DNA of 64,000 nt. It comes from an uncultured Actinomycetes bacterium (GTDB taxonomy: Bacteria; Actinomycetota; Thermoleophilia; UBA2241). The translations under genes and the position numbers were made by a program. Positions 1-64,000 of this stretch are shown here, piece by piece. The notes under the pieces are model-generated. The model made no database searches, was not told the origin of the DNA, and was given only the letters and a program-made list of their open reading frames with translations. Position 1 is the stretch's first letter. The number at the start of each line of letters is the position of its first letter. The stretch is taken from positions 46,827-110,826 of the forward strand of contig CAVPVX010000006.1 in the NCBI GenBank assembly GCA_963709345.1. The letters run 5' to 3'.

Positions 1-38
1 TTGCGGGCCGGTGGGCTCGTGTGTCGTCGTGAAAGTCT

Positions 39-85
39 ACAGCCCCGGCGGGCGGCGCGTTTTCTGCGCCGCCCGCCGGGGCTGT
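39..85 (-). terminator. 20-bp perfect inverted repeat, likely intrinsic terminator of the 136..1131 gene
   Basis: acagccccggcgggcggcgc-gttttct-gcgccgcccgccggggctgt, 50 nt downstream of the stop codon. Confidence 0.7.
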
Positions 86-135
86 CTCTCCGCTCGCTCA
101 GGCCGGTTCGTAGACGGCTGGGGGCTGGGGCCGGC

Positions 136-1131
136 TCACGGCACGGTGTAGGTCAGGCCGTTGCTCAGGTAGCCGGTCAGCTTGTAGCTCTGCCCCCCGT
201 TCAGCTGCTCGTACACATACCCACCCGGGGATGTGCCCGGCGCCATGGGCTGGCTCGTGAACGGGTTCACCGGCCAGGGATCGACGTACTGCGCGACGCC
301 ACCGCCGCTCACGACGTCCTGCGCCGCCGGGTACAGGTTGTTGTTGTTCGTCGCCCAGGTGACGATGCCGATCTGCAGCTTGGCGATGCCGTCGATCACC
401 TGCTGGTCCGCCGACGGCGAGACGCTTGGACTGGGGCTCGCGGTCTGCGTCGGCGTGAGCGTGGGCGTCGGGCTGGGCGACGGCGTGGGAGAGGGCGACG
501 GGCTGGTCGGCAGGAGCACGTCGGCGCGCACGAAGACGACGGGGTCCGTCTTGAGGTCTCCCGAGGTGAAGCGAAGCGAGAGCCGGTCGCTTGCGGTCTC
601 GTGCGTGAGCGTCGCCGCCACCTTCCCGGTCGCGCCCTGGATGTCGAGGGCGGCGGCGTCGACGGTCGTCTCGAGCTTTCCGTCGACGAGGTCGGCGACC
701 GCGGACCCGGCCGGCTTGAGTTGGTCGTCGAACTGCTTGATCCGGAACTGGTCGTTGCCGGTGCGGGTGATGACGAGCCCTCCGCCGGTCATCGCCGCGG
801 GTGACCAGGTGCCGATGAACTCGTCTCCGGTGGCCGAGTCGGTGGGCCGCAGGTAGAAGAACCAGACGGCGGCCACGGCGATCACGGCGATCAGGGCGAC
901 GATGACCCACACCCACCAGGGCATGCCCGATCCGGAACTCTGCGGCCGGCTCATCATGAGGGTCGGTTGCATCGGCGGCGGCGGAGGCTTCGCGCCGCCC
1001 GCCGCCGGCATCACGCGGGTGGCGTCCGTGCTGTCGCCGCTCAGTACCTGTGTCGCGCCCTCGTCTGCGGGGGGCACCACCCGGGTCACGTCGGTGTCGT
1101 CGGGCAGTCTGCCCGTTGTCTCATCGTCCAT
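136..1131 (-). CDS. Single-pass membrane protein with extracellular beta domain, Pro/Ser/Thr linker and C-terminal GspG/pilin-like domain
   Basis: TM WWVWVIVALIAVIAVAAVWFFY; EFIGTW motif; PSPSPTPSP linker; tail YP...YVDPWPVNPF...YVY...YKLTGYLSNG; GGAGG RBS. Confidence 0.75.
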   Translation of the reverse strand: MDDETTGRLPDDTDVTRVVPPADEGATQVLSGDSTDATRVMPAAGGAKPPPPPMQPTLMMSRPQSSGSGMPWWVWVIVALIAVIAVAAVWFFYLRPTDSATGDEFIGTWSPAAMTGGGLVITRTGNDQFRIKQFDDQLKPAGSAVADLVDGKLETTVDAAALDIQGATGKVAATLTHETASDRLSLRFTSGDLKTDPVVFVRADVLLPTSPSPSPTPSPSPTPTLTPTQTASPSPSVSPSADQQVIDGIAKLQIGIVTWATNNNNLYPAAQDVVSGGGVAQYVDPWPVNPFTSQPMAPGTSPGGYVYEQLNGGQSYKLTGYLSNGLTYTVP

Positions 1132-1191
1132 GCTCGCCCTCCGCGCCGTGGTGACTACCGAGTAGTGGTGCCTCTCCTGTATTTGCCCAGT

Positions 1192-2481
1192 TCATGAACT
1201 TCCCTGTTCGAGTGACTTCCAAAGGTCGAAGAACGTGGGGCACGTCTTGGTGACGCAATCCGGGTCCTCAACGACGATTCCGGGGACGCGCAGGCCGAGG
1301 ACGGAGAACGCCATGGCGATACGGTGGTCGCCGTGCGGGTCGACACGACCCCCCGAGGGGGCGCCCGGGTGGATGCGGACGAAATCCGTGCCTGATTCGG
1401 CGCGCACGCCCAGGCGGCGCAGATTGTCTTCCACGGCCTTGATGCGGTCGGACTCCTTGAGGCGGACGTTGCCGATGCCCGTGATCGTGACCGGCGAGGT
1501 GGCCAATGGGGCGATCGCAGCGAGGGTCATGAACGTGTCGGAGATGTCGCTCATGTCCACTGTGATGCCGGAGAGGGAGCCGGGGCCGGTGACGCGAACG
1601 CCTGCAGGCTCGTCGACGACCGCGCAGCCCATCGCCTCGAGGACGTCCAGAAAACGGATGTCGCCCTGCAGGCAGCGGTCGCGATGCAATCCGCGGACGA
1701 GCACTCGCCCGCACAGGGCTGCCGCGGCGAAGAAGTACGACGCAGTGGACGCGTCGGGCTCCACGATGTAATCGCGCCCTCGATACATGGCCGGCGGCAC
1801 GACGAAGCGCTGGTGTCCCTCGCCGGAGACGGCGACGCCGAAGTCGGCCATCATCGCCACCGTCATGTCGACGTAGGGGCGGCTGACGAGTCCTTCGACC
1901 GTGAGCTCGAGCGAGGTGCGAGCCAGGGGTGCGGCCATCAGCAGCGCCGAGACGAACTGGCTGGAAGTGTCGCCGGGCAGACACAGCTTACCGCCCGCCA
2001 ACCCGCGCGCGTGAAGCGTGAGCGGGAGGGCTTCGGCGCCGGCCGGCTCGATGAGGGCGCCCTGGGCGCGGAGCGCGCCGAGGAGCGGCGCCAGGGGGCG
2101 GCGCCTGAGCTGCGGCGCCGCGTCGAACCGGTAGGCGCCGCCGCCGCCGGCGGCCGCCGCGAGGAGGAAGCGCGCCGCCGTACCCGCCTCGGCGCAGTAG
2201 ACGTCCGCGTCGCGCGCGGGGATGCTCCCCGCGCCGCCGGCGACATGCCAGGCGCCGTGGGCTTCGGCGACGGAGAAGCCGAGGTCGCGGAGCCCGCCGG
2301 CGAAGGCCAGCGTGTCGTCGGCGGCGAGGATGCCGCGCAGCACGGACTCTCCGTCTGCGAGGGCGGCGAGCAGAAGCGCCCGGTTGGTGATGCTCTTGGA
2401 GCCCGGCACCTCGACGCCGGCGTCGAGATCCGGGCGGGCCGGGCGAATCGGGCGCGGAGCGCTGGCGTGGACGGTGCTCAT
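1192..2481 (-). CDS. aroA: 3-phosphoshikimate 1-carboxyvinyltransferase (EPSP synthase)
   Basis: PGSKSITNRALLLAAL, SSQFVSALL, RLKESDRI, DHRIAMAF, KTCPTFF; start placed at ATG 7 nt after TATCAT. Confidence 0.95.
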   Translation of the reverse strand: MSTVHASAPRPIRPARPDLDAGVEVPGSKSITNRALLLAALADGESVLRGILAADDTLAFAGGLRDLGFSVAEAHGAWHVAGGAGSIPARDADVYCAEAGTAARFLLAAAAGGGGAYRFDAAPQLRRRPLAPLLGALRAQGALIEPAGAEALPLTLHARGLAGGKLCLPGDTSSQFVSALLMAAPLARTSLELTVEGLVSRPYVDMTVAMMADFGVAVSGEGHQRFVVPPAMYRGRDYIVEPDASTASYFFAAAALCGRVLVRGLHRDRCLQGDIRFLDVLEAMGCAVVDEPAGVRVTGPGSLSGITVDMSDISDTFMTLAAIAPLATSPVTITGIGNVRLKESDRIKAVEDNLRRLGVRAESGTDFVRIHPGAPSGGRVDPHGDHRIAMAFSVLGLRVPGIVVEDPDCVTKTCPTFFDLWKSLEQGSS

Positions 2482-2503
2482 CGCCCGGATGATACAGCAG
2501 CGC

Positions 2504-2864
2504 CTACCTGAGCTCCGTGGCAACGTAGACGGCGACCGCTTCGATCTCCGCTGTCGTCAGTTGTCCCGAGAAGGCCGGCATGGAGCCGCCGCCGTTCTCC
2601 ACCTGGTCCGTGATAGTCGGCGAGGTCGTCCTCGCCGCGGATGGCCGGGGCGCTTCCACCGCCTCCGTCGGAGCCGTGGCAGCCGGCGCAGTTGCCGGCG
2701 AAGACGGAGGCGCCGTCGGCCGTGCCGGCAGGAGACTCGGCCGCGGCGGGTGTGGTCGCCGCCGGGCTCTCCGCCTCGGCGCCGCCACCGTCGTCGCCGC
2801 CGCACGCCGCGACGCCGAGTACGAGGGCGCACGTGACGAGAGTGGCCGCAAGGATCCTTCGCAT
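2504..2864 (-). CDS. Monoheme c-type cytochrome lipoprotein (c551-like), one-base frameshift near 2615
   Basis: Lipobox VAAC; CAGCHG heme motif; second frame continues ITDQVENGGGSMPAF (axial Met); span 361 nt = 3n+1. Confidence 0.8.
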
Positions 2865-2949
2865 GGGCGCTCCTTTGGTCCGCTGTGTGCCGGCGTCTTG
2901 CCCGCTTGCGGCGCGGGCCAACCGCGTTACGGGACCGGCCCGGGCGGGC

Positions 2950-3888
2950 TCAGGACGAAAGGCTCTTCGAGTAGAGCTCGTACGCCGAGCTGATCTGCAT
3001 CCCCGCGCGCTCGTAGACCCGCAGCGGGTGCGTCTCGCCTTCGGCGTCGACGCCGAGATCGATGCGCGTCTGCCCGCGCCGCGCGAACTCGGCGAAGGCG
3101 TGCGTGAGCATCGCGCCGCCCAGACCGCGGCGGCGCCACTCGCGCCGCACCCCCAGGCCCTTGATCCAGCCCAGGTCTCCGTGATCGTAGGCGATGAGGG
3201 CTCCGACGGGTTCGTCACCGTCCCACGCGAGCCACCATAGCCGCGGATCGAAGTCGGCGTGGCCCAGGAGCCGCGCGCGCCAGGAGTCGAACGGCTCCTC
3301 GCTGTGCCGGAAGTGGTCGGTGAACGCGGCGTTCATCGTCTCGTACATGACCCGCCGGTCGGCGTCCGCGCGGAACGCGCGGATCTCGATGCCGGCCGGG
3401 ACCGGCAGAGACGGCGGGCCTGACGTGAGGTCCGCGGTCATGCGGAAGACGGTACGGGCGACGCGGTACCCATGCCTGCGCAGCAGGTCGCGTTTGGCGT
3501 CGCCGACGGTGATGCAGAAGACGTCGAGCGAAGCGTCGCCGTAGCCACTCGCGTCGGCCAGCTCCGCGGCGCGCCGCTCGGCGAGACCGAGCAGGCGGTC
3601 GGCAAGACCTTCCTCGTGGTGCCCGGGGTGCACCCACAGGTCGGCCTCGAGCTCGCCGGTGCGGTACTGGTCGCCCGCGTACGCGTAGCCCACCAGCCGG
3701 CCGCCGGGTCCCTCGGCCACCCACGCGTCGCGGCCCGGGTCGAAGCCGTCCATCGACCAGTCGTTCTCGAGGTCCTCCATCGTGCTGTCGGGCTCGCCGA
3801 TCTCGGCGATGTCGCAGGCGACGAGGAGGTCGAGGACCTCAGGGAGGTCGCCACGCGTCGCGGCCCGGATGCGGCTCGGCCCGTTCAC
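2950..3888 (-). CDS. Tandem GNAT N-acetyltransferase (MshD-like architecture)
   Basis: Two GNAT domains; LGVRREWRRRGLGGAML acetyl-CoA motif; LRVYERAGM. Confidence 0.85.
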   Translation of the reverse strand: MNGPSRIRAATRGDLPEVLDLLVACDIAEIGEPDSTMEDLENDWSMDGFDPGRDAWVAEGPGGRLVGYAYAGDQYRTGELEADLWVHPGHHEEGLADRLLGLAERRAAELADASGYGDASLDVFCITVGDAKRDLLRRHGYRVARTVFRMTADLTSGPPSLPVPAGIEIRAFRADADRRVMYETMNAAFTDHFRHSEEPFDSWRARLLGHADFDPRLWWLAWDGDEPVGALIAYDHGDLGWIKGLGVRREWRRRGLGGAMLTHAFAEFARRGQTRIDLGVDAEGETHPLRVYERAGMQISSAYELYSKSLSS

Positions 3889-4529
3889 GGCGTCGCTTTG
3901 ACCAGCGTGGCCGTGGTGTCCGCCTCCTGCCCGGAGACGCTCGTCCCCTCGATCCGCATCTCGAGGTGCGTCGCGTCGATGCTCGAGAACACGATCGAGA
4001 AGTCGCCGGCGAGCGCCTTCAGCGCGTCCTTGAAGCGCTCGGCGTTGCCCTCGCCGGCCATGGTGGCGAAGTCGTCGACCGTGATCACCAGTTCGTCTCC
4101 GTCGATGTGGGCGGGGACGGTCGCCTTCTGCTCGGGCTGAGAGCCCGTCAGCGTGACGCTGAACGTGTCCCCGGGGCGCGTCACGAGGACGGTGCCGATG
4201 CCGCTGCCGGTGGCGCTCCAGGCGCCGAGAAACTCGTCACCGCTCGTCGAGGGGCCGCCACGGAGGACGAAGAACCACACCGCGACGATGGCGACGACGG
4301 CGATGATGGCGCCGATGACGACGAGGCGGACGGCGCCCGATGAGCCGGAGGACGAGGACGCGGCGGTCGCCGGCTGCGGCCGGTACTCCGGCGCGAGGTC
4401 GTAGGAGCCGGGCGGAGCGCCTGCGCCGCCGCCCCCGCCTTGCGTCGCGCCGGCGACGGGCGCGCCGCAGCGGCCGCACGTCCAATCGCCCTGCTTGAGC
4501 GCGGCGCCGCAGCTCGGGCAGTCGCTCAT
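3885..4529 (-). CDS. Zinc-ribbon, single TM, extracellular domain protein
   Basis: CPSC...CGRC; TM IIAVVAIVAVWFFVL; GDEFLGAW motif shared with 136..1131. Confidence 0.8.
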   Translation of the reverse strand: MSDCPSCGAALKQGDWTCGRCGAPVAGATQGGGGGAGAPPGSYDLAPEYRPQPATAASSSSGSSGAVRLVVIGAIIAVVAIVAVWFFVLRGGPSTSGDEFLGAWSATGSGIGTVLVTRPGDTFSVTLTGSQPEQKATVPAHIDGDELVITVDDFATMAGEGNAERFKDALKALAGDFSIVFSSIDATHLEMRIEGTSVSGQEADTTATLVKATP

Positions 4530-4539
4530 CGTCTTCTCC

Positions 4540-5841
4540 TCAGAACTCGAGCTTGTCCAGCCGGGCGAAGATCACGTCGCGCCCCGCCGTGTACTGATCC
4601 GGATCCATCGCGGCTTCCACGTCTGCGGAGCTCATGACCGCCATCGCCTCGTCGTTCTGCTTGATGAGCATGCCGAAGTCGACGCCCTCACGCCAGGCGT
4701 GCATGGCAGAGTCCTGGACGACGCGGTAGGCGTCGTCGCGCTGCATGCCCTTGTCCACCAAAGCCAGCAGGACCGCCCCGCTGAACACGAGGCGGTAGCT
4801 CTGGCTCAGGTTCGCCAGCATTCGCTCCTCGTCCACGACGAGGCCGACGACGAGCTTCGTGAAGTTCTGCAGCATGTAGTCGAGGAGGATGCAGCTGTCG
4901 GGCAGCACGATGCGCTCGGCGGAGCTGTGGCTGATGTCGCGCTCGTGCCACAGCGCCATGTTCTCCATGCCGACGACGGCGTTGCCGCGAAGCACGCGGG
5001 CGCAGCCGGCCATGCGCTCGCTGAGGATCGGGTTGCGCTTGTGGGGCATCGCCGACGAGCCCTTCTGTCCCTTCCCGAACGCCTCCTCGGCCTCACGGAC
5101 CTCGCTGCGCTGCAGGTGGCGCACCTCGGTCGCGAACTTCTCGACGCTCGAGCCGATGATCGCCACGGCGCTGAGGAAGGCGGCGTGCCGGTCGCGTTGT
5201 ACCACCTGGTTGCTGATCGGCTCGCGGCCGAGCCCGAGCTCCTCGCAGACCAGATCCTCGACCCGAGGGTCGATGTTGTTGTAGGCGCCCACGGCTCCGC
5301 TGATCTTGCCGACCGCGGCGTTCACGGTGACCATGCGCATGCGCTTGAGGTTGCGGCTGACCTCGAAGGCCCACATGCCGAGCTTCATGCCGAAGGTGAT
5401 GGGCTCGGCGTGGACGCCGTGGGTGCGCCCCACCTGCACCGTGTCGCGGAACTCGAAGGCGCGCCGCTTGAGCGTCTCGCCCAGCGTGACGAGGTCGCGC
5501 TCGAGGAGCAGGCCGGCGCGCTTGATCTGCAGCGCCAGCGCGGTGTCGAGCATGTCGCTGCTGGTCATGCCGTAGTGGACGTACTTGCTCGCGTCGCCGA
5601 CGTGTTCGGCGACGTTGGTGAGAAAGGCGATGACGTCGTGGTTCGTCGTCGCCTCGATCTCGGCGACGCGCGCGACATCGAAGGCGGCCTTCGCCTCGAT
5701 CTCCCGAACGGCCTCGGCGGGTACCTTGCCGAGCTTGTGCCAGGCCTTGACGGCGGCGATCTCGACATCGAGCCAGGCCTGCATCTTGGCTTCTTCGGTC
5801 CAGATGGCGTCCATCTCTGGGAGCGTGTAGCGGTCGATCAT
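4540..5841 (-). CDS. purB: Adenylosuccinate lyase
   Basis: MIDRY start, HYGMTSSD, GRTHGVHAEP, GSSAMPHKRNP. Confidence 0.96.
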   Translation of the reverse strand: MIDRYTLPEMDAIWTEEAKMQAWLDVEIAAVKAWHKLGKVPAEAVREIEAKAAFDVARVAEIEATTNHDVIAFLTNVAEHVGDASKYVHYGMTSSDMLDTALALQIKRAGLLLERDLVTLGETLKRRAFEFRDTVQVGRTHGVHAEPITFGMKLGMWAFEVSRNLKRMRMVTVNAAVGKISGAVGAYNNIDPRVEDLVCEELGLGREPISNQVVQRDRHAAFLSAVAIIGSSVEKFATEVRHLQRSEVREAEEAFGKGQKGSSAMPHKRNPILSERMAGCARVLRGNAVVGMENMALWHERDISHSSAERIVLPDSCILLDYMLQNFTKLVVGLVVDEERMLANLSQSYRLVFSGAVLLALVDKGMQRDDAYRVVQDSAMHAWREGVDFGMLIKQNDEAMAVMSSADVEAAMDPDQYTAGRDVIFARLDKLEF

Positions 5842-6019
5842 CGAGGGCCCTCCGCCGGACGAGGTCGGGTCGGGCCGGGTCGGCGCGCCGACCCGGCCCC
5901 TCTGTGCACCGGCGATTCTCTCACACCGCCTCGACACTGTGGCCGGACGTCCCGTCCGCCTGTACAGTACGAGCCTGGCGGATGAGAGCCGGTCCGTCGT
6001 CAGGTGAAAGGAGCTCAGC

Positions 6020-6397
6020 GTGAGGAGAGACGTGTGGCCGGCGGTGTTCGCCTTGCTCGTCGGCGCCGGCATGGTGGCGCAGTGGACGCTTTCGCTGGTG
6101 GGTGGTGGTGTCGCGGAGGTCGAGACCCGGCCCGTCGAACTCGGCTTTCATCTCGCCGCCGAGGGCACGACGGCCCTGCTGCTCGTCGTCGCGGGGCTGG
6201 GGCTCCTGCGTCGTGCCGGTTGGGCGTGGTGGCTGTACTGCGTCGCTACCGGGATGCTGCTGTACACGGCCATCGTGAGTCCGGGGTACTTCGTCCAGGA
6301 GGGCCAGCCGGCGTATCTGGCGCTCTTCGTGGTGATCCTGGCGCTGGCGCTGGTGTTTCTCGCACTGGTGGTGCGGTCGCGAAGGCCCTCGGGTTGA
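6020..6397 (+). CDS. Hypothetical four-TM membrane protein
   Basis: AAAGGAG RBS, four hydrophobic segments, FHLAAE and SPGYF motifs. Confidence 0.7.
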   Translation: MRRDVWPAVFALLVGAGMVAQWTLSLVGGGVAEVETRPVELGFHLAAEGTTALLLVVAGLGLLRRAGWAWWLYCVATGMLLYTAIVSPGYFVQEGQPAYLALFVVILALALVFLALVVRSRRPSG

Positions 6398-6485
6398 GGG
6401 AGAGACCCGCTCCAGGCGTCACCTCAGCTGCCGGGCGTTCGGATACAATCGCACCGGGCTCACCGGCGACCGCGAGGAGGATGGC

Positions 6486-6758
6486 ATGGCAACCGACGAG
6501 GAGCATCGCGAACAGGCGATCAAGACCATCAAGAAGAAGCGTGACTTCTGGGGGCACGTCGTCGCCTACTGCATCGTCAACGCCTTCCTCGTTCTCCTCT
6601 GGTACCTGACCGGGCACGGGTACTTCTGGCCGATATGGGTCATCGCCGGCTGGGGCATCGGAGTCGCCTTCAACGCCTGGGATGCCTACGGTCGCGAGGG
6701 CCGCGTGATCAGCGAAGAGGAGATCCAGCGCGAGATCGACCGGCAGAAGCGCGGCTGA
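6486..6758 (+). CDS. 2TM-domain protein
   Basis: KKRDFWGHVVAYCIVN...WPIWVIAGWGIG; upstream TACAAT and GAGGAGG. Confidence 0.85.
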   Translation: MATDEEHREQAIKTIKKKRDFWGHVVAYCIVNAFLVLLWYLTGHGYFWPIWVIAGWGIGVAFNAWDAYGREGRVISEEEIQREIDRQKRG

Positions 6759-6761
6759 GCA

Positions 6762-7240
6762 CTACTCTCCGGTCGCCGTGCCGCCGTCGGAGAGGTGGCC
6801 GACGAGGGTGAAGTCGGCGCCGTCGCCGTCGGCGACCGCCGCGTCGGCGCACGCCGTCTCGTCGACACGCTCGAGCCCTGTCACTCGCTCCTCCGTCAGA
6901 GCGGGGCCTCGAGGTCGAGCGTCAGCCCGTCCGCTCCGTCCGGCGCGAAGCGCATGGTCGCGGCGTGGGTCTCGATCACCAGGTCTTCACCGTCGAGGAC
7001 GGCGCCGCCGAGCGGCGTGTCGGGGTTGGCCCGTGCCGTGTACACGCCTCCGTCCTCGCTGATGTGGACGTGCGCCTCCGGCGTCGCGTCTCCGTCGGTC
7101 CAGTAGCCGGCCAGCGGGTCCGCGGCGTCGCCTCAGCCGCCGAGCGCCGCCGCGCCGAGTACGGCGGCGCCGACCAGGAACCCGAGCGCCAGGAGGACGG
7201 CAAAGGCAGAGCGTCGCCCACGCCGGCGTCGCTCAGCCAC
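6762..7240 (-). pseudogene. Disrupted lipoprotein of the local surface-protein family (TGA at lipobox Cys plus one-base frameshift); not in the ORF track
   Basis: GTG start reads VAERRRRGRRSAFAVLLALGFLVGAAVLGAAALGG*GDAADPLAGYW; TGA at 7133-7135; frameshift near 6905; ends FTLVGHLSDGGTATGE. Confidence 0.7.
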
Positions 7241-7613
7241 GATGCGCTACCGCCTCGATCTCGACGTGCATGTCCTTGGGGAGGCGCGCGACCTCGACCG
7301 TCGATCGCGCCGGGTAGGGCTGGCTGAAGAACTCCCCGTACACCTCGTTCACGGCGCCGAACTCATCCATATTCCTGAGGAAGATGGTCGTCTTGACGAC
7401 GTCGTTGAGGGTGAGGCCGGCGGCGGCGAGGGTCGCACGGAGGTTCTCCAGCGCTTTGCGCGCCTGGTCCTTGGGTGTGTACCCGCAGATCTTGCCATCG
7501 GTGTCCAAGGCGAGGTGCCCGGAGAGGAAGACGAACTCGCCGGCCCCGACGGCCGGAGAGTACGGCCCCACTGCAGGGGCGCCGTCCGGCGCTGCGAACA
7601 CTTGCTTCTCCAT
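7233..7613 (-). CDS. RidA/YjgF family enamine/imine deaminase
   Basis: APAVGPYSPAV, VVKTTIFL, FGAVNEVY, YPARSTVEVARLP, VEIE. Confidence 0.93.
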   Translation of the reverse strand: MEKQVFAAPDGAPAVGPYSPAVGAGEFVFLSGHLALDTDGKICGYTPKDQARKALENLRATLAAAGLTLNDVVKTTIFLRNMDEFGAVNEVYGEFFSQPYPARSTVEVARLPKDMHVEIEAVAHRG

Positions 7614-7641
7614 GATGAGGCTTCCTTCCCGGCCGCTCGGC

Positions 7642-7758
7642 TCAGCTGAAGAGCGAGCGAACGGCCACGTAGGCGAGGATTATCGCGATGGCGAGCACCG
7701 CAAGGTAGATGAACGCCGATATCGTCCTGGGGCTCGGCGGCCTGTGATCCTTGGGCAC
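7642..7758 (-). CDS. Small single-TM protein, 38 aa
   Basis: GAGAGG RBS plus GTG; MPKDHRPPSPRTISAFIYLAVLAIAIILAYVAVRSLFS; fills the gap between the two RidA genes. Confidence 0.6.
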   Translation of the reverse strand: MPKDHRPPSPRTISAFIYLAVLAIAIILAYVAVRSLFS

Positions 7759-7766
7759 GTGGCCTC

Positions 7767-8147
7767 TCAGTAGCGTTGCGCGACGGCAGCGATCTGGAGT
7801 CGTGACTCGCCGGGCAACCATGGTACACCGGTGACGCTGCGCGCGGGATACGGCGCGGTGAACCGTGCGGCCAGCGCCGCGTCGACGGCGGTCTGGTCCT
7901 CGGGGTCCACCAGGTGCACCTCGAGGCTCACGACGTCGTCGACCGAGAGGCCTGTCGAGCGCAGCTGATGGGCGAGGTTGTCCAAGGCGCGGCCGACCTG
8001 GTCGGCGGCCGAGCCGCCCACCGGCTCGCCGCGTTCGTCGAGCGGCAGTTGCGCCGAGATGAAGACGAGGCGCCCGGCCGAGACGCCGGCAGAGGCCGGA
8101 CCGGCGGGGCTAGGCGCCCGGGTCGATGCTACGGGATGTCGTGCCAT
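7767..8147 (-). CDS. Second, divergent RidA/YjgF family protein
   Basis: VFISAQLP, ALDNL, DVVSL, YPARS. Confidence 0.85.
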   Translation of the reverse strand: MARHPVASTRAPSPAGPASAGVSAGRLVFISAQLPLDERGEPVGGSAADQVGRALDNLAHQLRSTGLSVDDVVSLEVHLVDPEDQTAVDAALAARFTAPYPARSVTGVPWLPGESRLQIAAVAQRY

Positions 8148-8192
8148 ACCCGTAGTGTTCCCCGCGGCGGGCCGGACCGACCTCGAGCGTGG

Positions 8193-8642
8193 CTAGACGT
8201 CGAGGATCTTCGCCGCCAGGATCGCCGCGTTGCGGGCGCCGTTGATGGCGACGCACGCGACGGGGACGCCGGGAGGCATCTGCACGATACTGAGCAGCGA
8301 GTCGAGTCCCCCGAGATCGCTGGTCTTGATCGGCACACCGATCACCGGCAGGTTCGTGTAGGCCGCGAGGACGCCGGGCAGGGCTGCCGCCTTGCCGGCG
8401 CCGCCGATCAGCACCTTGAGCCCGCGACTCTGCGCCGTGCGCGCGTAGTGCGAGACCTTGTCCGGGTCGCGGTGCGCCGACAGCACGTTGATCTCGTACT
8501 TGATCTTGCGCTCGTCGAGCTCGGCGCACGCTTTCTCCATGACCTCTCGGTCGCTCTCGCTGCCCATCACGATGCCGACGAGCACGGGCTCCATCTCGAT
8601 TCCCTGGAGGAGGGTCTCGACCTCAGTCCGGGTCTCTTCCAC
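8193..8642 (-). CDS. purE: N5-CAIR mutase
   Basis: GIVMGSESD, SAHRDP, GAGKAAALPG, SIVQMPPGVPVA; GTG after AAAGGAG. Confidence 0.95.
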   Translation of the reverse strand: MEETRTEVETLLQGIEMEPVLVGIVMGSESDREVMEKACAELDERKIKYEINVLSAHRDPDKVSHYARTAQSRGLKVLIGGAGKAAALPGVLAAYTNLPVIGVPIKTSDLGGLDSLLSIVQMPPGVPVACVAINGARNAAILAAKILDV

Positions 8643-8695
8643 GTCATGTCTCCTTTGCCGGCGGCGCGGCGGCGCAGCGCGCCCGCGCCGCTCAC

Positions 8696-9175
8696 TCAGT
8701 CGTCCAGCGTGATCGCGTCGGTCTTCCGGAAGCCCCACGCGCTGTCCTGGTCCTCGAAGGACAGGTCCGCGAGGCCCTCGCCGGTGAATGTCAGGGTCGT
8801 TGGCGTCGGCATGTCCTCGCTGATCGGGATCGCGAAGCTCAGTGTCTTGCCGTCGACGGTGGCGGGCAGCGCGTCGCTGCGCTCCCCGCTCTTGCCGACG
8901 AGGGTCACCGTGAGCCCGGCGTCGCCTGCGGCCACCTCGAGGCCGCCGCCGCTGCCCCCGGACGAGATGGAGTACGAACGCCCGTCCTCCCCCCAGGTGA
9001 TGTCGAAGGAGGCGTCGGCCGGCTCCCAGATCCCGGCGAAGGGACTCTCGGCGGCGTCCTCCGTCGAGGAGGACGAGTCTCCTCCGCAACCCGCAAGGGC
9101 GGCGGCGAGGGCGAGGCAGAGCACCAGCACGCACAGGACGGGCAGAGGCAGGCGGCGTGCGGAGCGAGGCTGCAT
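8696..9175 (-). CDS. Hypothetical lipoprotein (local surface-protein family)
   Basis: AAGGAG RBS; lipobox LAGC; SPFAGIW motif; LPATVDGKTL. Confidence 0.8.
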   Translation of the reverse strand: MQPRSARRLPLPVLCVLVLCLALAAALAGCGGDSSSSTEDAAESPFAGIWEPADASFDITWGEDGRSYSISSGGSGGGLEVAAGDAGLTVTLVGKSGERSDALPATVDGKTLSFAIPISEDMPTPTTLTFTGEGLADLSFEDQDSAWGFRKTDAITLDD

Positions 9176-9185
9176 GTGGATCTCC

Positions 9186-10505
9186 TTACGTGAGGTCAAG
9201 GCTCGTGGGGAACAGTTCGATCTCGCCGGCCCGTGCCCTGACGGCGCGCTCGGCGATGTCGGGGCGCGTCTGCTGGCCCTCGAAACGGATCTTCGCAACG
9301 CCGTCGTAGGCGCGCTCTCGCGCGGCGGCAAAGCCGTCGCCGAGCGCGCTCACCGCGAGGACTCGCCCGCCGGCGGTCACGACGTCACCGTCCCGCAGCG
9401 CCGTGCCGGCGTGGTACACACTGACGTCATCGAGGGCTGCGGCGTCCGCAAGGCCGCTGATGACGTCGCCCCTGTGGCTGCTCGCCGGGTAGCCGGCCGA
9501 GGCCATGACGACGGTGACGCAGTCCTGGGGCTTCCAGATCGCCTTGGCGCCGGCGAGCTCTCCGTTCGCCGCCGCGGCGCACAGCTCGAGCAGGTCGGAG
9601 TCGAGGCGGGGGAGCACGGCCTGCGTCTCGGGGTCGCCGAAGCGGCAGTTGAACTCGAGCACTTTGACGCCGTCGTCGGTGACGATCAGACCGGCATAGA
9701 GCACGCCCCGGTAGGTGATGGCGCGCTTGCGGAGCGCGGCCACGACCGGCTCCACGACATGTTCCATCGCGGCGTCGATGGCCTTCTGCTCGAATCCGGG
9801 CACGGGACAGTAGCTGCCCATGCCGCCGGTGTTCGGGCCCTGGTCGCCGGCGTAGATACGCTTATAGTCCTGCGCGGGCGCCAGAGGCACGGCGTCCGTG
9901 CCGTCGCAGAGCACGAGCAGCGAGACCTCGGAGCCGGTCAGGTGCTCCTCGGTGATGAGCACGTCGCCGGCGGCGCCGAACTCGCGCGTGACGAAGCAGC
10001 TCTCGACCGCCGCCCGCGCCTCGTCCTTGTCTCGGCAGATGAGCACGCCCTTGCCGGCGGCAAGGCCGTCGGCCTTGATGACCAGCGGGTAGTCCTCGCG
10101 AGTCTCGATGTCGACGAGCGCCGACTCGAGGCGCTCGTGGCGGCGGTAGGCGCCGGTGGCGACGCCGCCGTCGAGCATGACCTCCTTGGCGAAGATCTTG
10201 CTGCCCTCGAGCTGCGCTGCGGCCCGGTTCGGGCCGAAGACGGCGAGGCCGTGCTCCTCGAAGAGGTCGGTGAGCCCGGCGACGAGAGGCGCCTCGGGGC
10301 CGATGACGGTGAGGTCGACCTGCTCCCGGCTGGCGAAGTCGAGCAGCGCGGGCAGGTCGTCGGCGGCGATCGGGATGTTGTCGGCTTCGGTGGCCGTGCC
10401 GGCGTTGCCGGGGGCGCAGAAGACCCGGTCGGCGAGCGGGGATCGGGCGAAGGAATGGACGAGGGCGTGCTCCCGGCCGCCGCCGCCTACCACGAGCACT
10501 CGCAT
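9186..10505 (-). CDS. purD: Phosphoribosylamine--glycine ligase
   Basis: MRVLVVGGGGREHAL, GPEAPL, KADGLAAGKGV, GPNTGGMG, EFNCRFGDPETQ. Confidence 0.97.
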   Translation of the reverse strand: MRVLVVGGGGREHALVHSFARSPLADRVFCAPGNAGTATEADNIPIAADDLPALLDFASREQVDLTVIGPEAPLVAGLTDLFEEHGLAVFGPNRAAAQLEGSKIFAKEVMLDGGVATGAYRRHERLESALVDIETREDYPLVIKADGLAAGKGVLICRDKDEARAAVESCFVTREFGAAGDVLITEEHLTGSEVSLLVLCDGTDAVPLAPAQDYKRIYAGDQGPNTGGMGSYCPVPGFEQKAIDAAMEHVVEPVVAALRKRAITYRGVLYAGLIVTDDGVKVLEFNCRFGDPETQAVLPRLDSDLLELCAAAANGELAGAKAIWKPQDCVTVVMASAGYPASSHRGDVISGLADAAALDDVSVYHAGTALRDGDVVTAGGRVLAVSALGDGFAAARERAYDGVAKIRFEGQQTRPDIAERAVRARAGEIELFPTSLDLT

Positions 10506-10726
10506 GTGACCTCCGATGGGTGATCCGCCGTGAAGCCGGGCGGCGCTGCCGCCGGCCCGCCCTGACGACCGCAAGTCTACCCGTGCGGCGGCGGGGGCGG
10601 AAGGGCGAGGGCGGCGGGCGGTGCGAGTGGTACCAGTGCTTGACCGCCCATCGCGACACGAGAGAAGGTGGCGGCAGCACACACCGCGCTCGCGCGGGTG
10701 GTAGCCGTCAGAGGAGGAGGGCGCGT

Positions 10727-12347
10727 ATGCGGTCACCGAGGACTGCGTCGAGTGCGGCGCCGCGGGCGCGCGGGGCGAGCGCGACCGCGCGGGCGCTCGC
10801 GGTGACCGTCGCCGCCGGTCTCGCCGTGGCGATCGCCGGTCTCGTCGCGCCCCCTGTGGCCGCGGCCGGCGACGCGTCGTTCTCGGCCCAGATCCGCGCG
10901 GCCGAGGCGCGCGCCCGTGGTCATCTCGCCGCAACCGAGCGCGGCACGAGGGCACGACGCTTCGCCTACTACACGGTCGGGAACGCGTGGAAGTATACGG
11001 GGCCGGCCGGCTGGGCCGCCGGCTACGTTCCCGGGGGGCTCTGGTCGTGCTACCAGGCGACCGGCAGGCCCTGGTGGCGCGACAAAGCCATCGCCCGTCA
11101 GGCGTCCATCGAAGCGACGGCGATCACTCCTGCCTCTCTGAATGTCGGGGCGCTCCACTTCCCCACCTGCGCACGTGCGTACAAGCTCACCGGCGACGAC
11201 CGTTTTCGCGCCAAGGGCGTACCGAGCGGCCAGGAGCGTGGCGCAGCGCTTCGACCCGGAGGTGGGGGCGATGCTCTCGCGGCCGAAGGGCGATTTCAAC
11301 GTGATCATCGACAGCCTGATGAAGCCGCAGCTGCTGTGGTGGGCCGCCGCGAACGGCGGGCCTCCCGCCCTCGCCGAGAAGGCGCGGCGACACGCCCTGA
11401 CCACAGCCCGCGACTTCGTGCGGCCGGACGGCAGCACCTATCACATCGTCTACTACGACGCTGAGACCGGCGCCGTGCTCCGGCGGGGTCAGGCATCCGG
11501 ATACGACGACGAGTCGACCTGGGCTCGTGGCCAGGCGTGGGCGATCCTCGGGTTCGCCGCGGCGTACCGGGAGACCGGGGATCCGGAGTTCCTCAGCGCG
11601 GCGCGCGCCGTGTCGGATTGGTACCTCGCTCATCTGCCGGCCGATCTGGTGCCCTACTGGGATTTCGGCGACCCCGCGATACCGGATGCGCCGCGCGATT
11701 CGTCGGCCGCGGCCATCGCCGCATCCGGGCTCGTCGACCTCGCGCTCGTCGATCCGGACTCCGAGCGCCGGAGTGGGTACGCGGCCGCGGCGAAGGCGAT
11801 CCTCGAATCACTGATGTCACCGGCTTACGTCTCTCGTCGCACCTCCCCCTCGGTGCTGCTCCACGGCACCTACCTCCGGAGCGCCGGGATCACCGATCGC
11901 GGTCTGGCGTTCGGCGACGCATTCTTTCTGGAGGCGCTCCTGCGCTTGCGGCGGCTGGCGCCCGATGCCGGGCCGCTGCCGCTCGTCAGAGCCCGCGCGA
12001 GCAGGGGGGATGCCGCAGCAGCCGTCGACGGCGATCTCTCGACGAGATGGGCCAGCCGCGGCCGTCAGGCGCTCGACCTTCGCCTGAGGGGAGCGCCGAA
12101 GGTCGGCGCTGTCCGCGTCGCGCTCTATCGCGGCTGCGACCGCGCCGCCGTCCTGCGCATCCTCGTCTCGCCGGACGGCCGGCACTGGCGTCTTGCCCGC
12201 CGGACGATGACGAGCGGGGAGGCCGCGGGCTACGAGACGCTGACCTTCGCTGCGCGGGCCGCTCGCTGGGTCCGGATCGAGTGCTCGGGCACGACGCGCG
12301 ACTCACTCAACCGCATCTGCGAGGTAGAGGTCTACCCGGCGCTCTGA
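10727..12347 (+). CDS. Secreted GH88 unsaturated glucuronyl hydrolase-like protein with C-terminal F5/8 type C (CBM32-like) domain; one-base frameshift at 11215-11217
   Basis: Signal peptide; WAAGYVPGGLW, VIIDSLM, RPDGSTYH, STWARGQAW, VPYWDF, DSSAAAIAASGL; AVDGDLSTRWAS...ICEVEVY; frames join by removing one G. Confidence 0.8.
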
Positions 12348-14149
12348 GGCTCATCCGGGACGAGCGGCAGCACGAGGTGGCTGGGCCGCTCGGCGTCGTG
12401 GTGGACGGTCTGGTGCGCGAGGGCGATCTCCGCGTCGCGGGCCTGCGGATGACCGGTGTTCAGGTTCCTGTCCCAGCGGTCGAAGGCGCTGCTCGAGATC
12501 TCGACGCCGACACGGTGGCCGGCGGCGAACTCGTAGCCCGTCGCCGCCATGCCGACGAGCACTTCGTACACGGCGCCGGGGGCCGCAGGCTTGCCGGCGT
12601 GCTCGCCGTCGCCCTCGCGGTACCGAAGCCGGCGGATGCCCTCCTGGACCAGCTGGGCGTAGCCGTCGGGCCAGATGTCGACGAGCGCCACCGTGAAGTC
12701 GGTGTCCGGCGCCGAGGTGGAGACGTACAGCGTCACTGCGAGTGGGCCGACGATCTCGAGCGGCTCGGCGAGAGGGGGCGTCACGTAGCCGAGCACGTCA
12801 GGCCGGGCGACGATCTGACGCCTGTCCTCGAGGTTCCCGGCGGCCGACCAGACGGGTCTGCCCACCCAGTGGTCGACGGGCCGCACAGGGTTGTAGGTGA
12901 ACTCGTCCGGAGACTCGGCGCCGGGCGCGACAGGCGAGAGCCGGCCCGGAGACGCCTCACCGCCCGCGTCACCGGCGCGGAGGTAGTACTTCGTGAACCG
13001 CGTGCCGGGCAGAGGCCACGCGTCCGCCTCGCGCCAGCGGCCGGCGCCCGTGACGTAGCAGCGCACCCGCGGAGTCGTCCCAAAGCCGTCGCTCTCGTGC
13101 CGGAGCCAGTGGTCGAAGAAGGCGACGATGCGATCGTTGGTGATGCCCTGGTCCACGAGCGCGTGTCGTCCCGCCGTCCCCGTCTTCTCGGTCGTGAGCT
13201 CATGATCGTTCGGGCCGACGCAGAGCCACTGGTTCTCGCGCACCGTGTCGTACATGTTGCGGCTCTGGACACCGTTCCACGTCTCGAGGGTAGCGGTGAG
13301 GAAGCAGTCGTACCAGCCGGTCCAGTGGTAGGCTGGGATGTCGAGCTTGTCCAGGACCTCGGAGAGGTCGTACGGCGCCCAGGTCTCGTCGCGGTCGGGG
13401 TGAGCGAGCGCCTGGTCGAACAGCGCGCTCGGATAGCCGGCGTGATCCGCGTACCGGCGGAGGGGGAGCGTCCAGGGGTCGAAGCGCAGGTAGTTGATGT
13501 AGCCGCGGTGGAGCTGGTCGCAGATCCAGGTCCCCGCGGTCGCCAGCGTGAGCGCGCCGCCCTCGTAGACGAGGCGGTACAGGTCGAGGCCCATGCAGCC
13601 CGGGGCGATGCAGCGAAGGGCGGGGTGGAAGCGGCCGGCCGCCGCCCACTGCGTGAGCGCGAAGTACGACTCGCCGACCATGCCGACCTGCCCGTCGCTC
13701 CACGCCTGGGTCGCCATCCAGTCGATGGTGTCGTAGCCGTCGTCCGCCTCGTTCAGTACGGGCTGCCACTCGCCCTCGCTGGCGAACTTGCCGCGGACGT
13801 CCTGCACGACGCAGACGTAGCCCTTGCGCGCCCAGTAGCGGCCGTGCGCCGGCATGTCCGCGTAGGGCTCGTCCTTGCCGTACGGAAGGCGGATGAGGAT
13901 GGCCGGGAGCGGGTCCTCGACCGCCCGGCCATCCTCGTCCGCCGGCCGGTACACGTTGGTGCTCAGGCGTATCCCGTCGCGCATCGCCACCATGAGGCCG
14001 CGAGTCTCGGCGCAGCGCGGAAGGCGGTCGGGAGTCGCCGTCGGTTGCCGGCGGCGCGGCAGGCGGAGGCGCTTGTCCACCTCGTTCAGCGCCATGATGC
14101 CGGCCCACGCGGCGCGGGCCTTGAGGTGCCGCGGCAGGATGCGCTTCAT
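12332..14149 (-). CDS. CocE/NonD family hydrolase (peptidase S15)
   Basis: MRDGIRLSTNVYRP, QDVRGKFASEG, DGYDTIDW, GESYFA nucleophile motif, DRNLNTG. Confidence 0.9.
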   Translation of the reverse strand: MKRILPRHLKARAAWAGIMALNEVDKRLRLPRRRQPTATPDRLPRCAETRGLMVAMRDGIRLSTNVYRPADEDGRAVEDPLPAILIRLPYGKDEPYADMPAHGRYWARKGYVCVVQDVRGKFASEGEWQPVLNEADDGYDTIDWMATQAWSDGQVGMVGESYFALTQWAAAGRFHPALRCIAPGCMGLDLYRLVYEGGALTLATAGTWICDQLHRGYINYLRFDPWTLPLRRYADHAGYPSALFDQALAHPDRDETWAPYDLSEVLDKLDIPAYHWTGWYDCFLTATLETWNGVQSRNMYDTVRENQWLCVGPNDHELTTEKTGTAGRHALVDQGITNDRIVAFFDHWLRHESDGFGTTPRVRCYVTGAGRWREADAWPLPGTRFTKYYLRAGDAGGEASPGRLSPVAPGAESPDEFTYNPVRPVDHWVGRPVWSAAGNLEDRRQIVARPDVLGYVTPPLAEPLEIVGPLAVTLYVSTSAPDTDFTVALVDIWPDGYAQLVQEGIRRLRYREGDGEHAGKPAAPGAVYEVLVGMAATGYEFAAGHRVGVEISSSAFDRWDRNLNTGHPQARDAEIALAHQTVHHDAERPSHLVLPLVPDEPQSAG

Positions 14150-14303
14150 GAAGCCCCCGGTCTCTGGACGACGGTCTCCGCCGCCAGTATCTCACCGGCG
14201 GCGACCGTCGTCGCCAAATCGGCGTCTCAGATCGACTTCTGGTGCACGCTGAAGGCGGCGGTAGCCAACCAGGTGGAGATCAGCGCTCCGTGGCGGCCGG
14301 CCC

Positions 14304-17061
<2,758 letters not shown>

Positions 17062-17218
17062 GTCAGAGGCGGGGGGAGGTCGGGCAAAGGGCAGAAGGTG
17101 GATCCCTTCACCGAATGATAGCCGGGTGGCGAACGCATGACAAACGCGGCGCGTCTCGAACGACAGGACAGAGGGAGGGCCGCGGCGCCCGCCTTCGCCG
17201 GAGGATGTGGAGGACGTC

Positions 17219-17662
17219 ATGTGGATCAAGGGATGGAAGAGGAATGCGGCAGGCGCGCTCGGCCTGGTGCTGACTGCGCTGGGCGCGACGCTCCTCGTCG
17301 CCTGCGGCGGCGAACCGGCGTCGCCGGAAACGCCCGCCGTCGTCATCACGCCGGCCGCGCAGAGCGGGACCACCGTGGACGCCAAGGTCGGCGATACGGT
17401 GGTCGTGAAGCTCGACGCCAACGTCACGACGGGTTACGAGTGGACGCTCACCGCCGGCGACACCTTCACCATCGCGAGCAGCGAGTACGTGCCACACCCG
17501 AATCCGTCTGGTCTCGCGGGGTCTGGCGGCACGCAGGTCGTGACGCTCAAGGTGACGGCGGCGGGATCATCCGAACTCACGGGCGTCTACGCTCGCGGCT
17601 GGGAGACGCCGTCCCCGGGTTCGGAGCCGGACTTCTCGATGACGCTGACCAGTACCGAGTAG
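17219..17662 (+). CDS. Chagasin-family (I42) cysteine protease inhibitor lipoprotein
   Basis: Lipobox LVAC; NVTTGYEW, GSGG, YARGWE loops. Confidence 0.85.
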   Translation: MWIKGWKRNAAGALGLVLTALGATLLVACGGEPASPETPAVVITPAAQSGTTVDAKVGDTVVVKLDANVTTGYEWTLTAGDTFTIASSEYVPHPNPSGLAGSGGTQVVTLKVTAAGSSELTGVYARGWETPSPGSEPDFSMTLTSTE

Positions 17663-17745
17663 CGCGGGCGGCGCATCGCGCTTGTCAGCCGGCCGGCCGG
17701 GCGCGTAGCCTTCTCAGCGCACGTTGTCTTCTTCGTGAGGTGACC

Positions 17746-18249
17746 ATGGACGACCCGGTGCTCAGCCGGCGCAGCATCCGCAGATACACGGACGAGCCGG
17801 TGACCGACGAAGAAGTGGAGCGCTTGCTGCGCGCTGCCTCCGCTGCGCCGTCGGCCGGCAATCAGCAGCCTTGGCGCTTCGTGGTGCTGAGCGAGCGCCG
17901 GACTTTGGAAGCGATCACCGGCGTGCACCCCTACGCGAAGATGCTGCCCTGCGCGCCGGTGGCCGTGCTCGTCTGCGGCGAGCCCGGGGCCGGCAGGTGG
18001 CCGCAGTACTGGGACCAGGACTGCGCCGCCGCGACGCAGAACCTGCTGATCGAGGCCGAGCTGCTCGGCCTCGGGTCCGTGTGGCTCGGCGTACACCCGC
18101 TTGAGGAGCGCGTCGAGGGCATCAGGGCTCTGCTCGGGATCCCCGACACCGTTGTGCCCTTCGCCCTCGTGCCGGTCGGCCGGCCGGCCGAGCGCAAGTC
18201 TCCCGCCGACCGCTTCGACGCGTCGCGCGTGCACCATGAACGCTGGTAG
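17746..18249 (+). CDS. Nitroreductase family protein
   Basis: RRSIRRY, APSAGNQQPWRFVV, DCAAATQNL, LGLGSVWLG. Confidence 0.92.
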   Translation: MDDPVLSRRSIRRYTDEPVTDEEVERLLRAASAAPSAGNQQPWRFVVLSERRTLEAITGVHPYAKMLPCAPVAVLVCGEPGAGRWPQYWDQDCAAATQNLLIEAELLGLGSVWLGVHPLEERVEGIRALLGIPDTVVPFALVPVGRPAERKSPADRFDASRVHHERW

Positions 18250-18325
18250 GGGCGGGCCGCGGGCGGGGCGCCCGGGCAAGCCGCGACGGACTCGCCGGCC
18301 CTGCCCGTCGCCGGCCCATCCGACA

Positions 18326-18351
18326 GTTTGCCGCGCTCGCAGCGCGGGTAT
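18326..18351 (+). promoter_or_regulatory. SigB/SigF-type stress promoter candidate
   Basis: GTTT-N16-GGGTAT upstream of the Rieske/Grx/FTR/SOD genes. Confidence 0.55.
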
Positions 18352-18466
18352 CTCCGCAACCGACCCGTGACGCGGCGGGCGCCGCCCTCCGGTCTGGCGC
18401 CGGCGAGACAGGCCCCGCCCCACGGGTCGCCAGTTCGAGCAGCAATCCACAAGGGAGGGGTGAGCA

Positions 18467-18787
18467 GTGAGCGGACCTTCCTGGGTCCCCACCATCGCCG
18501 ACGGCAAGGTCCGCGACGGGTCGTACGTGGCCGTCTACCCGAAGGGTCTCAGCATCCTTCTGGTGCGCGTCGAGGGCGAGCTCTTCGCCATCGCCAACAA
18601 GTGCGCCCACATGGCGTGCCCCCTGGAGGGGGGCAAGCTGGATGGCGCCGTGATCACGTGCCCGTGCCACGACTGGCGCTTCGACGTGCGCACCGGAGCC
18701 TTTCTCGACGCGTCCGAGCTCGCGCTGACGACCTATCCGGTCAAGGTCGAGGACGGCAAGATCCTCGTCGACGTGGCGGAGGTGTGA
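18467..18787 (+). CDS. Rieske-type [2Fe-2S] ferredoxin
   Basis: CAH...CPCH, FDVRTG. Confidence 0.9.
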   Translation: MSGPSWVPTIADGKVRDGSYVAVYPKGLSILLVRVEGELFAIANKCAHMACPLEGGKLDGAVITCPCHDWRFDVRTGAFLDASELALTTYPVKVEDGKILVDVAEV

Positions 18788-18789
18788 GC

Positions 18790-19050
18790 ATGGCCGACGA
18801 AGTGATCGTCTACGCCCTCAGCACCTGCCCGTGGTGCCGCAAGACCAAGCAGTGGTTCACCGACAGCCGGATCGCCTTCGACTCTGTCGACGTCGACGCG
18901 CTTCCCGACGCCGAGCAGGACGGCGTGGCGGACAAGGTGTTCGAGCTCAGCGGCGGCCGCCGTTTCCCGGTCACCGTCATCAACGGTGAGGTCATCGTGG
19001 GGTACAGCCCCGACAAGTTCCTCGAGCACCTCAAGGGCTGGGGAGGGTGA
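18790..19050 (+). CDS. Glutaredoxin/NrdH-like redoxin
   Basis: STCPWC active site, FPV cis-Pro, IVGY. Confidence 0.9.
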   Translation: MADEVIVYALSTCPWCRKTKQWFTDSRIAFDSVDVDALPDAEQDGVADKVFELSGGRRFPVTVINGEVIVGYSPDKFLEHLKGWGG

Positions 19051-19053
19051 GCC

Positions 19054-19380
19054 ATGGCGAATGAAGCTCGCAAAGAATCGCTCAGGTACCTCTTCGAGCG
19101 CGTCGTCGGTCCTTTGGGCTACAAGTTCACCCCCGACGAAGAGCTCGCCGACTTTCTGCTCGAGCAGGAGGTCAAGCTCGAGCAGGACCACGGCGCGCCG
19201 TTCTGCCCCTGCCAGGGGCGCACCGGCGTGCGCGCCGAGGACCTGCAGATCTGCTGTCCGTGCATCCCCTTCCACAGGGAGCACTTCAACAAGATGAAGC
19301 GCTGCTGGTGCGGGCTGTTCGTCCACCAGGACGTCGACGACCCGGACAGCCTGCCGCAAACCCCGCCGGACGAAGTCTGA
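19054..19380 (+). CDS. Ferredoxin:thioredoxin reductase catalytic subunit
   Basis: G-x-P-F-CPC, CCPC, CWCGLFV. Confidence 0.88.
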   Translation: MANEARKESLRYLFERVVGPLGYKFTPDEELADFLLEQEVKLEQDHGAPFCPCQGRTGVRAEDLQICCPCIPFHREHFNKMKRCWCGLFVHQDVDDPDSLPQTPPDEV

Positions 19381-19390
19381 GGAGTCGACC

Positions 19391-19780
19391 ATGTGGCATG
19401 AAGTAGCGAAGCTCGACGACGTCGCCCGTGGCGGAATGAAGTACGTGCGCGCGGAGGACCGCGAGATCTGCCTGTGCGAGTACGACGGCGGCATCTACGC
19501 GGTCAGTCGCCGCTGCGGCCACCAGAACGCGCCGCTCGACCAGGGGGCACTCGAAGGCTGGATCCTGACCTGCCCCCTGCACGACGCGCAGTTCGACATC
19601 CGCAGCGGCACGAACCTCAGCTGGCCGCTCGACCACGACATGGGCGACGAGGCCGCCGTTCCCGAGCCGGTGCAGCGCTTCTTCAAGCTCGAGAAGCGCC
19701 TGCAGTGGAAGACCCGCGTCCACGATCTGCACACGTACCCGGTGCGCATCACGGGCGACGCGGTGGAAGTCGACATCTGA
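19391..19780 (+). CDS. Rieske-type [2Fe-2S] ferredoxin with an insertion of about 25 aa
   Basis: CGH...CPLH, FDIRSG, extra segment before LHTYPV. Confidence 0.88.
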   Translation: MWHEVAKLDDVARGGMKYVRAEDREICLCEYDGGIYAVSRRCGHQNAPLDQGALEGWILTCPLHDAQFDIRSGTNLSWPLDHDMGDEAAVPEPVQRFFKLEKRLQWKTRVHDLHTYPVRITGDAVEVDI

Positions 19781-19823
19781 GCGGCGGACCCCGCCCGCCC
19801 ACCCAACGTCACAAGGAGGACCT

Positions 19824-20426
19824 ATGGCCTTTGAACTGCCGCCGCTTCCGTATGCGGAAGATGCGCTCGAGCCCGACTACTCGGCCCGCACCGTCAGCTT
19901 CCACTACGGCAAGCACCACAAGACCTACGTCGACACGCTCAACAAGCTCACCGCAGGCACGGACCTCGAGAGCAAGAGCCTCGAGGACGTGATCATGGCC
20001 GTTGCCGGCAAGCCCGACAAGCAGCCGGTCTTCAACAACGCGGCCCAGGTGTGGAACCACACCTTCTTCTGGAAGGGCATGAAGCCGGGAGGCGGCGGCG
20101 CGCCGTCGGGCGAGCTCGGCGACAGGATCGCCGCCGCGTTCGGTGGGTACGAGAAGTTCGTCGAGGACTTCAAGGCCGCGGCTGCCGGCCGTTTCGGCAG
20201 CGGCTGGGTGTGGCTCATCTCCGACGGCGGCGAGCTCAAGATCGTGAGCACGCCGAACGCCGAGATGCCGGCGGCCCAGGGCGTCACGCCCCTGCTCGTC
20301 GTGGACGTCTGGGAGCACGCCTACTATCTTGACTACCAGAACCTGCGTCCCGCGTACGTACAGGTGTTCTTCGACAAGCTCGTGGACTGGGAGTTCGCCG
20401 CCGCCAACCTGGCGAACGCGAAGTAG
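19824..20426 (+). CDS. sodB: Fe/Mn superoxide dismutase (Fe-type residues)
   Basis: LPPLPY, HYGKHH, FNNAAQVWNH, FGSGW, DVWEHAYY. Confidence 0.93.
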   Translation: MAFELPPLPYAEDALEPDYSARTVSFHYGKHHKTYVDTLNKLTAGTDLESKSLEDVIMAVAGKPDKQPVFNNAAQVWNHTFFWKGMKPGGGGAPSGELGDRIAAAFGGYEKFVEDFKAAAAGRFGSGWVWLISDGGELKIVSTPNAEMPAAQGVTPLLVVDVWEHAYYLDYQNLRPAYVQVFFDKLVDWEFAAANLANAK

Positions 20427-20648
20427 AGCCGGAGGCGGGGCGCCGCGTCGGGCTTGATGGCGGCGGGCCGACGTTGGGGGCCGGCGGGCACGGGAGTGCT
20501 CGCCGGCCCCAGTTGCGCACGGGCTGGGCCGGCTGTCCGCGCGTGCGGGCCGGGGAGGCTGCGCCGCCGGCCGAAGACGATGCCTCCGCCTCCGCTGCCG
20601 CTCTCTTCAGCCGGCCGACGACCGCCGCTCGCCGGAGTCCGCCTGCGG

Positions 20649-21794
20649 TCAGCCGCCGTCCGCTTGCGGGTCGGCCCACCGCGGGTCGTCGCCGTCGCCG
20701 CCGAGCAGCTTGCGATAGCTCGCGTAGCGGTCGCGTGAGATCGCGCCGCCGGCGACGGCGCGCAGCACCGCGCAGCCGGGCTCGTGCGTGTGTGTGCAGT
20801 CGCGGTAGCGACAGTCGTCGACGAACGGGGCGAACTCGGTGAAACCGGCGGCGAGCGCCGACGGCTCGGCGTCGTTCACGCTGAAGCGGCGGATGCCCGG
20901 CGTGTCGATCACGCGGATGCCGCCGGGCAGCTCGTACAGCGCCGACGAGGTCGTCGTGTGGCGGCCGCGGCCGTCGCCGGCGCGGACTTCGCCGGTCCGG
21001 GCCGCGGCTTCCGCGGACAGCGCGTTGAGCAGCGACGACTTGCCGACGCCGCTCTGGCCGACGAACACGCAGGTCTGCCCGGCCAGCACGGCACGGATCG
21101 CCTCCACACCTTCGCCGGCGGAGGCGCTGCAGGGCAGCACCGGCAGGCCCAGCGAGCGGTACGGCTGCAGGCCGGCCAGCATCTCGGTGCGCCGTTCCTC
21201 GCCGAGAAGATCGATCTTGTTCACGACCAGCACGGGCGCCGCGCCCGAATGCTCGACCGCCACCAGGTAGCGGTCGATCAGGCGGTGGTGCAGCGGCGGA
21301 GCCTCCGCGGCGACCATCACGACGACGAGGTCGACGTTGGCGGCGATCGCGCGGCGCTTCTGCGGCTGGTGCGGGTCGGCGCGCGAGAGCAGGCTGCGGC
21401 GAGGCAGCACCGCGCTCACGCGTTGGCCGTCGCCGAACCGCTCCACAAGCACATCGTCTCCTACCGCAAGGTCGCTCTGCTGGCGGCGGGCGAGATCGTC
21501 CGGCAGGTCGGCCTCGAAGGTCTCGCCGGCGATCTGCACGCTGCAGAAGCCGGCGCCCACGTTGACGACCATCCCGCGTCGGCCGGGAGCGGACGCGTGG
21601 GCACGCCCCTCCTCGTCGCCGGCGTCGAGGAGCTCGACCAGGAATTCGTCGATCTCGGGCCGCGCCGCACCCTGCTCTCGGGTGCGCATCGCGGCCTTCT
21701 GCATCCGGGTCGCGCGTTTGACCAGCCGGGCGCGCTCGCCGGCGTCGAGCTCGCCGAGCATCGTCTTGAGCTCTCTCCGTTGCTTCTTGTTCAT
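20649..21794 (-). CDS. rsgA: Ribosome small subunit-dependent GTPase A with N-terminal extension
   Basis: NKID, GQSGVGKSS, GRHTTT, DTPG, CRYRDCTHTHEPGC. Confidence 0.93.
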   Translation of the reverse strand: MNKKQRRELKTMLGELDAGERARLVKRATRMQKAAMRTREQGAARPEIDEFLVELLDAGDEEGRAHASAPGRRGMVVNVGAGFCSVQIAGETFEADLPDDLARRQQSDLAVGDDVLVERFGDGQRVSAVLPRRSLLSRADPHQPQKRRAIAANVDLVVVMVAAEAPPLHHRLIDRYLVAVEHSGAAPVLVVNKIDLLGEERRTEMLAGLQPYRSLGLPVLPCSASAGEGVEAIRAVLAGQTCVFVGQSGVGKSSLLNALSAEAAARTGEVRAGDGRGRHTTTSSALYELPGGIRVIDTPGIRRFSVNDAEPSALAAGFTEFAPFVDDCRYRDCTHTHEPGCAVLRAVAGGAISRDRYASYRKLLGGDGDDPRWADPQADGG

Positions 21795-21934
21795 CTCTGG
21801 GGTGTGCCCTTGGTCGCGGATTCCGTCACGGCCGGCCGGTCGGCGCCCGGGCGTCACCCGCAGGGAAGGAGAACGAATACGGTCGCCTCGCGGGCGGCCG
21901 AAAAAGCGTCGCTCGGCTCAGCTGGAGCGGGTGC

Positions 21935-21994
21935 TTACGCGAGGGCCCTCATGAGGGGTGACGCGGAGATGCCGTTGACGGACCTGGCAGTCAT
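21935..21994 (-). promoter_or_regulatory. Leader uORF (MTARSVNGISASPLMRALA) upstream of rsgA, possible attenuator
   Basis: TAGACT -10 at 22042-22037; GAGGAGG 7 nt before ATG; TAA followed by overlapping hairpins and a pyrimidine tract. Confidence 0.55.
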
Positions 21995-22256
21995 CGCTGG
22001 GCCTCCTCATGATCCGTGGGTAGACTGGGCCGCGAAAGTCTAGCGGCCGCGAGTCTCGCGCACAAGGGGACGCGGGTCTCGCCGGAGGCGCGGGTCGCGC
22101 GCGGCGCGTCGCCGACCTGCGCTGCTCGAGGGCTCGGGCGCAACGCCGGCTCCCTTGGCCAGCGGACTGCTCGGGGGTACTATCGCGTACACACCATAGG
22201 GCCACGGTCCGGCCCGACTCGGTCTGACCCGTGGACGCTCAGCGAAAGGCAATCAC

Positions 22257-22667
22257 ATGATCAAGGGCTTCAAGGAATTCCTCATGCGCGGCAACATCCT
22301 CGACCTGGCGGTGGCGTTCATCATGGGCGTCGCCTTCACCGCGGTGATCACCTCACTGGTGAACCACATCATCATGCCGATCGTCGCGGCCATCGTCGGC
22401 AAGCCCGACTTCTCGGGCCTCACCTTCACGATCAACAACAGCCAGTTCTTCTACGGTCTCTTCCTCAACGCCGTCGTCTCGTTCGTGCTGGTCGCGGCGG
22501 CCGTCTACTTCATCATCGTCATGCCCATGAACAAGCTCGCGGAGCGTCGCGCGAGGGGCGCCGACCCGACCACCAAGGAGTGCCCCGAGTGCCTGAGTGA
22601 GATCCCGCACGCGGCGCGCAGGTGCGCCTTCTGCACCTCGGATCAGCACGATTCGGCGGTGGCCTGA
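22257..22667 (+). CDS. mscL: Large-conductance mechanosensitive channel with C-terminal zinc ribbon
   Basis: FKEFLMRGNILDLAVAFIMGVAF; CPEC...CAFC. Confidence 0.93.
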   Translation: MIKGFKEFLMRGNILDLAVAFIMGVAFTAVITSLVNHIIMPIVAAIVGKPDFSGLTFTINNSQFFYGLFLNAVVSFVLVAAAVYFIIVMPMNKLAERRARGADPTTKECPECLSEIPHAARRCAFCTSDQHDSAVA

Positions 22668-22707
22668 GGCGGCGCCGGGCGAGCCCTTGACCCCTTCGGG
22701 AGGCCAG

Positions 22708-24579
22708 ATGTCATTGCTGCGACTCGACGTCGACGACCGCCAGGCGATCATGACCACTGAAGGCGCCGTGTGCGCCGGCACACAGGAGCTCGTCGAGAGC
22801 GCCACCTTCGCGCGCGTCCTCGACCTGTACGTCAACCACATCGAAGCCCACAACCCTACGGCGCTGGACGAGCTGGGTCTCTCCGTCGAGGAGTCCCCCT
22901 CCGCCGCGCTGGGAGTTGCCGGCGGGCCGGCCGGAGGTGCCGGGTCGCGCGCCGACCCGCGGCGCCGGCGCCTGCTCGACCTTCTGCGCATGCTGGCGAA
23001 CAACCCGCTCGAGCGGGTCTCGACGACCACTCTCGCTCCGGATGACGTCGTCTCCCGGCGCGAGCAACTCCACGAGTTCGTCGAGGGGTTGTACGACTTC
23101 TGGCGCCGGTGGGACCGCTTTCTCGTGGTGCGCGCCGACGCGCCGGCCGCCCCGGGGGACAAGCGCCCGCTGCGAGGGTTCACGGATACTGTCGAGACAC
23201 TGGCTCGCCTGGTGCGCTCGCTGTACCGGGACGTCGCCGAGAACATCACCGGCGGCCGGCCGCGCGTGCTGCGCCAGGTCGCGGCCGGTGCCGAGGTCGG
23301 CGTCTACGCCGCGCAGCAGAAGTGGCCGGCCCCGGCTCGTTACCGCGAGCTGTTGGCCGGCATCCCCTTCGTGCGGAATCTCCTCATGTACCCCCCGCTG
23401 CTGCTGGACCCGCCCATGAACACCCGCACCGGCCAGTTCACCGAGACCGCCGCCAATCCCCTCGACGGCCTGACGCTCGAGCGTGAGCAATGGCTCTGCT
23501 ATCCGGCGCTCGTCGGCCGGCTGGTCGTCTTCGTCTACTTCCACCGGCGTTTCATGGGCCTGGGCCTGAGTCTCGCCAACCTGTTCGAGCTCGCCTCGGA
23601 CGAGGAGATCGCCGCCGGCCCCGACGCCGTGTACCTCTACGGCGTCCCGCCGGCGGCTCTCGCCCGGTTCGGCGACCTGCCGACCGTGTTCCACGCCGAC
23701 GAGGCGAGCCGGCTGCTCGTCGCCGCGGTGCCTCTCGAGGACCGCTTCGGGTATTTCGGGTATCTGAAGAAGATGGTCCTCACCTTGCACAACGTGGCCG
23801 TCATGGATCGCGGCGTCATGCCGTTCCATGGCGCCTACACGCGCCTCACGCTCGCCGGCGGCGGAACAGCGAGCGTTCTGCTGATCGGGGACACCGCGAC
23901 CGGCAAGTCGGAGACGCTGGAGGCGCTGCGCGTGACCGGCGAGGAGCGCATTCGCGAGGTGCGCATCATAGCCGACGACATGGGATCGCTCGAGGTCGGG
24001 TCGGGCGGCGACCTGCTCGGGTACGGCACCGAGATCGGCGCCTTCGTGCGTCTCGACGACCTGCAACAGGGGTACGCCTTCGGCCAGTTGGACCGCTCGA
24101 TCATTATGAGCCCGAACCGGGTCAACGCCCGGGTGGTCCTGCCGGTGACCTCGCTTGACGACGTGCTCCGCGGCTACCCCGTGGACTACCTGTTGTACGC
24201 CAACAACTACGAGGCCGTCGACGACGCGCACCCCGTCCTCGAGCGTCTCGCGGACCGGGAGACGGCGTTGACCGTGTTTCGGGAGGGCGCCGCGATGAGC
24301 AAGGGCACGACCACGTCGACGGGGCTCACGAACAGCTACTTCGCCAACCCCTTCGGCCCGGCGCAGCGCCGGGAGCAGCACGAGACGCTGGCGGAAGGGA
24401 CGTTCGCGGCGGCATACGCGGCCGGCGTCTACGTGGGGCAGCTCCGCACGCAGCTCGGGTTGCCCGGCTACGAGAGCGACGGCCCCCGCATCGCTGCGGG
24501 GGCTCTGCTGGACCTGATCGCCGGCGGCGCTTCGCCGGCCGGCCCCGCCCGACCCGAAGAAGGGAGCGACCGCCCATGA
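22708..24579 (+). CDS. Atypical PEP carboxykinase-like P-loop protein
   Basis: [53 protein letters not shown]. Confidence 0.75.
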
Positions 24580-25448
24580 CGACGTTGTACGAGTCCAACG
24601 AGACCGCTTGGAACCTCATCAGCCGCGGCAAGGTGCGCGACGTGTACGAATACGCACCGAATCAGATGCTCATCGTGACCAGCGACCGCCTTTCGGCCTT
24701 CGACGTGATTCTGCCGACGCCGATCCCGGACAAGGGCATTGTGCTCACCCAGATCGCCAACTTCTGGTTCGAGAAGACCGACGCGATCATCCTCAACCAC
24801 CTCGTCGATCCCGACCCGTTCAGCACCGATGCGGGGCGCAAGCACCTCGCGGGGCGTTCGATCGTGGTGCACAGGGCGGAGGCTCTGCCGGTGGAGGCGA
24901 TCGTGCGCGGGTACCTCACCGGCTCCGGGCGCAAGGAGTACGAGAAGACCGGCGCCGTCTGCGGGATCGATCTGCCGGCAGGCCTCGTCGAGGCGAGCCG
25001 GCTGCCCGAGCCCATCTACACGCCATCGACCAAGGCGGCGATCGGCGACCACGACGAGAACATCTCGTTCGAGAAGACCGTCGACCTCGTCGGCAAGGAG
25101 CTGGCCGAGAAGGTCCGCGACGTCGCGCTCGAGCTCTACCGCTTCGGGGCGGAGTACGCGCTCGCGCGCGGCATCATCATCGCGGACACCAAGTTCGAGT
25201 TCGGCCTGCTCGACGGTGAGCTCATCCTCATCGACGAGATCATGACGCCGGACTCGTCGCGATTCTGGCCGGCGGACGGGTACGCGCCCGGTGCGGGCCA
25301 GCCGAGCTACGACAAGCAGTACGTGCGTGACTACCTCGAGACGCTCGACTGGGACAAGACGGCTCCAGGGCCGGAGCTGCCTCCCGAGGTCGCACGGAAG
25401 ACGGCGGAGAAGTACACGGAGGCATGGCGCCGCCTGACGACGACTTGA
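24576..25448 (+). CDS. purC: SAICAR synthetase
   Basis: [47 protein letters not shown]. Confidence 0.97.
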
Positions 25449-26131
25449 ACGCCGGCGACGGCATCCCGCAGGCGGCGCTGCACTGGGAGCGGCGGTACGC
25501 CAGCGGCGGTCGCGTGTGGGGCGACGGGCCCAGCGAACTCGCTCGGCTCGCCGTCGCACGGCTGCGCCCGTATGCCGCGCCCGAGCTGAGCATCCTGGAC
25601 GCCGGCTGCGGGTACGGGCGCGACGCCCGTTACCTGGCGACCGAGCTGGGGTGCCGCGTCACGGGGCTGGATCCGTCGCCGACCGCCGTGGCCGCCGCCC
25701 GCAAAGCGCGGACGGCGGAGCTCGACGTGGAGTACCTGGCCGGCGACCTCGCGTCGCTCGCGAGTGACGCGGAGCACGCCGGCCCGTACGACGTCGTCTT
25801 CGTCGGCGGCGTGTACCACCTGCTCGGGCCGATAGGGCGCCGGGAGTTCGCGGCGGCGGTCGCCGCCGCCACGCGTCACGGCGGCCTCCTCTTCCTCAGC
25901 ACGCTCTCGCCCCGCGATCCCCAGCACTACGCGGTCGGCGAGCCGGTCTCGGGCGAGGAGCGCAGCTGGGTCGCGCATGTCTACCTGCACTTCTGCACGG
26001 CCGACGAGCTTGCCGCCGACTTCGCCGCCTTCGAGGTGCTCGACCTCGAGGAGCGCAGCTACGACGAGCCGTTCGCGAACGGGCAGGTCCACCGACACGC
26101 AAGCTGGTTCCTGGAGGGCCGCCGGCGCTGA
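25424..26131 (+). CDS. Class I SAM-dependent methyltransferase
   Basis: [27 protein letters not shown]. Confidence 0.85.
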
Positions 26132-26226
26132 GGCCTTCGGCCCGCCGGCGTCACTGTGCGGGGACGATCCGGTGGATGGAACCGGTGAGGGAGACGACGT
26201 AGAGCTCACCGGTGGGTGGCCCTCGG

Positions 26227-27054
26227 CTACCGGCAGTACGTGCGGCGGAACGCGGAGGCGCTCGCGACCTCGGCTTCGCCGACGAGAGAGCGCAGTCTCA
26301 GGATTTCGTGCTCGTGGACGAGCAGAGGGACGGCGTCGACCCGGTCGACCGGGACGATCCCGCGCACGCTGCTCGTGAGCATCACTCCATCATCCGGCCT
26401 CAGGTCGGCGACTCGGGCCCACGCCTCCACGACCGGGATGCCGTCGGCGGTGGCCACTTCCTCCACCTTGGCGCGCAGGACGCCGGGCAGGATGTCTCCC
26501 TCGGCCGGCGGCGTCACGAGCCCGCCGGCGCGTATGACGAACACGTTCGAGGTAGCGCCTTCGAAGATGCGGCCCTCGCCGTCGACGAGGAGCGCGTCGT
26601 CAGCCCCAGCCGCCTTCGCCGCCTGCTGGGCCATGTACGACTGCATGACGGTCATCGCCTTGTACTGGGCGCTCACACGCACGCCGCGGTACGAGATGAC
26701 GCGGAGCGGGCGCTGCGGGAACCTGCGCCGGTCGGTCTGGACGAGCAGCGCGGGAGAGCCGTTTGGCGGACCCGCCGTCACCAGCAGCCGGCAGGCGCCG
26801 TCGGGCACGTCACTCGCCTCGCTGAGACGGCAGATCTGCTCGGCCAGCTCGGCCTTGTCGATGGGATTCTCGAAGCCCAGGGCATCGATGCCGAGCAGGA
26901 GCCGTGTGACGTGCTCCTCGAAGAAGACGGGGACGCCGCCGACGAGCTTGAGCGTCTCGTAGAGCCCAAGGCCGTGAGTGAGCGCCCGGTCGGTGGCCGG
27001 GAGAAAGGCCTCCTGCTCGGTCATCAGCACACCGTTGAGAATCAGTATGGTCAC
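26227..27054 (-). CDS. Class IV aminotransferase / 4-amino-4-deoxychorismate lyase-like
   Basis: DRALTHGLGLYET, EGATSNVF, ILPGVLR, LTSSVRGIVPV; next to a pabB-like gene. Confidence 0.85.
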   Translation of the reverse strand: MTILILNGVLMTEQEAFLPATDRALTHGLGLYETLKLVGGVPVFFEEHVTRLLLGIDALGFENPIDKAELAEQICRLSEASDVPDGACRLLVTAGPPNGSPALLVQTDRRRFPQRPLRVISYRGVRVSAQYKAMTVMQSYMAQQAAKAAGADDALLVDGEGRIFEGATSNVFVIRAGGLVTPPAEGDILPGVLRAKVEEVATADGIPVVEAWARVADLRPDDGVMLTSSVRGIVPVDRVDAVPLLVHEHEILRLRSLVGEAEVASASAFRRTYCR

Positions 27055-27152
27055 GGCGCAGAGTGTATCTCGCCGTTGCTCGCCGCGCCCACCGGCGGTG
27101 TCCGGGAGCCCGCCGCCGGCAGCCGGGAGCATCGCCCGGCGGCGTGAGTGCG

Positions 27153-28664
27153 TCAGCCGGCGCGCTCGGCGATGCTCGCGCTCACGGCGCGCAGCATGCC
27201 GGCCGCCTTGTGCAGCGTCTCGCGGTACTCGCGCACCGGCACCGAGTCGGCGACGATACCGCCGCCGGCCTGCAAGAAGAGGCGGTCACCCTTGCGCACG
27301 AGCGTGCGAATGATGATGTTCAGATCGAGCTGCCGTTCGGCGATCCAGCCGAAGGACCCGGTGTAGGGGCCGCGGCGGACGGTCTCGAGCTCGTCGACGA
27401 TCTCCATGCAGCGGACCTTGGGGCAGCCGGTGATGGTGCCGCCGGGGAACATCGCCTTGACGAGACCGACGGCGTCGTGCGAGGGGTGCAGGCGGCCGCG
27501 CACATTGCTGACGATGTGGATCACGTGCGAGTAGAACTCGTTGACCATGAGCTCGTTGACGCGCACGGTGCCGTACTCGCACACCTTGCCGAGGTCGTTG
27601 CGCTCGAGGTCGACGAGCATGATGTGCTCGGCGCGGTCCTTGGGGTCGAGGTTGAGCTCGTCGGTGAGGTGTTCGTCTTCCGGCTGGAGGGCGCCTCGCG
27701 GCCGCGTACCGGCGATCGGCCGGGTCTCGGCCCAGCCCTCCGCGTCGAGCGAGACCAGGCGCTCGGGCGACGAGCTGATCAGCTCGTAGTCGCCGAAGTG
27801 GAGGTACCCGGCGAAGGGCGACGGGTTGACGGCGCGCAGCGTGCCGTAGAGGTGCAGGCTCGGGAGCGAGTAGCAGAGGTCGAGGCGCTGCGAGAGGTTG
27901 GCCTGGAAGATGTCGCCGGCGAAGACGTACTCCCGGGTCCGGGCGACAACGGCTTCGTACTCGGCTCTGGTGAAGTTGCTGCGGAACACGGGGAGGTCGT
28001 TGCCGTGGAGCACGGCGGCGGAGGCGTGGCGCGCGCGCTCGAGGGCTGCGCCCACGCGCGCGCCTTGTGCCGCCGCCGCGTCGCCGTCCGCGGCGATGCG
28101 GTCGACGAGCAGGGCCTCCCCGGTCGCCAGGTCGTACCGCAGCAGGCGCCCGGGGAGGAACACGTCGATATCGGGTATGCTGAGGTCGTCGCGCACCGTG
28201 TCCGGCAGCCGCTCGAGGTAGCGCACGGCGTCGTACGAGAGCAGGCCGACGAGCGCCTCGGCTTCGGGCAGGCTCGTGATCTCACCTTCATCGCCGCCCA
28301 CATCGCTGCGGCTCACCTGCTCGCCGTTGCGGTCCGTGAACGGCCGTGCGGCCAGCCGCGTCGCGGCACGCAGCGCCTCGAACGGCGCCAGACGGGCGAG
28401 CCCGCCCGCCCGCGCCGCCAGCTCACGCGCCGAACGCCCGCCCGCCCGCGAGACGGAAGATCCGGGTGTGACGGCGACGACGTCGCGTCGCGCGCGTAGC
28501 CGGAAGACCGGATCCCATGCCAGGTAGTGCCGGCGGGCCAGCTGCGCCGATCCGCCCGCCGAATCCAGCAGGACGACCGGCGCCTCGCCCTCGAGACCGA
28601 GAGCCCGCACGAGCGCGACCGGATCGAGGTCCTGTGCCTGGAAGCGGGTGACGTGAGGGTTCAT
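27153..28664 (-). CDS. Aminodeoxychorismate/anthranilate synthase component I family (PabB-like)
   Basis: AGDIFQANLS, NPSPF, SSSPE, RPIAGTR, EHIMLVDLERNDLG, FPGGTITGCPK, RGPYTG. Confidence 0.9.
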   Translation of the reverse strand: MNPHVTRFQAQDLDPVALVRALGLEGEAPVVLLDSAGGSAQLARRHYLAWDPVFRLRARRDVVAVTPGSSVSRAGGRSARELAARAGGLARLAPFEALRAATRLAARPFTDRNGEQVSRSDVGGDEGEITSLPEAEALVGLLSYDAVRYLERLPDTVRDDLSIPDIDVFLPGRLLRYDLATGEALLVDRIAADGDAAAAQGARVGAALERARHASAAVLHGNDLPVFRSNFTRAEYEAVVARTREYVFAGDIFQANLSQRLDLCYSLPSLHLYGTLRAVNPSPFAGYLHFGDYELISSSPERLVSLDAEGWAETRPIAGTRPRGALQPEDEHLTDELNLDPKDRAEHIMLVDLERNDLGKVCEYGTVRVNELMVNEFYSHVIHIVSNVRGRLHPSHDAVGLVKAMFPGGTITGCPKVRCMEIVDELETVRRGPYTGSFGWIAERQLDLNIIIRTLVRKGDRLFLQAGGGIVADSVPVREYRETLHKAAGMLRAVSASIAERAG

Positions 28665-28750
28665 CGGCGGTGGGTCATCGGCGGGGCCTTCGCTTCGCGA
28701 GAGGGCGGCCGCGACCGGCGCTTCGTCCGGCGTGAGTCCGCGGCCTCCTG

Positions 28751-30136
28751 CTACTCCTCGTCGTCGTACCCGTACTCCTCGGTCTGGCGAAGGGCGCGGA
28801 ACTGCGTGTAGTCGCGCACGAAGCCGAGGCGCACCAAGCCGGTGGGGCCGTTGCGGTGCTTGGCGATCTTGACCTTGACGACGCCCTTGGACGCCGGGTC
28901 GCTCGGGTCCTCGTAGATGAACATCACCATGTCGGCGTCCTGCTCGATGGCGCCCGACTCGCGCAGGTCGGCGAGCTGGGGCTCCTTGTCGGCGCGCGCC
29001 TCGGGAGAGCGGTTGAGCTGCGACACGGCGATCACCGGCACCGAGAGCTCACGCGCCAGCTGTTTCATCGAGCGGGAGATGTTGGAGACCTCCTGCTGGC
29101 GGTTGTCGGAGCGGCCGTCGCCGGACATCAGCTGCAGGTAGTCGACGATGACGAGGCTGAGGGGCTGCTTGGACTGTAGACGCCGCGCCTTGGTGCGCAG
29201 CTCGAACATGTTGAGGCCGGCGGTGTCGTCGATGAAGATGTCGGCTTTTTCGAGTACACCCGCCGCCTGCACGAGCTTGGCGTGGTCGTCGGGGGTGAGG
29301 CTGCCGGTGCGCACCTTGTGCGAGCTGACGCGCGCCGACGAGCACATGAGCCGCTCGCCGAGCTCCTCGGCGCTCATCTCAAGGCTGAAGATCGCGACCG
29401 AGGCCTTCTTGCCGTCCGGTGATGCCTTGTTGGCGTCGACGGCGACGTGCTGCGCGATGTTGAGGGCGAGGCTCGTCTTGCCGACGCCGGGGCGCGCCGC
29501 GAGCACGATGAGGTTGGCCTTCTGGAAGCCGCCGGTGAGCTTGTCGATGCCCTCGAAGCCGCTGGCGATGCCGGTGAGCCCCTGGCTGTTCTCCAGGTCG
29601 CCCAGGCGCTCGAAGTTGCGCACCAGGACCTGCTTGATGTGCTCGAACTCGCCGACGCTGCGCTGCTGCTGGATGGCGAAGACCTTCTGCTCGCAGCGGT
29701 CGAGGAGGTCATGGGTGTCGCCGGGGTGCTGGTAGCCGAGCTCTGCGATCTCGTTGCCCACGCGGATGAGCGAGCGCAGTACGCTCTGCTCGCGCACGAT
29801 GCCGGCGTAGTGGGCGGCGTTGGCCGCCGCCGGCACGAACTCGGCCAGTGTGTGCACGAACTCGCGTCCCCCGGCGCGCTCGAGCATGCCGTCGCGTTCC
29901 AGCTGGGCGCTCAGCGTGACGACGTCGACTTCCTCGCTGCGGTTGAAGAGCGTGAGTACCGCGCGGTAGATCAGGCGGTGCGTGTCGCGGTAGAAGTCGT
30001 CGGCGGTGACCACCTCAGCGACCGCCGTGATCGCGTTCGGGTTGACCAGCATGGCGCCGAGCACCGACTGCTCCGCCTCGAGATTGTGGGGCGGCAGATG
30101 CGGACTGGCTGGTGGTTCGATGCGCTCTACTGCCAT
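28751..30136 (-). CDS. dnaB: Replicative DNA helicase
   Basis: PHNLEAEQSVLG, AARPGVGKT, FSLEM, IVDYLQL, DLRESGAIEQDAD, KHRNGPTG; no intein. Confidence 0.97.
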   Translation of the reverse strand: MAVERIEPPASPHLPPHNLEAEQSVLGAMLVNPNAITAVAEVVTADDFYRDTHRLIYRAVLTLFNRSEEVDVVTLSAQLERDGMLERAGGREFVHTLAEFVPAAANAAHYAGIVREQSVLRSLIRVGNEIAELGYQHPGDTHDLLDRCEQKVFAIQQQRSVGEFEHIKQVLVRNFERLGDLENSQGLTGIASGFEGIDKLTGGFQKANLIVLAARPGVGKTSLALNIAQHVAVDANKASPDGKKASVAIFSLEMSAEELGERLMCSSARVSSHKVRTGSLTPDDHAKLVQAAGVLEKADIFIDDTAGLNMFELRTKARRLQSKQPLSLVIVDYLQLMSGDGRSDNRQQEVSNISRSMKQLARELSVPVIAVSQLNRSPEARADKEPQLADLRESGAIEQDADMVMFIYEDPSDPASKGVVKVKIAKHRNGPTGLVRLGFVRDYTQFRALRQTEEYGYDDEE

Positions 30137-30638
30137 GGCTCTCCCGGGCGGTTGGCGGTGCTGGGGTCTCGGAGTCTACGCGACCCAACGGGGTGATGGT
30201 AGCGCAACGCGGGGACGGCGCGTCGCCGCCGCAGTGCAGGGGTCGAGCCCACGTGAAGCTGGATCGCTCGGCAGGCCCTGAGCCTCAAGCGCCACTGCTC
30301 AGCCGCGCCGCGGTTCTCCTTCCCTGCGTGCACGTCGAGGGCGATCCGCACCCGATGGGCGCGGTCTCTCGCCGACTCCATATTCGTCTCCTGCGAACCT
30401 GGCGGTACGGTCTTGCGCAGAAATCGGCAGCTGCAGTCAGCCGATTCTCTCCACTGCAGAAATGCAGTTGGGCGGACAAGCCCGACAGCGAAGGCATGAC
30501 GAGCTTCAGGTATCCCTCAATGCACTACGAGCTGTGGAACGCAGGGCGCACAGTGGCGTTCTTCGCTTCACCGACCGAGTGGCCATCTCGACGTACGCTG
30601 TACCAGCGGAATCACACCGCAACTCCGGCCCAGTCAGG

Positions 30639-31401
30639 CTAAGGTCGACTCCCGCCAGGCTTCCGGAACAGATACATGGCCCAGCCAAGGCAGTCCCGTC
30701 CCCATCGCAGGTAGGCGTCTCGATTCTTGCTCGAGATCTGCAACAGTTGCTCCACGTCTGGGTCGTCGGGATGAGCTGCCGCATAGCGTTCGGCTGCTTG
30801 CCACTGGAGCCCCTCGTACCGGTCCCAGTCGTCCTCACTGGACACCACCGTGTACAGGAACGAAAGGCCCAGGTCCACACCGGCCTGGACGTTACTCCTG
30901 TGAGTTCCGCATAGATCGGCATCTTGACCGGTCAGCCTCAGGTAGTCCGGATCCGGTTCCGTTCTCCAGAAGGGTTCGCCGACGAGCACCAGTCCCCCCG
31001 GCTGTACCATTCTGACTGAGCGCCTCCAGTGTCCCCGTGTGCCCCTTGTAGACCCACGATCCGCCAATGCACGAGGCCAGGTCCAACATCTCCTTTCGGT
31101 CGGGCTCGTACTCGCCACCGTCCATGTGGAGGAGTTCGATGCGCCCGTTCAGGCCGCGGGCCGCCACGTTCTTCCGCGCCTCCTCGATGGTGATGGGTGA
31201 CAGGTCGAGGCCCGTGCCCGCCACTTCGTACTGCTCCGCTACGAGACAAAGGAACTCCGCTTTCCCACACGCCACATCCAGGACGCGACCGCCGTCAGGA
31301 AGGCGGAGAAGCTCGATGAGCTCCTCAGTCTTGGTCAGACTCATCGGGTTCATGACCGTGTGGTCGGTGTGCGTGATGCCAAAGTACTTCCACATGTCCA
31401 T
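30639..31401 (-). CDS. SAM-dependent methyltransferase (YjhP-like), one-base frameshift near 31011
   Basis: VLDVACGKAE in frame 1; MVQPGGLVLVGEPFW...WDRYE in frame 2; span 763 = 3n+1. Confidence 0.8.
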
Positions 31402-31613
31402 CTCGATGGTCGCTTCCTTTCCTCGTGACCAGGCAGGCCAGCGCGGAGTCAGACTACACGATGACTGCGGAGATTCTCGATGTATCGCTCCATCCCTACC
31501 CCTCTGCGATCAGGCTCATCGCCGTACCTGAGAACCAGAGACTGACCAGATGCCGGGGGATGCTGGAGAATGGAAACTCCAGAGTTTGGCCGCAACCCGG
31601 CCTCCAATCAGCC

Positions 31614-31711
31614 GCCCACTATGCGCATCCAGCGGACTTCGGCGCCAGCCAGGTAGACTGAAGCAGGGAAGCATCGCTGCGCCTCGCAGCTGATGCGCAA
31701 CAACGTTAGGC
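31614..31711 (+). mobile_element. Integron attC-like site (degenerate R'')
   Basis: gcccact-atgcg-catccagc ... gctgatg-cgcaacaac-GTTAGGC; tgcgcat(c)cagc pairs with gctgatgcgca leaving one extrahelical base. Confidence 0.7.
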
Positions 31712-31751
31712 GTCGCAGAACCACCGTCTCATTCGACCCGAGAGGAATGCC

Positions 31752-32162
31752 ATGAACACAGCTCCGAGTCGACCCAAAGACGATCCCTGGAAGCTCAAGA
31801 CGCCGCCTGGGACCTCCGAGTACACGATGCACACGGACGAGAAGGACGGGAAGAAGATCCTGGTCTGCACCGTCGGCAGCACAGTGCTGCACTACGACCT
31901 GCGCTGCATCGACGACCTGCACGCGATGCTCAAGAAGGGAGGAGACTGGGTCGAGCTCGGTGGTGCCGACGAGCAGAAGCCGGCCAAGGAAGGAACAGTG
32001 GAGGCCTGGGGCCGCTCAGAAGCCAACCCAATCGGTGGCTGGTACGGTCTGAAGAAGGGATTGCGCGGGCGCTTTGGCGTCTACGTACCACCGCTCATGG
32101 AAGAACTTGGCCTCTGCGAGTTGGAGCACAACGCCAGGAACAATCGTATGCGCGCCAAGTGA
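31752..32162 (+). CDS. Conserved hypothetical gene-cassette protein (DUF6855-like from memory)
   Basis: GAGG RBS; DDPWKLKTPPGTSEY, TVEAWGRS, GGWYGLKKGLRGRFG; flanked by attC sites. Confidence 0.8.
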   Translation: MNTAPSRPKDDPWKLKTPPGTSEYTMHTDEKDGKKILVCTVGSTVLHYDLRCIDDLHAMLKKGGDWVELGGADEQKPAKEGTVEAWGRSEANPIGGWYGLKKGLRGRFGVYVPPLMEELGLCELEHNARNNRMRAK

Positions 32163-32172
32163 GCGAAGCGAC

Positions 32173-32301
32173 GCTTACCCCCTGGCTCAAGCGGAGCGCC
32201 AACGGCGGGCCACCAGGCCCGGTCTGGCGTTGCGCGGTACATTATCGCCGACTCGGGCTTGGCATCCTGCCGTCGTCGCCCGCTCAGCTCGAACGTTGGA
32301 C
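32173..32301 (+). mobile_element. Integron attC site, 129 bp
   Basis: gcttacc-ccctg-gctcaagc...gctcagc-tcgaac-GTTGGAC; internal palindrome acggcggg-ccaggcccgg/tcgggcttgg-cctgccgt; begins 10 nt after the stop codon. Confidence 0.8.
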
Positions 32302-32694
32302 GGGCGAGGCGACGAGGTTGTCTCTTCATTGGACCGTGAGGCGAACGAGGCCGGTCGCAGATTCGTTGCGAACATGTCGGCTGCACTGCACTCGGCGGCC
32401 ATCGTGCGACCGGAGGCTTGCGAATACGTCGCGGCTGTTGTCCGGGGACTGGATTCGAGCCGGCTGGAGCGCAACCCACAACCAGCGTTGCCGACGCAGC
32501 CACCCGTGTCATGGGATGCAGCTGTCGCGGCAGACAGGAGCCCAGGGTCTGGCTCGCTGCTCGAGCCGCTCGTGGGACTTCGCTCCGATCTGGCGTGGTT
32601 CACCGGGGAGCGATTGTGGTCGGGGACCGGGCACCGCCACTTCGCGTCTCGGATCTGGGGGGGCGTACATCGTCGAGAAGGTTGGAGCGGGCCA

Positions 32695-33990
32695 TTGACG
32701 TTTGCCAACCACGCTAGTGAGAGCGACATCGCCGGGCAATGCGAGCATGCAGCCGGCACCTGCACGGCCTGCGGGAAATGCTTCCGGACATGCCCTGCCG
32801 TGGAGCAGCTGGACTTCGGCGAGCTGACGCCGAATGAGGTCCAGGCCGAGGTGCGCGCGTATCTGGCCGGAGGAGACCCTACGGAGGCCGTGTTCCGCCG
32901 CGCGTTCTCGTGCATGGGCTGCTACGGCTGCTGTGAGGGCACCTGTCCTCAAGGCCTCGATGTGATGCACGTCATCGAACTCGTGAAGACGCTCCACCGG
33001 CGCCAGGGGCTGGAAGCGACCGCCTACACGCCCGGTCGCGACCCGGCGGCGCCGCAGCGGGTCCTGGCCGGCATCCAGGTGACCCCCGAGGACTATGGCC
33101 GCGTCTTCACGGCCTCGCCGCGGGGCCCTGCCCGGACCGTCTTCTTCCCCGGCTGCAACGTCTACATCCAGCCGGCCCGTCTCCTGGAGGCCCTCGACCT
33201 GCTTGCGCTCGTCGGCGAGGACGTCGCCTTCGTTCCCGGCCTCGACCACTGCTGCGGCGACACGCCGTTCTTCATGGGAGACCGCGACGAGGGCCTGCAT
33301 GCCGCCGATGATCTCGTGGCCGCGATCATGGCCTACGAGCCCGAGACGGTCGTCTTCTGGTGCCCGACCTGCCTCTGTCGCTTCCACGCCAACGGAGCCC
33401 TCACCCACCCGCTGCCTTTCGCCGCCGTGTCGCTGGCGCAGTTCCTGACCGCGCGATCGGACCGCCTGAGCTTCGCCGAGCCCTTTTCGGCGCGCGCGAC
33501 CCTCCATGAGGCCTGCAAGGCGGCCTTCACCGGTCTGGACCGCGAGGGGCCACGGGCGCTTCTTGCAGGCGTGGCCGGGCTTGAGCTCGTGGAGATGCCG
33601 CGCAGCGGCCCGGAGACCGTCTGTTGCGGGTCCGGTGCGTTCACGTGGTTCCCCTCGATCGGAGCGGAGGTCCGCGACGCGCGCCTCGAGGAGGCTCGCC
33701 GGACCGGAGCGGACATGCTGATCGACGTGTGCCACTACTGTCACCACATCTTCCTGCCCGACGCAGGGCGCTTCGACATCGTAGTGGAGAACTGGATCCA
33801 CGTGCTGGCGCGCGCTGCCGGCGTCGCGCGCAACGACGACTACGCCACGTGGCGTACCCGGGGCGATCCCGAGAGCATCCTCGCCCACGCTCACGACGCG
33901 ATCGCTGCATCGCCCTTCGACCACGAGACCATCGCGGCGGCCGTGAGGTCGCATTTCTCGCTGACGTCGCCGACTCGCGCAGGGGAGTGA
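32695..33990 (+). CDS. (Fe-S)-binding protein, HdrD/GlpC-like (two 4Fe-4S motifs plus two CCG domains)
   Basis: CTACGKCFRTCP, CMGCYGCCEGTCP, FPGC, HCCG, CPTC, HEAC, CCGSG, CHYC; TTG start inferred. Confidence 0.88.
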   Translation: MTFANHASESDIAGQCEHAAGTCTACGKCFRTCPAVEQLDFGELTPNEVQAEVRAYLAGGDPTEAVFRRAFSCMGCYGCCEGTCPQGLDVMHVIELVKTLHRRQGLEATAYTPGRDPAAPQRVLAGIQVTPEDYGRVFTASPRGPARTVFFPGCNVYIQPARLLEALDLLALVGEDVAFVPGLDHCCGDTPFFMGDRDEGLHAADDLVAAIMAYEPETVVFWCPTCLCRFHANGALTHPLPFAAVSLAQFLTARSDRLSFAEPFSARATLHEACKAAFTGLDREGPRALLAGVAGLELVEMPRSGPETVCCGSGAFTWFPSIGAEVRDARLEEARRTGADMLIDVCHYCHHIFLPDAGRFDIVVENWIHVLARAAGVARNDDYATWRTRGDPESILAHAHDAIAASPFDHETIAAAVRSHFSLTSPTRAGE

Positions 33991-34163
33991 TCAGCGCCGA
34001 CGTCCGGCGACCACGGAAGACCGGCCCCACCCGCTTCCCGCGTCTCGGCGGAGCGCTCAGCCTGAGTTCAAGTGCGAAGTGCAGCACCTGCGCATCCGGC
34101 AGCTCGCCACAAGGTCCGTTGCGCGGCGCCGACCCGGCCCGTCTCACGTGGTGTCTTGCGACC

Positions 34164-34700
34164 TCACGTCCGGACGAGCTCGAGAAGCTTGCGGGTCGTG
34201 TTGCAGTTTCGCACTGTCACCCGGTCGTAGAGCGGTGTTCCGACGATCCTCGTCAGCCTGCTCCTGGTGGCGTTGGCGCGGTCGACTCGCCAGATCACCG
34301 CGCCGGGCACGTAGAGGGCGTCCTCGATCCCAGGTCGCGGTCCCATCTCCTCCAGCATGCCGGCGCGATCCACATCCGGCTGCAGGAACACCACGTCGCA
34401 CTTCATCGTGTCGTCATTCGTCCACTCCGCAGGAATGGCCGCGACGATCGCGCCGAGGTCGTCCGCATCGCGGAGTTGCAGGTCGACGTCCAGACCGGTA
34501 CGCGCGCGGATCGCGTCCATCAGGAGGACCGTGAGCCGCGTGCGGTCTGCGACGTCCGTGGAGAAGACGACGTTGCCGGAGTTGATGTAGGTCTTGACCG
34601 CGGTCATGCCGGCGGCTTCGAAGGCGGTCTTCAAGTCGGCCATGCTCAGCATGTTGGCCCCGCCGACGTTGACCCCTCTGAGCAGTGCGAGATATCTCAT
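34164..34700 (-). CDS. DUF1697 family protein
   Basis: YLALLRGVNVGG, VKTYINSGNVVF, TVRN. Confidence 0.9.
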   Translation of the reverse strand: MRYLALLRGVNVGGANMLSMADLKTAFEAAGMTAVKTYINSGNVVFSTDVADRTRLTVLLMDAIRARTGLDVDLQLRDADDLGAIVAAIPAEWTNDDTMKCDVVFLQPDVDRAGMLEEMGPRPGIEDALYVPGAVIWRVDRANATRSRLTRIVGTPLYDRVTVRNCNTTRKLLELVRT

Positions 34701-34930
34701 GGATCCAGTGTACAAGCGGGCTCCCGTCGTGGCTCATGCGCTGCCCGGAATGCTCTGCTGCCCTCGTCGATCCCGGCTCGACGTCCGAAGCCGCCGGGCG
34801 TGCCGCATCGAGTCGCCAGGCTTGCCGCCCCGAGGCTCTGACCGGCATCTTCGTCGCCTCGCCGACTGCTGCGGCGGCGCCCGGTCCGGCGGGTGACCTG
34901 CTGCCTGGTGCGCACCCGGCGCGGCACGCA

Positions 34931-34975
34931 CGAAGCCCCGGGAGACGCGCTCTTCGCGCATCGCCCGGGGCTTCG
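34931..34975 (-). terminator. Hairpin downstream of rplI
   Basis: cgaagccccggg / cccggggcttcg 12-bp arms. Confidence 0.6.
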
Positions 34976-35007
34976 GGGCTCGTGTGGTCTGTGCGCCGGC
35001 GTTGCTC

Positions 35008-35454
35008 TCAGGCCGGCGAAACGATGGTCTTGACGGTGGCGACGAAGCCCTCGGCCACCTCGACGTCGACCATGAAGGTGCCGAGTTCCTTGATCGGCTC
35101 CTCGAGCAACACCTTGCGCTTGTCGATCGTGAACCCGCGAGCTTCCTTGATGGCGTCGGCGATGTCGGCGGACGTGACGCTGCCGAAGAGGCGGTCGCCC
35201 TCGCCGGCCTTGGCGACCAGCGTGAGGACCGTCTTGTTGAGCGTGAGCGTGTACTCCTCGGCTTGGACGGCCATGCGGGCGTCGCGCGCTTTGCGCTCTT
35301 CTTCCCGACGGCGGAACTCGACGATCTTGCCGGGCGTTGCGGGCTCAGCCAGCTTGCGCGGGATCAGGTAGTTGCGAGCGTAGCCTCGGGCTACGTTCGC
35401 AAGCTGACCCTTGTCGCCGAGGTTCTCGACGTCCTGGAGCAGAATGATCTCCAC
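35008..35454 (-). CDS. rplI: 50S ribosomal protein L9
   Basis: IILLQDVENLG, GYARNYLIP, LFGSVT, PIKELG. Confidence 0.97.
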   Translation of the reverse strand: MEIILLQDVENLGDKGQLANVARGYARNYLIPRKLAEPATPGKIVEFRRREEERKARDARMAVQAEEYTLTLNKTVLTLVAKAGEGDRLFGSVTSADIADAIKEARGFTIDKRKVLLEEPIKELGTFMVDVEVAEGFVATVKTIVSPA

Positions 35455-35464
35455 GGCGGCCTCC

Positions 35465-35733
35465 TCAGCGGCTCGCGTAAGGCACGAGCGCCAACTCGCG
35501 CGACTGCATGATGGCGGCCGCGAGCTGGTTCTGGTGCCGGCGGCAGGTACCGGTGATGCGGCGCGAGCGGATCTTGCCCTTGTCGGACATCATGCGGCGC
35601 AGGACCGTGAAGTTCTTGTAGTCGACCTCTTCGATCTTTTCCTTGCAGAAGTAGCAGTAGCGGCGGCGCGCCTGGCCGAATCCGCCGGCCGTACCTTTTT
35701 CTCGCGCCGCGGCTTTGGTTTGGAGCTCGGCAT
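35465..35733 (-). CDS. rpsR: 30S ribosomal protein S18 (Zn-binding C+ type); apparent one-base deletion in an A-run near 35696-35700
   Basis: CYFC, DYKN, GKIRSRRITGTCRRHQ; the RBS-linked ATG (MPSSKPKPRREK) is one base out of frame. Confidence 0.9.
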
Positions 35734-35780
35734 GCGTGTTCTCTCTCCTTACAGCGCCCGGAGGCGCATCCTCTTCGTGC

Positions 35781-36248
35781 TCAGAACGGAATGTCGTCGT
35801 CGGACGTCTCGTGGAAGTCGCCGGACGGCGGTGTGGTCGGGCTGGACGCGCCGAAGTCGGTGCCCGGTTGCTGGCGTGCGGGCTGGCCACCGCCGCTACC
35901 GCCGCCGCCCTCGCGGGGGCCGATGAACTGGACGTTGTCGGCCATGATGGAGACGGCCTGACGCTTCTGGCCGTCCTGCGTCTCCCACTCGCGCCAGCGC
36001 AGCTTGCCGCTGACGGCGACCTGACGACCGCGCGCGAGGTACTGCGCGCAGCGCTCACCCTGACCGCCGAAGACGTCCACGTCGAAGTAGTTGGCCTTGT
36101 CGCCCCACTCGCCGGTGGTCGGGTCCTTGACCCGGTCGTTCACTGCGACGCGCATGCTGCACACGCTCGTACCGCTCGGCGTGGCACGCAACTCAGGGTC
36201 GCGCGTCAGATTGCCGACGATGACGACGCTGTTGACTGATCCGGCCAC
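35781..36248 (-). CDS. ssb: Single-stranded DNA-binding protein
   Basis: NSVVIVGNLTRDPELR; C-terminal DDDIPF. Confidence 0.97.
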   Translation of the reverse strand: MAGSVNSVVIVGNLTRDPELRATPSGTSVCSMRVAVNDRVKDPTTGEWGDKANYFDVDVFGGQGERCAQYLARGRQVAVSGKLRWREWETQDGQKRQAVSIMADNVQFIGPREGGGGSGGGQPARQQPGTDFGASSPTTPPSGDFHETSDDDIPF

Positions 36249-36276
36249 GGTGGACTCCCTTCCCTCGGACGTACCG

Positions 36277-36564
36277 TTAGGACTTGAGCCGCTTGGTCTT
36301 GAAGCGCAAGACCTCGTCGGTGATGCTCAGCACGCGCTCGACTTCGCTGAGAGCCGGGGGTGTGGCCGTGAACGTGATGACCGTGTACACGCCTTCGGAT
36401 TCCTTCTTGATCTCGTAGGCCATCTTCTTCTTGCCCCACTCGTCGATGCCGACAATGGTGCCCTCGGACTTCTCGACGGTGGCGCGAAGACGGTCGACGA
36501 TCTCCTTCTGGCGATCCTCTTCCGCGTTCGGGTTCACGATGAGCATGAGCTCATACCTGTTTAT
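36277..36564 (-). CDS. rpsF: 30S ribosomal protein S6 (apparent ATA start)
   Basis: NRYELMLIVNP, WGKKKMAYEIKK, DEVLR; AGGAGG 8 nt before ATA. Confidence 0.93.
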   Translation of the reverse strand: MNRYELMLIVNPNAEEDRQKEIVDRLRATVEKSEGTIVGIDEWGKKKMAYEIKKESEGVYTVITFTATPPALSEVERVLSITDEVLRFKTKRLKS

Positions 36565-36570
36565 CCCAAT

Positions 36571-36620
36571 CACCTCCTGTGGTCTGTGCGGCCCCAGCCC
36601 GTATGCTGGAGCAGGGGTGA
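36571..36620 (-). promoter_or_regulatory. S6:S18 ribosomal leader RNA
   Basis: cacccctg-ctccagc-atacgg-gctgggg-CCG-cacagacca-caggaggtg: SD-sequestering stem with the conserved CCR internal loop. Confidence 0.8.
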
Positions 36621-36759
36621 ACAGTCGCCTTGCGGCGTCGTGAACGGGCACCATACCAGCCTCGCCCCTCTGCAGGCAAACCATAGCGCATGGTCGTGAC
36701 GCCAGAAAGGATGACGCGAGGGTCGCGGCGGTGACGTTGGCGCCCGCGGCTCGGTTCGC

Positions 36760-37725
36760 TCAGGCTTCGGCGGCGAGCTCGCTGCTTGCCGTAGGCCGCG
36801 TCGGCACCTCGCGGAGCAGCAGTTCACCCTCGCTCATCCCCTCGACGCTCCAGATCACGGCGAGGCGAGGCAGTCCCTTCTCGTCGCTGTGCATGTGCAC
36901 GAAGGCCGGCTTGACGCGAGCGAGGAGCTCGCGGGCGTAGGCGGCGTCACCCCCGAACGCGACGACAATGGTGTCTATGGCGCGGTGCACGGTCTCCGCG
37001 CGCAGCGTGGCCAAGCCTCCGACTCGCGGGTCGGAGGCCAGGAAGCTGAAGAACTCGCGCACCTCCTCCGCGTGGATCTCGCCGACGACGAGTCGGCCGG
37101 GGTCCATCCGTCGGGCTTTGGCGAACAGCGCCGGGACGTCCGTGTCCTCGTCCACGGTGAGGCGCACGCAGAACGAGCGTTCCTTGAGCGCCGGCAGGTC
37201 GGGACCTCGCTCGATGGCGACGAAGCGGTCGTCCACCGAGACCAGTTCAAAGAGGGAGTTGAGCAGCGTCGACTTGCCCGTGGCGCGGTCGCCGAAGATG
37301 ACCAGCGTGCGCCTGTCGCTCAGAAACTGCGAGAGCTTGGCGCCCTGGCCGCCGGTCAGGGTGCCGCCTTCGAGCAGGCCGCGGAGAGTGGTCGAGATCA
37401 CGCCGGGCGCGCCGACGTCGCCGGCGTACATCACCGAAGTGTGCGAGAAGAGCGTGGCGCGACGCGCCACGAAGTGCTCGAGGTATGCCGTCACCTGCGC
37501 CTTGAGCAGGCTGCGAAGGATCTCGAGGTGCTCTCGCGTGCTCTCGCCGAGACGCGCGCGTTCGAGCTTGCTGATGGAGGCGTCGATCTCGTTGATGAGC
37601 GCGACCTGGACGGCGCGCAGCGCGTCGTCGCGGCCGCCGGCCGCGACGACGCCGAACGAGCCGTCCGGCTCCGCGCCGGGGCTCTCCTCGAGAGGCGCGC
37701 CGGCGATGATGTCGTCGTCGTGCAT
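36760..37725 (-). CDS. Orphan CpaF/VirB11-like secretion ATPase-family protein
   Basis: Walker A GDRATGKSTLL, VAIE Asp box, RMDPGRLVVGEI Walker B; His box degenerate. Confidence 0.75.
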   Translation of the reverse strand: MHDDDIIAGAPLEESPGAEPDGSFGVVAAGGRDDALRAVQVALINEIDASISKLERARLGESTREHLEILRSLLKAQVTAYLEHFVARRATLFSHTSVMYAGDVGAPGVISTTLRGLLEGGTLTGGQGAKLSQFLSDRRTLVIFGDRATGKSTLLNSLFELVSVDDRFVAIERGPDLPALKERSFCVRLTVDEDTDVPALFAKARRMDPGRLVVGEIHAEEVREFFSFLASDPRVGGLATLRAETVHRAIDTIVVAFGGDAAYARELLARVKPAFVHMHSDEKGLPRLAVIWSVEGMSEGELLLREVPTRPTASSELAAEA

Positions 37726-37817
37726 GTTCCGCCCGTCTGTCGCACGCGCTCCCTGCGCGTGCAGACGTCCTCCGTATCGGCAGAGTAAGGGGTCGGGATG
37801 AGTGGTATCGTCGAAGC

Positions 37818-38066
37818 ATGACCACTGCCGCCGCCACCTATGTCGTGAAGCTCTTCGCCGGACTCGAGTCTCGCACTCGCGATGCGCGCACCACCCTCGA
37901 CGTCCCGCCGGCGGAGGCGCCTACCGTCGCTGCGCTCACGCTGCGCCTCGGCTTGGCTCCCGGAGCGACCGGCCTCGTGCTGGTGAACGGCCTCCACGCG
38001 CCGGCCGATCGGGAGCTGCGGGCCGGTGACGAGGTGTCGCTCTTCCCGCCGCTGGGGGGCGGGTGA
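37818..38066 (+). CDS. MoaD/ThiS ubiquitin-like sulfur carrier
   Basis: VKLFAGL, VLVNG, GDEVSLFPPLGGG C-terminus. Confidence 0.88.
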   Translation: MTTAAATYVVKLFAGLESRTRDARTTLDVPPAEAPTVAALTLRLGLAPGATGLVLVNGLHAPADRELRAGDEVSLFPPLGGG

Positions 38067-38866
38067 CGGCCGGGGCGCCCGACGCACCCGGTTCGCCGTC
38101 GGCCCCGGAGTGCTTCTCGCGAGAGCGGCCCCGCTCGCCGTCGCCGGGGTCCACGGCCGGCGCCCGCCCGCCGCGCCGTAGCGGCCACCGCTTCGCGTAC
38201 GCGATCGTCGCTCTCCTGGGCGGCGCGACCTTGGTCTGCGTCGGGCTCATCGTGGCGCGGTTCTGGTACTCGCACACGTACCACTACTGGTTCCTGCTCT
38301 GGAACCTCCTGCTCGCGTGGGTGCCGTTCGTCTTCGCCGCCATCGCTTACCAGCTCGCCTCGGCGCGCCGCGCGTTCCTGTACGTCCTCATCGTCGCGGC
38401 GGCGATCATCTGGCTGGCGTTCTTCCCCAACGCGCCGTACATCCTCACCGACTTCCTCCACCTCGGAAGCATGGGCGACATCGTCCCCGGCTGGTACGAC
38501 GTGCTCATGCTTTACTGGTTCGCCTGGGCCGGCCTTATGCTGGGCGTCGTCTCGCTCTACCTGATGCACGACATCGTCACTCGCGGCCTCGGTGTCGCCG
38601 CCGGCTGGGTGTTCGTGGTGGTGGCCGCCGGCCTCGGGAGCTTCGGCATCTACCTCGGCCGGTTCCTGCGCTGGAACAGCTGGGACCTTGTGCGCCGCCC
38701 CGGACCGCTCGCCGACGAACTGCTTGGCCGGGTCACCGATCCCGCCTCGCAGCCACGCCTGCTCGGATTCACGCTCCTCTTCGCGCTGCTCTTTCTCTTC
38801 ATCTACGTGGCGGTGTACATCTTCGCCAAGCTGACGAAGCCCGGCGGTGAGCCCGAGATCCGCTGA
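38063..38866 (+). CDS. DUF1361 membrane protein
   Basis: FLLWNLLLAWVP, FFPNAPYILTDFLHL, GIYLGRFLRWNSWD. Confidence 0.9.
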   Translation: MTAGAPDAPGSPSAPECFSRERPRSPSPGSTAGARPPRRSGHRFAYAIVALLGGATLVCVGLIVARFWYSHTYHYWFLLWNLLLAWVPFVFAAIAYQLASARRAFLYVLIVAAAIIWLAFFPNAPYILTDFLHLGSMGDIVPGWYDVLMLYWFAWAGLMLGVVSLYLMHDIVTRGLGVAAGWVFVVVAAGLGSFGIYLGRFLRWNSWDLVRRPGPLADELLGRVTDPASQPRLLGFTLLFALLFLFIYVAVYIFAKLTKPGGEPEIR

Positions 38867-38971
38867 GGAGCGCCGCCGGTGCGGGCATCGGGCCGGCGCG
38901 GGCGCGAGCGCCCTCGACTATCGGCCGCAAGAGTCCTTGCCGCCCGGGTGAGCGGTGCTAGACTTCGCCAC

Positions 38972-39157
38972 ATGGCACATGGCAACATCCCCAGACTCAT
39001 CGAGGCGCTCAAGGCGCAGGCCGGTGACGAGAAGCGTCTTGCCTGCGCCGACGCCTTCCGAATCGCTCGCGACCTCGACGTGCCGGTCGCGGAGATCGGT
39101 CGCACCTGCAACGAGCTGGGCATCAAGATGGTGCAGTGCCAGCTCGGCTGTTTCTGA
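38972..39157 (+). CDS. Small Cys-rich conserved hypothetical protein
   Basis: LACADAFRIA...IGRTCNELGIKMVQCQLGCF; ATG 7 nt after TAGACT. Confidence 0.8.
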   Translation: MAHGNIPRLIEALKAQAGDEKRLACADAFRIARDLDVPVAEIGRTCNELGIKMVQCQLGCF

Positions 39158-39411
39158 GCGATTCGTAGCCAGGCGCCGCCGCTGCGTAGCCGATCAGGAC
39201 GCGCGTTCCGGCCGGTGCTTTCGCGAACCACGCGATTCCCTCTTCGCCCGCATGCGCCGGGCTCGTGACCTCTTGGTTATCCGCCGTCCCGCTTCGGGAA
39301 AGGGACGACCATGACCTATCTGGTGGCGGCGCCGTCAATGCGACGGGAGACCGTCGCTCCTTGACCCTTCGAGCGACCGGGCGTGCGCGCTCCGGTCCAC
39401 ATGAGGTGAGA

Positions 39412-41037
39412 ATGATGGCTCCCGCGAGTTCGGCATCAGAAGTGGAGCAGTATCAGATGTACATCGACGGCCGCTGGGTCGCGGCGGCCGATGGCAGGAC
39501 CGACGACATCGTGGATCCCACGTCGGAGGAAGTGATCGCCCGGGTGCCGAGGGCCGGCGTCGCCGACGCGGAGGCGGCGGTCCGCGCCGCCAGGGAGGCG
39601 TTCGACCACGGTCCCTGGCCGCGCATGAAGGCGGTGGAGCGCGCGGAGATCCTGAGGCGGGCCGCCGCCGGGCTGCGCGAACGCTCGGACGAGCTGGCTC
39701 GTCTCGAGAGCATGCAGATGGGCAAGCTGCTCGAGGAGGCGCTGGTGGACATGGACGACACCGCGCACACGTTCGAGTTGTACGCCGGCATGGTCCAGGA
39801 CCAGCACGGAGAGACGCTGGAGGTCCCGGGCGAGACGATGAGCATGGTCGTGCACGAGCCAGTCGGGGTCACCGTGGGCATCACGCCGTGGAACTACCCG
39901 ATGCTGATGGCCGCCTGGAAGGCGGCTCCGTCCCTCGCGGCGGGGAATGTGATGATCCTCAAGCCCGCCAGCATCAGCCCGCTGACCAATCTGGAGCTGG
40001 CGCGCATCTTCGAAGAGGCGGGTCTCCCCAAGGGCGTCTTTCAGGTCGTCACCGGCCCGGGCGTCGAGATCGGCGACTACCTGGCCGGCCACGCCGATGT
40101 GGACATGGTGGCCTTCACCGGCTCCGTCGACGTCGGCAAGCACATCATGCGCAAGGCCGCCGACAACGTGAAGAGGATCGGCTTGGAGCTGGGCGGCAAG
40201 AGCCCGAACATCGTGTTCGCCGACGCCGACTTCGAGGCTGCCATCGACGGCGCGCTGATCGGCATCTTCGCCGGCGCCGGCGAGGTGTGCTCGGCGGGGT
40301 CGCGACTGCTTGTGGAGAGGTCGCTCCACGACCGCTTCGTCGGCGAGCTCGTGAGCCGGGCCATGGCGATCAAGGTCGGCGACCCCCTTGCCCGTGACAG
40401 CGAGATGGGCCCGCTCGTCAGCCGGCAGCAGCTCGAGGCCGTGGACCGGTACGTGCGCATCGGCCTCGAGGAGGGCGCCGCTCTGGCCACCGGTGGTCAC
40501 CGCCTCAACGGCGCCGGGTACTACTACGAGCCCACCATCTTCGTGAACGTCGACAACTCGATGCGCATCGCCCAGGAGGAGATCTTCGGGCCGGTGCTCG
40601 TCGTGATCCCATTCGACAGCGAGGAGGAAGCGGTCCGCATCGCCAACGACACGATCTACGGGCTCGCGGGCGCCGTGTGGACCAAGGACGTCGCCCGGGC
40701 GATGCGCGTGGTCAAGTCCCTGCGCGCCGGCATCACCTGGGTGAACACCTATCACCCCACGTACAGCGAGGCTCCGTGGGGCGGCTACAAGCAGAGCGGC
40801 ATCGGCCGCGAGCTGGGCAGCTATGGTCTCGACGAATACACCGAGGTCAAGCAGATCAATATCGACCTCACCGGCGAGCCGATGGGCGTGTACCAGCGTG
40901 GTAAGGCCGGGGCTGTGGGTGAGGCCACCGGCAGCGGCCGCGGGAGGATCGTGCCGCTCAGCGACCGACGCCCGTTCCGCGAGGGCGACAGCGCGAAGGA
41001 CGAAGCGTGGGTCCAGTTCTGCGAGAACTGCAGCTGA
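39412..41037 (+). CDS. NAD(P)-dependent aldehyde dehydrogenase (betaine/aminoaldehyde DH-like) with C-terminal extension
   Basis: ITPWNYP, FTGS, LELGGKSP, GEVCSAGSR, EEIFGPV, GGYKQSGIGRE. Confidence 0.92.
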   Translation: MMAPASSASEVEQYQMYIDGRWVAAADGRTDDIVDPTSEEVIARVPRAGVADAEAAVRAAREAFDHGPWPRMKAVERAEILRRAAAGLRERSDELARLESMQMGKLLEEALVDMDDTAHTFELYAGMVQDQHGETLEVPGETMSMVVHEPVGVTVGITPWNYPMLMAAWKAAPSLAAGNVMILKPASISPLTNLELARIFEEAGLPKGVFQVVTGPGVEIGDYLAGHADVDMVAFTGSVDVGKHIMRKAADNVKRIGLELGGKSPNIVFADADFEAAIDGALIGIFAGAGEVCSAGSRLLVERSLHDRFVGELVSRAMAIKVGDPLARDSEMGPLVSRQQLEAVDRYVRIGLEEGAALATGGHRLNGAGYYYEPTIFVNVDNSMRIAQEEIFGPVLVVIPFDSEEEAVRIANDTIYGLAGAVWTKDVARAMRVVKSLRAGITWVNTYHPTYSEAPWGGYKQSGIGRELGSYGLDEYTEVKQINIDLTGEPMGVYQRGKAGAVGEATGSGRGRIVPLSDRRPFREGDSAKDEAWVQFCENCS

Positions 41038-41184
41038 CGGGCGCCTGACGGAGGCGCGGCGCGTGAGCCGCAGGGCCCTGCCGGGTAAGCAGGGCTCACG
41101 AGGCGCGCGCCTTCGGCGCGCGGCAGGCACGGTGGCCGGGGCGGCTTCGCCCGCCGGCCAACGGGGAGTTGGGGAGGTCCACAT

Positions 41185-42693
<1,509 letters not shown>

Positions 42694-42896
42694 GGCCGGC
42701 GGGCCCGAGGGCCCGCCGCAGAGCACGGCTCGAAGAGGCTCGGACGGGCAGGCGGTCGGAGCGCGAGACGCTTGAACCTCGCGCGCGTGACGGCCGGGAG
42801 CCACGGCGAAAGGAGGTACGCGACATTGACTGACTTACGAGGTGCGGCGCGCTAGTCGCCCCGCACGCGGTGCTACCGCGCGCCGCACCAAAGCCG

Positions 42897-42926
42897 GGGG
42901 CGGCAGGCCTGAGGGCCTGCCGCCCC
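42897..42926 (+). terminator. Intrinsic terminator-like hairpin
   Basis: ggggcggcaggcc-tgag-ggcctgccgcccc followed by tctt. Confidence 0.65.
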
Positions 42927-43002
42927 TCTTCACGTACGGGGCGCGATCCGGCTTACCTGCCACGGTGTCCAAGCGAGGATCGAAGGTCTTCCCGATACGT
43001 TC

Positions 43003-43032
43003 TTGCGCCGACGCTAAGGATTTCCTTACAAT
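43003..43032 (+). promoter_or_regulatory. Housekeeping-type promoter overlapped by a palindrome
   Basis: TTGCGC-N18-TACAAT; near-palindrome TAAGGAtttCCTTA at 43015-43028. Confidence 0.55.
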
Positions 43033-43039
43033 GGCGGAG

Positions 43040-43140
43040 CTTCTCCGAGCGCCGGCTTCCTAAGGGCCTTGGCCTATGGAGCCGGATGCCGGCAGGGTAC
43101 AGCGGGAAACCGCCGTGTCTCCCAGTGCGGAAAGGAGAAG
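43040..43140 (+). ncRNA. Molybdenum/tungsten cofactor riboswitch (MOCO RNA motif, P3-less Wco-type)
   Basis: P1 cttctcc/ggagaag; CTCCGAGC; CCTAAG...TATGG; AGGGT..GGAAAC..CTCCC...GGAAAGGAG; upstream of W transport and moa genes. Confidence 0.88.
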
Positions 43141-43311
43141 GCGACCTTCGGGCCTTTCCGCGTGCGGTGGGCTCTTCTCTTCGCCCCCGTCCGCGGCGCC
43201 GTGTGCACATGGCGGGCCCTCGCCGTCTTCCGCCTCGCCGCTCTCGGACGCACGGCCTCTCGCCCCCTCGCCTCGGGGCAGCGGCAAGGGAACCTGGGGA
43301 GGAGTGAGAGC

Positions 43312-44991
43312 ATGAAGACGAGACTGACCTTGGTGGTGGCCGCCGCGGTCGTGCTGCTGCTGGCGAGCGTCGCCCCGGCGCTGGCGCGCGCGGAGCGGGG
43401 CGGCGACGCCGTCCCCTACGCGTGGCTCCTGCAGTTGCGGGGCGCGAAGAAGCAGACCATGACCAGCATGGCGTTCCGCAACTGGACCAAGCAGCGGTTC
43501 GTCGAGCGGACCGTCGTCGACGACAACAAGACGCCCGACGACCCGAGCGACGACCTCAGCTACACGGGTGTCGCGCTCTGGCGCCTCGTCGGTCGCGTCG
43601 ACGACAAGAACCCGGCGACCTTCAACGTGAAGCGCGCCACCACGGGCGCCGGCTACAACGTCGTCGTGGAGGCCGTCGACGGCTTCAGCGCCGTCTTCAC
43701 CAGTGCCGAGGTCGCGACCCTCAAGAACAAGCTCGTGGTCGCCAACCGCGTCAACGGCGTGCCGCTCGACCTGGGCGCCGCCTCGATCAAGAACGCCGGC
43801 GAGCCGGACCAGTACGCCGCCTGGAAGCCGACCTGGCCGCTCAAGCTGGTCTCCAGTGACGGCAGCATCTTCGGCAACCGCAAGCCGGCGGGCGTGGTGC
43901 GCATCAGCATCGTGCCGGCGACGGCGGACGCCCGCGCGGTCGACGCCGTCCCCTACGCGTGGCTCCTGCAGTTGCGGGGCGCGAAGAAGCAGACCATGAC
44001 CAGCATGGCGTTCCGCAACTGGACCAAGCAGCGGTTCGTCGAGCGGACCGTCGTCGACGACAACAAGACGCCCGACGACCCGAGCGACGACCTCAGCTAC
44101 ACGGGTGTCGCGCTCTGGCGCCTCGTCGGTCGCGTCGACGACAAGAACCCGGCGACCTTCAACGTGAAGCGCGCCACCACGGGCGCCGGCTACAACGTCG
44201 TCGTGGAGGCCGTCGACGGCTTCAGCGCCGTCTTCACCAGTGCCGAGGTCGCGACCCTCAAGAACAAGCTCGTGGTCGCCAACCGCGTCAACGGCGTGCC
44301 GCTCGACCTGGGCGCCGCCTCGATCAAGAACGCCGGCGAGCCGGACCAGTACGCCGCCTGGAAGCCGACCTGGCCGCTCAAGCTGGTCTCCAGTGACGGC
44401 AGCATCTTCGGCAACCGCAAGCCGGCGGGCGTGGTGCGCATCAGCATCGTGCCGGCGACGGGAGCCACCGCGAGCACACCCCCTTCTGAGCAGGCGGCCG
44501 GTGACACATCGACGGCAGGGGCGAAGGCCGCGTCGGACGACCCGCCGGCCGGAGGCTGGACGCTGACCCTGCAAGGCAGGCTCAAGCGCGTGCTCAAGAT
44601 CGCGAAGTTCCCGGTCAAGGTGGCCTGGGACGGCCGCAAGGCGGGCAACATCAACCCTTCGCTGCGGTACGTGTACAAGGGCCAGTCGCTCTACAGGCTG
44701 CTCGCGCTCGTCGACGACAAGCGCCCCCGGTCGTTCAACCTGGCCCAGGCGAAGAAGGGCTACACGATCCAGTTCATCTGTCGCGACGGCTACAAGCCGA
44801 AGATCAAGAGCAGGCAGGTCCTGAAGAACGGCAAGCCGCGCAAGACCTGGATCGTCGCCAAGCTCAAGGCAGGCAAACGGCTTGAAGGTAAGGAGGCCCC
44901 CTTCCGCTTCGTCGGGGGCCCGCCGATCACGCAGCCGTTCAACAACAAGCTGTCCGCCCACGGCGTCATCAGGATACGGCTCATCTTCTGA
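43312..44991 (+). CDS. Secreted protein with three sulfite-oxidase-fold (Oxidored_molyb-like) domains, the first two identical
   Basis: Signal peptide MKTRLTLVVAAAVVLLLASVAPALA; YTGVALWRLVG..VDD, AVDGF, VANRVNG, WPLKLV; third copy YKGQSLYRLL..CRDGY..PFRFV. Confidence 0.75.
   Translation: MKTRLTLVVAAAVVLLLASVAPALARAERGGDAVPYAWLLQLRGAKKQTMTSMAFRNWTKQRFVERTVVDDNKTPDDPSDDLSYTGVALWRLVGRVDDKNPATFNVKRATTGAGYNVVVEAVDGFSAVFTSAEVATLKNKLVVANRVNGVPLDLGAASIKNAGEPDQYAAWKPTWPLKLVSSDGSIFGNRKPAGVVRISIVPATADARAVDAVPYAWLLQLRGAKKQTMTSMAFRNWTKQRFVERTVVDDNKTPDDPSDDLSYTGVALWRLVGRVDDKNPATFNVKRATTGAGYNVVVEAVDGFSAVFTSAEVATLKNKLVVANRVNGVPLDLGAASIKNAGEPDQYAAWKPTWPLKLVSSDGSIFGNRKPAGVVRISIVPATGATASTPPSEQAAGDTSTAGAKAASDDPPAGGWTLTLQGRLKRVLKIAKFPVKVAWDGRKAGNINPSLRYVYKGQSLYRLLALVDDKRPRSFNLAQAKKGYTIQFICRDGYKPKIKSRQVLKNGKPRKTWIVAKLKAGKRLEGKEAPFRFVGGPPITQPFNNKLSAHGVIRIRLIF
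43404..44461 (+). repeat. Intragenic tandem duplication, 537-bp period (521 bp identical by eye)
   Basis: 43404-43924 matches 43941-44461; identical shadow ORFs recur 537 nt apart in the ORF track. Confidence 0.95.
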
Positions 44992-45087
44992 GCCGTTCGC
45001 ATCCCGGCAGCTGCGGCGCGACGGGGGTTTCTCGCCCATTCTCCCCGTCGCGCCGCAGCCGGGAACCCGTCACCGGAAGGAGCCGGA

Positions 45088-46140
45088 ATGAGGATTCGTA
45101 GGATCACGCTGGGGGCGGCGCTGCTCGCGGTCGTCGCGGCGACCGCCGTCCTGGCGGCCGGTGCGTTCGTGCCGGGCGGGGCCCAACAGGCCAAGGCCGA
45201 TGGCGCCGTGGTGCTCACGCTCACGGTCGGCGGCAACGCCACTGAGTTCACGATGGACGAACTGGAGGCCCTGCCCGTCTACGAGGGCTACTCCGGCATG
45301 AAGAACAGCGCCGGTACCGTCTTCCCGCCGGTGCCGGTGAAGGGCGTGAAGCTCACCGATCTGCTCGCCGAGGCGGGCGGTATGACGACGCTCAGTGCCT
45401 GCGACATCACCGCATCCGACAACTACGGGATGACGTACACGTACGACCAGGTCGTCAACGGCAACGGCATCCAGATGTACAACGCGACGACCAAGGCGAA
45501 GGAGGCTCCCAAGGTCCCGTGGTCTCTCGTCCTGATCTACGAGCAGGACGGCGCTCCGATCGCGCCGGCGCCCGGCGGCCCCGGTCCGCTGAGGCTCGTC
45601 GCCGCCCAGGAGACCGATGTGAACCAGGTCGCCGACGGGCACCTGCTCGTGAAGTGGGTCTCGAGGGTCACGTTGCGCGGCGCCGTCAAGGAGTGGAAGG
45701 TCAGGATGTACGGCCTCAAGAAGAAGAACCGTCCGCGCCAGACCACCACGCTCGATCGCACCTCCTTTGACTCCTGCGCCGCCCCCTTCTGTCACGGCTC
45801 GTCCTGGACGAGCTCGGCCAAGAAGATGTGGTCGGGCGTCCCCCTCTTCCTGCTCATCGGCCAAGTGGACGGCGGTCCCAGCCACGACAGCTACAAGGCG
45901 TACAACGAGTTGCTCGCCATCAGGGGCTATCGCATCAAGCTCGTGTCGGCGACCGGCAAGACCGCCATCATCACATCGCGCACGGCACGGCATCGCACCA
46001 GGATCATCCTTGCCAACAAGGTGATGGGGTCAGAGCTCACCACGAGGTACTACCCACTTCGTTTGGTCGGCCCCACGAAGTACGTCCCGTCGCGAAAGAC
46101 GATCGGACGCATCACCAAGATCGTGCTGCTGCCCAAGTGA
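45088..46140 (+). CDS. Secreted protein with two sulfite-oxidase-fold domains
   Basis: FTMDELEALP, KGVKLTDLL, ASDNY, YEQDG, GPLRLV, VKWV; domain 2 CAAPFCHG, WSGVPL, YPLRLVG. Confidence 0.8.
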   Translation: MRIRRITLGAALLAVVAATAVLAAGAFVPGGAQQAKADGAVVLTLTVGGNATEFTMDELEALPVYEGYSGMKNSAGTVFPPVPVKGVKLTDLLAEAGGMTTLSACDITASDNYGMTYTYDQVVNGNGIQMYNATTKAKEAPKVPWSLVLIYEQDGAPIAPAPGGPGPLRLVAAQETDVNQVADGHLLVKWVSRVTLRGAVKEWKVRMYGLKKKNRPRQTTTLDRTSFDSCAAPFCHGSSWTSSAKKMWSGVPLFLLIGQVDGGPSHDSYKAYNELLAIRGYRIKLVSATGKTAIITSRTARHRTRIILANKVMGSELTTRYYPLRLVGPTKYVPSRKTIGRITKIVLLPK

Positions 46141-46171
46141 GCCCGCGACACATGGCTGAAGGAGGCCGACG

Positions 46172-47236
46172 ATGAGCTCGAGCGGTATCGGCGGCGGGCC
46201 GCGCCGGGCGGAGCGCGCCGCCCGCGCCCGGCGCTCGAGGCGGCTGGCGCTGGCCGTGGCGGTCCTGGCCTTGGCGCTGGTCGCGCTGGTCGCCGCCTGC
46301 GGCGACTCGAGCGACCAGTCGCCGCCGTCCCCCGGTCCTTCCGGGCCCGTCGTCCTGACCGTCCGGGGCGAGGACGGGACGGAGACGTTCACGATGAACC
46401 AGCTGCGGGCGCTGCCGGCCTACGAGGGTTACGCCGGCAGCAAGAGCAGCACCGGCGTGATCACCCCGCCCGCAGTGTTCAAGGGCGTGCCGATCGTGGA
46501 GCTCGCCGACCTCGTCGGCGGTATCAGCCGGTCCAACGGCGTGACGATGCTCGCCAAGGACGGCTACGGCATGACGTTCTCGTATCGTCAGATCATGGAG
46601 AGTGGATTCACGACCTACGACCCGGCGACCGGGGAGGAGGAGCCGGCCGACGGCCGGCTCACGGTCATTCTCGCCTACGAGCGTGACGGCGGACCCATCG
46701 GCGAAGACGATGGACCACTGAGGCTCGCCGTCGCCCAGGATGAACCGGCCCAGGTGACCGACGGCCACTGGGCGATCAAGTGGCTCGATACGGTGTCGGT
46801 GACCGAGGCGTCGGCGCAGTGGAAGGTGCAACTCGAGGGCGCGGTGCCCGGCAAGCTGGACCGCGCCGCCTACGTCAACTGCGCTTCACCCGGATGCCAC
46901 GGCTCCGGCTGGGTCGACGCCGACGGCGCACGCTGGGAGGGCATCCCGCTCTATCTCGTCTGCGGTCTCGTCGACGACGCGAAGAAGCATGACGAGGGGG
47001 CCTACGCCGCGGCTCTGGCGGAGAGAGGATACGACATCATCATCGAGACGGTCTCCGGCGAGGTCGTGACCATTGATTCTCGAGACATCGCCGGCCGGAA
47101 CAGCGTCGTCCTCTCGGCGAAGGTCGACGGGGGAGAGTTGCCGGACGAGCACTTTCCCCTGCGGCTCGTCGGTCCGGGTCTGAGCGATGGTCAGATGCCG
47201 GGCGGGATCGCGCGCATCGTCGTGCGCGTGAAATAG
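46172..47236 (+). CDS. Lipoprotein with two sulfite-oxidase-fold domains (paralog of 45088..46140)
   Basis: Lipobox VAAC; FTMNQLRALP, FKGVP, AKDGY, LAYERDG, GPLRL, IKWL; CASPGCHG, WEGIPL, FPLRLVG. Confidence 0.8.
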   Translation: MSSSGIGGGPRRAERAARARRSRRLALAVAVLALALVALVAACGDSSDQSPPSPGPSGPVVLTVRGEDGTETFTMNQLRALPAYEGYAGSKSSTGVITPPAVFKGVPIVELADLVGGISRSNGVTMLAKDGYGMTFSYRQIMESGFTTYDPATGEEEPADGRLTVILAYERDGGPIGEDDGPLRLAVAQDEPAQVTDGHWAIKWLDTVSVTEASAQWKVQLEGAVPGKLDRAAYVNCASPGCHGSGWVDADGARWEGIPLYLVCGLVDDAKKHDEGAYAAALAERGYDIIIETVSGEVVTIDSRDIAGRNSVVLSAKVDGGELPDEHFPLRLVGPGLSDGQMPGGIARIVVRVK

Positions 47237-47248
47237 GGGGCGGCGACC

Positions 47249-48352
47249 TTGGGGTCTGGGGATCGCCGCCGGTGGCTCAGCCCAGCCACGGCCCGGGCCG
47301 TGGCTGGGCTGCTGCTGCTCACCGCCGCGGCCGCGCTGCTCGGCGGCTGCGGCTCAGACGAGCGCCGCGTCAAGCTCATGTACGCCGGTAGCCTCATCGG
47401 TCCGTTCGAGCGCCTGGCGGCGGGGTTCGAGCGCTCTCACCCCGGTGTCGATGTCGTCACCGAGGGCCACGGCAGTATCCAGGTGCTGAGGCACGTCACC
47501 GAGCTCGGTGACCTCGTCGACCTGGCGGTGAGCGCCGACGAGCAGCTGATGGCGCCGTTCTTCTACGAGCGCGACGACCCCGCGACCGGGCGACCGTTCG
47601 CGTCGTGGTACTGCACGTTCGCGACCAACCGCATCGTGCTCGCGATCTCTCCGAAGAGCCCGCTGGCCGGCGAGCTGACCTCGGGCTCCTGGTACCGACG
47701 GCTCACGCATCCCGACGTGCGCTTCGGTCTGTCCGACCCCCGGCTGGATCCCGCCGGCTACCGCGCGCTCATGGTCCTGCAGCTGGCGGAGCGTTACTAC
47801 GGTGCGCCCTTTCTGTTCGAGGACATGGTCATGGGCCGGTTCACGACTCCCGTCATCGTCCGGCACGCCGGGAGGAAGGACGTCATCCGGGTGCCCGAGA
47901 TCCTCGAGACGCGCAGCGGGTCCAATCTGGTGCTGCGGGGCGCCAGCATCCAGCTCGTCGCGCTGCTCGAGTCGGGCGACCTGGACTGCGCTTTCGAGTA
48001 CGAGAGCGTGGCCCGCCAGCACGGGCTGCTCTACGTGCGGCTTCCGGCGGCGGTCGATCTCAGCGATCCGAAGCTGCGGGATGACTACGGGCGCGTGGAG
48101 GTCCAGCTCGACTTCCGCCGGTTCGCGCGCGTGCAACCGCGCTTTCGGGGAGACCTGATCCGCTACGCGTTCACCATTCCCGCCAACGCTCCGGAGCCAG
48201 GGCTGGCTCGCGAGTTCGTGGCCTTCATGCTGGGGCCCGAAGGACGCCGGATCCTCGCAGCCGAACACCAGCCGCTGCTCGCGCCGCCGGATCTTGATGG
48301 GGCGGCGGCCGTGCCGGAGGAGGTGAGGCGGGCATGCGAGGGCTCCAAGTGA
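47249..48352 (+). CDS. wtpA: WtpA-type tungstate/molybdate ABC substrate-binding lipoprotein
   Basis: LGGC; YAGSL, GHGSIQ, SAD, SDPRLDPAGYR, AFEYESVA. Confidence 0.85.
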   Translation: MGSGDRRRWLSPATARAVAGLLLLTAAAALLGGCGSDERRVKLMYAGSLIGPFERLAAGFERSHPGVDVVTEGHGSIQVLRHVTELGDLVDLAVSADEQLMAPFFYERDDPATGRPFASWYCTFATNRIVLAISPKSPLAGELTSGSWYRRLTHPDVRFGLSDPRLDPAGYRALMVLQLAERYYGAPFLFEDMVMGRFTTPVIVRHAGRKDVIRVPEILETRSGSNLVLRGASIQLVALLESGDLDCAFEYESVARQHGLLYVRLPAAVDLSDPKLRDDYGRVEVQLDFRRFARVQPRFRGDLIRYAFTIPANAPEPGLAREFVAFMLGPEGRRILAAEHQPLLAPPDLDGAAAVPEEVRRACEGSK

Positions 48353-48419
48353 GCGTCCTCAGGGATCACAGGCACCCGAAGCGGCTTGAGCATTCCCCGC
48401 ACCCGCCTCACCTGCTCTG

Positions 48420-49226
48420 ATGCGCCGCCGCCGCCCCTCACTCTTCTGGGTACTCTGTACCGCGTCCGGGGGCGTGCTGCTGGCCTTCGTAGTGCTGCCC
48501 GCCGTGAGCATGGTGGTCGGTGCCGGCGCCGGCCTGCTCGGCGAGGCTTTGCGGCAGGACGACGTGCGCCGTTCGCTGATCCTGACGCTGACGGCGGCGT
48601 TCATCGCCACGGCGATCGCCTTCGTCGCCGGCGTCCCGCTCGCCTACCTGCTCGCCCGCAAGGACTTCGCCGGGAAGCGACTCGTTGAGGGAGTCATCGA
48701 CCTGCCGATCGTGTTTCCCCACACGGCCGCGGGTATCGCACTGCTCACGGTCTATGGGCGCCAGGGCGTCATCGGGCGTCTCGTGGCGCCGCTGGGTATC
48801 GAGTTCACCGAGACCGTGGCCGGCATCGTGCTCGCCATGCTCTTCGTGAGCCTCCCGTACCTGGTCGACTCGGCGCGGGAGGCCTTCGCTCTGGTCGACG
48901 AACGCTACGAGCACGTCGCGCGCACACTGGGCTCGTCTCGTGCCGGCGCGTTCGTACGCGTCGCCTTCCCCCAGGCGTGGCGGGGAGTGTTCGCCGGCGC
49001 CGTGCTCATGTGGGGCCGGGGCATCAGCGAGTTCGGCGCCGTCGTGATCCTCGCCTACAACCCGAAGGTGATCTCGGTGCTCACCTTCGAGCGCTTCGAG
49101 GGGTTTGGACTCCGCGCCGCGCAGCCGCCCGCGGTGCTGATCGTCGTCGTGGCCTTCGCCGTGTTCCTGCTGGCCCGCATGCTGCTCGTGCCACGCCGCG
49201 GGCGGAAGCGGAGGGGATCGGCATGA
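48420..49226 (+). CDS. wtpB: Tungstate/molybdate ABC permease
   Basis: DLPIVFPHTAAGIALL, YEHVARTLG, GISEFGA. Confidence 0.85.
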   Translation: MRRRRPSLFWVLCTASGGVLLAFVVLPAVSMVVGAGAGLLGEALRQDDVRRSLILTLTAAFIATAIAFVAGVPLAYLLARKDFAGKRLVEGVIDLPIVFPHTAAGIALLTVYGRQGVIGRLVAPLGIEFTETVAGIVLAMLFVSLPYLVDSAREAFALVDERYEHVARTLGSSRAGAFVRVAFPQAWRGVFAGAVLMWGRGISEFGAVVILAYNPKVISVLTFERFEGFGLRAAQPPAVLIVVVAFAVFLLARMLLVPRRGRKRRGSA

Positions 49227-50299
49227 TCGAACTGAAGGGGCTGGAGATACGAGCGGGGGACCTGGAGGTCGGCCCCATCGACCTCAGCGTCCCGCCCGGG
49301 GCGTACGGCGTGCTTCTCGGCCCCAGTGGAGCCGGCAAGTCGGTCGTGCTGGAGGCGGTCGCCGGGGTTCGCGAGCCGCATGCCGGCGACGTTCGTGTAG
49401 GCGGCCGATCCGTGGTACGACTGCCGCCGGACGCCCGTGGTGTGGGACTCGTCTTCCAGGACGGCCTGTTGTTCCCGCATCTCAGCGTCGCGGCCAACAT
49501 CGCGTACGGAGTGCCGCGCGTTCGCCGAGGACGCCCGCTGGGCCGGCGAGCCGCCGTTCGTGCCGAGGTCCGCAGGTGGGCGAGCGCTCTCGGCGTCGGC
49601 GGTCTCCTCGGCCGCCGGGTGACGACCCTTTCGGGAGGCGAACGGCAGCGCGTAGCGCTGGCGAGAGCTCTGGCGGCCGGACCGGAGGTCCTGCTGCTCG
49701 ACGAGCCGCTGAGCGCGCTCGACGGACCGGCCCGGGACGAACTCAGGGAAGTCCTCCGCGGGCTCTCCGCGGAGTCTGGCCTCAGCGTGCTGCACGTCAC
49801 TCATGACCTCGACGAGGCGGCGTCGCTGGCCCGGGTCTGCGCAGTACTCGGCAACGGTCGTCTGCTGCAGGTCGGAGCACCGGAGGAGATCCTGCGTCGG
49901 CCCGCCTCGGTGGAGGTCGCACGAATCACGGGAGCCGGCAACGTCCTGAGGATCGAGCGAACCTCCGATCCGCTGGCGGTTCGCCTCGAGGGTGGCATCC
50001 TGGCGCGCCTTGCGGCGCCGTGTCCGGATGGTGGGTGTTACGCAGTCATCCGCGCGCACGACATCGTCGTGGAGCCGGGGCCGGCGGCGCCGCACGCCGC
50101 CTGCAATGAAGTCGACGGCATCGTGCGCCGGGTGGTCTCGGGGGCGACGACGACGACGCTGTACGTGGATTCCTCGCCGGCTCTCGTCGTGTCCTGCGGT
50201 GTCGCCACAGCCCGGCAGGCGCCGAACACGGGCGACCGGGTCCGGCTCCGATTCGCCCCGGAGGCGGTTCACATCGTTCCTTCGCCACCGGTAGGATGA
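49223..50299 (+). CDS. wtpC: ABC ATP-binding subunit with TOBE region
   Basis: GPSGAGKS, LSGGERQR, LLLDEP, HVTHD. Confidence 0.85.
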   Translation: MIELKGLEIRAGDLEVGPIDLSVPPGAYGVLLGPSGAGKSVVLEAVAGVREPHAGDVRVGGRSVVRLPPDARGVGLVFQDGLLFPHLSVAANIAYGVPRVRRGRPLGRRAAVRAEVRRWASALGVGGLLGRRVTTLSGGERQRVALARALAAGPEVLLLDEPLSALDGPARDELREVLRGLSAESGLSVLHVTHDLDEAASLARVCAVLGNGRLLQVGAPEEILRRPASVEVARITGAGNVLRIERTSDPLAVRLEGGILARLAAPCPDGGCYAVIRAHDIVVEPGPAAPHAACNEVDGIVRRVVSGATTTTLYVDSSPALVVSCGVATARQAPNTGDRVRLRFAPEAVHIVPSPPVG

Positions 50300-50338
50300 C
50301 GTTCCGCCCGTGAGCGGGCCAGTGTCGGAAGGAGCGCA

Positions 50339-51244
50339 ATGAGTCACTCTCTACCGCCCATCCCATCACGCCGCGTCTGTCGACCGGCCGGCCTATGCGC
50401 GTGGCTCACGGCCCTCGTCGTCATCGGCATCACGGTTGCAGGGTGTGGTTCCGGCGCCTCCGAGCCGCCGGTCTACCGCGACCAGCTCGTGGTGGCCACG
50501 ACCACCAGCCTGAATGACTCCGGCCTGCTCGAGGATGTGGTGCTGCCCGCCTACGAGCGGCAGCACCCCGGCGTCACCGTCAAGGTCGTCGCCGTTGGTT
50601 CGGGCGAGGCCATCGCCATGGGCGCCAAGGGCGAGGCCGACCTGCTGCTCGTGCACTCGCCCGACGACGAGGCGCAGTTCATGGCCGACGGCCACGGCAC
50701 ACTGCGCTTGCCCTTCGCCTACAACCACTTCGTCATCGTCGGGCCAAAGAACGACCCGGCTAAGGTCGCCGCCCTCTCGTCGACGGCCGCGGCGGCGTTC
50801 GCAGCGATCGCCGAGGCAATGCAGCCGTTCGTCTCGCGCGGTGACGAGTCGGGCACCAACAAGAAGGAGCTGAAGCTCTGGGACGCCGCCGGGGTGTCGC
50901 CGGCCGGCGACTGGTATCTGAGCACCGGCCAGGGAATGGGCGAGACGCTGCGCATCGCCAGCGAGAAGCAGGGCTACACGCTCACCGACCTCGGCACGTT
51001 CCTCGCGCAGGAGGAGTCGCTGGACCTGGCCCCGCTCTCCGCCGCCAGCGACGACCTCAAGAACGTGTACGATGCGATCATCGTGAACCAGAATGAGTTC
51101 CCCGCCGTCAACGCCGCCGCCGCTGAGCAGTTCGCGCAGGTGCTCGTGAGTGCGGCGGGCCAGCGGGCGATCGGCGAGTACGGCGAGGCCGAGTACGGCG
51201 CGACGCTGTTCCACCCGTACGCCGAGAGCATCGGCGGCTACTGA
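50339..51244 (+). CDS. tupA: TupA tungstate-binding lipoprotein
   Basis: ATTTSLNDSGLL, VGSG, GEADLLLVH, FVSRGDESGT, GQGMG. Confidence 0.92.
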   Translation: MSHSLPPIPSRRVCRPAGLCAWLTALVVIGITVAGCGSGASEPPVYRDQLVVATTTSLNDSGLLEDVVLPAYERQHPGVTVKVVAVGSGEAIAMGAKGEADLLLVHSPDDEAQFMADGHGTLRLPFAYNHFVIVGPKNDPAKVAALSSTAAAAFAAIAEAMQPFVSRGDESGTNKKELKLWDAAGVSPAGDWYLSTGQGMGETLRIASEKQGYTLTDLGTFLAQEESLDLAPLSAASDDLKNVYDAIIVNQNEFPAVNAAAAEQFAQVLVSAAGQRAIGEYGEAEYGATLFHPYAESIGGY

Positions 51245-51276
51245 GCGGCCGCCCGGGCGGCCGCGGAGAAGGACCG

Positions 51277-51978
51277 ATGCAGATCCTCTGGGACGGCTTT
51301 GTCGAGGCGTGGCGCCTGCTGCTCGGAGGCGACGCGCAGATCCTCCAGATCACCTGGCGTTCGCTGTGGGTCTCGGGTCTGGCGCTGCTCGCGGCCGTGG
51401 TCATGGGCGTGCCGCTGGGAGGTCTCGTGGCGCTGCGCGACTTCCGCGGCCGCCGCTTCACCGTGGCGGCGATCAACACCGGCATGGCTGCGCCGCCGGT
51501 GGTGGTCGGCCTGCTGGTCGCACTGTTCCTCACGCGTAACGGGCCCTTGGGCGACTTCCGGCTCCTGTACACGAACTGGGCCATGGTGATCGCCCAGTTC
51601 GTGATCGCGCTGCCGATCGTCATCGGTCTCTCGCTGGCGGCGCTGCAGCAGCTCGAGCCGGGCCTGCGCCAGCAGATCGCGGCGCTCGGCGCCGGCCGCC
51701 TGCAGGCGTTCCTGCTGCAGCTTCGTGAGATCCGCGTGGCGCTGTTGGCGACCATGATGGCGGCTTTTGGCGCAGTCATCAGCGAGGTCGGCGCCGTGAT
51801 GATGGTCGGCGGCAACATCAGCGGCCAGACGCAGGTGCTCACCGGGGCGATCGTCCAGGAGACGCGCATCGGCCGCTTCGCCACGGCCATCGCGCTCGCC
51901 ATCGTGCTGATGGTGCTGGCCTTCGGCGCCAACCTGGCGCTGACGCTCATCCAGCAGCAGGGGAGGCGGCGCGCGTGA
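51277..51978 (+). CDS. tupB: Tungstate ABC permease
   Basis: PPVVVGLL, FGAVISEVGAVMMVGGNI. Confidence 0.92.
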   Translation: MQILWDGFVEAWRLLLGGDAQILQITWRSLWVSGLALLAAVVMGVPLGGLVALRDFRGRRFTVAAINTGMAAPPVVVGLLVALFLTRNGPLGDFRLLYTNWAMVIAQFVIALPIVIGLSLAALQQLEPGLRQQIAALGAGRLQAFLLQLREIRVALLATMMAAFGAVISEVGAVMMVGGNISGQTQVLTGAIVQETRIGRFATAIALAIVLMVLAFGANLALTLIQQQGRRRA

Positions 51979-52003
51979 GCGCCTCCGCCCGAAGTGCTTC
52001 GGC

Positions 52004-53158
52004 ATGAGCGTCGCCGGTAGAGCGGGACCCCGGGACTACCGTGCTGCCGGCGCCGGCGAGGCGCCGGTGCTCGAGGCGCTCGGCCTGCGCGTCGTCCGCG
52101 GCGGGCGCGTGCTGGCGGCCGCGGACGAGCTCAGCCTGCACGCGGGCCGCGTCCACGTGCTCCTGGGCGCCAACGGCGCCGGCAAGAGCACGCTGCTCAG
52201 GGCGCTCGACGGCCTTGAGCCCGCCGAGGGCGATCTGCGCTTCCAGGGTCGCGACGTCGCGACGGCGGCGGCGCGGCTGGCGTTGCGGCGCCGCACCGCC
52301 GCCGTCTTCCAGAAGGCGTATCTCCTGAACACGACGGTGCTCGGGAACGTCGAGAGTGGTCTGCGTCTGCGCGGCGTGCGGAGGGCCGCGGCCCGAGAGC
52401 GCGCCCGAGCAGCCCTCCAACTGCTGGGCATCGCGCACTTGAGCGAGCGCAAGCCGGCCCACCTCTCCGGTGGCGAATCCCAGCGCGTGAGCATCGCCCG
52501 CGCCCTTGCCGTCGACCCCGTGGCGCTCTTTCTCGACGAGCCTCTGGCGTCGCTCGATCCTCCCACCAGACGTTCCCTCACCGACGAGCTGCTGACCATC
52601 TTCGCCGAGGCGCGGATGGCCGTAGTGTGGGTGACACACGACCGCGACGAGGCGCTCTCCGTCGGCGACACGGTGAGCTTCATCGAGGACGGCCGCATCG
52701 TGCAGTCAGGGCCGGCGCTGGAGGTGCTCGCGCACCCGGCCAGCACGTCGTTCGCAGCCTTCCTCGGTCTGGACACCTATCTCGAGGGCGTGGCGACGAA
52801 CGCGGGCGACGGCGTCACCCGTTTGGCGCTCGCCGGCGGCGCGGTGCTTGCTTGCGGCGAAACGCCTGACGGCCCGGCGGTCGCCTGTCTGCCTCCCGAG
52901 GACGTGGTGCTCTTCACCCAGCCCCCGCCCGAGCACAGCGCCAGTTTGCGCAACCTCCTGCCGGGAATGGTGAAAGCGGCCCGCCCGGCCGGGCGCCTGC
53001 TCCTCGTGACCGTCGTCGCCGACGGCCTCGAGGTGTCGGCCTTGGTAACGAGGGCCGCGTTCGACGATCTGGGTCTCACCGTCGGCGGACCTGTGATCGC
53101 CGCGTTCAAGGCGTCCGCGGTGCATCCGGTCCCCCGACGCGGCAGGCGGCCGGCATGA
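52004..53158 (+). CDS. tupC: Tungstate ABC ATPase with TOBE domain
   Basis: GANGAGKS, LSGGESQR, FLDEP, SLRNLL...FKASAVH. Confidence 0.85.
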   Translation: MSVAGRAGPRDYRAAGAGEAPVLEALGLRVVRGGRVLAAADELSLHAGRVHVLLGANGAGKSTLLRALDGLEPAEGDLRFQGRDVATAAARLALRRRTAAVFQKAYLLNTTVLGNVESGLRLRGVRRAAARERARAALQLLGIAHLSERKPAHLSGGESQRVSIARALAVDPVALFLDEPLASLDPPTRRSLTDELLTIFAEARMAVVWVTHDRDEALSVGDTVSFIEDGRIVQSGPALEVLAHPASTSFAAFLGLDTYLEGVATNAGDGVTRLALAGGAVLACGETPDGPAVACLPPEDVVLFTQPPPEHSASLRNLLPGMVKAARPAGRLLLVTVVADGLEVSALVTRAAFDDLGLTVGGPVIAAFKASAVHPVPRRGRRPA

Positions 53159-53188
53159 GCCGCATCGTTACGGCGAAGGAGGTGCTCC

Positions 53189-53392
53189 ATGGCACTGAGC
53201 GCACGCAACCAGATCCAGGGAACGGTGAAGAGCGTGGTTCTCGGCTCGGTCGTGGCCGAAGTCGTGGTGGACGTCGGCGGCGGGGAGATCGTCTCGATCA
53301 TCTCGCGCCACTCCGTCGAAAGCCTGAACGTCAAGGCCGGGGACACCGTGACCGCGGTCATCAAGGCGACCGAGGTCATGCTGCAGAAATGA
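53189..53392 (+). CDS. Molbindin / Mop TOBE-domain protein
   Basis: LSARNQIQG...AVIKATEV. Confidence 0.92.
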   Translation: MALSARNQIQGTVKSVVLGSVVAEVVVDVGGGEIVSIISRHSVESLNVKAGDTVTAVIKATEVMLQK

Positions 53393-53426
53393 CGCGGCGC
53401 GGGCGCGCAGCTACACTGAGGGTCGC

Positions 53427-54411
53427 GTGAGCCCGGATCCCGACAGACTCCAGAGCAGGGTCGACTACCTGCGACTCTCGATCACCGACAGGTGCAACCT
53501 GCGTTGTACCTATTGCATGCCGCCCGAGGGCGTCCCGGCGAGGGCGCACGGCGAGATCCTGAGTTACGAGGAGCTCGCCGCCTTCACCCGCGTCGCCGCC
53601 GACTGCGGCATCAGCAAGGTCCGTATCACCGGCGGAGAGCCGCTCGTGCGGCTCGGCTGTGCCGACTTCGTCGGCATGCTCAGCCTGTACGAGCGGCATC
53701 CACGACATTTCACTGACGACCAACGGCCTCTTGCTGCCGAGGTACGCCGACGATCTGCGCGCCGCCGGTCTGCGCCGGGTCAACGTCAGCGTCGACAGCC
53801 TCGAGCCGGAGCGCTTCGCGCGGGTCACGCGCGGCGGCCGGCTCGGCGACACGCTCGCCGGACTTGATGCGGCGTTCGCCGCCGGCTTCAGCCCGGTCAA
53901 GATCAACACGCTGCTGCTTCCGGGCGTCGAGGATGAACTCGACGCGTTCGTGGACCTTACGCGGAGCCGCGAGATCCACGTGCGCTTCATCGAGTTCATG
54001 CCCCTCGACCGGCGCGTCGCCGGCGACGACGACACCGGCGGGGCGGGGCGGCTGCTCCCGGCCGGCGAGATCCTCGGACGCCTCATGGAGCGCCACGACC
54101 TCGTGCCTCACGAGGGTCCCTACGGGCACGGCCCGGCGCAGTACTGGCACGCACGCGGCGCACGCGGCACCATCGGCTTCATCGCCGGTGTGTCGGAGCA
54201 CTTCTGCGAGACCTGCAACCGGCTGCGGCTGACAGCGGACGGCAGGCTGCGCACGTGCCTGTTCTCCGGCGCCGAGGTCGACGTACGGCCGTTTCTCGCG
54301 GATCCCGATGCTCTGCGTGCCACCATACGCAAGGCGGTGGCCGGCAAGAGCTACGATCGCTGCCGGGACGCGATCGCGAACCAGCGGTCCATGTCGGAGA
54401 TAGGCGGGTGA
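53427..54411 (+). CDS. moaA: GTP 3',8-cyclase, one-base frameshift near 53686
   Basis: [26 protein letters not shown]; next frame [35 protein letters not shown]. Confidence 0.92.
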
Positions 54412-54415
54412 GGGC

Positions 54416-54922
54416 ATGCCGGAGCTGAGCCACATCGACGAGCGCGGCCGCGCCGCCATGGTCGACGTCGGCGGCAAGGACGAGACGGAGCGCGTCGCCC
54501 TGGCCGAGGCGTTCGTCGTCATGGCGCCCGAGACGCTGGCCGTCATCGAGGACCGGACGACGCCGAAGGGCGACGTGATCGCCGCGGCGCGGCTGGCGGG
54601 CATCATGGCCGCGAAACGCACGCACGAGCTGATCCCGCTGTGTCACCAGCTCAACCTCACGAAGGTGGCCGTGGACCTGGAGCCGGATGTGGGGCTGCCC
54701 GGGCTGCACATCGTCACCGAGGCGCGCCTGTGCGGGCGCACCGGCGTCGAGATGGAGGCTCTGGTCGCCGCGTCGGTCGCGGCGCTCACCGTCTACGACA
54801 TGTGCAAGGCCGTCGACCGGGGCATGGAGGTGACGGGGCTCCGCCTCCTGGAGAAGAGTGGCGGCCGCAGCGGTAGCTGGAAGCGCGAGGCCGACGCGGC
54901 ACAGGGCCGAGAAGCGCCGTGA
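54416..54922 (+). CDS. moaC: Cyclic pyranopterin monophosphate synthase
   Basis: [34 protein letters not shown]. Confidence 0.96.
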
Positions 54923-55881
54923 GCCGGCATCGCGTGGACGGAACCGTCGTCTCGGTCAATGTCGCCGCCGAGAAGGGTGTGCGCAAGGAGCCGGCGGAGA
55001 CGATCAGCCTCGTGGCCGGGCACGGCGTGGAGGGCGACGCGCACTCCGGCCCATGGCATCGTCAGGTGAGCCTGCTGGCCGCCGAGAGCATCGAGAAGAT
55101 GAAGCCGTCCTGTCCCACGGTGGGGCCGGGCGCGTTCGGCGAGAACGTCACCACCGAGGGTATCGTGCTCTTCGAGCTGCCCATCGGCGCGCGCCTGTAC
55201 GCCGGCGAGTGCCTTCTCGAAGTCACGCAGATCGGCAAGGAGTGCCACGACCGCTGCGCGATCTTCCACCAAGCTGGGGACTGCGTGATGCCGCGCGAGG
55301 GCGTCTTCGCGCGCGTCCTCGAAGGCGGCGAGATGGCTCCCGGCAACGGCATCGTCCTGATGAAGCCGAGCCTCATCCACGCCGCCGTCCTCACCGTGAG
55401 CGACAAGGGCTCCCGCGGCGAGCGCGACGACGCGAGCGGCGCGCTGCTGGAGGAGGCGCTCCGGGAGCTCGGTGTCGCCGCCGTGGAGCGCGCCCTCGTA
55501 CCCGATGAGGCAGAACGGATCTCCGCCGAGCTGCGGCGCTGGGCCGACGAGACGCCGGTGAATCTGGTCCTCACGACCGGCGGCACGGGGCTGACGACCC
55601 GGGACGTGACGCCTGAGGCGACACTCGCGGTGCTCGAGCGCCAGGCGCCGGGCTTCACGGAGGCGATGCGCGCCGGCTCGCTCGCCGCGACGCCGCACGC
55701 GATGCTGTCGCGGGCGGTGGGCGGGGCGCGCGGCAAGACGCTGATCATCAACATGCCGGGCAGCCCGCGTGCCTGCCGTGAGCAGTTCGCGATGATCTCC
55801 GCCGCGCTCCCCCACGCCGTGGAGAAGCTGCTCGACCTGGGCGGAGACTGCGCCGCGCCCACGCCGCTCTCGCCCGGTTGA
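54919..55881 (+). CDS. MOSC domain fused to MogA/MoaB molybdopterin adenylyltransferase
   Basis: GDAH, RQVSLL, FGEN, QIGKECH..C, MPREG; then [25 protein letters not shown]. Confidence 0.9.
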
Positions 55882-55939
55882 GTCCTTGGAAGCAGATCGG
55901 CGGTCGCGGCCTCGTCCGGCGTAGCGCCCGCCCGGTTCG

Positions 55940-56587
55940 TCAGAAGTCGAGCCGCCGGTGTCGCTGGTAGCTGAGGTACGTGGCCACTGCCGCGTCGGCT
56001 TCCTCGACGGCCCGGCGATGGCCGGCGCTCAGGCGGTCGCCGACGCTCTGGCGGGTCACGCCGAGTCGCTCGGCGACGGCGCGCTGGTGACCGAGCTGCC
56101 GATAGGCGGCGATCGCCTCCCACTGCTTGAGCGTGCGGGCGCGGATCAGCGGGTCGACGAGGTGACACAGCGCTCCCAACAGCACGTCGCCGGCGTCGCC
56201 TGTGCCCAGATACCGTGTCAGCCCTTTGTCGCGGATGACCAACTGCTGGGCGCTTCTCGCCATCGAGTAGGCGTCGCGGTCTCCGGCGCCTCCGTCGCGA
56301 AGAGAGCTCACCGTGCCCACACCGACGCCGGCTCTCAGCAGCATCGGCGCCATCAGTTCGCGAGCGACACTGATGCAGAGCGGCGCCTGCGCCGGGTCGG
56401 CGAGGGCGCCTTCGATACGACCCTCGCCGGTGACCGCGAGCGGCTCGGCGATCGCCGGGAAGAAGATGTGGTTCACTCGCTCGAGGGCGCGGCGCAGCTT
56501 GGCGCCGTCCCGGTCGCCGCCGGCTTCGAGGACGTCGGCGAAGACAACGGCGATGACTTTCGTCTCGCGGCGTTTGTCGATGGGCAT
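55940..56587 (-). CDS. SatD family-like protein with C-terminal HTH
   Basis: ADV, RAGVGVG, AYSMAR, KQWE, QRAVAERLGVTRQSVGDRL. Confidence 0.75.
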   Translation of the reverse strand: MPIDKRRETKVIAVVFADVLEAGGDRDGAKLRRALERVNHIFFPAIAEPLAVTGEGRIEGALADPAQAPLCISVARELMAPMLLRAGVGVGTVSSLRDGGAGDRDAYSMARSAQQLVIRDKGLTRYLGTGDAGDVLLGALCHLVDPLIRARTLKQWEAIAAYRQLGHQRAVAERLGVTRQSVGDRLSAGHRRAVEEADAAVATYLSYQRHRRLDF

Positions 56588-56743
56588 GGTGCTAGCTACG
56601 CCGCCGCCTCCGGCTTTTCCTGCCGCGACGCTCGCTCTGCACGCTTCAAGGCGTAATCATTCCCTGGACAGTGGAAATGGCGCTGCGGCTCTTCGTCGAG
56701 TAAACTGAACCGTCTCCCAGCGCATACAATCAGGGGTATCCGC

Positions 56744-57163
56744 TTGAACAAGAACTCGCGTGCTCGACTGCTCATTTCCACCGGCGTCATCGTCGTCTGC
56801 GTCGTGGTCGGCGTCGTCTATCTGGTGCTGCGGCAGGGCGCCTACTACTGCCAGGTCTCAGACCTCACCAGCGGCAAGTACGACGACAAGAACGTCAAGG
56901 TGGGCGGCAGGGTGCTCGACGGCACCATCAAGCGTGACGAGTCGGGTGTGAAGTTCGCGGTCTCCGATCTGACCGGCAAGCCCGACACGGTGTTCGTGTC
57001 GTACGACGGCCAGATGCCGAACACCTTCGAGGCGGGCGCCGACGTGGTGATCGTCGGCCAGTACGCCTCCGCCGACGGCGTCATCACCGCCGACCAGCTG
57101 CAGACCAAGTGTCCGAGCAAGTACAAGGGGCAGGCCTCGCCCGTGGCGCAGCCGGGGCCGTGA
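56744..57163 (+). CDS. ccmE: Heme chaperone CcmE, CxxxY variant
   Basis: N-terminal TM; VGGRV, YDGQMPNTF, KCPSKY. Confidence 0.9.
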   Translation: MNKNSRARLLISTGVIVVCVVVGVVYLVLRQGAYYCQVSDLTSGKYDDKNVKVGGRVLDGTIKRDESGVKFAVSDLTGKPDTVFVSYDGQMPNTFEAGADVVIVGQYASADGVITADQLQTKCPSKYKGQASPVAQPGP

Positions 57164-57173
57164 GGTCCTCTGC

Positions 57174-59207
57174 TTGCTGTCCCTCGGGACATACTCACTC
57201 GTCGCGGCGCTGATCTTCTCCCTGGGCGCCGTCTGGTTCCTTGCTCTGGGCATGCGGACCGGCCGCACGGACGTGCTTCGGTACGGTTACTACTCCGCCT
57301 ATGGGTTCTTCCTCTCCACGCTCATCGCCTCCGCGGTGCTCCTGCAGGCCTTCCTGAAGAAGGACTTCAGCTTCGCCTACGTGGCCGAGAACTCGGACGC
57401 CACGCTCTCGGTCTTCTACCGCATCGCGGGCTTCTGGGCTGGCCAGCAGGGCTCGTTCCTGTTCTGGTTGCTGCTTCTCGCCATGACCACGGTCGTCATC
57501 GTCGCGCTCGACTTCGAGCGGCTCGAGCGGCTCACCGGGGGCGCCGTCATGGTGCTCGCCATCATCTCCGCGGTGTTCGCGGCGCTCATGGTCTTCGACA
57601 CCGGCTCGAACCCGTTCTTGGCGGCCGCGCCCGGCATGCAGCCGTTCGGCCTGAACCCCCTGCTCCTGCACCCGGGCATGGTGCTGCACCCGCCGGCGCT
57701 CTTCATCGGCTACGTCGGCGTCGCCGTGCCGTTCGCCTACGCGATCTCGACGCTCCTGCTCGGCCGCGGCGACAAGCTCTGGGTGCAGCGGTCGCAGAAG
57801 TGGACGATCGCCGGCTGGCTGTTCCTGTCTCTCGGTATCGGGCTTGGCGCCTGGTGGGCCTACGTCGTCCTCAGCTTCGGCGGCTACTGGGCCTGGGACC
57901 CTGTGGAGAACACGTCGCTGGTGCCGTGGCTCACCGCCACCGCCCTCCTGCACTCGTTCACACTGTACAAGTCGCGCGGCCTCTTCAAGCACTGGGCCCT
58001 CGGGCTCGCGGTGGCCACCTTCTGGTTCACCATCCTCGCCACATGGACGACTCGCACCGGGCTGATCCAGTCGGTCCACGCCTTCGGCACGCGCAGCGTG
58101 CTCGTGTGGATCCTCTCGGTGTTCCTCGTGGTCACTATGGTGGCCAGCGCCAGCCTTATCGCCTGGCGCTGGCGCCGCTTCGAGAGCCACGATGAAGTGC
58201 AGAGTTGGCTGTCGCGCGACTTCCTCTACTACATCACCAACCTGCTGCTCACGCTGTTCGCGGTGGCCGTCGCCTTCGGCACCGTCGCGGTGCCGCTGCT
58301 CATGGATCGCATGGTCGGACCGAGCACGTACGACTCGGTGGCGCGGCCGCTCGGTGTCGTCGTCCTCGCGCTGATCGCGATCTGCCCGTTGCTCGCGTGG
58401 CGCACTACCGAAGGTGCCGCACTGCGCAAGACGCTGATCCTGCCGGGAGTCACGATGCTCCTCTCCGCGCTACTCTGGCTGTATCTCGGCTTCCAGTCCA
58501 GTGTGTGGGGCTTCATCGGATTGCTGGTCTGCGGTTTCGCCTTCGGCGCCGTGATCCAGCTCGTGCTGCATTCGGCGAGGCGCGCGACCGGACCCGGCAA
58601 GAGTCTCTGGTCCGGCATGGGCCGCGCCTTCACCGGCAGCCGTACGCGCACCGCGGCCTACATCGTGCACATGGGTATGGTGCTGATCGTCGCGGGGCTG
58701 CTCGGCTCCAGCCTGTACGCGCAGGAGAGCAGCGGCATGGTCTCGACGAAGGCCGGCGCGGAAGACGCGGTCATCACCACCGACGACGGCAGGTACACGC
58801 TGGAGTTCGTGCGACTGCGCGACGAGTCCGGCGCCCAGGGTTCCACGCGCCACTACGCGGAGTTCCTGGTGATCGAGGATGGCTCACAGACGATCGGAAC
58901 GGTGGAGCCGCACACCGACATCTACCCTGTCAGCGGTCCGGCCGTCCGGGCGGTCATCCTCGGCCGGCCGTTCCAGGACGTCTTCGTGGTCACCGACGAG
59001 CCCTTCGACGCGACCGCAGAGACGATCGCGGTGCGTGTCGTGATCTTCCCGCTCATCCGCTGGGTGTGGATCGGCTCGATCCTCCTGTGCGTCGGCGCCG
59101 CGGTCTCGCTGTGGCCCCCGCGTCGCAGGCAGGAGCAGGAAGCGCGGGCGACGGAGGCGGCCGGGAGCGGCGCGGGCGCCGCGTGCCCGGACGGCGCCGC
59201 GACCTGA
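57174..59207 (+). CDS. ccmF: Cytochrome c heme lyase CcmF
   Basis: WAGQQGS, GLNPLL, HPP, WAYVVLSFGGYWAWDPVEN, SVHAF. Confidence 0.95.
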   Translation: MLSLGTYSLVAALIFSLGAVWFLALGMRTGRTDVLRYGYYSAYGFFLSTLIASAVLLQAFLKKDFSFAYVAENSDATLSVFYRIAGFWAGQQGSFLFWLLLLAMTTVVIVALDFERLERLTGGAVMVLAIISAVFAALMVFDTGSNPFLAAAPGMQPFGLNPLLLHPGMVLHPPALFIGYVGVAVPFAYAISTLLLGRGDKLWVQRSQKWTIAGWLFLSLGIGLGAWWAYVVLSFGGYWAWDPVENTSLVPWLTATALLHSFTLYKSRGLFKHWALGLAVATFWFTILATWTTRTGLIQSVHAFGTRSVLVWILSVFLVVTMVASASLIAWRWRRFESHDEVQSWLSRDFLYYITNLLLTLFAVAVAFGTVAVPLLMDRMVGPSTYDSVARPLGVVVLALIAICPLLAWRTTEGAALRKTLILPGVTMLLSALLWLYLGFQSSVWGFIGLLVCGFAFGAVIQLVLHSARRATGPGKSLWSGMGRAFTGSRTRTAAYIVHMGMVLIVAGLLGSSLYAQESSGMVSTKAGAEDAVITTDDGRYTLEFVRLRDESGAQGSTRHYAEFLVIEDGSQTIGTVEPHTDIYPVSGPAVRAVILGRPFQDVFVVTDEPFDATAETIAVRVVIFPLIRWVWIGSILLCVGAAVSLWPPRRRQEQEARATEAAGSGAGAACPDGAAT

Positions 59208-59219
59208 CGGAGGGCGCCC

Positions 59220-59966
59220 GTGTCGGACTCACCAGACCGGCAGGACAGCGCGGCTCCCCTCGAGATCGAGGTCGAGGGACTGCGCAAGACGTTCGCTCGC
59301 CGCGAGGTGCTGAAGGGCCTCTCCTTCAGCCTCGAGCGCGGCGGCTTTCTCAGCATCTTCGGCCCCAACGGAGCCGGCAAGACGACGACGCTGCGCGTGC
59401 TCGCCACCCTGCTCGCGGCGAGCGGTGGCAGCGTCAGGGTCGCCGGCCACGACGTTCGCGAGGACCCCATGCCGGTCCGTCGCACGATCGGCTTCATCTC
59501 GCACAACCCGATGCTCTACCCGGACCTCACGGCGCAGGAGAACCTGCGTTTCTACGCCGACATGTACGGCGTCGAGGACCGGGACGCGCGCATCAACGGT
59601 CTGCTCGAACGGCTCGAACTCAGTCACCGCCGCCACGACGTCGTGCGCACGTACAGCAAGGGCATGCGCCAGCGGCTGGCGATCGCCCGCTCGATCCTGC
59701 ATCGCCCGCGCGTTCTGCTGCTCGACGAGCCGCACTCCGGCCTCGATCCGCGCGCTGTCGACATCCTCGATGGCCTGCTGCAGGAGATCCGCGACGAGCA
59801 CACCTTCGTCATGGTCACGCACAACATCGCGAAGGGTCTCGAGTGGGGCACCGACCTGATGATCATCGAGAGCGGCCGCGTCGCCTACGAGCACGCGGCC
59901 GGCGTCGACCACGACTCCTTCCGTGCCGTGTATCGCGAGCACGTCCACGACGGGAGCGTGCTTTGA
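59220..59966 (+). CDS. ccmA: Heme exporter ATPase CcmA
   Basis: GPNGAGKTT, YSKGMRQR, LLLDEP. Confidence 0.9.
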   Translation: MSDSPDRQDSAAPLEIEVEGLRKTFARREVLKGLSFSLERGGFLSIFGPNGAGKTTTLRVLATLLAASGGSVRVAGHDVREDPMPVRRTIGFISHNPMLYPDLTAQENLRFYADMYGVEDRDARINGLLERLELSHRRHDVVRTYSKGMRQRLAIARSILHRPRVLLLDEPHSGLDPRAVDILDGLLQEIRDEHTFVMVTHNIAKGLEWGTDLMIIESGRVAYEHAAGVDHDSFRAVYREHVHDGSVL

Positions 59967-60700
59967 ACAGCCGCCGCAGGCAGGTGATCGAGCGGGGCGC
60001 CGGAGGGGCGCCGCTCAGCGGCTGGCGCCAGTTCACGGCGATCCTGCGCAAGGATCTCATCCGCGAACTGCGTACTCGCGACATGCTCGTGAGCATGATC
60101 CTCTTCGTGCTGCTCGCGATGGTGATCTTCCACTACGCGTTCAGCGTCAAGGAAGGCGCCGACCTCACCTACTTCACCGGCGGCATGCTCTGGGTCACCT
60201 TCATCTTCGCGATGCTGCTCGGGCTCAACCGCTCGTTCGCCCAGGAGAAGGACGAACACTGCCTGGACGGCCTGCTGCTCTGCCCCGTCGACCGGGTCAC
60301 GATCTTCCTTGCGAAGACCGCCGGCAACCTGATCTTCCTGCTCATCATCCAGGTGGTCGCCGTGCCGGTGTTCACCCTGTTCTTCATCGAGCGCAGCTAT
60401 GTTGGCGACCTGCTGCCGTTCCTCGTCGTTCTGCTGCTCGCCGACGTGGGCATCTGTGCCCTGGGTACACTCCTCGCGACGATCTCGATGAACACGCGCT
60501 CGCGCGACCTGCTGCTGCCGATCCTGTTCCTGCCGCTGATCGTGCCCGTGCTCATCGCCGCCACCGGCGCCACGACGCTGATCTTCGCCGAAGGCGCCGG
60601 GCTCGGAGACCTGCTGGCCCGTCTCCTGTTCCTGCTGGGCTTCGACGCAGTGTTCCTGGTCGCCGCCTGGGGTACCTACGACTTCGCCATAGGAGAGTGA
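59963..60700 (+). CDS. ccmB: Heme exporter permease CcmB
   Basis: KDLIRELR, FAQEKDEHCLDGL, LLPILFLPLIVP. Confidence 0.9.
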   Translation: MNSRRRQVIERGAGGAPLSGWRQFTAILRKDLIRELRTRDMLVSMILFVLLAMVIFHYAFSVKEGADLTYFTGGMLWVTFIFAMLLGLNRSFAQEKDEHCLDGLLLCPVDRVTIFLAKTAGNLIFLLIIQVVAVPVFTLFFIERSYVGDLLPFLVVLLLADVGICALGTLLATISMNTRSRDLLLPILFLPLIVPVLIAATGATTLIFAEGAGLGDLLARLLFLLGFDAVFLVAAWGTYDFAIGE

Positions 60701-60702
60701 GC

Positions 60703-61386
60703 GTGAAGAAGATCATGAGTGCGCCGGCCCTGTTCGCGGGCGCCGGCATCTTCCTCATCGCCGGCCTGCTGCTCGCCTTCTGGTGGGCGCCCACCGACGC
60801 CAGTGCCATGGGGTTCAGCCAGAAGATCTTCTTCTACCACGCGCCCATCGCCGAGACGGCGCTGGTGGCCTTCGGCGTCTCCTTCGTCGCCGCCATCGCC
60901 TACCTGCGCACGCAGAACCTCACGTGGGATCGCCTCGGCTATGTGAGCATCCGCCTCGGCCTGCTCTTCAGCGTCCTCGTCATGCTGACCGGCATGATCT
61001 GGGGCAAGGCGGCCTGGGGCGCCTGGTGGGCGTGGGAGCCACGACTGACCACGTTCCTGCTCGTCTGCTTTCTGTACGTCGCCTACTGGGTGCTTCGCTC
61101 CGTGGTCGACGAGGAGCAGCGCCGGGCGACGTACGCGGCGGTGTTCGCGATCATCGCCTTTGTCGACGTGCCCATCACGTTCTTCGCCACGCGCTTCCTG
61201 CCCGAAGGGCTGCACCCGGTCGTGATCCAGGCCGGCGACGCCGGCATGGAGGGCAGCATGCTGACGAGCTTCCTGATCAGCATGCTCGGGATGACGCTCC
61301 TCCTCGCGGCGCTGATCCGCCGCGACCTCGAGATCGAGGAGCTGAGGGATCGCGTGACCGACCTCAAGACCTCTCTGGGAGGCTGA
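60703..61386 (+). CDS. ccmC: Heme exporter CcmC
   Basis: KIFFYHAP, WGKAAWGAWWAWEPRLT, LHP. Confidence 0.92.
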   Translation: MKKIMSAPALFAGAGIFLIAGLLLAFWWAPTDASAMGFSQKIFFYHAPIAETALVAFGVSFVAAIAYLRTQNLTWDRLGYVSIRLGLLFSVLVMLTGMIWGKAAWGAWWAWEPRLTTFLLVCFLYVAYWVLRSVVDEEQRRATYAAVFAIIAFVDVPITFFATRFLPEGLHPVVIQAGDAGMEGSMLTSFLISMLGMTLLLAALIRRDLEIEELRDRVTDLKTSLGG

Positions 61387-61390
61387 CAGC

Positions 61391-61570
61391 ATGACCATCG
61401 AAGAAGGCGTCAAGTACGTCGCCGCGGCCTACGCGATCATCCTGGCCGTGCTCGTCGTGTACTACTTCATGAGCGCCCGGCGCGTGAGCGCGCTCAGGCG
61501 CGACGTGGAGGTGCTCGAGGACGAGGCGAAGCGCCGGCGAGCGCCCGCCGGCGAGGCCGGCGCGGAGTGA
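61391..61570 (+). CDS. ccmD: CcmD-like small protein (59 aa)
   Basis: MTIEEGVKYVAAAYAIILAVLVVYY followed by a charged tail; directly after ccmC. Confidence 0.75.
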   Translation: MTIEEGVKYVAAAYAIILAVLVVYYFMSARRVSALRRDVEVLEDEAKRRRAPAGEAGAE

Positions 61571-61616
61571 CGCGCCGGCCCTCCATCGGGCGATCCGCCC
61601 GCCGGCGCCGCTGAGC

Positions 61617-62444
61617 ATGGACCAGGTCGCCGTCATCCTCGTCTGGCTCGCGTACCTTCTGTACGCGGCCACGTTCGCGGTGTTCCTGGTCGGCTTCTTC
61701 ACACAACGGCCCTGGGCGCAGCGGCTCGGCTTGATCGTCGCCGCGGTGGGGCTTGCGAGCCACACCGCGGGGGTCGTGTTCCGCGGCGTGAGCGCCGGGC
61801 ACTTCCCCTTCGTCGGTCTCTACGAGTCGCTCGTACTCGTCGCCTGGGCGGTAGTCACCGTCTGGGTCGTCCTCGAGCTCTTCACGCGCATCAAGGCCGT
61901 GGGGCTGTGCGTCATGCCCGTCGTGCTCGTGCTCCTCACGGTCGCTCTCATCGAATACGACCCGCCCGCGGGACTCACGCCGGCGCTCAGGAGCGACATC
62001 GTCGTCCTCCACGTCCTGGTGATGCTCGTCGCCATCGGCTGTCTGTACGTCGGCGGGGGCGCCGCGATCATCTATCTGGTGGAGAACGCACTCCTGCGGC
62101 GGCGCAAGCCCGGGAGCGTGCTCGGTCGCCTGCCTTCGCTCGCCGCGCTCGACCGGCTCGCCTACCACGCCACGCTCGTCGGCCTGCCGTTCCTCACCAT
62201 GGGCATGGCCGCCGGGGTGATCCGCGCCGAGACGTTCAGCGTGCCGAACTGGGCGACCGACCCCATGGTGCTGCTGTCGCTGGCCGCCTGGGCGGTGTAT
62301 TTCGCTCTCATCGCCGGACGCGTGCGCGGCGGCTGGTCGGGAGGCGCCGTGTCTTGGTTGTCGGTCGTGGGGCTGGTGCTGCTGCTCGTTATCCGGTTCG
62401 CCGCGGTCCCGTACCTCAGCGGATTCCACACTTACGGAGGCTGA
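61617..62444 (+). CDS. CcsA/HemX-family membrane protein
   Basis: GHFPFVGLYES, LHV, LPSLAALDRL, DP, FH; lacks a full WWD; directly upstream of hemA. Confidence 0.8.
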   Translation: MDQVAVILVWLAYLLYAATFAVFLVGFFTQRPWAQRLGLIVAAVGLASHTAGVVFRGVSAGHFPFVGLYESLVLVAWAVVTVWVVLELFTRIKAVGLCVMPVVLVLLTVALIEYDPPAGLTPALRSDIVVLHVLVMLVAIGCLYVGGGAAIIYLVENALLRRRKPGSVLGRLPSLAALDRLAYHATLVGLPFLTMGMAAGVIRAETFSVPNWATDPMVLLSLAAWAVYFALIAGRVRGGWSGGAVSWLSVVGLVLLLVIRFAAVPYLSGFHTYGG

Positions 62445-62448
62445 GAGA

Positions 62449-63849
62449 GTGCTCGTCGTCGTCGCCGGCATCTCGCACAAGACCGCTCCGCTCGACCTGC
62501 GCGAGCGTCTCGCGCTCGACGAGGCGTCGTCGCTGAAGCTCGCCCAGGAACTGCTCGACGAACGAGTCGCCTGCGAGGCGGTCGCTCTGAGCACCTGCAA
62601 CCGCACCGAGGTGTACCTGTACGGGCGCGACTCGCTGGCGGCTCGCCAGGCGGCCCTCGCGCGTCTGGCGCGGCGAGCCGGCGTCGAGCCGGGAGAGCTC
62701 GAGCCGAGCCTGTACAGCTACTCCGGTGATGGCGCCATCGCCCACCTGTTTCGCGTGACCTCCGGCCTCGACTCCATGGTCGTCGGCGAGGACCAGATCG
62801 TCGCCCAGCTCAAGGCGGCGTACCAGCAGGCGTGTGAGGGCGGCTGCACAAGCGTTGTCTTCAACCGCCTGTTCCGGCATGCCCTCGAGGTGGGAAAGCG
62901 CGTGCGCACCGAGACGGCGATCGGGGAGCGTCCGGTGAGCGTCAGCTCGGCGGCGGTCCAGCTCGCTCTCCAGGTGTTCGGGAAGTTCAAGGACCACAGC
63001 GCGCTCATCGTCGGCGCCGGCGAGACGAGCGAGCTGACGGCGACGCACCTCAAGGCGAACGGCATCGAGGACATTCTGGTCACGACGCGGACGCTGAGCG
63101 GCGCCGAGGACCTGGCGGGCAGGATCGGCGGCCGCGCCGTGCCCTTTGAGGAGCTCGAGAAGCACCTGTCGGCAGTCGACATCGTGATCAGCTCCACGTC
63201 GGCGCCGCACTACGTGATCGCCAGGGAACAGGTGGAGCGCGCGCTCAAGCGGCGTCGCCACCGCCCCATCTTCTTCATCGACATCGCCGTACCCCGGGAT
63301 CTCGACCCCGAGATCGAGCGGGTGCGCAACGCGTATCTCTACGACATCGACGATCTGCAGCACATGGTCGCCCGCAACCGCGAGGAACGTGTGAAGGAGG
63401 TCCGGCACGCGGAGCGCATCGTCGAGGAGGAGCTGGCCGGCGTGAACGCCTGGCTGCGGAGTCTCGAAGTGGTTCCGACGATCGCCACGCTGCGCGAGAC
63501 CGTGGAGCAGATCCGTCGCGCCGAGCTCGACCGTCTCGGAGGCAAGATGAGCGACCTCACCGACGGGCAGCGCGCCCGTGTCGAGATGCTCACGGCGAGC
63601 ATCGTGAACAAGATCCTGCATGCGCCGACTGTGAAGATGAAGGAGGTCGCCGGCCACGACCAGTGCTACCTGTACGTCGACGCCGTGCGGACTCTCTTCG
63701 ACCTCGACGGCGGCGAGACGGCCGCAGAGCCGGCGGCCGGGACGGCGGAGCAGGCGGCCGACGGCTCGGTGCCGGCGCCGGCGAGCGCAGACGCTCCTCC
63801 GCCGGCGACTGTGCACCGCTTCCCCGGGACCGGGACCGAAGACGCATGA
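62449..63849 (+). CDS. hemA: Glutamyl-tRNA reductase
   Basis: GISHKTAP, STCNRTE, SGLDSMVVGEDQI, GAGE, DIAVPRD. Confidence 0.96.
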   Translation: MLVVVAGISHKTAPLDLRERLALDEASSLKLAQELLDERVACEAVALSTCNRTEVYLYGRDSLAARQAALARLARRAGVEPGELEPSLYSYSGDGAIAHLFRVTSGLDSMVVGEDQIVAQLKAAYQQACEGGCTSVVFNRLFRHALEVGKRVRTETAIGERPVSVSSAAVQLALQVFGKFKDHSALIVGAGETSELTATHLKANGIEDILVTTRTLSGAEDLAGRIGGRAVPFEELEKHLSAVDIVISSTSAPHYVIAREQVERALKRRRHRPIFFIDIAVPRDLDPEIERVRNAYLYDIDDLQHMVARNREERVKEVRHAERIVEEELAGVNAWLRSLEVVPTIATLRETVEQIRRAELDRLGGKMSDLTDGQRARVEMLTASIVNKILHAPTVKMKEVAGHDQCYLYVDAVRTLFDLDGGETAAEPAAGTAEQAADGSVPAPASADAPPPATVHRFPGTGTEDA

Positions 63850-64000
63850 CGGACATCGTCCGCATCGGCTCCCGCGGCTCGCGACTCGCGCTCATCCAGA
63901 GCGAGTGGGTGCGCGACCGGATCCGCGAGCGCCTCCCCGACACCCCGGTCGAGATCGAGGTGATCCACACGAAGGGCGACAGGCTGCTCGACGCGCCGCT
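63846..64000 (+). CDS. hemC: Hydroxymethylbilane synthase (5' part, runs off the window)
   Basis: RIGSRGSRLALIQS, IHTKGDRLLD. Confidence 0.9.
   Translation, partial: MTDIVRIGSRGSRLALIQSEWVRDRIRERLPDTPVEIEVIHTKGDRLLDAP

Follow-up and report, generated by a model that had tools for sequence, protein, structure and literature searches.

The spacer between rplI and dnaB in a soil actinobacterium very probably (with a rough probability of 0.85) holds an integron platform minus its integrase, in which an attI site of the host family's type is followed by a short, partly decayed cassette array (30391-34910). The remnant spans about this interval and consists of the attI and at least two cassettes. 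The source genome (G000) is a Thermoleophilia MAG, and the window, by which we mean the whole stretch of 64,000 nucleotides that was analysed, lies on its contig C6.

An enlarged spacer between dnaB and rplI

The gene order ssb-rpsR-rplI-dnaB is ancestral, as judged from synteny across relatives. In the window, the minus-strand gene dnaB (Pfam) occupies 28751-30136, and the block of rplI, rpsR and ssb covers 35008-36248. The two blocks are separated by 4871 nt, while the gap between dnaB and rplI in relatives measures 165 nt to ~2 kb. The initial annotation of this DNA had pointed to a lower-GC island upstream of dnaB, and the GC profile agrees: GC is 0.59-0.65 over 30300-32400 and 0.66-0.76 in the flanks, with each contig of the genome at 0.69-0.70. 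The island contains four genes, which encode a methyltransferase (minus strand), a DUF6855 protein (plus), a CCG/4Fe-4S oxidoreductase (plus) and a DUF1697 protein (minus), and cassette-borne homologues of all four exist in the arrays of relatives or in metagenomic cassettes. Its far edge is marked by a conserved, unstranded palindrome downstream of rplI (34911-34997), which blastn matched to the rplI-proximal DNA of ten relatives, in four of them on both strands. An Rfam scan of 29500-33500 returned matches at chance level only, and a plain repeat search gave nothing useful. One soil DNA run contained 18% of the sampled window words, as short contigs that provided no joints on the window and are therefore uninformative on excision. 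Among the sequencing runs listed as containing window words, none was of RNA.

A resident integron in the same genome

The observation in the initial annotation that no intI lies in the window extends to the contig, since a search of the genome with TIGR02249 gave no match on contig C6. In the whole assembly, the NCBIfam integron-integrase model identified a single intI above the cut-off, on contig C7 (464 bits vs 265). This gene has no internal stop and is followed on the same strand by an attI ending in GTTAGCC and by four cassettes, each closed by an attC whose boxes are RYYYAAC-like and GTTRRRY-like and whose L box has an unpaired C. The arrangement of a complete integron, with intI beside attI and cassettes, is thus present on contig C7 and absent at the window. 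An intI above the cut-off was also found in 47 of the 89 species genomes of the taxonomic family. By record label, the nearest relatives of the integrase are mostly Thermoleophilia MAGs, followed by Coriobacteriia, cyanobacteria and others.

The covariance models for attC sites (R1-R3) were custom-built in the present analysis, R1 and R2 from this Thermoleophilia family. R1 was made from the four aligned attCs of the genome's own C7 integron, with the R-box and L-box pairs given, and in the 281 kb around 21 family intI genes it produced 266 matches at E<=1, nearly all on the strand of intI. The best 150 of these 266 matches, all intI-adjacent family attCs, were used to build R2, with which we found 20 attC matches in the genome at six places.

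In at least four places in the genome, an attI-type site precedes an attC array, and at only one of them does an intact intI adjoin. An attI profile (described below) reported four further attI-like sites outside the window at E<=0.005, one of them next to the intact intI. On contig C5, about the last 50 nt of intI, including the stop codon, precede a nearly unchanged attI and then attCs. Loss of intI from a platform is therefore visible directly in this genome.

An attI-type site begins the array

A third, weak attC candidate had been proposed at 30402-30473. R2 gave no match there, even with filters off. A profile of 13 intI-adjacent attI sites (nhmmer) instead had its single match in the window at 30391-30475 (E 3.3e-6), so that an attC at this place is ruled out and the element is an attI-type site of the family's integrons (30391-30476, plus strand). 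The profile matched nothing in 272 kb of control loci. In addition, blastn matched the window attI to five intI loci outside the profile, the best of which (L035) is 79% identical over 94 nt (E 3.6e-15). The site ends in GTTGGGC (30470-30476), which would place the crossover between G30470 and T30471.

Among 32 genomes of the genus, the attI profile finds a site upstream of dnaB in only three, G000, G022 and G063. Aligned with each other, these three show homology from the start of dnaB as far as the GTT of the attI, and the DNA past the GTT is unrelated. Homology up to the GTT with different DNA beyond it is the pattern expected of a conserved attI with different first cassettes, and the sequences are consistent with the window attI being the point of cassette insertion. 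In G022, the closest relative by dnaB (98% amino-acid identity), the attI lies at the same place and is followed by three attC matches (36, 76 and 41 bits), whose strand, like that of the window attCs, is opposite to that of dnaB. Among the contents of the G022 cassettes are genes for a YdeI-like protein and an acetyltransferase-like protein and a small gene pair, and one cassette is disrupted by an insertion sequence. In G022, the stretch separating dnaB from the first cassette is similar to window 30390-30476 and also to the DNA found after the stop codon of intI in many genomes of the family. A tblastn search for an intI remnant between dnaB and attI returned noise only, so that loss of intI at the window locus is presumed.

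Two attC sites of different classes

The two attC sites of the initial annotation were recovered at 31614-31711 (attC a) and 32173-32301 (attC b), both on the plus strand. In the 64-kb window, R2 has one significant match, at 31609-31716 (29.8 bits, E 2.1e-5), which covers attC a. When the filters were switched off over 8.5 kb (28000-36500), the same site scored E 2.8e-6 and was the sole match below E 0.4. Genome-wide, it reaches E 1e-3 and is one of the 20 matches, the remaining ones being clustered at five other places. Its R2 score is low for the family. The R'' box reads GCCCACT, with the AAC lost, the R' box is GTTAGGC (31705-31711), and the L box carries an extrahelical C. In simple DNA folding, the site is no better than shuffled sequence (z -0.1). 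Judged from its sequence, attC a belongs to the type of attC native to the family. A weak, partial R2 match was also seen at 30227-30270 (9.1 bits, E 0.4).

R2 misses attC b even with filters off at E<=10, and blastn of attC b against the genome and the family arrays found no relative. In attC b, the R'' box reads GCTTACC (again with the AAC lost) and is separated by 5 nt from the L box, GCT-C-AAGCG, in which a C is extrahelical. A long hairpin occupies the centre of the site, and the R' box is GTTGGAC (32295-32301). Elements of this class were observed in several metagenomic DUF6855 loci; they are 129 nt long and share GCCTAAC, the 5-nt spacer, GCT-C-AA, TTAGC, TCGAAC and GTTAGGC. Full-length copies in loci L230 and L232 are recognised as attCs by R2. 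Aligned with five class members, attC b shows no internal gaps, and in this six-sequence alignment 87.6% of 274 cells are standard pairs vs 27-43% when the partners are slid. Changes on both sides compensate in 26 of 47 pairs, and none of 500 shuffles reaches the observed values; as there are no more than six sequences, some of them related, these counts are indicative only. Folding energies are too weak to be decisive, with z-scores against shuffled sequence of only -1.2 and -2.0.

We built R3 from five homologous 129-nt attCs with the window sequence left out, and it matches the window at 32168-32306 on the plus strand (93.3 bits, E 4.5e-27). The initial annotation had also called the two attCs unrelated, and they do belong to different classes: in the window, R2 and R3 each detect their own site only. 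Genome-wide, R3 has no full match other than attC b. In the 88 other family genomes, it has two shorter matches, of 88-89 nt, of which the one in G060 belongs to an integron array, and no further full-length 129-nt copy under strict filters with 36 candidates scored per genome. The likeness of the second attC to betaproteobacterial cassettes, which had been suggested, has a real counterpart. In a plasmid collection, blastn matched attC b to plasmid pPNAP03 of Polaromonas (beta; 75.8% over 99 nt, E 3e-9) and to pSR8 of Aminobacter (alpha; 75.8% over 124 nt, E 9e-16). Both matching stretches are unannotated, and each is a solitary site just 3' of a small ORF rather than part of an array. The same two records alone were returned when the collection was searched again with the Aminobacter element.

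A cluster of attC sites lacking an integrase (CALIN) is recognised by at least two attCs close together on the same strand with no integrase nearby. Here, the two attCs were found with the custom models R2 (31609-31716) and R3 (32168-32306), and the sole TIGR02249 match above the cut-off in the whole genome is on contig C7.

Cassettes and genes of the array

Cassette 1 (30471-31705, plus strand) runs from the attI crossover to the G of the R' box of attC a. Its start, TTGGGC, appears to be nearly complementary to the R'' box GCCCACT of attC a. The cassette carries, on the opposite strand, a gene for a SAM-dependent methyltransferase (30639-31401; Methyltransf_25, E 1e-9), which is broken into the overlapping frames 30892-31401 and 30639-31118. 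A 94% identical soil contig has one base fewer at 31015, so the frameshift may be either a mutation or an assembly error.

Cassette 2 (31706-32295, plus strand) comprises a 5' leader, the DUF6855 ORF (31752-32162, 136 aa; PF21619, E 6e-71) and its own attC b, which begins 11 nt past the stop codon. It had been proposed that the cassette starts and ends with decayed reverse complements, and the end motifs GTTAGGCGTCGC (31705-31716) and GCGACGCTTACC (32168-32179) are indeed reverse complements in 10 of 12 positions. The leader that follows the GTT is conserved in metagenomic DUF6855 cassettes (85% over 47 nt in L214, 80% over 54 nt in L230), and in L232 the DUF6855 gene is followed by an attC of the site-b class.

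The initial annotation had made its reading depend on orthologues of this ORF occurring in cassettes. A metagenome scan with the DUF6855 protein yielded 80 loci with relatives 78-93% identical, and 18 of them, including 8 of the 12 most similar, have an attC match directly before or after the gene; cassette-borne orthologues therefore do exist. The arrangement seen here, with the attC directly 3' of the ORF, recurs in 10 metagenomic loci. On the contigs with the closest cassettes, GC at the attC matches is 0.56-0.76, and some of these attCs are recognised by both R2 and R3. Chromosomal DUF6855 genes are present in 50 of the 89 family genomes; they are 65-73% identical to the window copy, and their surroundings, of several conserved kinds, are not those of cassettes. 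Of 29 such loci, only 2 have any attC match at E<=0.1, and one alone has matches below 0.01. These loci have no flanks in common with the window and nothing resembling site b downstream.

As only two attCs are detectable here, the later cassettes are delimited by homology to cassettes of relatives. Neither R2 nor R3 finds an attC 3' of 32301, and with its filters off R2 finds none on either strand 3' of the CCG gene or next to the two antisense genes. The 385 bases at 32296-32681 (plus strand) hold no recognisable gene or attC, with no model match and no blastn match in relatives, and we read them as a decayed cassette or a spacer. An R'-like GTTGGAG at 32681-32687 aligns with the start of a CCG cassette in G052. 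It is followed by the gene for an iron-sulfur oxidoreductase with 4Fe-4S dicluster and CCG domains (32695-33990, plus strand; CCG, E 4.5e-20), with a putative TTG start. This gene is 77% identical to a gene in the array of G052 (L049) that is flanked directly by attC matches on both sides. Where the attC of the CCG cassette would be expected, we located by blastn and regular expression a motif of 35-39 nt (34061-34099, plus strand), which recurs in L049/L032, in L042 (twice), in L058 and on contig C7 of G000. R2 and R3 detect no attC in this motif, and we considered that it may represent a third attC class or the end of an insertion sequence.

The last gene, DUF1697 (34164-34715, minus strand; Pfam, E 2e-37), has homologues with 37-38% identity in the arrays of three relatives (L049, L043 and L057), where they are co-oriented. 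The methyltransferase likewise has homologues (28-54% identity) that are co-oriented with the array in six relatives. In the window, by contrast, both of these genes run against the direction of the array. An inversion was considered as the cause and set aside, as no inverted attC supports it.

Both attCs have lost the R'' consensus

The R' core GTTRRRY is present in both attCs, at 31705-31711 (GTTAGGC) and 32295-32301 (GTTGGAC). Both are also imperfect palindromes with an extrahelical L-box base, an unpaired C at the bulge position of the model. In contrast, the R'' core RYYYAAC is retained in neither GCCCACT (site a) nor GCTTACC (site b), and each site has non-standard R-box pairs. We read this mismatch as decay of true sites. 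AAC ends the R'' box in 144 of 150 family attCs, a count that is somewhat circular because those 150 were picked by a model containing AAC; site a has ACT and site b has ACC. The decay of R'' that had been suggested initially is thus seen in both sites. In integron recombination, the integrase acts on a folded strand, whose paired R box it binds and cleaves. Since the R box is the cleavage site, its decay should lower excision and fix the cassettes, and fixation through R'' decay, as read from the two box sequences, is a reasonable inference.

Origin of the cluster

We propose that the platform was inherited within the small lineage of G000, G022 and G063 and that cassettes may have been exchanged at its attI, presumably in trans by an integrase encoded elsewhere in the genome. 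That the first cassettes differ among the three relatives suggests use of the attI subsequent to its arrival in the lineage, and with no integrase at the locus such use would have been in trans. Two cassettes would still be delimited, one with the frameshifted antisense methyltransferase and attC a, the other with DUF6855 and attC b. The CCG/4Fe-4S oxidoreductase and DUF1697 genes may be former cassettes whose attCs are no longer recognisable. Loss of the AAC in both R'' boxes would weaken the cleaved R box and might thereby lock the cassettes in place. The identity of the sites, the synteny, the cassette homologues and the resident intI are observed, while the action in trans, the loss of intI at this locus and the loss of recombination activity are presumed.

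The initial annotation had favoured capture across phyla, in which the DUF6855 cassette with attC b would have originated in an integron outside the phylum (in Proteobacteria, for example) and later become fixed here. Several observations agree with such an origin. Site b is the sole full-length member of its class in the genome, with no full-length copy in the other 88 family genomes; its nearest named relatives, 75.8% identical, are on the Aminobacter and Polaromonas plasmids; and the chromosomal DUF6855 genes of the family are 65-73% identical and in 27 of 29 cases without attC, while metagenomic cassette copies reach 78-93%. However, the contigs with the closest cassettes are taxonomically unplaced, have a high GC (0.56-0.76) and carry some attCs found by both models, and shorter R3 matches do occur in two family genomes, one of them in an integron array (G060). 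The family search with R3 used strict filters with 36 candidates scored per genome, the plasmid copies are solitary sites rather than arrays, and the present data do not reveal a direction of transfer. The genome has its own intI on contig C7, 47 of the 89 family genomes have intI, and site a and the attI are of the family type. Given the resident integron, the family-type attI and attC a and the cassette-borne homologues of all four genes, such capture is unnecessary to explain the locus and unproven for the DUF6855 cassette, and we consider it unlikely. From the initial reading, a CALIN with attCs of mixed origin, the cluster of attCs without an integrase and the presence of two classes have stood, while the foreign origin is unproven and an attI and a resident intI have been added. 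Two attC classes in one short array imply cassettes from different pools.

A distant integrase could also have placed the cassettes singly at a non-attI site, so that the locus never was a platform, a route proposed in the literature (Cury et al., as summarised in PMC8618304). The lack of an intI remnant beside the attI-like site would fit, but the insertion point is not a bare GTT. It is an 85-nt homologue of intI-adjacent attIs (13 profile members and five further loci), its position is conserved among three genomes that differ in their first cassettes, and insertion of this kind is improbable. It is more improbable still, to the point that we give it hardly any weight, that integrons play no part and the sites are terminators or fortuitous palindromes flanking ordinary genes of a variable spacer. 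The weak folding z-scores, the R'' boxes off consensus and the promoter and terminator scan of the locus, which found no such sites, can be cited in favour of that explanation. Against it stand the model E-values (2e-5 and 4.5e-27), the covariation in attC b, the conservation in metagenomes of the cassette leader and of the pairing of gene and attC, and the attC array at the same locus in the closest relative, G022.

The integrase-less platform, which is our preferred reading, can be extended to the whole genome. One integrase may serve several scattered attI platforms, with the integrase-less attIs used in trans as satellite capture sites. The different first cassettes at the dnaB platform in three close relatives suggest that integrase-less attIs remain in use in trans, and we hold this extension tentatively, at somewhat below even odds. 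If it is true, a whole family of Actinomycetota uses integrons routinely.

Relation to known integron systems

Single attCs or cassettes have reportedly been inserted at non-classical genomic sites (Loot and co-workers, 2024). The window cassettes resemble such insertions in lying far from the integrase in a chromosomal intergenic region, but their entry point is a full attI homologue rather than a minimal genomic site.

The Aminobacter pSR8 and Polaromonas pPNAP03 elements resemble attC b in length (129 nt in the Aminobacter copy), in box spacing, in the central hairpin with its loop and in the small ORF directly 5'. Unlike the attC b locus, they have other neighbour genes and proteobacterial hosts, and the sites are unannotated; tblastn found no DUF6855.

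Cury et al. 2016, who define CALIN, name as a possible origin that a genome with several integrons loses the integrase of one (PMC4889954). With two same-strand attCs 461 nt apart on a contig without intI, the window resembles a CALIN as described there, and it differs in that its attI is still present and recognisable. According to the account of the standard tool in PMC9024848, attI sites outside classes 1-3 are not searched. A retained attI of the present kind would therefore normally go unnoticed, and the usual reading of clusters without an integrase is that of orphan attC arrays. Some of these clusters may be whole platforms minus the integrase. The window would then show one fate of an array, in which the integrase is lost, the attI is kept and the cassettes are becoming permanent genes of the chromosome next to an essential one.

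The integrase gene, attI and cassettes share one orientation in this genome and in its family, as in the sedentary chromosomal integrons with an "inverted integrase" that are outlined in PMC13323075. The family arrays are also long, as in sedentary chromosomal integrons, and their attCs are mostly alike, about 97-100 nt. The window departs from such integrons in having no intI and only two recognisable attCs, of two classes.

Actinobacteriota appear among the phyla with integrons in the list of one review (PMC8618304), while complete-genome surveys, as reported in the relevant part of PMC9024848, recorded no complete integron in Actinobacteria, and a 2026 permafrost study states in its text on this phylum that integrons are virtually absent in Actinomycetota (PMC13323075). 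In the literature on Thermoleophilia and on Actinomycetota genome surveys, subscription journals aside, we found no description of the integrons of this Thermoleophilia family. Within a group long thought to be nearly integron-free, this family has intI in 47 of its 89 species genomes, together with long arrays.

Integrons across the Thermoleophilia family

An integron integrase scoring above the curated cut-off was found in 47 of the 89 species genomes of the Thermoleophilia family to which the source genome belongs. At the integrase loci of this family (L042-L061), the arrays extend to at least 14 kb, with attC sites spaced 0.4-1 kb apart, and the cassettes share a strand with intI. These observations are at odds with the literature, in which the Actinomycetota are described as nearly devoid of integrons (PMC13323075, for example).

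Further attI-type sites in the source genome

Two more regions with attI-type sites lie outside the window, on other contigs of the source genome. On contig C5 (locus L299, ~4490-4607), a 3' remnant of intI is followed by a stop codon and attI; the final ~50 bases of intI, the stop codon and attI are nearly identical to those of the intact integron on contig C7, and the remainder of intI is missing. The attI of C5 has attC matches downstream (C5:11715-11814 and C5:13059-13155) and, 2.2 kb upstream, a gene paralogous, at 66% identity, to the CCG gene of the window.

On contig C7, at ~764.9-772.5 kb (loci L008 and L300), two attI-like sites are arranged divergently, and an attC array extends outward from each. 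Between them, we found a 353-aa ORF without a Pfam match and a generic tyrosine recombinase of 433 aa, which was rejected as an integron integrase at 31 bits on TIGR02249. This region could be a platform carrying an inserted mobile element, or an attI adjoined by a second kind of recombinase.

A recurrent motif and insertion sequences near attC sites

A conserved motif of 35-39 nt, at 34061-34099 in the window, occurs repeatedly within cassette arrays (L049 12635-12673, L032 137-175, L042 4039-4070 and 14646-14680, L058 3889-3924, and G000:C7:764350-764386). The motif adjoins an apparent insertion-sequence end in two loci, and in one locus it stands in place of the 5' half of an attC.

In G022, the closest relative by dnaB, the dnaB-linked cassette array is broken by an IS3-like insertion sequence with two ORFs (L132 234-1339), and a further attC, judged by eye, lies past this element at L132 ~125-215. 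Some IS110-family elements target attC sites; on the Aminobacter plasmid, an IS110-family transposase (L294 2174-3241) is located ~760 bp away from the solitary attC of the 129-nt type seen at window 32173-32301.

The methyltransferase frameshift and the chromosomal DUF6855 genes

A contig from a soil metagenome run, 94% identical to window 30987-31257, lacks one base at 31015, a position within the frame-change zone of the window methyltransferase gene (30639-31401, minus strand). The frameshift in the window may be a true mutation or an assembly error.

A short motif rich in G, resembling GGGAACA or GGGTAC, recurs ~60-90 nt upstream of the start codon in many non-cassette DUF6855 genes of the family (loci L062-L090); this motif may be a promoter or regulatory site.

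Follow-up and report, generated by a model that had tools for sequence, protein, structure and literature searches.

A sulfite-oxidase-fold lipoprotein constantly linked to WtpA points to a helper of tungsten uptake in Thermoleophilia and Chloroflexota

Introduction

What are three exported relatives of sulfite oxidase doing at the head of a tungstate transport operon? The question is raised by a window of 64,000 nucleotides (contig CAVPVX010000006.1 of assembly GCA_963709345.1, positions 46,827-110,826 of the forward strand) from an uncultured Actinomycetes bacterium (Thermoleophilia; UBA2241); all coordinates below are positions in this window. An earlier note had described the three proteins, here termed G1, G2 and G3, and proposed that they bind or scavenge cofactor or tungstate outside the cell. 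Its observation was confirmed and its interpretation is partly supported: linkage to WtpABC suggests a helper of tungsten uptake that has not been described before. In the reading preferred here, which we regard as about as likely as not, G1-G3 form a module without cofactor of their own that serves capture and hand-over outside the cytoplasm for Wtp/Tup tungstate import.

Operon organization

The locus is a tight operon of 13 genes, all on the forward (+) strand, in the common orientation previously noted, which is led by an RF01055 riboswitch and runs G1-G2-G3-wtpABC-tupABC-mop-moaA-moaC-MOSC-mogA. Intergenic gaps do not exceed 96 nt, two junctions overlap, and a search of the operon interior gave no convincing terminator. 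The leading genes encode two secreted proteins and a lipoprotein, as had been claimed: G1 (43312-44991; 559 aa) carries a Sec-type signal peptide, G2 (45088-46140; 350 aa) a signal peptide and G3 (46172-47236; 354 aa) the lipobox VAAC. They are followed by wtpABC (47249-50299), a tungstate/molybdate ABC importer according to profile matches. The lipoprotein gene wtpA (47249-48352) exceeds the TIGR03730 cut-off (254.6 bits, cut-off 242.75), and wtpB (48420-49226) and wtpC (49223-50299) have WtpB (266 bits) and WtpC (231 bits) as best matches, below the respective cut-offs of 340 and 440. A second tungstate importer, tupABC (50339-53158), comprises tupA (50339-51244; NF041772, 184 bits) and tupB (51277-51978; 164 bits), each the best named match but below the cut-offs of 400 and 320, as well as tupC (52004-53158). 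The mop product (53189-53392; 67 aa) is a Tub-type single-TOBE molbindin (TIGR00638, 69.3 bits, cut-off 55); Tub, to which it is likened, serves as a precedent for tungstate storage in the available part of PMC11980592. Finally, moaA (53427-54411), moaC (54416-54922) and a MOSC-MogA fusion (54919-55881) complete the operon, the latter two assigned by profile match. In a correction to the earlier reading, moaA turned out to be frameshifted here: the assembly has a single additional base near 53686, which is lacking from the contig of a relative and appears as a gap in the alignment against a related locus. A tblastn search of the genome gave no further moaA copy.

The arrangement is not due to chance, since 35 genome loci and 80 metagenome loci (the best 80 of 435 matches) show the same gene order.

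Linkage to WtpA

A survey of neighbourhoods in Thermoleophilia and Chloroflexota, as suggested earlier, placed a G3-type gene beside wtpA in every evaluable locus. Among the genome loci, wtpA adjoins the G3-type gene downstream on the same strand in 32/32 cases, three of the 35 ending too early to be evaluated; it does so too in 5/5 loci of a second Thermoleophilia family and in 4/4 long Chloroflexota loci, and the linkage spans two Thermoleophilia families plus Chloroflexota, i.e., two phyla. The same holds for 46/46 evaluable metagenome loci, these being drawn from the 80 closest of 435 matches. Phyletic distribution agrees with gene order. Within the window's family, 25 of 61 genomes possess both WtpA and G2/G3 and 34 neither, while two are partial, one with a WtpA fragment alone and one with a partial domain 1 alone; within the window's genus, the split is 12 of 25. 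Related genomes are not independent samples. G2/G3 and WtpA have thus been gained and lost together in this family. Likewise, the seven of 301 Chloroflexota genomes that carry a G3-type gene are those with the seven strongest WtpA matches. The G3-type lipoprotein is the core partner of WtpA, and the tie to tungstate transporters that had been proposed is now much better grounded, by adjacency and co-occurrence alike. On the other hand, archaeal WtpABC is not known to depend on a G3-like partner.

Complex prediction with our own alignments lends weak support to a direct WtpA-G3 interaction: the median ipSAE was 0.53 (runs 0.46, 0.53 and 0.63; best of three controls 0.00), with partner pLDDT of at least 82 and runs agreeing in at least 48% of contacts. 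In a benchmark, 58/80 solved complexes and 2/110 mismatches reached the mark, but at values of 0.60 or below only 7 of the 80 solved complexes did so, and both passing mismatches fall in that range.

Fold of the first domains

The 3+2+2 arrangement of Oxidored_molyb-like domains described earlier for G1, G2 and G3 holds by homology (hhalign), but Pfam recognises G2 and G3 only (PF00174, 39.3 and 37.0 bits, cut-off 24; two matched stretches each). The acidic domain 1 of G2 is SUOX-fold by this match, and many of the 175 relatives of G2 are labelled 'DMSO/TMAO reductase YedYZ catalytic subunit' by JGI. In case of G3, the comparison with sulfite oxidase via AlphaFold that had been advised was carried out on a model with an overall pLDDT of 76 and about 85-95 in domain 1. 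This model shows that at least domain 1 of G3 has the sulfite-oxidase Moco-domain fold: it matches chicken sulfite oxidase (3hbg) with Z 14.9 and the pterin binder PruR equally well (7kp2; Z 15.3, with 132 of 138 residues aligned at an rmsd of 2.7 A) over model residues 1-157/165, followed by further PruR chains (7kos 14.4, 7kom 14.3, 7rkb 14.2) and YedY (10.5-10.7), while unrelated chains remained at Z 3.2 or below. The domain 1 profile also matches 7kom (E 1.5e-4).

As had been noted, the Mo-ligating Cys is missing: the G2/G3 alignments contain no conserved Cys in the first domains, which keep D-G-Y and K(W), and a G-x-K-S-S-T-G loop replaces the Cys loop. The reported lack of a dimerisation domain (by Pfam) and of MsrQ in the operon was also reproduced, the sole PF01794 match of the genome lying on another contig (C11). 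No conserved twin-arginine was found among G1, G2 and G3 orthologues, whereas the genome's own genuine SUOX enzyme (L055:961-1836) carries both a TRRRLL signal and HCVEGWS with the Mo-binding Cys. On these sequence features, a cytoplasmically inserted Moco is very unlikely in G1-G3, which are probably cofactor-free.

Type-B domains

G1 consists of three domains of the second type (type B), the first and second being exact copies in tandem (100% identical, spacing 537 nt). A Pfam search of G1 gave no match, and its relation to the second domains of G2 and G3 comes from profile comparison alone (hhalign 98.8% and 99.4%); its AlphaFold model is unusable (pLDDT 45.5). Domain 3 of G1 is strongly basic, with a pI of 11.3 and, across 29 orthologues, a net charge of +15 to +29; the same applies to domain 2 of G2 (pI 10.8; +11 to +27 in 28 orthologues), while domain 2 of G3 is roughly neutral.

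A conserved Cys-His pair in the second domains of G2 and G3 had been missed. In G2 it lies in CAAPFCHG (C230, C235 and H236 invariant among 16 sequences), and it is invariant in 15/15 transporter-linked G3-type proteins across phyla; among type-B domains overall, His is kept in 263/313 and Cys in 102/313. A weak alignment matches the pair with the Mo-ligand Cys of the SUOX enzyme encoded in the same genome (Prob 27%, E 6.7e-4), and the pair could be a catalytic or cofactor site. In the G3 model, the corresponding loop (residues 157-186) has a pLDDT below 50, and structural matches are confined to residues 1-206. CX4CH was rejected as a heme-c motif or disulfide because its first Cys is Gly in 5/15 transporter-linked sequences.

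The same pair of domains (A-B) also builds giant surface proteins with PKD, CBM96, NosD and SLH domains, and the module is therefore not restricted to a tungsten context. In addition, FMN_bind fusions occur in some structural neighbours, a hint at redox roles.

Riboswitch control

The P3-less Moco-class riboswitch that had been read at the head of the operon was recovered as an RF01055 match at 43031-43153 (+; 123 nt, 60.6 bits, gathering score 36, E 4.5e-12) with the P3 columns gapped. P3-less RNAs were linked to the tungsten cofactor by Regulski et al. 2008 (PMC2408646), in whose accessible portion OFF-switch logic is demonstrated for the E. coli moaA riboswitch. In the downstream leader (43154-43311, +), the GGGGAGGAG Shine-Dalgarno is base-paired to a pyrimidine-rich stretch in the MFE fold as well as in the centroid fold, though the whole-leader z-score is -0.16, and a terminator search returned just a weak 5-bp hairpin at 43157-43171; the expression platform may act on this Shine-Dalgarno. 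The proposed riboswitch control stands for the window's family type, with an aptamer upstream of G1 in 13/15 evaluable genome loci, but does not extend to the second Thermoleophilia family (0/5) and applies to 17/37 evaluable metagenome loci; 18 of the 20 metagenome loci lacking it were rescanned with Rfam, all negative. Control by riboswitch is therefore frequent, not universal. Chloroflexota matches are longer (137-155 nt), a length from which they are read as keeping P3, and there the Shine-Dalgarno of the G3-type gene lies inside the P1 stem. The window's genome has a second, P3-bearing riboswitch preceding modABC-mobAB as well as five AOR-family genes.

Proposed role and alternatives

In the preferred reading, G1, G2 and G3 would be exported unfolded via Sec and act outside the membrane as binding proteins accessory to the tungstate importers, WtpABC in particular. 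The G3-type lipoprotein, in which a PruR-like domain 1 precedes a type-B domain 2 bearing a His(/Cys) site, would form their conserved core; anchored beside the WtpA lipoprotein, it would hand its ligand to WtpA. Tungstate/molybdate is the likeliest candidate for this ligand, or else a bound form of it not directly accessible to WtpA. G1 and G2 appear to be lineage-specific, non-anchored additions, probably held on the anionic cell envelope by their cationic C-terminal domains. In this organism, expression of the whole set would be limited to times of tungsten cofactor scarcity, since the P3-less riboswitch is expected to shut the operon off with cofactor present. The scavenging of whole Moco/Wco outside the cell, as once envisaged, is not supported.

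The Cys-His pair invites another interpretation, namely an extracytoplasmic redox or processing enzyme in which domain 2, alone or with domain 1, chemically turns a W/Mo species, perhaps one that is thio-substituted, reduced or bound to organic matter, into the oxyanion accepted by WtpA, or performs some other envelope redox reaction. The invariance of the pair in transporter-linked proteins, the wide retention of its His, its alignment to a Mo-ligand Cys, a cluster of Oxidored_molyb + FMN_bind fusions among Atlas structural neighbours and a System I cytochrome c maturation cluster just downstream all speak for it. Yet the operon lacks an electron-transfer partner, Cys is kept in a minority of type-B domains, conservation supports neither heme c nor a disulfide, the Mo-Cys alignment is of low confidence and the ccm neighbourhood is synteny common to close relatives, so this reading is unlikely, if worth keeping in mind. 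Outside the cell, domain 1 might instead bind a pterin in free form, or else a precursor or degradation product of the cofactor, for salvage (the use envisaged in the earlier note) or as a signal tuning the transporter. PruR chains are among its top structural matches, its profile also matches a PruR chain, G1-G3 are exported and without the Mo-ligating Cys like PruR, and the stacking Tyr of PruR aligns with the invariant Tyr of D-G-Y. However, the constant partner is an oxyanion transporter rather than a pterin carrier, a DcpA-type partner is absent from the operon, and we know of no importer of Moco or MPT. Moreover, the Asn of PruR is Asp here, its Trp-for-Cys replacement is not seen, and Moco enzymes likewise conserve the stacking Tyr, as stated in the part of PMC11194511 at hand, which makes it non-discriminating; pterin binding is decidedly unlikely.

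A slim chance is left to generic cell-surface or structural modules, with A-B units serving envelope building or adhesion and the operon reflecting envelope remodelling instead of metal handling. Indeed, 93 of 149 top representatives combine A and B domains in arrays or in other ways and reach up to 3139 aa, the few that were scanned carry PKD, CBM96, NosD, DUF2341 or CarboxypepD_reg, and SLH and PEP-CTERM clusters occur among the structural neighbours. Against this, it is the single-unit lipoprotein that adjoins wtpA in every evaluable locus and is lost and gained with it, and the Chloroflexota gene has its Shine-Dalgarno within the riboswitch. Genuine Moco/Wco-dependent envelope oxidoreductases of the MsrP/YedY kind, already disfavoured, are scarcely credible: PF00174 scores, the YedY match and the JGI names of relatives would fit, but a conserved twin-arginine signal, a conserved Cys in domain 1 and an MsrQ or heme partner in the operon are all missing, the operon would be off when cofactor is present, and the genes are co-inherited with the transporter.

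Comparison with known systems

The earlier statement that no bacterial system of this kind had been described overlooks PruR (PMC11194511), which provides the best structural match of domain 1 and the closest precedent for G1-G3. As far as that paper was available, PruR (PDB 7kos, 7kou, 7kom, 7kp2, 7rkb) is a secreted, periplasmic and non-catalytic pterin binder of Agrobacterium tumefaciens and other Proteobacteria, consisting almost wholly of a truncated SUOX Moco-domain fold (127-132 of 134-146 residues aligned); Sec-type export, lack of the Mo-ligating Cys and, for domain 1, the stacking Tyr are common to both. It differs in being a single domain of ~170 aa with a signalling role, encoded with the GGDEF-EAL sensor DcpA, whereas G2/G3 add a type-B domain with a Cys-His site, and G1-G3 are lipoprotein or cationic secreted proteins whose genes neighbour wtpABC/tupABC as well as genes of cofactor synthesis and in many cases follow a Moco/Wco riboswitch. 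The sulfite oxidase family (1sox/3hbg, SorA 2blf, SoxC 2xts, YedY/MsrP 1xdq) has the same fold as domain 1, at Z 10.5-14.9 and an rmsd of 2.1-2.5 A, and shares the PLRL, DGY and KW motifs of G2/G3. It differs from the proteins described here, which lack a Mo-ligand Cys in domain 1, a Tat signal, a dimerisation domain and a redox partner; in the genome's own true member, all expected features are present.

ZinT is an accessory periplasmic metal-binding protein of the ABC importer ZnuABC. By analogy, the proposed module would likewise be an extra extracytoplasmic binder that is produced when metal or cofactor runs short and supplies the cognate substrate-binding protein, although ZinT has an unrelated fold and a different metal. 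For tungstate/molybdate transporters, our literature search returned no description of a G3-like helper. In the Moco/Tuco riboswitch operons of PMC2408646, genes for tungstate transport and MPT synthesis likewise follow a P3-less aptamer; within the portion of that paper available, exported SUOX-fold proteins as leading genes are not described, the S. wolfei operon is mentioned just with 'other genes of unknown function', and 'sulfite oxidase' does not occur. Thus, while a Cys-less SUOX-fold binder of the PruR type was already known, the constant linkage of a G3-type lipoprotein to WtpA is new.

Operon anatomy

The operon opens with an RF01055 (Moco/Wco) riboswitch at 43031-43153 on the forward strand, which cmscan scores at 60.6 bits against a gathering score of 36 and in whose alignment the P3 stem columns are gapped, bearing out the P3-less Moco-class aptamer described in the earlier note. 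Behind a leader of 158 nt follow 13 co-oriented genes with intergenic gaps of at most 96 nt and overlap at two junctions, and no convincing terminator was found inside the operon. The first three genes encode the exported proteins G1 (43312-44991, +, 559 aa), G2 (45088-46140, +, 350 aa) and G3 (46172-47236, +, 354 aa), and are followed, in this order, by wtpABC, tupABC, a 67-aa mop, moaA, moaC and a MOSC-MogA fusion. By direct reading of the sequences, G1 and G2 start with signal-peptidase-I type signals, and G3, WtpA and TupA carry lipoboxes. WtpA is assigned by TIGR03730 (254.6 bits, above the cut-off of 242.75); for WtpB and WtpC the wtp models are the best matches, yet their scores lie under the respective cut-offs. 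The arrangement claimed previously, with riboswitch, three exported proteins, transporter and cofactor genes all in one orientation, is therefore correct. As to the expression platform, the whole leader does not fold better than its shuffles (z -0.16), and only one weak hairpin follows the aptamer.

Within the operon, moaA (53427-54411) is read in two frames, with one extra base near 53686 compared to an 88%-identical relative (L001), and the contig of a relative likewise lacks one base at 53686. No second moaA was found by tblastn in the 98%-complete genome, and the split reflects either an error of assembly or, in an organism that depends on the cofactor, a true pseudogene. In Logan contigs from four DNA runs, neither this frameshift nor the junction of a duplication in G1 had same-strain coverage. 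The region directly downstream of the operon (56744-63849) encodes System I cytochrome c maturation (ccmE, ccmF, ccmA, ccmB and two ccmC-like genes) along with hemA, and its synteny extends to about 20 related loci. On the reverse strand, an ORF of 215 aa (55940-56587) separates the operon from ccmE; it has no Pfam or NCBIfam match and is conserved in 25 related loci at 60-86% identity.

Linkage of G3-type lipoproteins to WtpABC

The strongest evidence for a role in transport is the gene linkage between WtpABC and G3-type genes, i.e., genes for two-domain lipoproteins such as G3. Among 35 genome loci, 32 extend past the G3-type gene, and in all 32 wtpA is found downstream on the same strand; in one related locus (L031), tupA intervenes between the two. 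In a class-wide sample of Thermoleophilia, the protein family is present in 52 of 301 genomes and confined to two taxonomic families (27/55 and 24/55 genomes), no member being found in the ten other families sampled. A phylum-wide sample of Actinomycetota yielded only three carriers among 401 genomes, which indicates that the proteins are rare outside these two families. Within the window's own family (61 genomes), WtpA and G2/G3 are both present in 25 genomes and both absent from 34, the exceptions being one genome with only a WtpA fragment and one with a partial domain 1 alone; at genus level, WtpA, G2 and G3 split 12/25. In the second family, the G3-type gene adjoins wtpABC in five of five loci, with additional paralogues consisting only of domain 1 nearby, and another actinomycetotal genome (L041) places two domain-1-like genes between riboswitch and tupA.

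The same linkage recurs in Chloroflexota, where a G3-type gene occurs in seven of 301 genomes; these are the seven with the strongest WtpA matches, and six further genomes have weaker WtpA-like matches only. Four long Chloroflexota loci share the order riboswitch, G3-type gene, wtpA, wtpB. For metagenomes, the 80 best loci out of 435 matches were used, and wtpA lies at most 2 kb downstream in all 46 of them having at least 1.5 kb of downstream sequence. Hence, the neighbourhood survey proposed for Thermoleophilia and Chloroflexota found the G3-type gene together with wtpA in every evaluable locus. Additionally, a complex of WtpA and G3 was predicted using our own alignments, giving 'weak support' with a median ipSAE of 0.53 (runs 0.46, 0.53 and 0.63), against 0.00 for the best of three controls, a partner pLDDT of at least 82 and a contact agreement among runs of at least 48%. 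In the calibration of this approach, 58 of 80 solved complexes and two of 110 mismatches reached the mark, with just seven of the 80 solved complexes and both passing mismatches at values of 0.60 or below.

Domains and fold of the exported proteins

The earlier note had assigned Oxidored_molyb-like domains to all three proteins. PF00174 indeed matches G2 (39.3 bits) and G3 (37.0 bits; cut-off 24), each in two stretches, and no Pfam match was obtained for G1. Two domain types can be distinguished: type A comprises domain 1 of G2 and of G3, type B their domain 2 together with the repeated and last domains of G1. The type-B groups are mutually homologous (hhalign 98.8%, E 5.8e-17 and 99.4%, E 1.8e-21), and types A and B match each other weakly (37%, E 3.5e-4). 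PF00174 was matched below threshold by 11 of 17 second domains. For homologue P0163, all ESM Atlas neighbours are of PF00174 type.

The AlphaFold model of mature G3 has a mean pLDDT of 76.2, with domain 1 mostly at 85-95, values below 50 at residues 157-186 and 212-219, and low confidence around a Cys-His loop. Foldseek found 44 matches in the PDB at E <= 0.001; those listed, down to rank 42, are all sulfite-oxidase-family proteins or PruR. In VIA structural comparison, whose match list spans model residues 1-206 and so bears on domain 1 rather than domain 2, domain 1 (approximately model residues 1-157) aligned best with PruR 7kp2 (Z 15.3, rmsd 2.7 Å over 132/138 residues), followed by chicken sulfite oxidase 3hbg (Z 14.9, rmsd 2.5 Å), SoxC 2xts (Z 14.7), PruR entries 7kos (Z 14.4), 7kom (Z 14.3) and 7rkb (Z 14.2), plant sulfite oxidase 1ogp (Z 14.0) and YedY 1xdq/1xdy (Z 10.5-10.7). 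Since unrelated chains reached at most Z 3.2, compared to 10.5-15.3 for sulfite oxidases and PruR, the modelled domain 1 of G3 is assigned the sulfite-oxidase Moco-domain (SUOX) fold, trimmed to the size of PruR. The sulfite-oxidase fold anticipated for the proteins thus holds for G3 domain 1, while the models of G1 (pLDDT 45.5, unusable) and of domain 2 are of low pLDDT. PDB searches with whole-protein and domain 2 profiles reached sulfite oxidases at E values of 0.03-0.09 only; a match of the domain 1 profile to the WD40 protein 5yzv is repeat-like and was discarded as spurious.

G1 and G2, which lack an anchor, have strongly cationic C-terminal domains, with net charges of +15 to +29 for G1 domain 3 (all 29 orthologues) and +11 to +27 for G2 domain 2 (all 28 orthologues), which may serve retention on the anionic envelope; the second domain of G3 is near-neutral. 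The first two domains of G1 form an exact 537-bp tandem duplicate (43404-43940 and 43941-44477). The two copies are identical within each of three related loci (L003, L004, L015), yet different between these genomes; they diverge in four others (L011, L017, L023, L032), and L001 has a single copy. Such a pattern suggests concerted evolution, recurrent duplication or collapse during assembly.

Cofactor, export route and the Cys-His site

Known extracytoplasmic Moco enzymes travel folded through the Tat pathway. In the N-termini of G1, G2 and G3 orthologues, a twin arginine is not conserved (RK, HK, YR, RN, NR, KR, etc.), and, as an internal control, the only strong PF00174 gene elsewhere in the same genome (L055:961-1836) shows both TRRRLL and the Mo-Cys motif HCVEGWS. 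Export of G1-G3 by Sec argues against a cofactor inserted in the cytoplasm. As stated in the earlier note, the Mo-ligating Cys is lost from the first domains, no conserved Cys being present in domain 1 among 17 sequences. At the same time, domain 1 retains D-G-Y and K-W, and over 109 domains of the wider family the D is kept in 99%, the Y in 94% and the K in 90%. Likewise, the absence of a dimerisation domain and of MsrQ was confirmed by Pfam, which matched neither of them nor a cytochrome partner in the operon; the sole PF01794 match of the genome is on contig C11.

In domain 2 of the Thermoleophilia set, the motif C-A-x-P-x-C-H-G is invariant and resembles CX4CH. Among 15 transporter-linked G3-type proteins from two phyla, however, the first Cys is replaced by Gly in five, leaving C-H alone invariant, and across 313 type-B domains taken from the best 149 representatives the His is kept in 263 (84%) and the Cys in 102 (33%). 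Heme c binding at CX4CH was rejected because the first Cys is unconserved and the downstream ccm cluster reflects shared synteny; a conserved disulfide in domain 2 is ruled out by the same unconserved Cys. When domain 2 was compared by hhalign with the SUOX enzyme of the organism itself, the Cys of C-H fell on the Mo-ligating Cys, with low confidence (Prob 27%, E 6.7e-4, 119 columns). In many loci, a related small lipoprotein is encoded between the G3-type gene and wtpA, and the His of its 'EHPKKG' motif aligns to the Mo-Cys of SoxC (E 0.005). From these alignments, the recurring feature at the former metal position would thus appear to be a His, with or without a Cys.

A gap of more than 450 nt between G3-type gene and wtpA was seen in 19 metagenome loci (L127:3663-4145 and 18 others). 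In most of them it holds an extra lipoprotein of about 150 aa that has a short SUOX-like domain with EHPKKG ... DGY ... CxDC ... WVK; in a few, the longest frame shows no such protein. In L127, the G3-type protein carries this short domain at its C-terminus as well.

Riboswitch distribution and tungsten context

Of 16 related genome loci scanned, 15 were evaluable, and RF01055 was found upstream of G1 in 13 of them, the two negatives (L027 and L031) being negative again on rescan. The five second-family loci gave no RF01055 match immediately before the G3-wtp operon. In metagenomes, a covariance model built here gave an upstream riboswitch in 17 of 37 evaluable loci, and 18 of the 20 others were also negative with Rfam. 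Riboswitch control of G3-wtp operons is, hence, not universal. Chloroflexota matches span 137-155 nt compared to 123 nt in the window and, judged by length alone, are read as keeping P3. In two of the four long Chloroflexota loci, the alignment places the aptamer GGAG a few bases 5' of an ATG, as expected if it acted as a Shine-Dalgarno sequence.

The window's genome (3.1 Mb, 98% complete) encodes five aldehyde:ferredoxin oxidoreductase (AOR)-family (PF02730) proteins, three molybdopterin oxidoreductases of PF00384 and a single SUOX enzyme exported by Tat, on contigs C10, C11, C4, C5 and C3, a gene content that marks the organism as a heavy tungsten and molybdenum user for a genome of this size. 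A second RF01055 element with a 40-nt P3 insert (contig C3:43872-44033; L136:273-434) stands ahead of modA-modB-modC and a MobA/MobB fusion, the modA matching TIGR01256 with 147.7 bits. The same genome thus has a P3-bearing riboswitch ahead of molybdate genes and a P3-less one ahead of tungstate genes. This split fits the proposal that P3-less RNAs sense the tungsten cofactor, as put forward by Regulski et al. (PMC2408646).

Further riboswitch contexts were encountered. In L023, a second riboswitch of 155 nt (3664-3818) precedes a single G1-domain-3-like gene (4395-4802) and two ABC ATPase-like genes, a further transporter context of a type-B domain. L104 has a tandem aptamer pair (2095-2214 and 2326-2445) ahead of WtpA-like and G3-type genes. 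In a second-family genome, a Moco riboswitch (L037:7081-7218, -) lies just upstream of an NAD-type aldehyde dehydrogenase (ALDH) gene, and two NAD-type ALDH genes stand immediately upstream of the operon in the window (39265-42693). Such ALDHs might be a cofactor-independent backup of tungsten AORs under cofactor scarcity.

Interpretation

Taken together, G1-G3 fit best as a cofactor-free extracytoplasmic binding module serving WtpABC and, here, also TupABC, with the G3-type lipoprotein as its conserved core. As to the ligand, three points favour an oxyanion or W/Mo complex, namely the constant partnership with an oxyanion transporter, the ancestry of the SUOX pocket as an oxo-metal and oxyanion site, and the replacement of the Cys loop with a Lys/Ser/Thr/Gly loop; the likeness to PruR favours a pterin. 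The A-B pair itself is a widespread extracellular unit. Searching the representative library yields 1501 proteins at E <= 0.001, of which 900 reach <= 1e-10 and 398 reach <= 1e-30; among the best 149, 56 are single A-B proteins and the remainder arrays of up to 3139 aa. Several of 14 representatives scanned also carry PKD, CBM96, NosD, DUF2341 or CarboxypepD_reg domains, and fusions with SLH, PEP-CTERM and FMN_bind occur among the Atlas neighbours. These arrays and fusions mean that the module as such is not tungsten-specific, and they keep redox and surface-module functions as live rivals to transporter-linked binding.

Going beyond the binding module, we tentatively advance, as a rather doubtful proposition, that the G3-type A-B lipoproteins form a new class of tungstate/molybdate-handling protein, in which an ancient Mo-enzyme fold that has shed its pterin cofactor would use a remodelled metal/oxyanion pocket (K-S-S-T-G loop in domain 1 plus His/Cys site in domain 2, where the related small lipoprotein has its 'EHPKKG' motif) to take bare or complexed oxyanion outside the cell and feed it to WtpA, with G1 and G2 as envelope-retained 'tungstophore' proteins. 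If the proposition were true, bacterial WtpABC would be a system of four or more components in at least two phyla. Tungsten and molybdenum uptake is thought to require just three parts, namely substrate-binding protein, permease and ATPase. In Thermoleophilia and Chloroflexota, an extra protein family is strictly linked to WtpABC and often riboswitch-controlled. It would add a missing step, the capture of scarce or complexed tungsten in soils and sediments, and offer a testable case of an enzyme fold becoming a binding module for its ancestor's metal. For annotation, hundreds of proteins labelled 'YedYZ catalytic subunit' or 'molybdopterin-dependent oxidoreductase' in databases probably carry the wrong name.

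Comparison with known systems

In the literature searched, including the available portions of PMC6147048 and PMC13259868 and with subscription journals and supplements outside its scope, no description of a link between the SUOX fold and tungstate transport was found. Unlike the sulfite oxidase family, the proteins have no Mo-Cys in domain 1, no conserved Tat signal and no dimerisation domain or redox partner in the operon. The closest precedent is PruR, which according to PMC11194511 is a secreted, Cys-less protein of SUOX fold in which a Tyr and a Trp flank the bound pterin and whose signal goes to DcpA; a binding role for G1-G3, if true, would be the second non-catalytic use of the sulfite-oxidase fold. 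Like PruR, they are exported and devoid of Mo-Cys in domain 1, 132 of 138 residues of 7kp2 being aligned with domain 1 of G3 at Z 15.3. However, PruR is a single domain of about 170 aa paired with a DcpA-type sensor, whereas G1-G3 have two or three domains and 350-559 aa, and Pfam found no GGDEF/EAL gene in the operon. The domain 1 profile matches PruR 7kom at E 1.5e-4 with the N-x-Y of PruR on D-G-Y; of the pterin-contact residues Asn, Tyr and Trp of A. tumefaciens PruR, the Tyr is aligned and invariant here and the Asn is exchanged for Asp.
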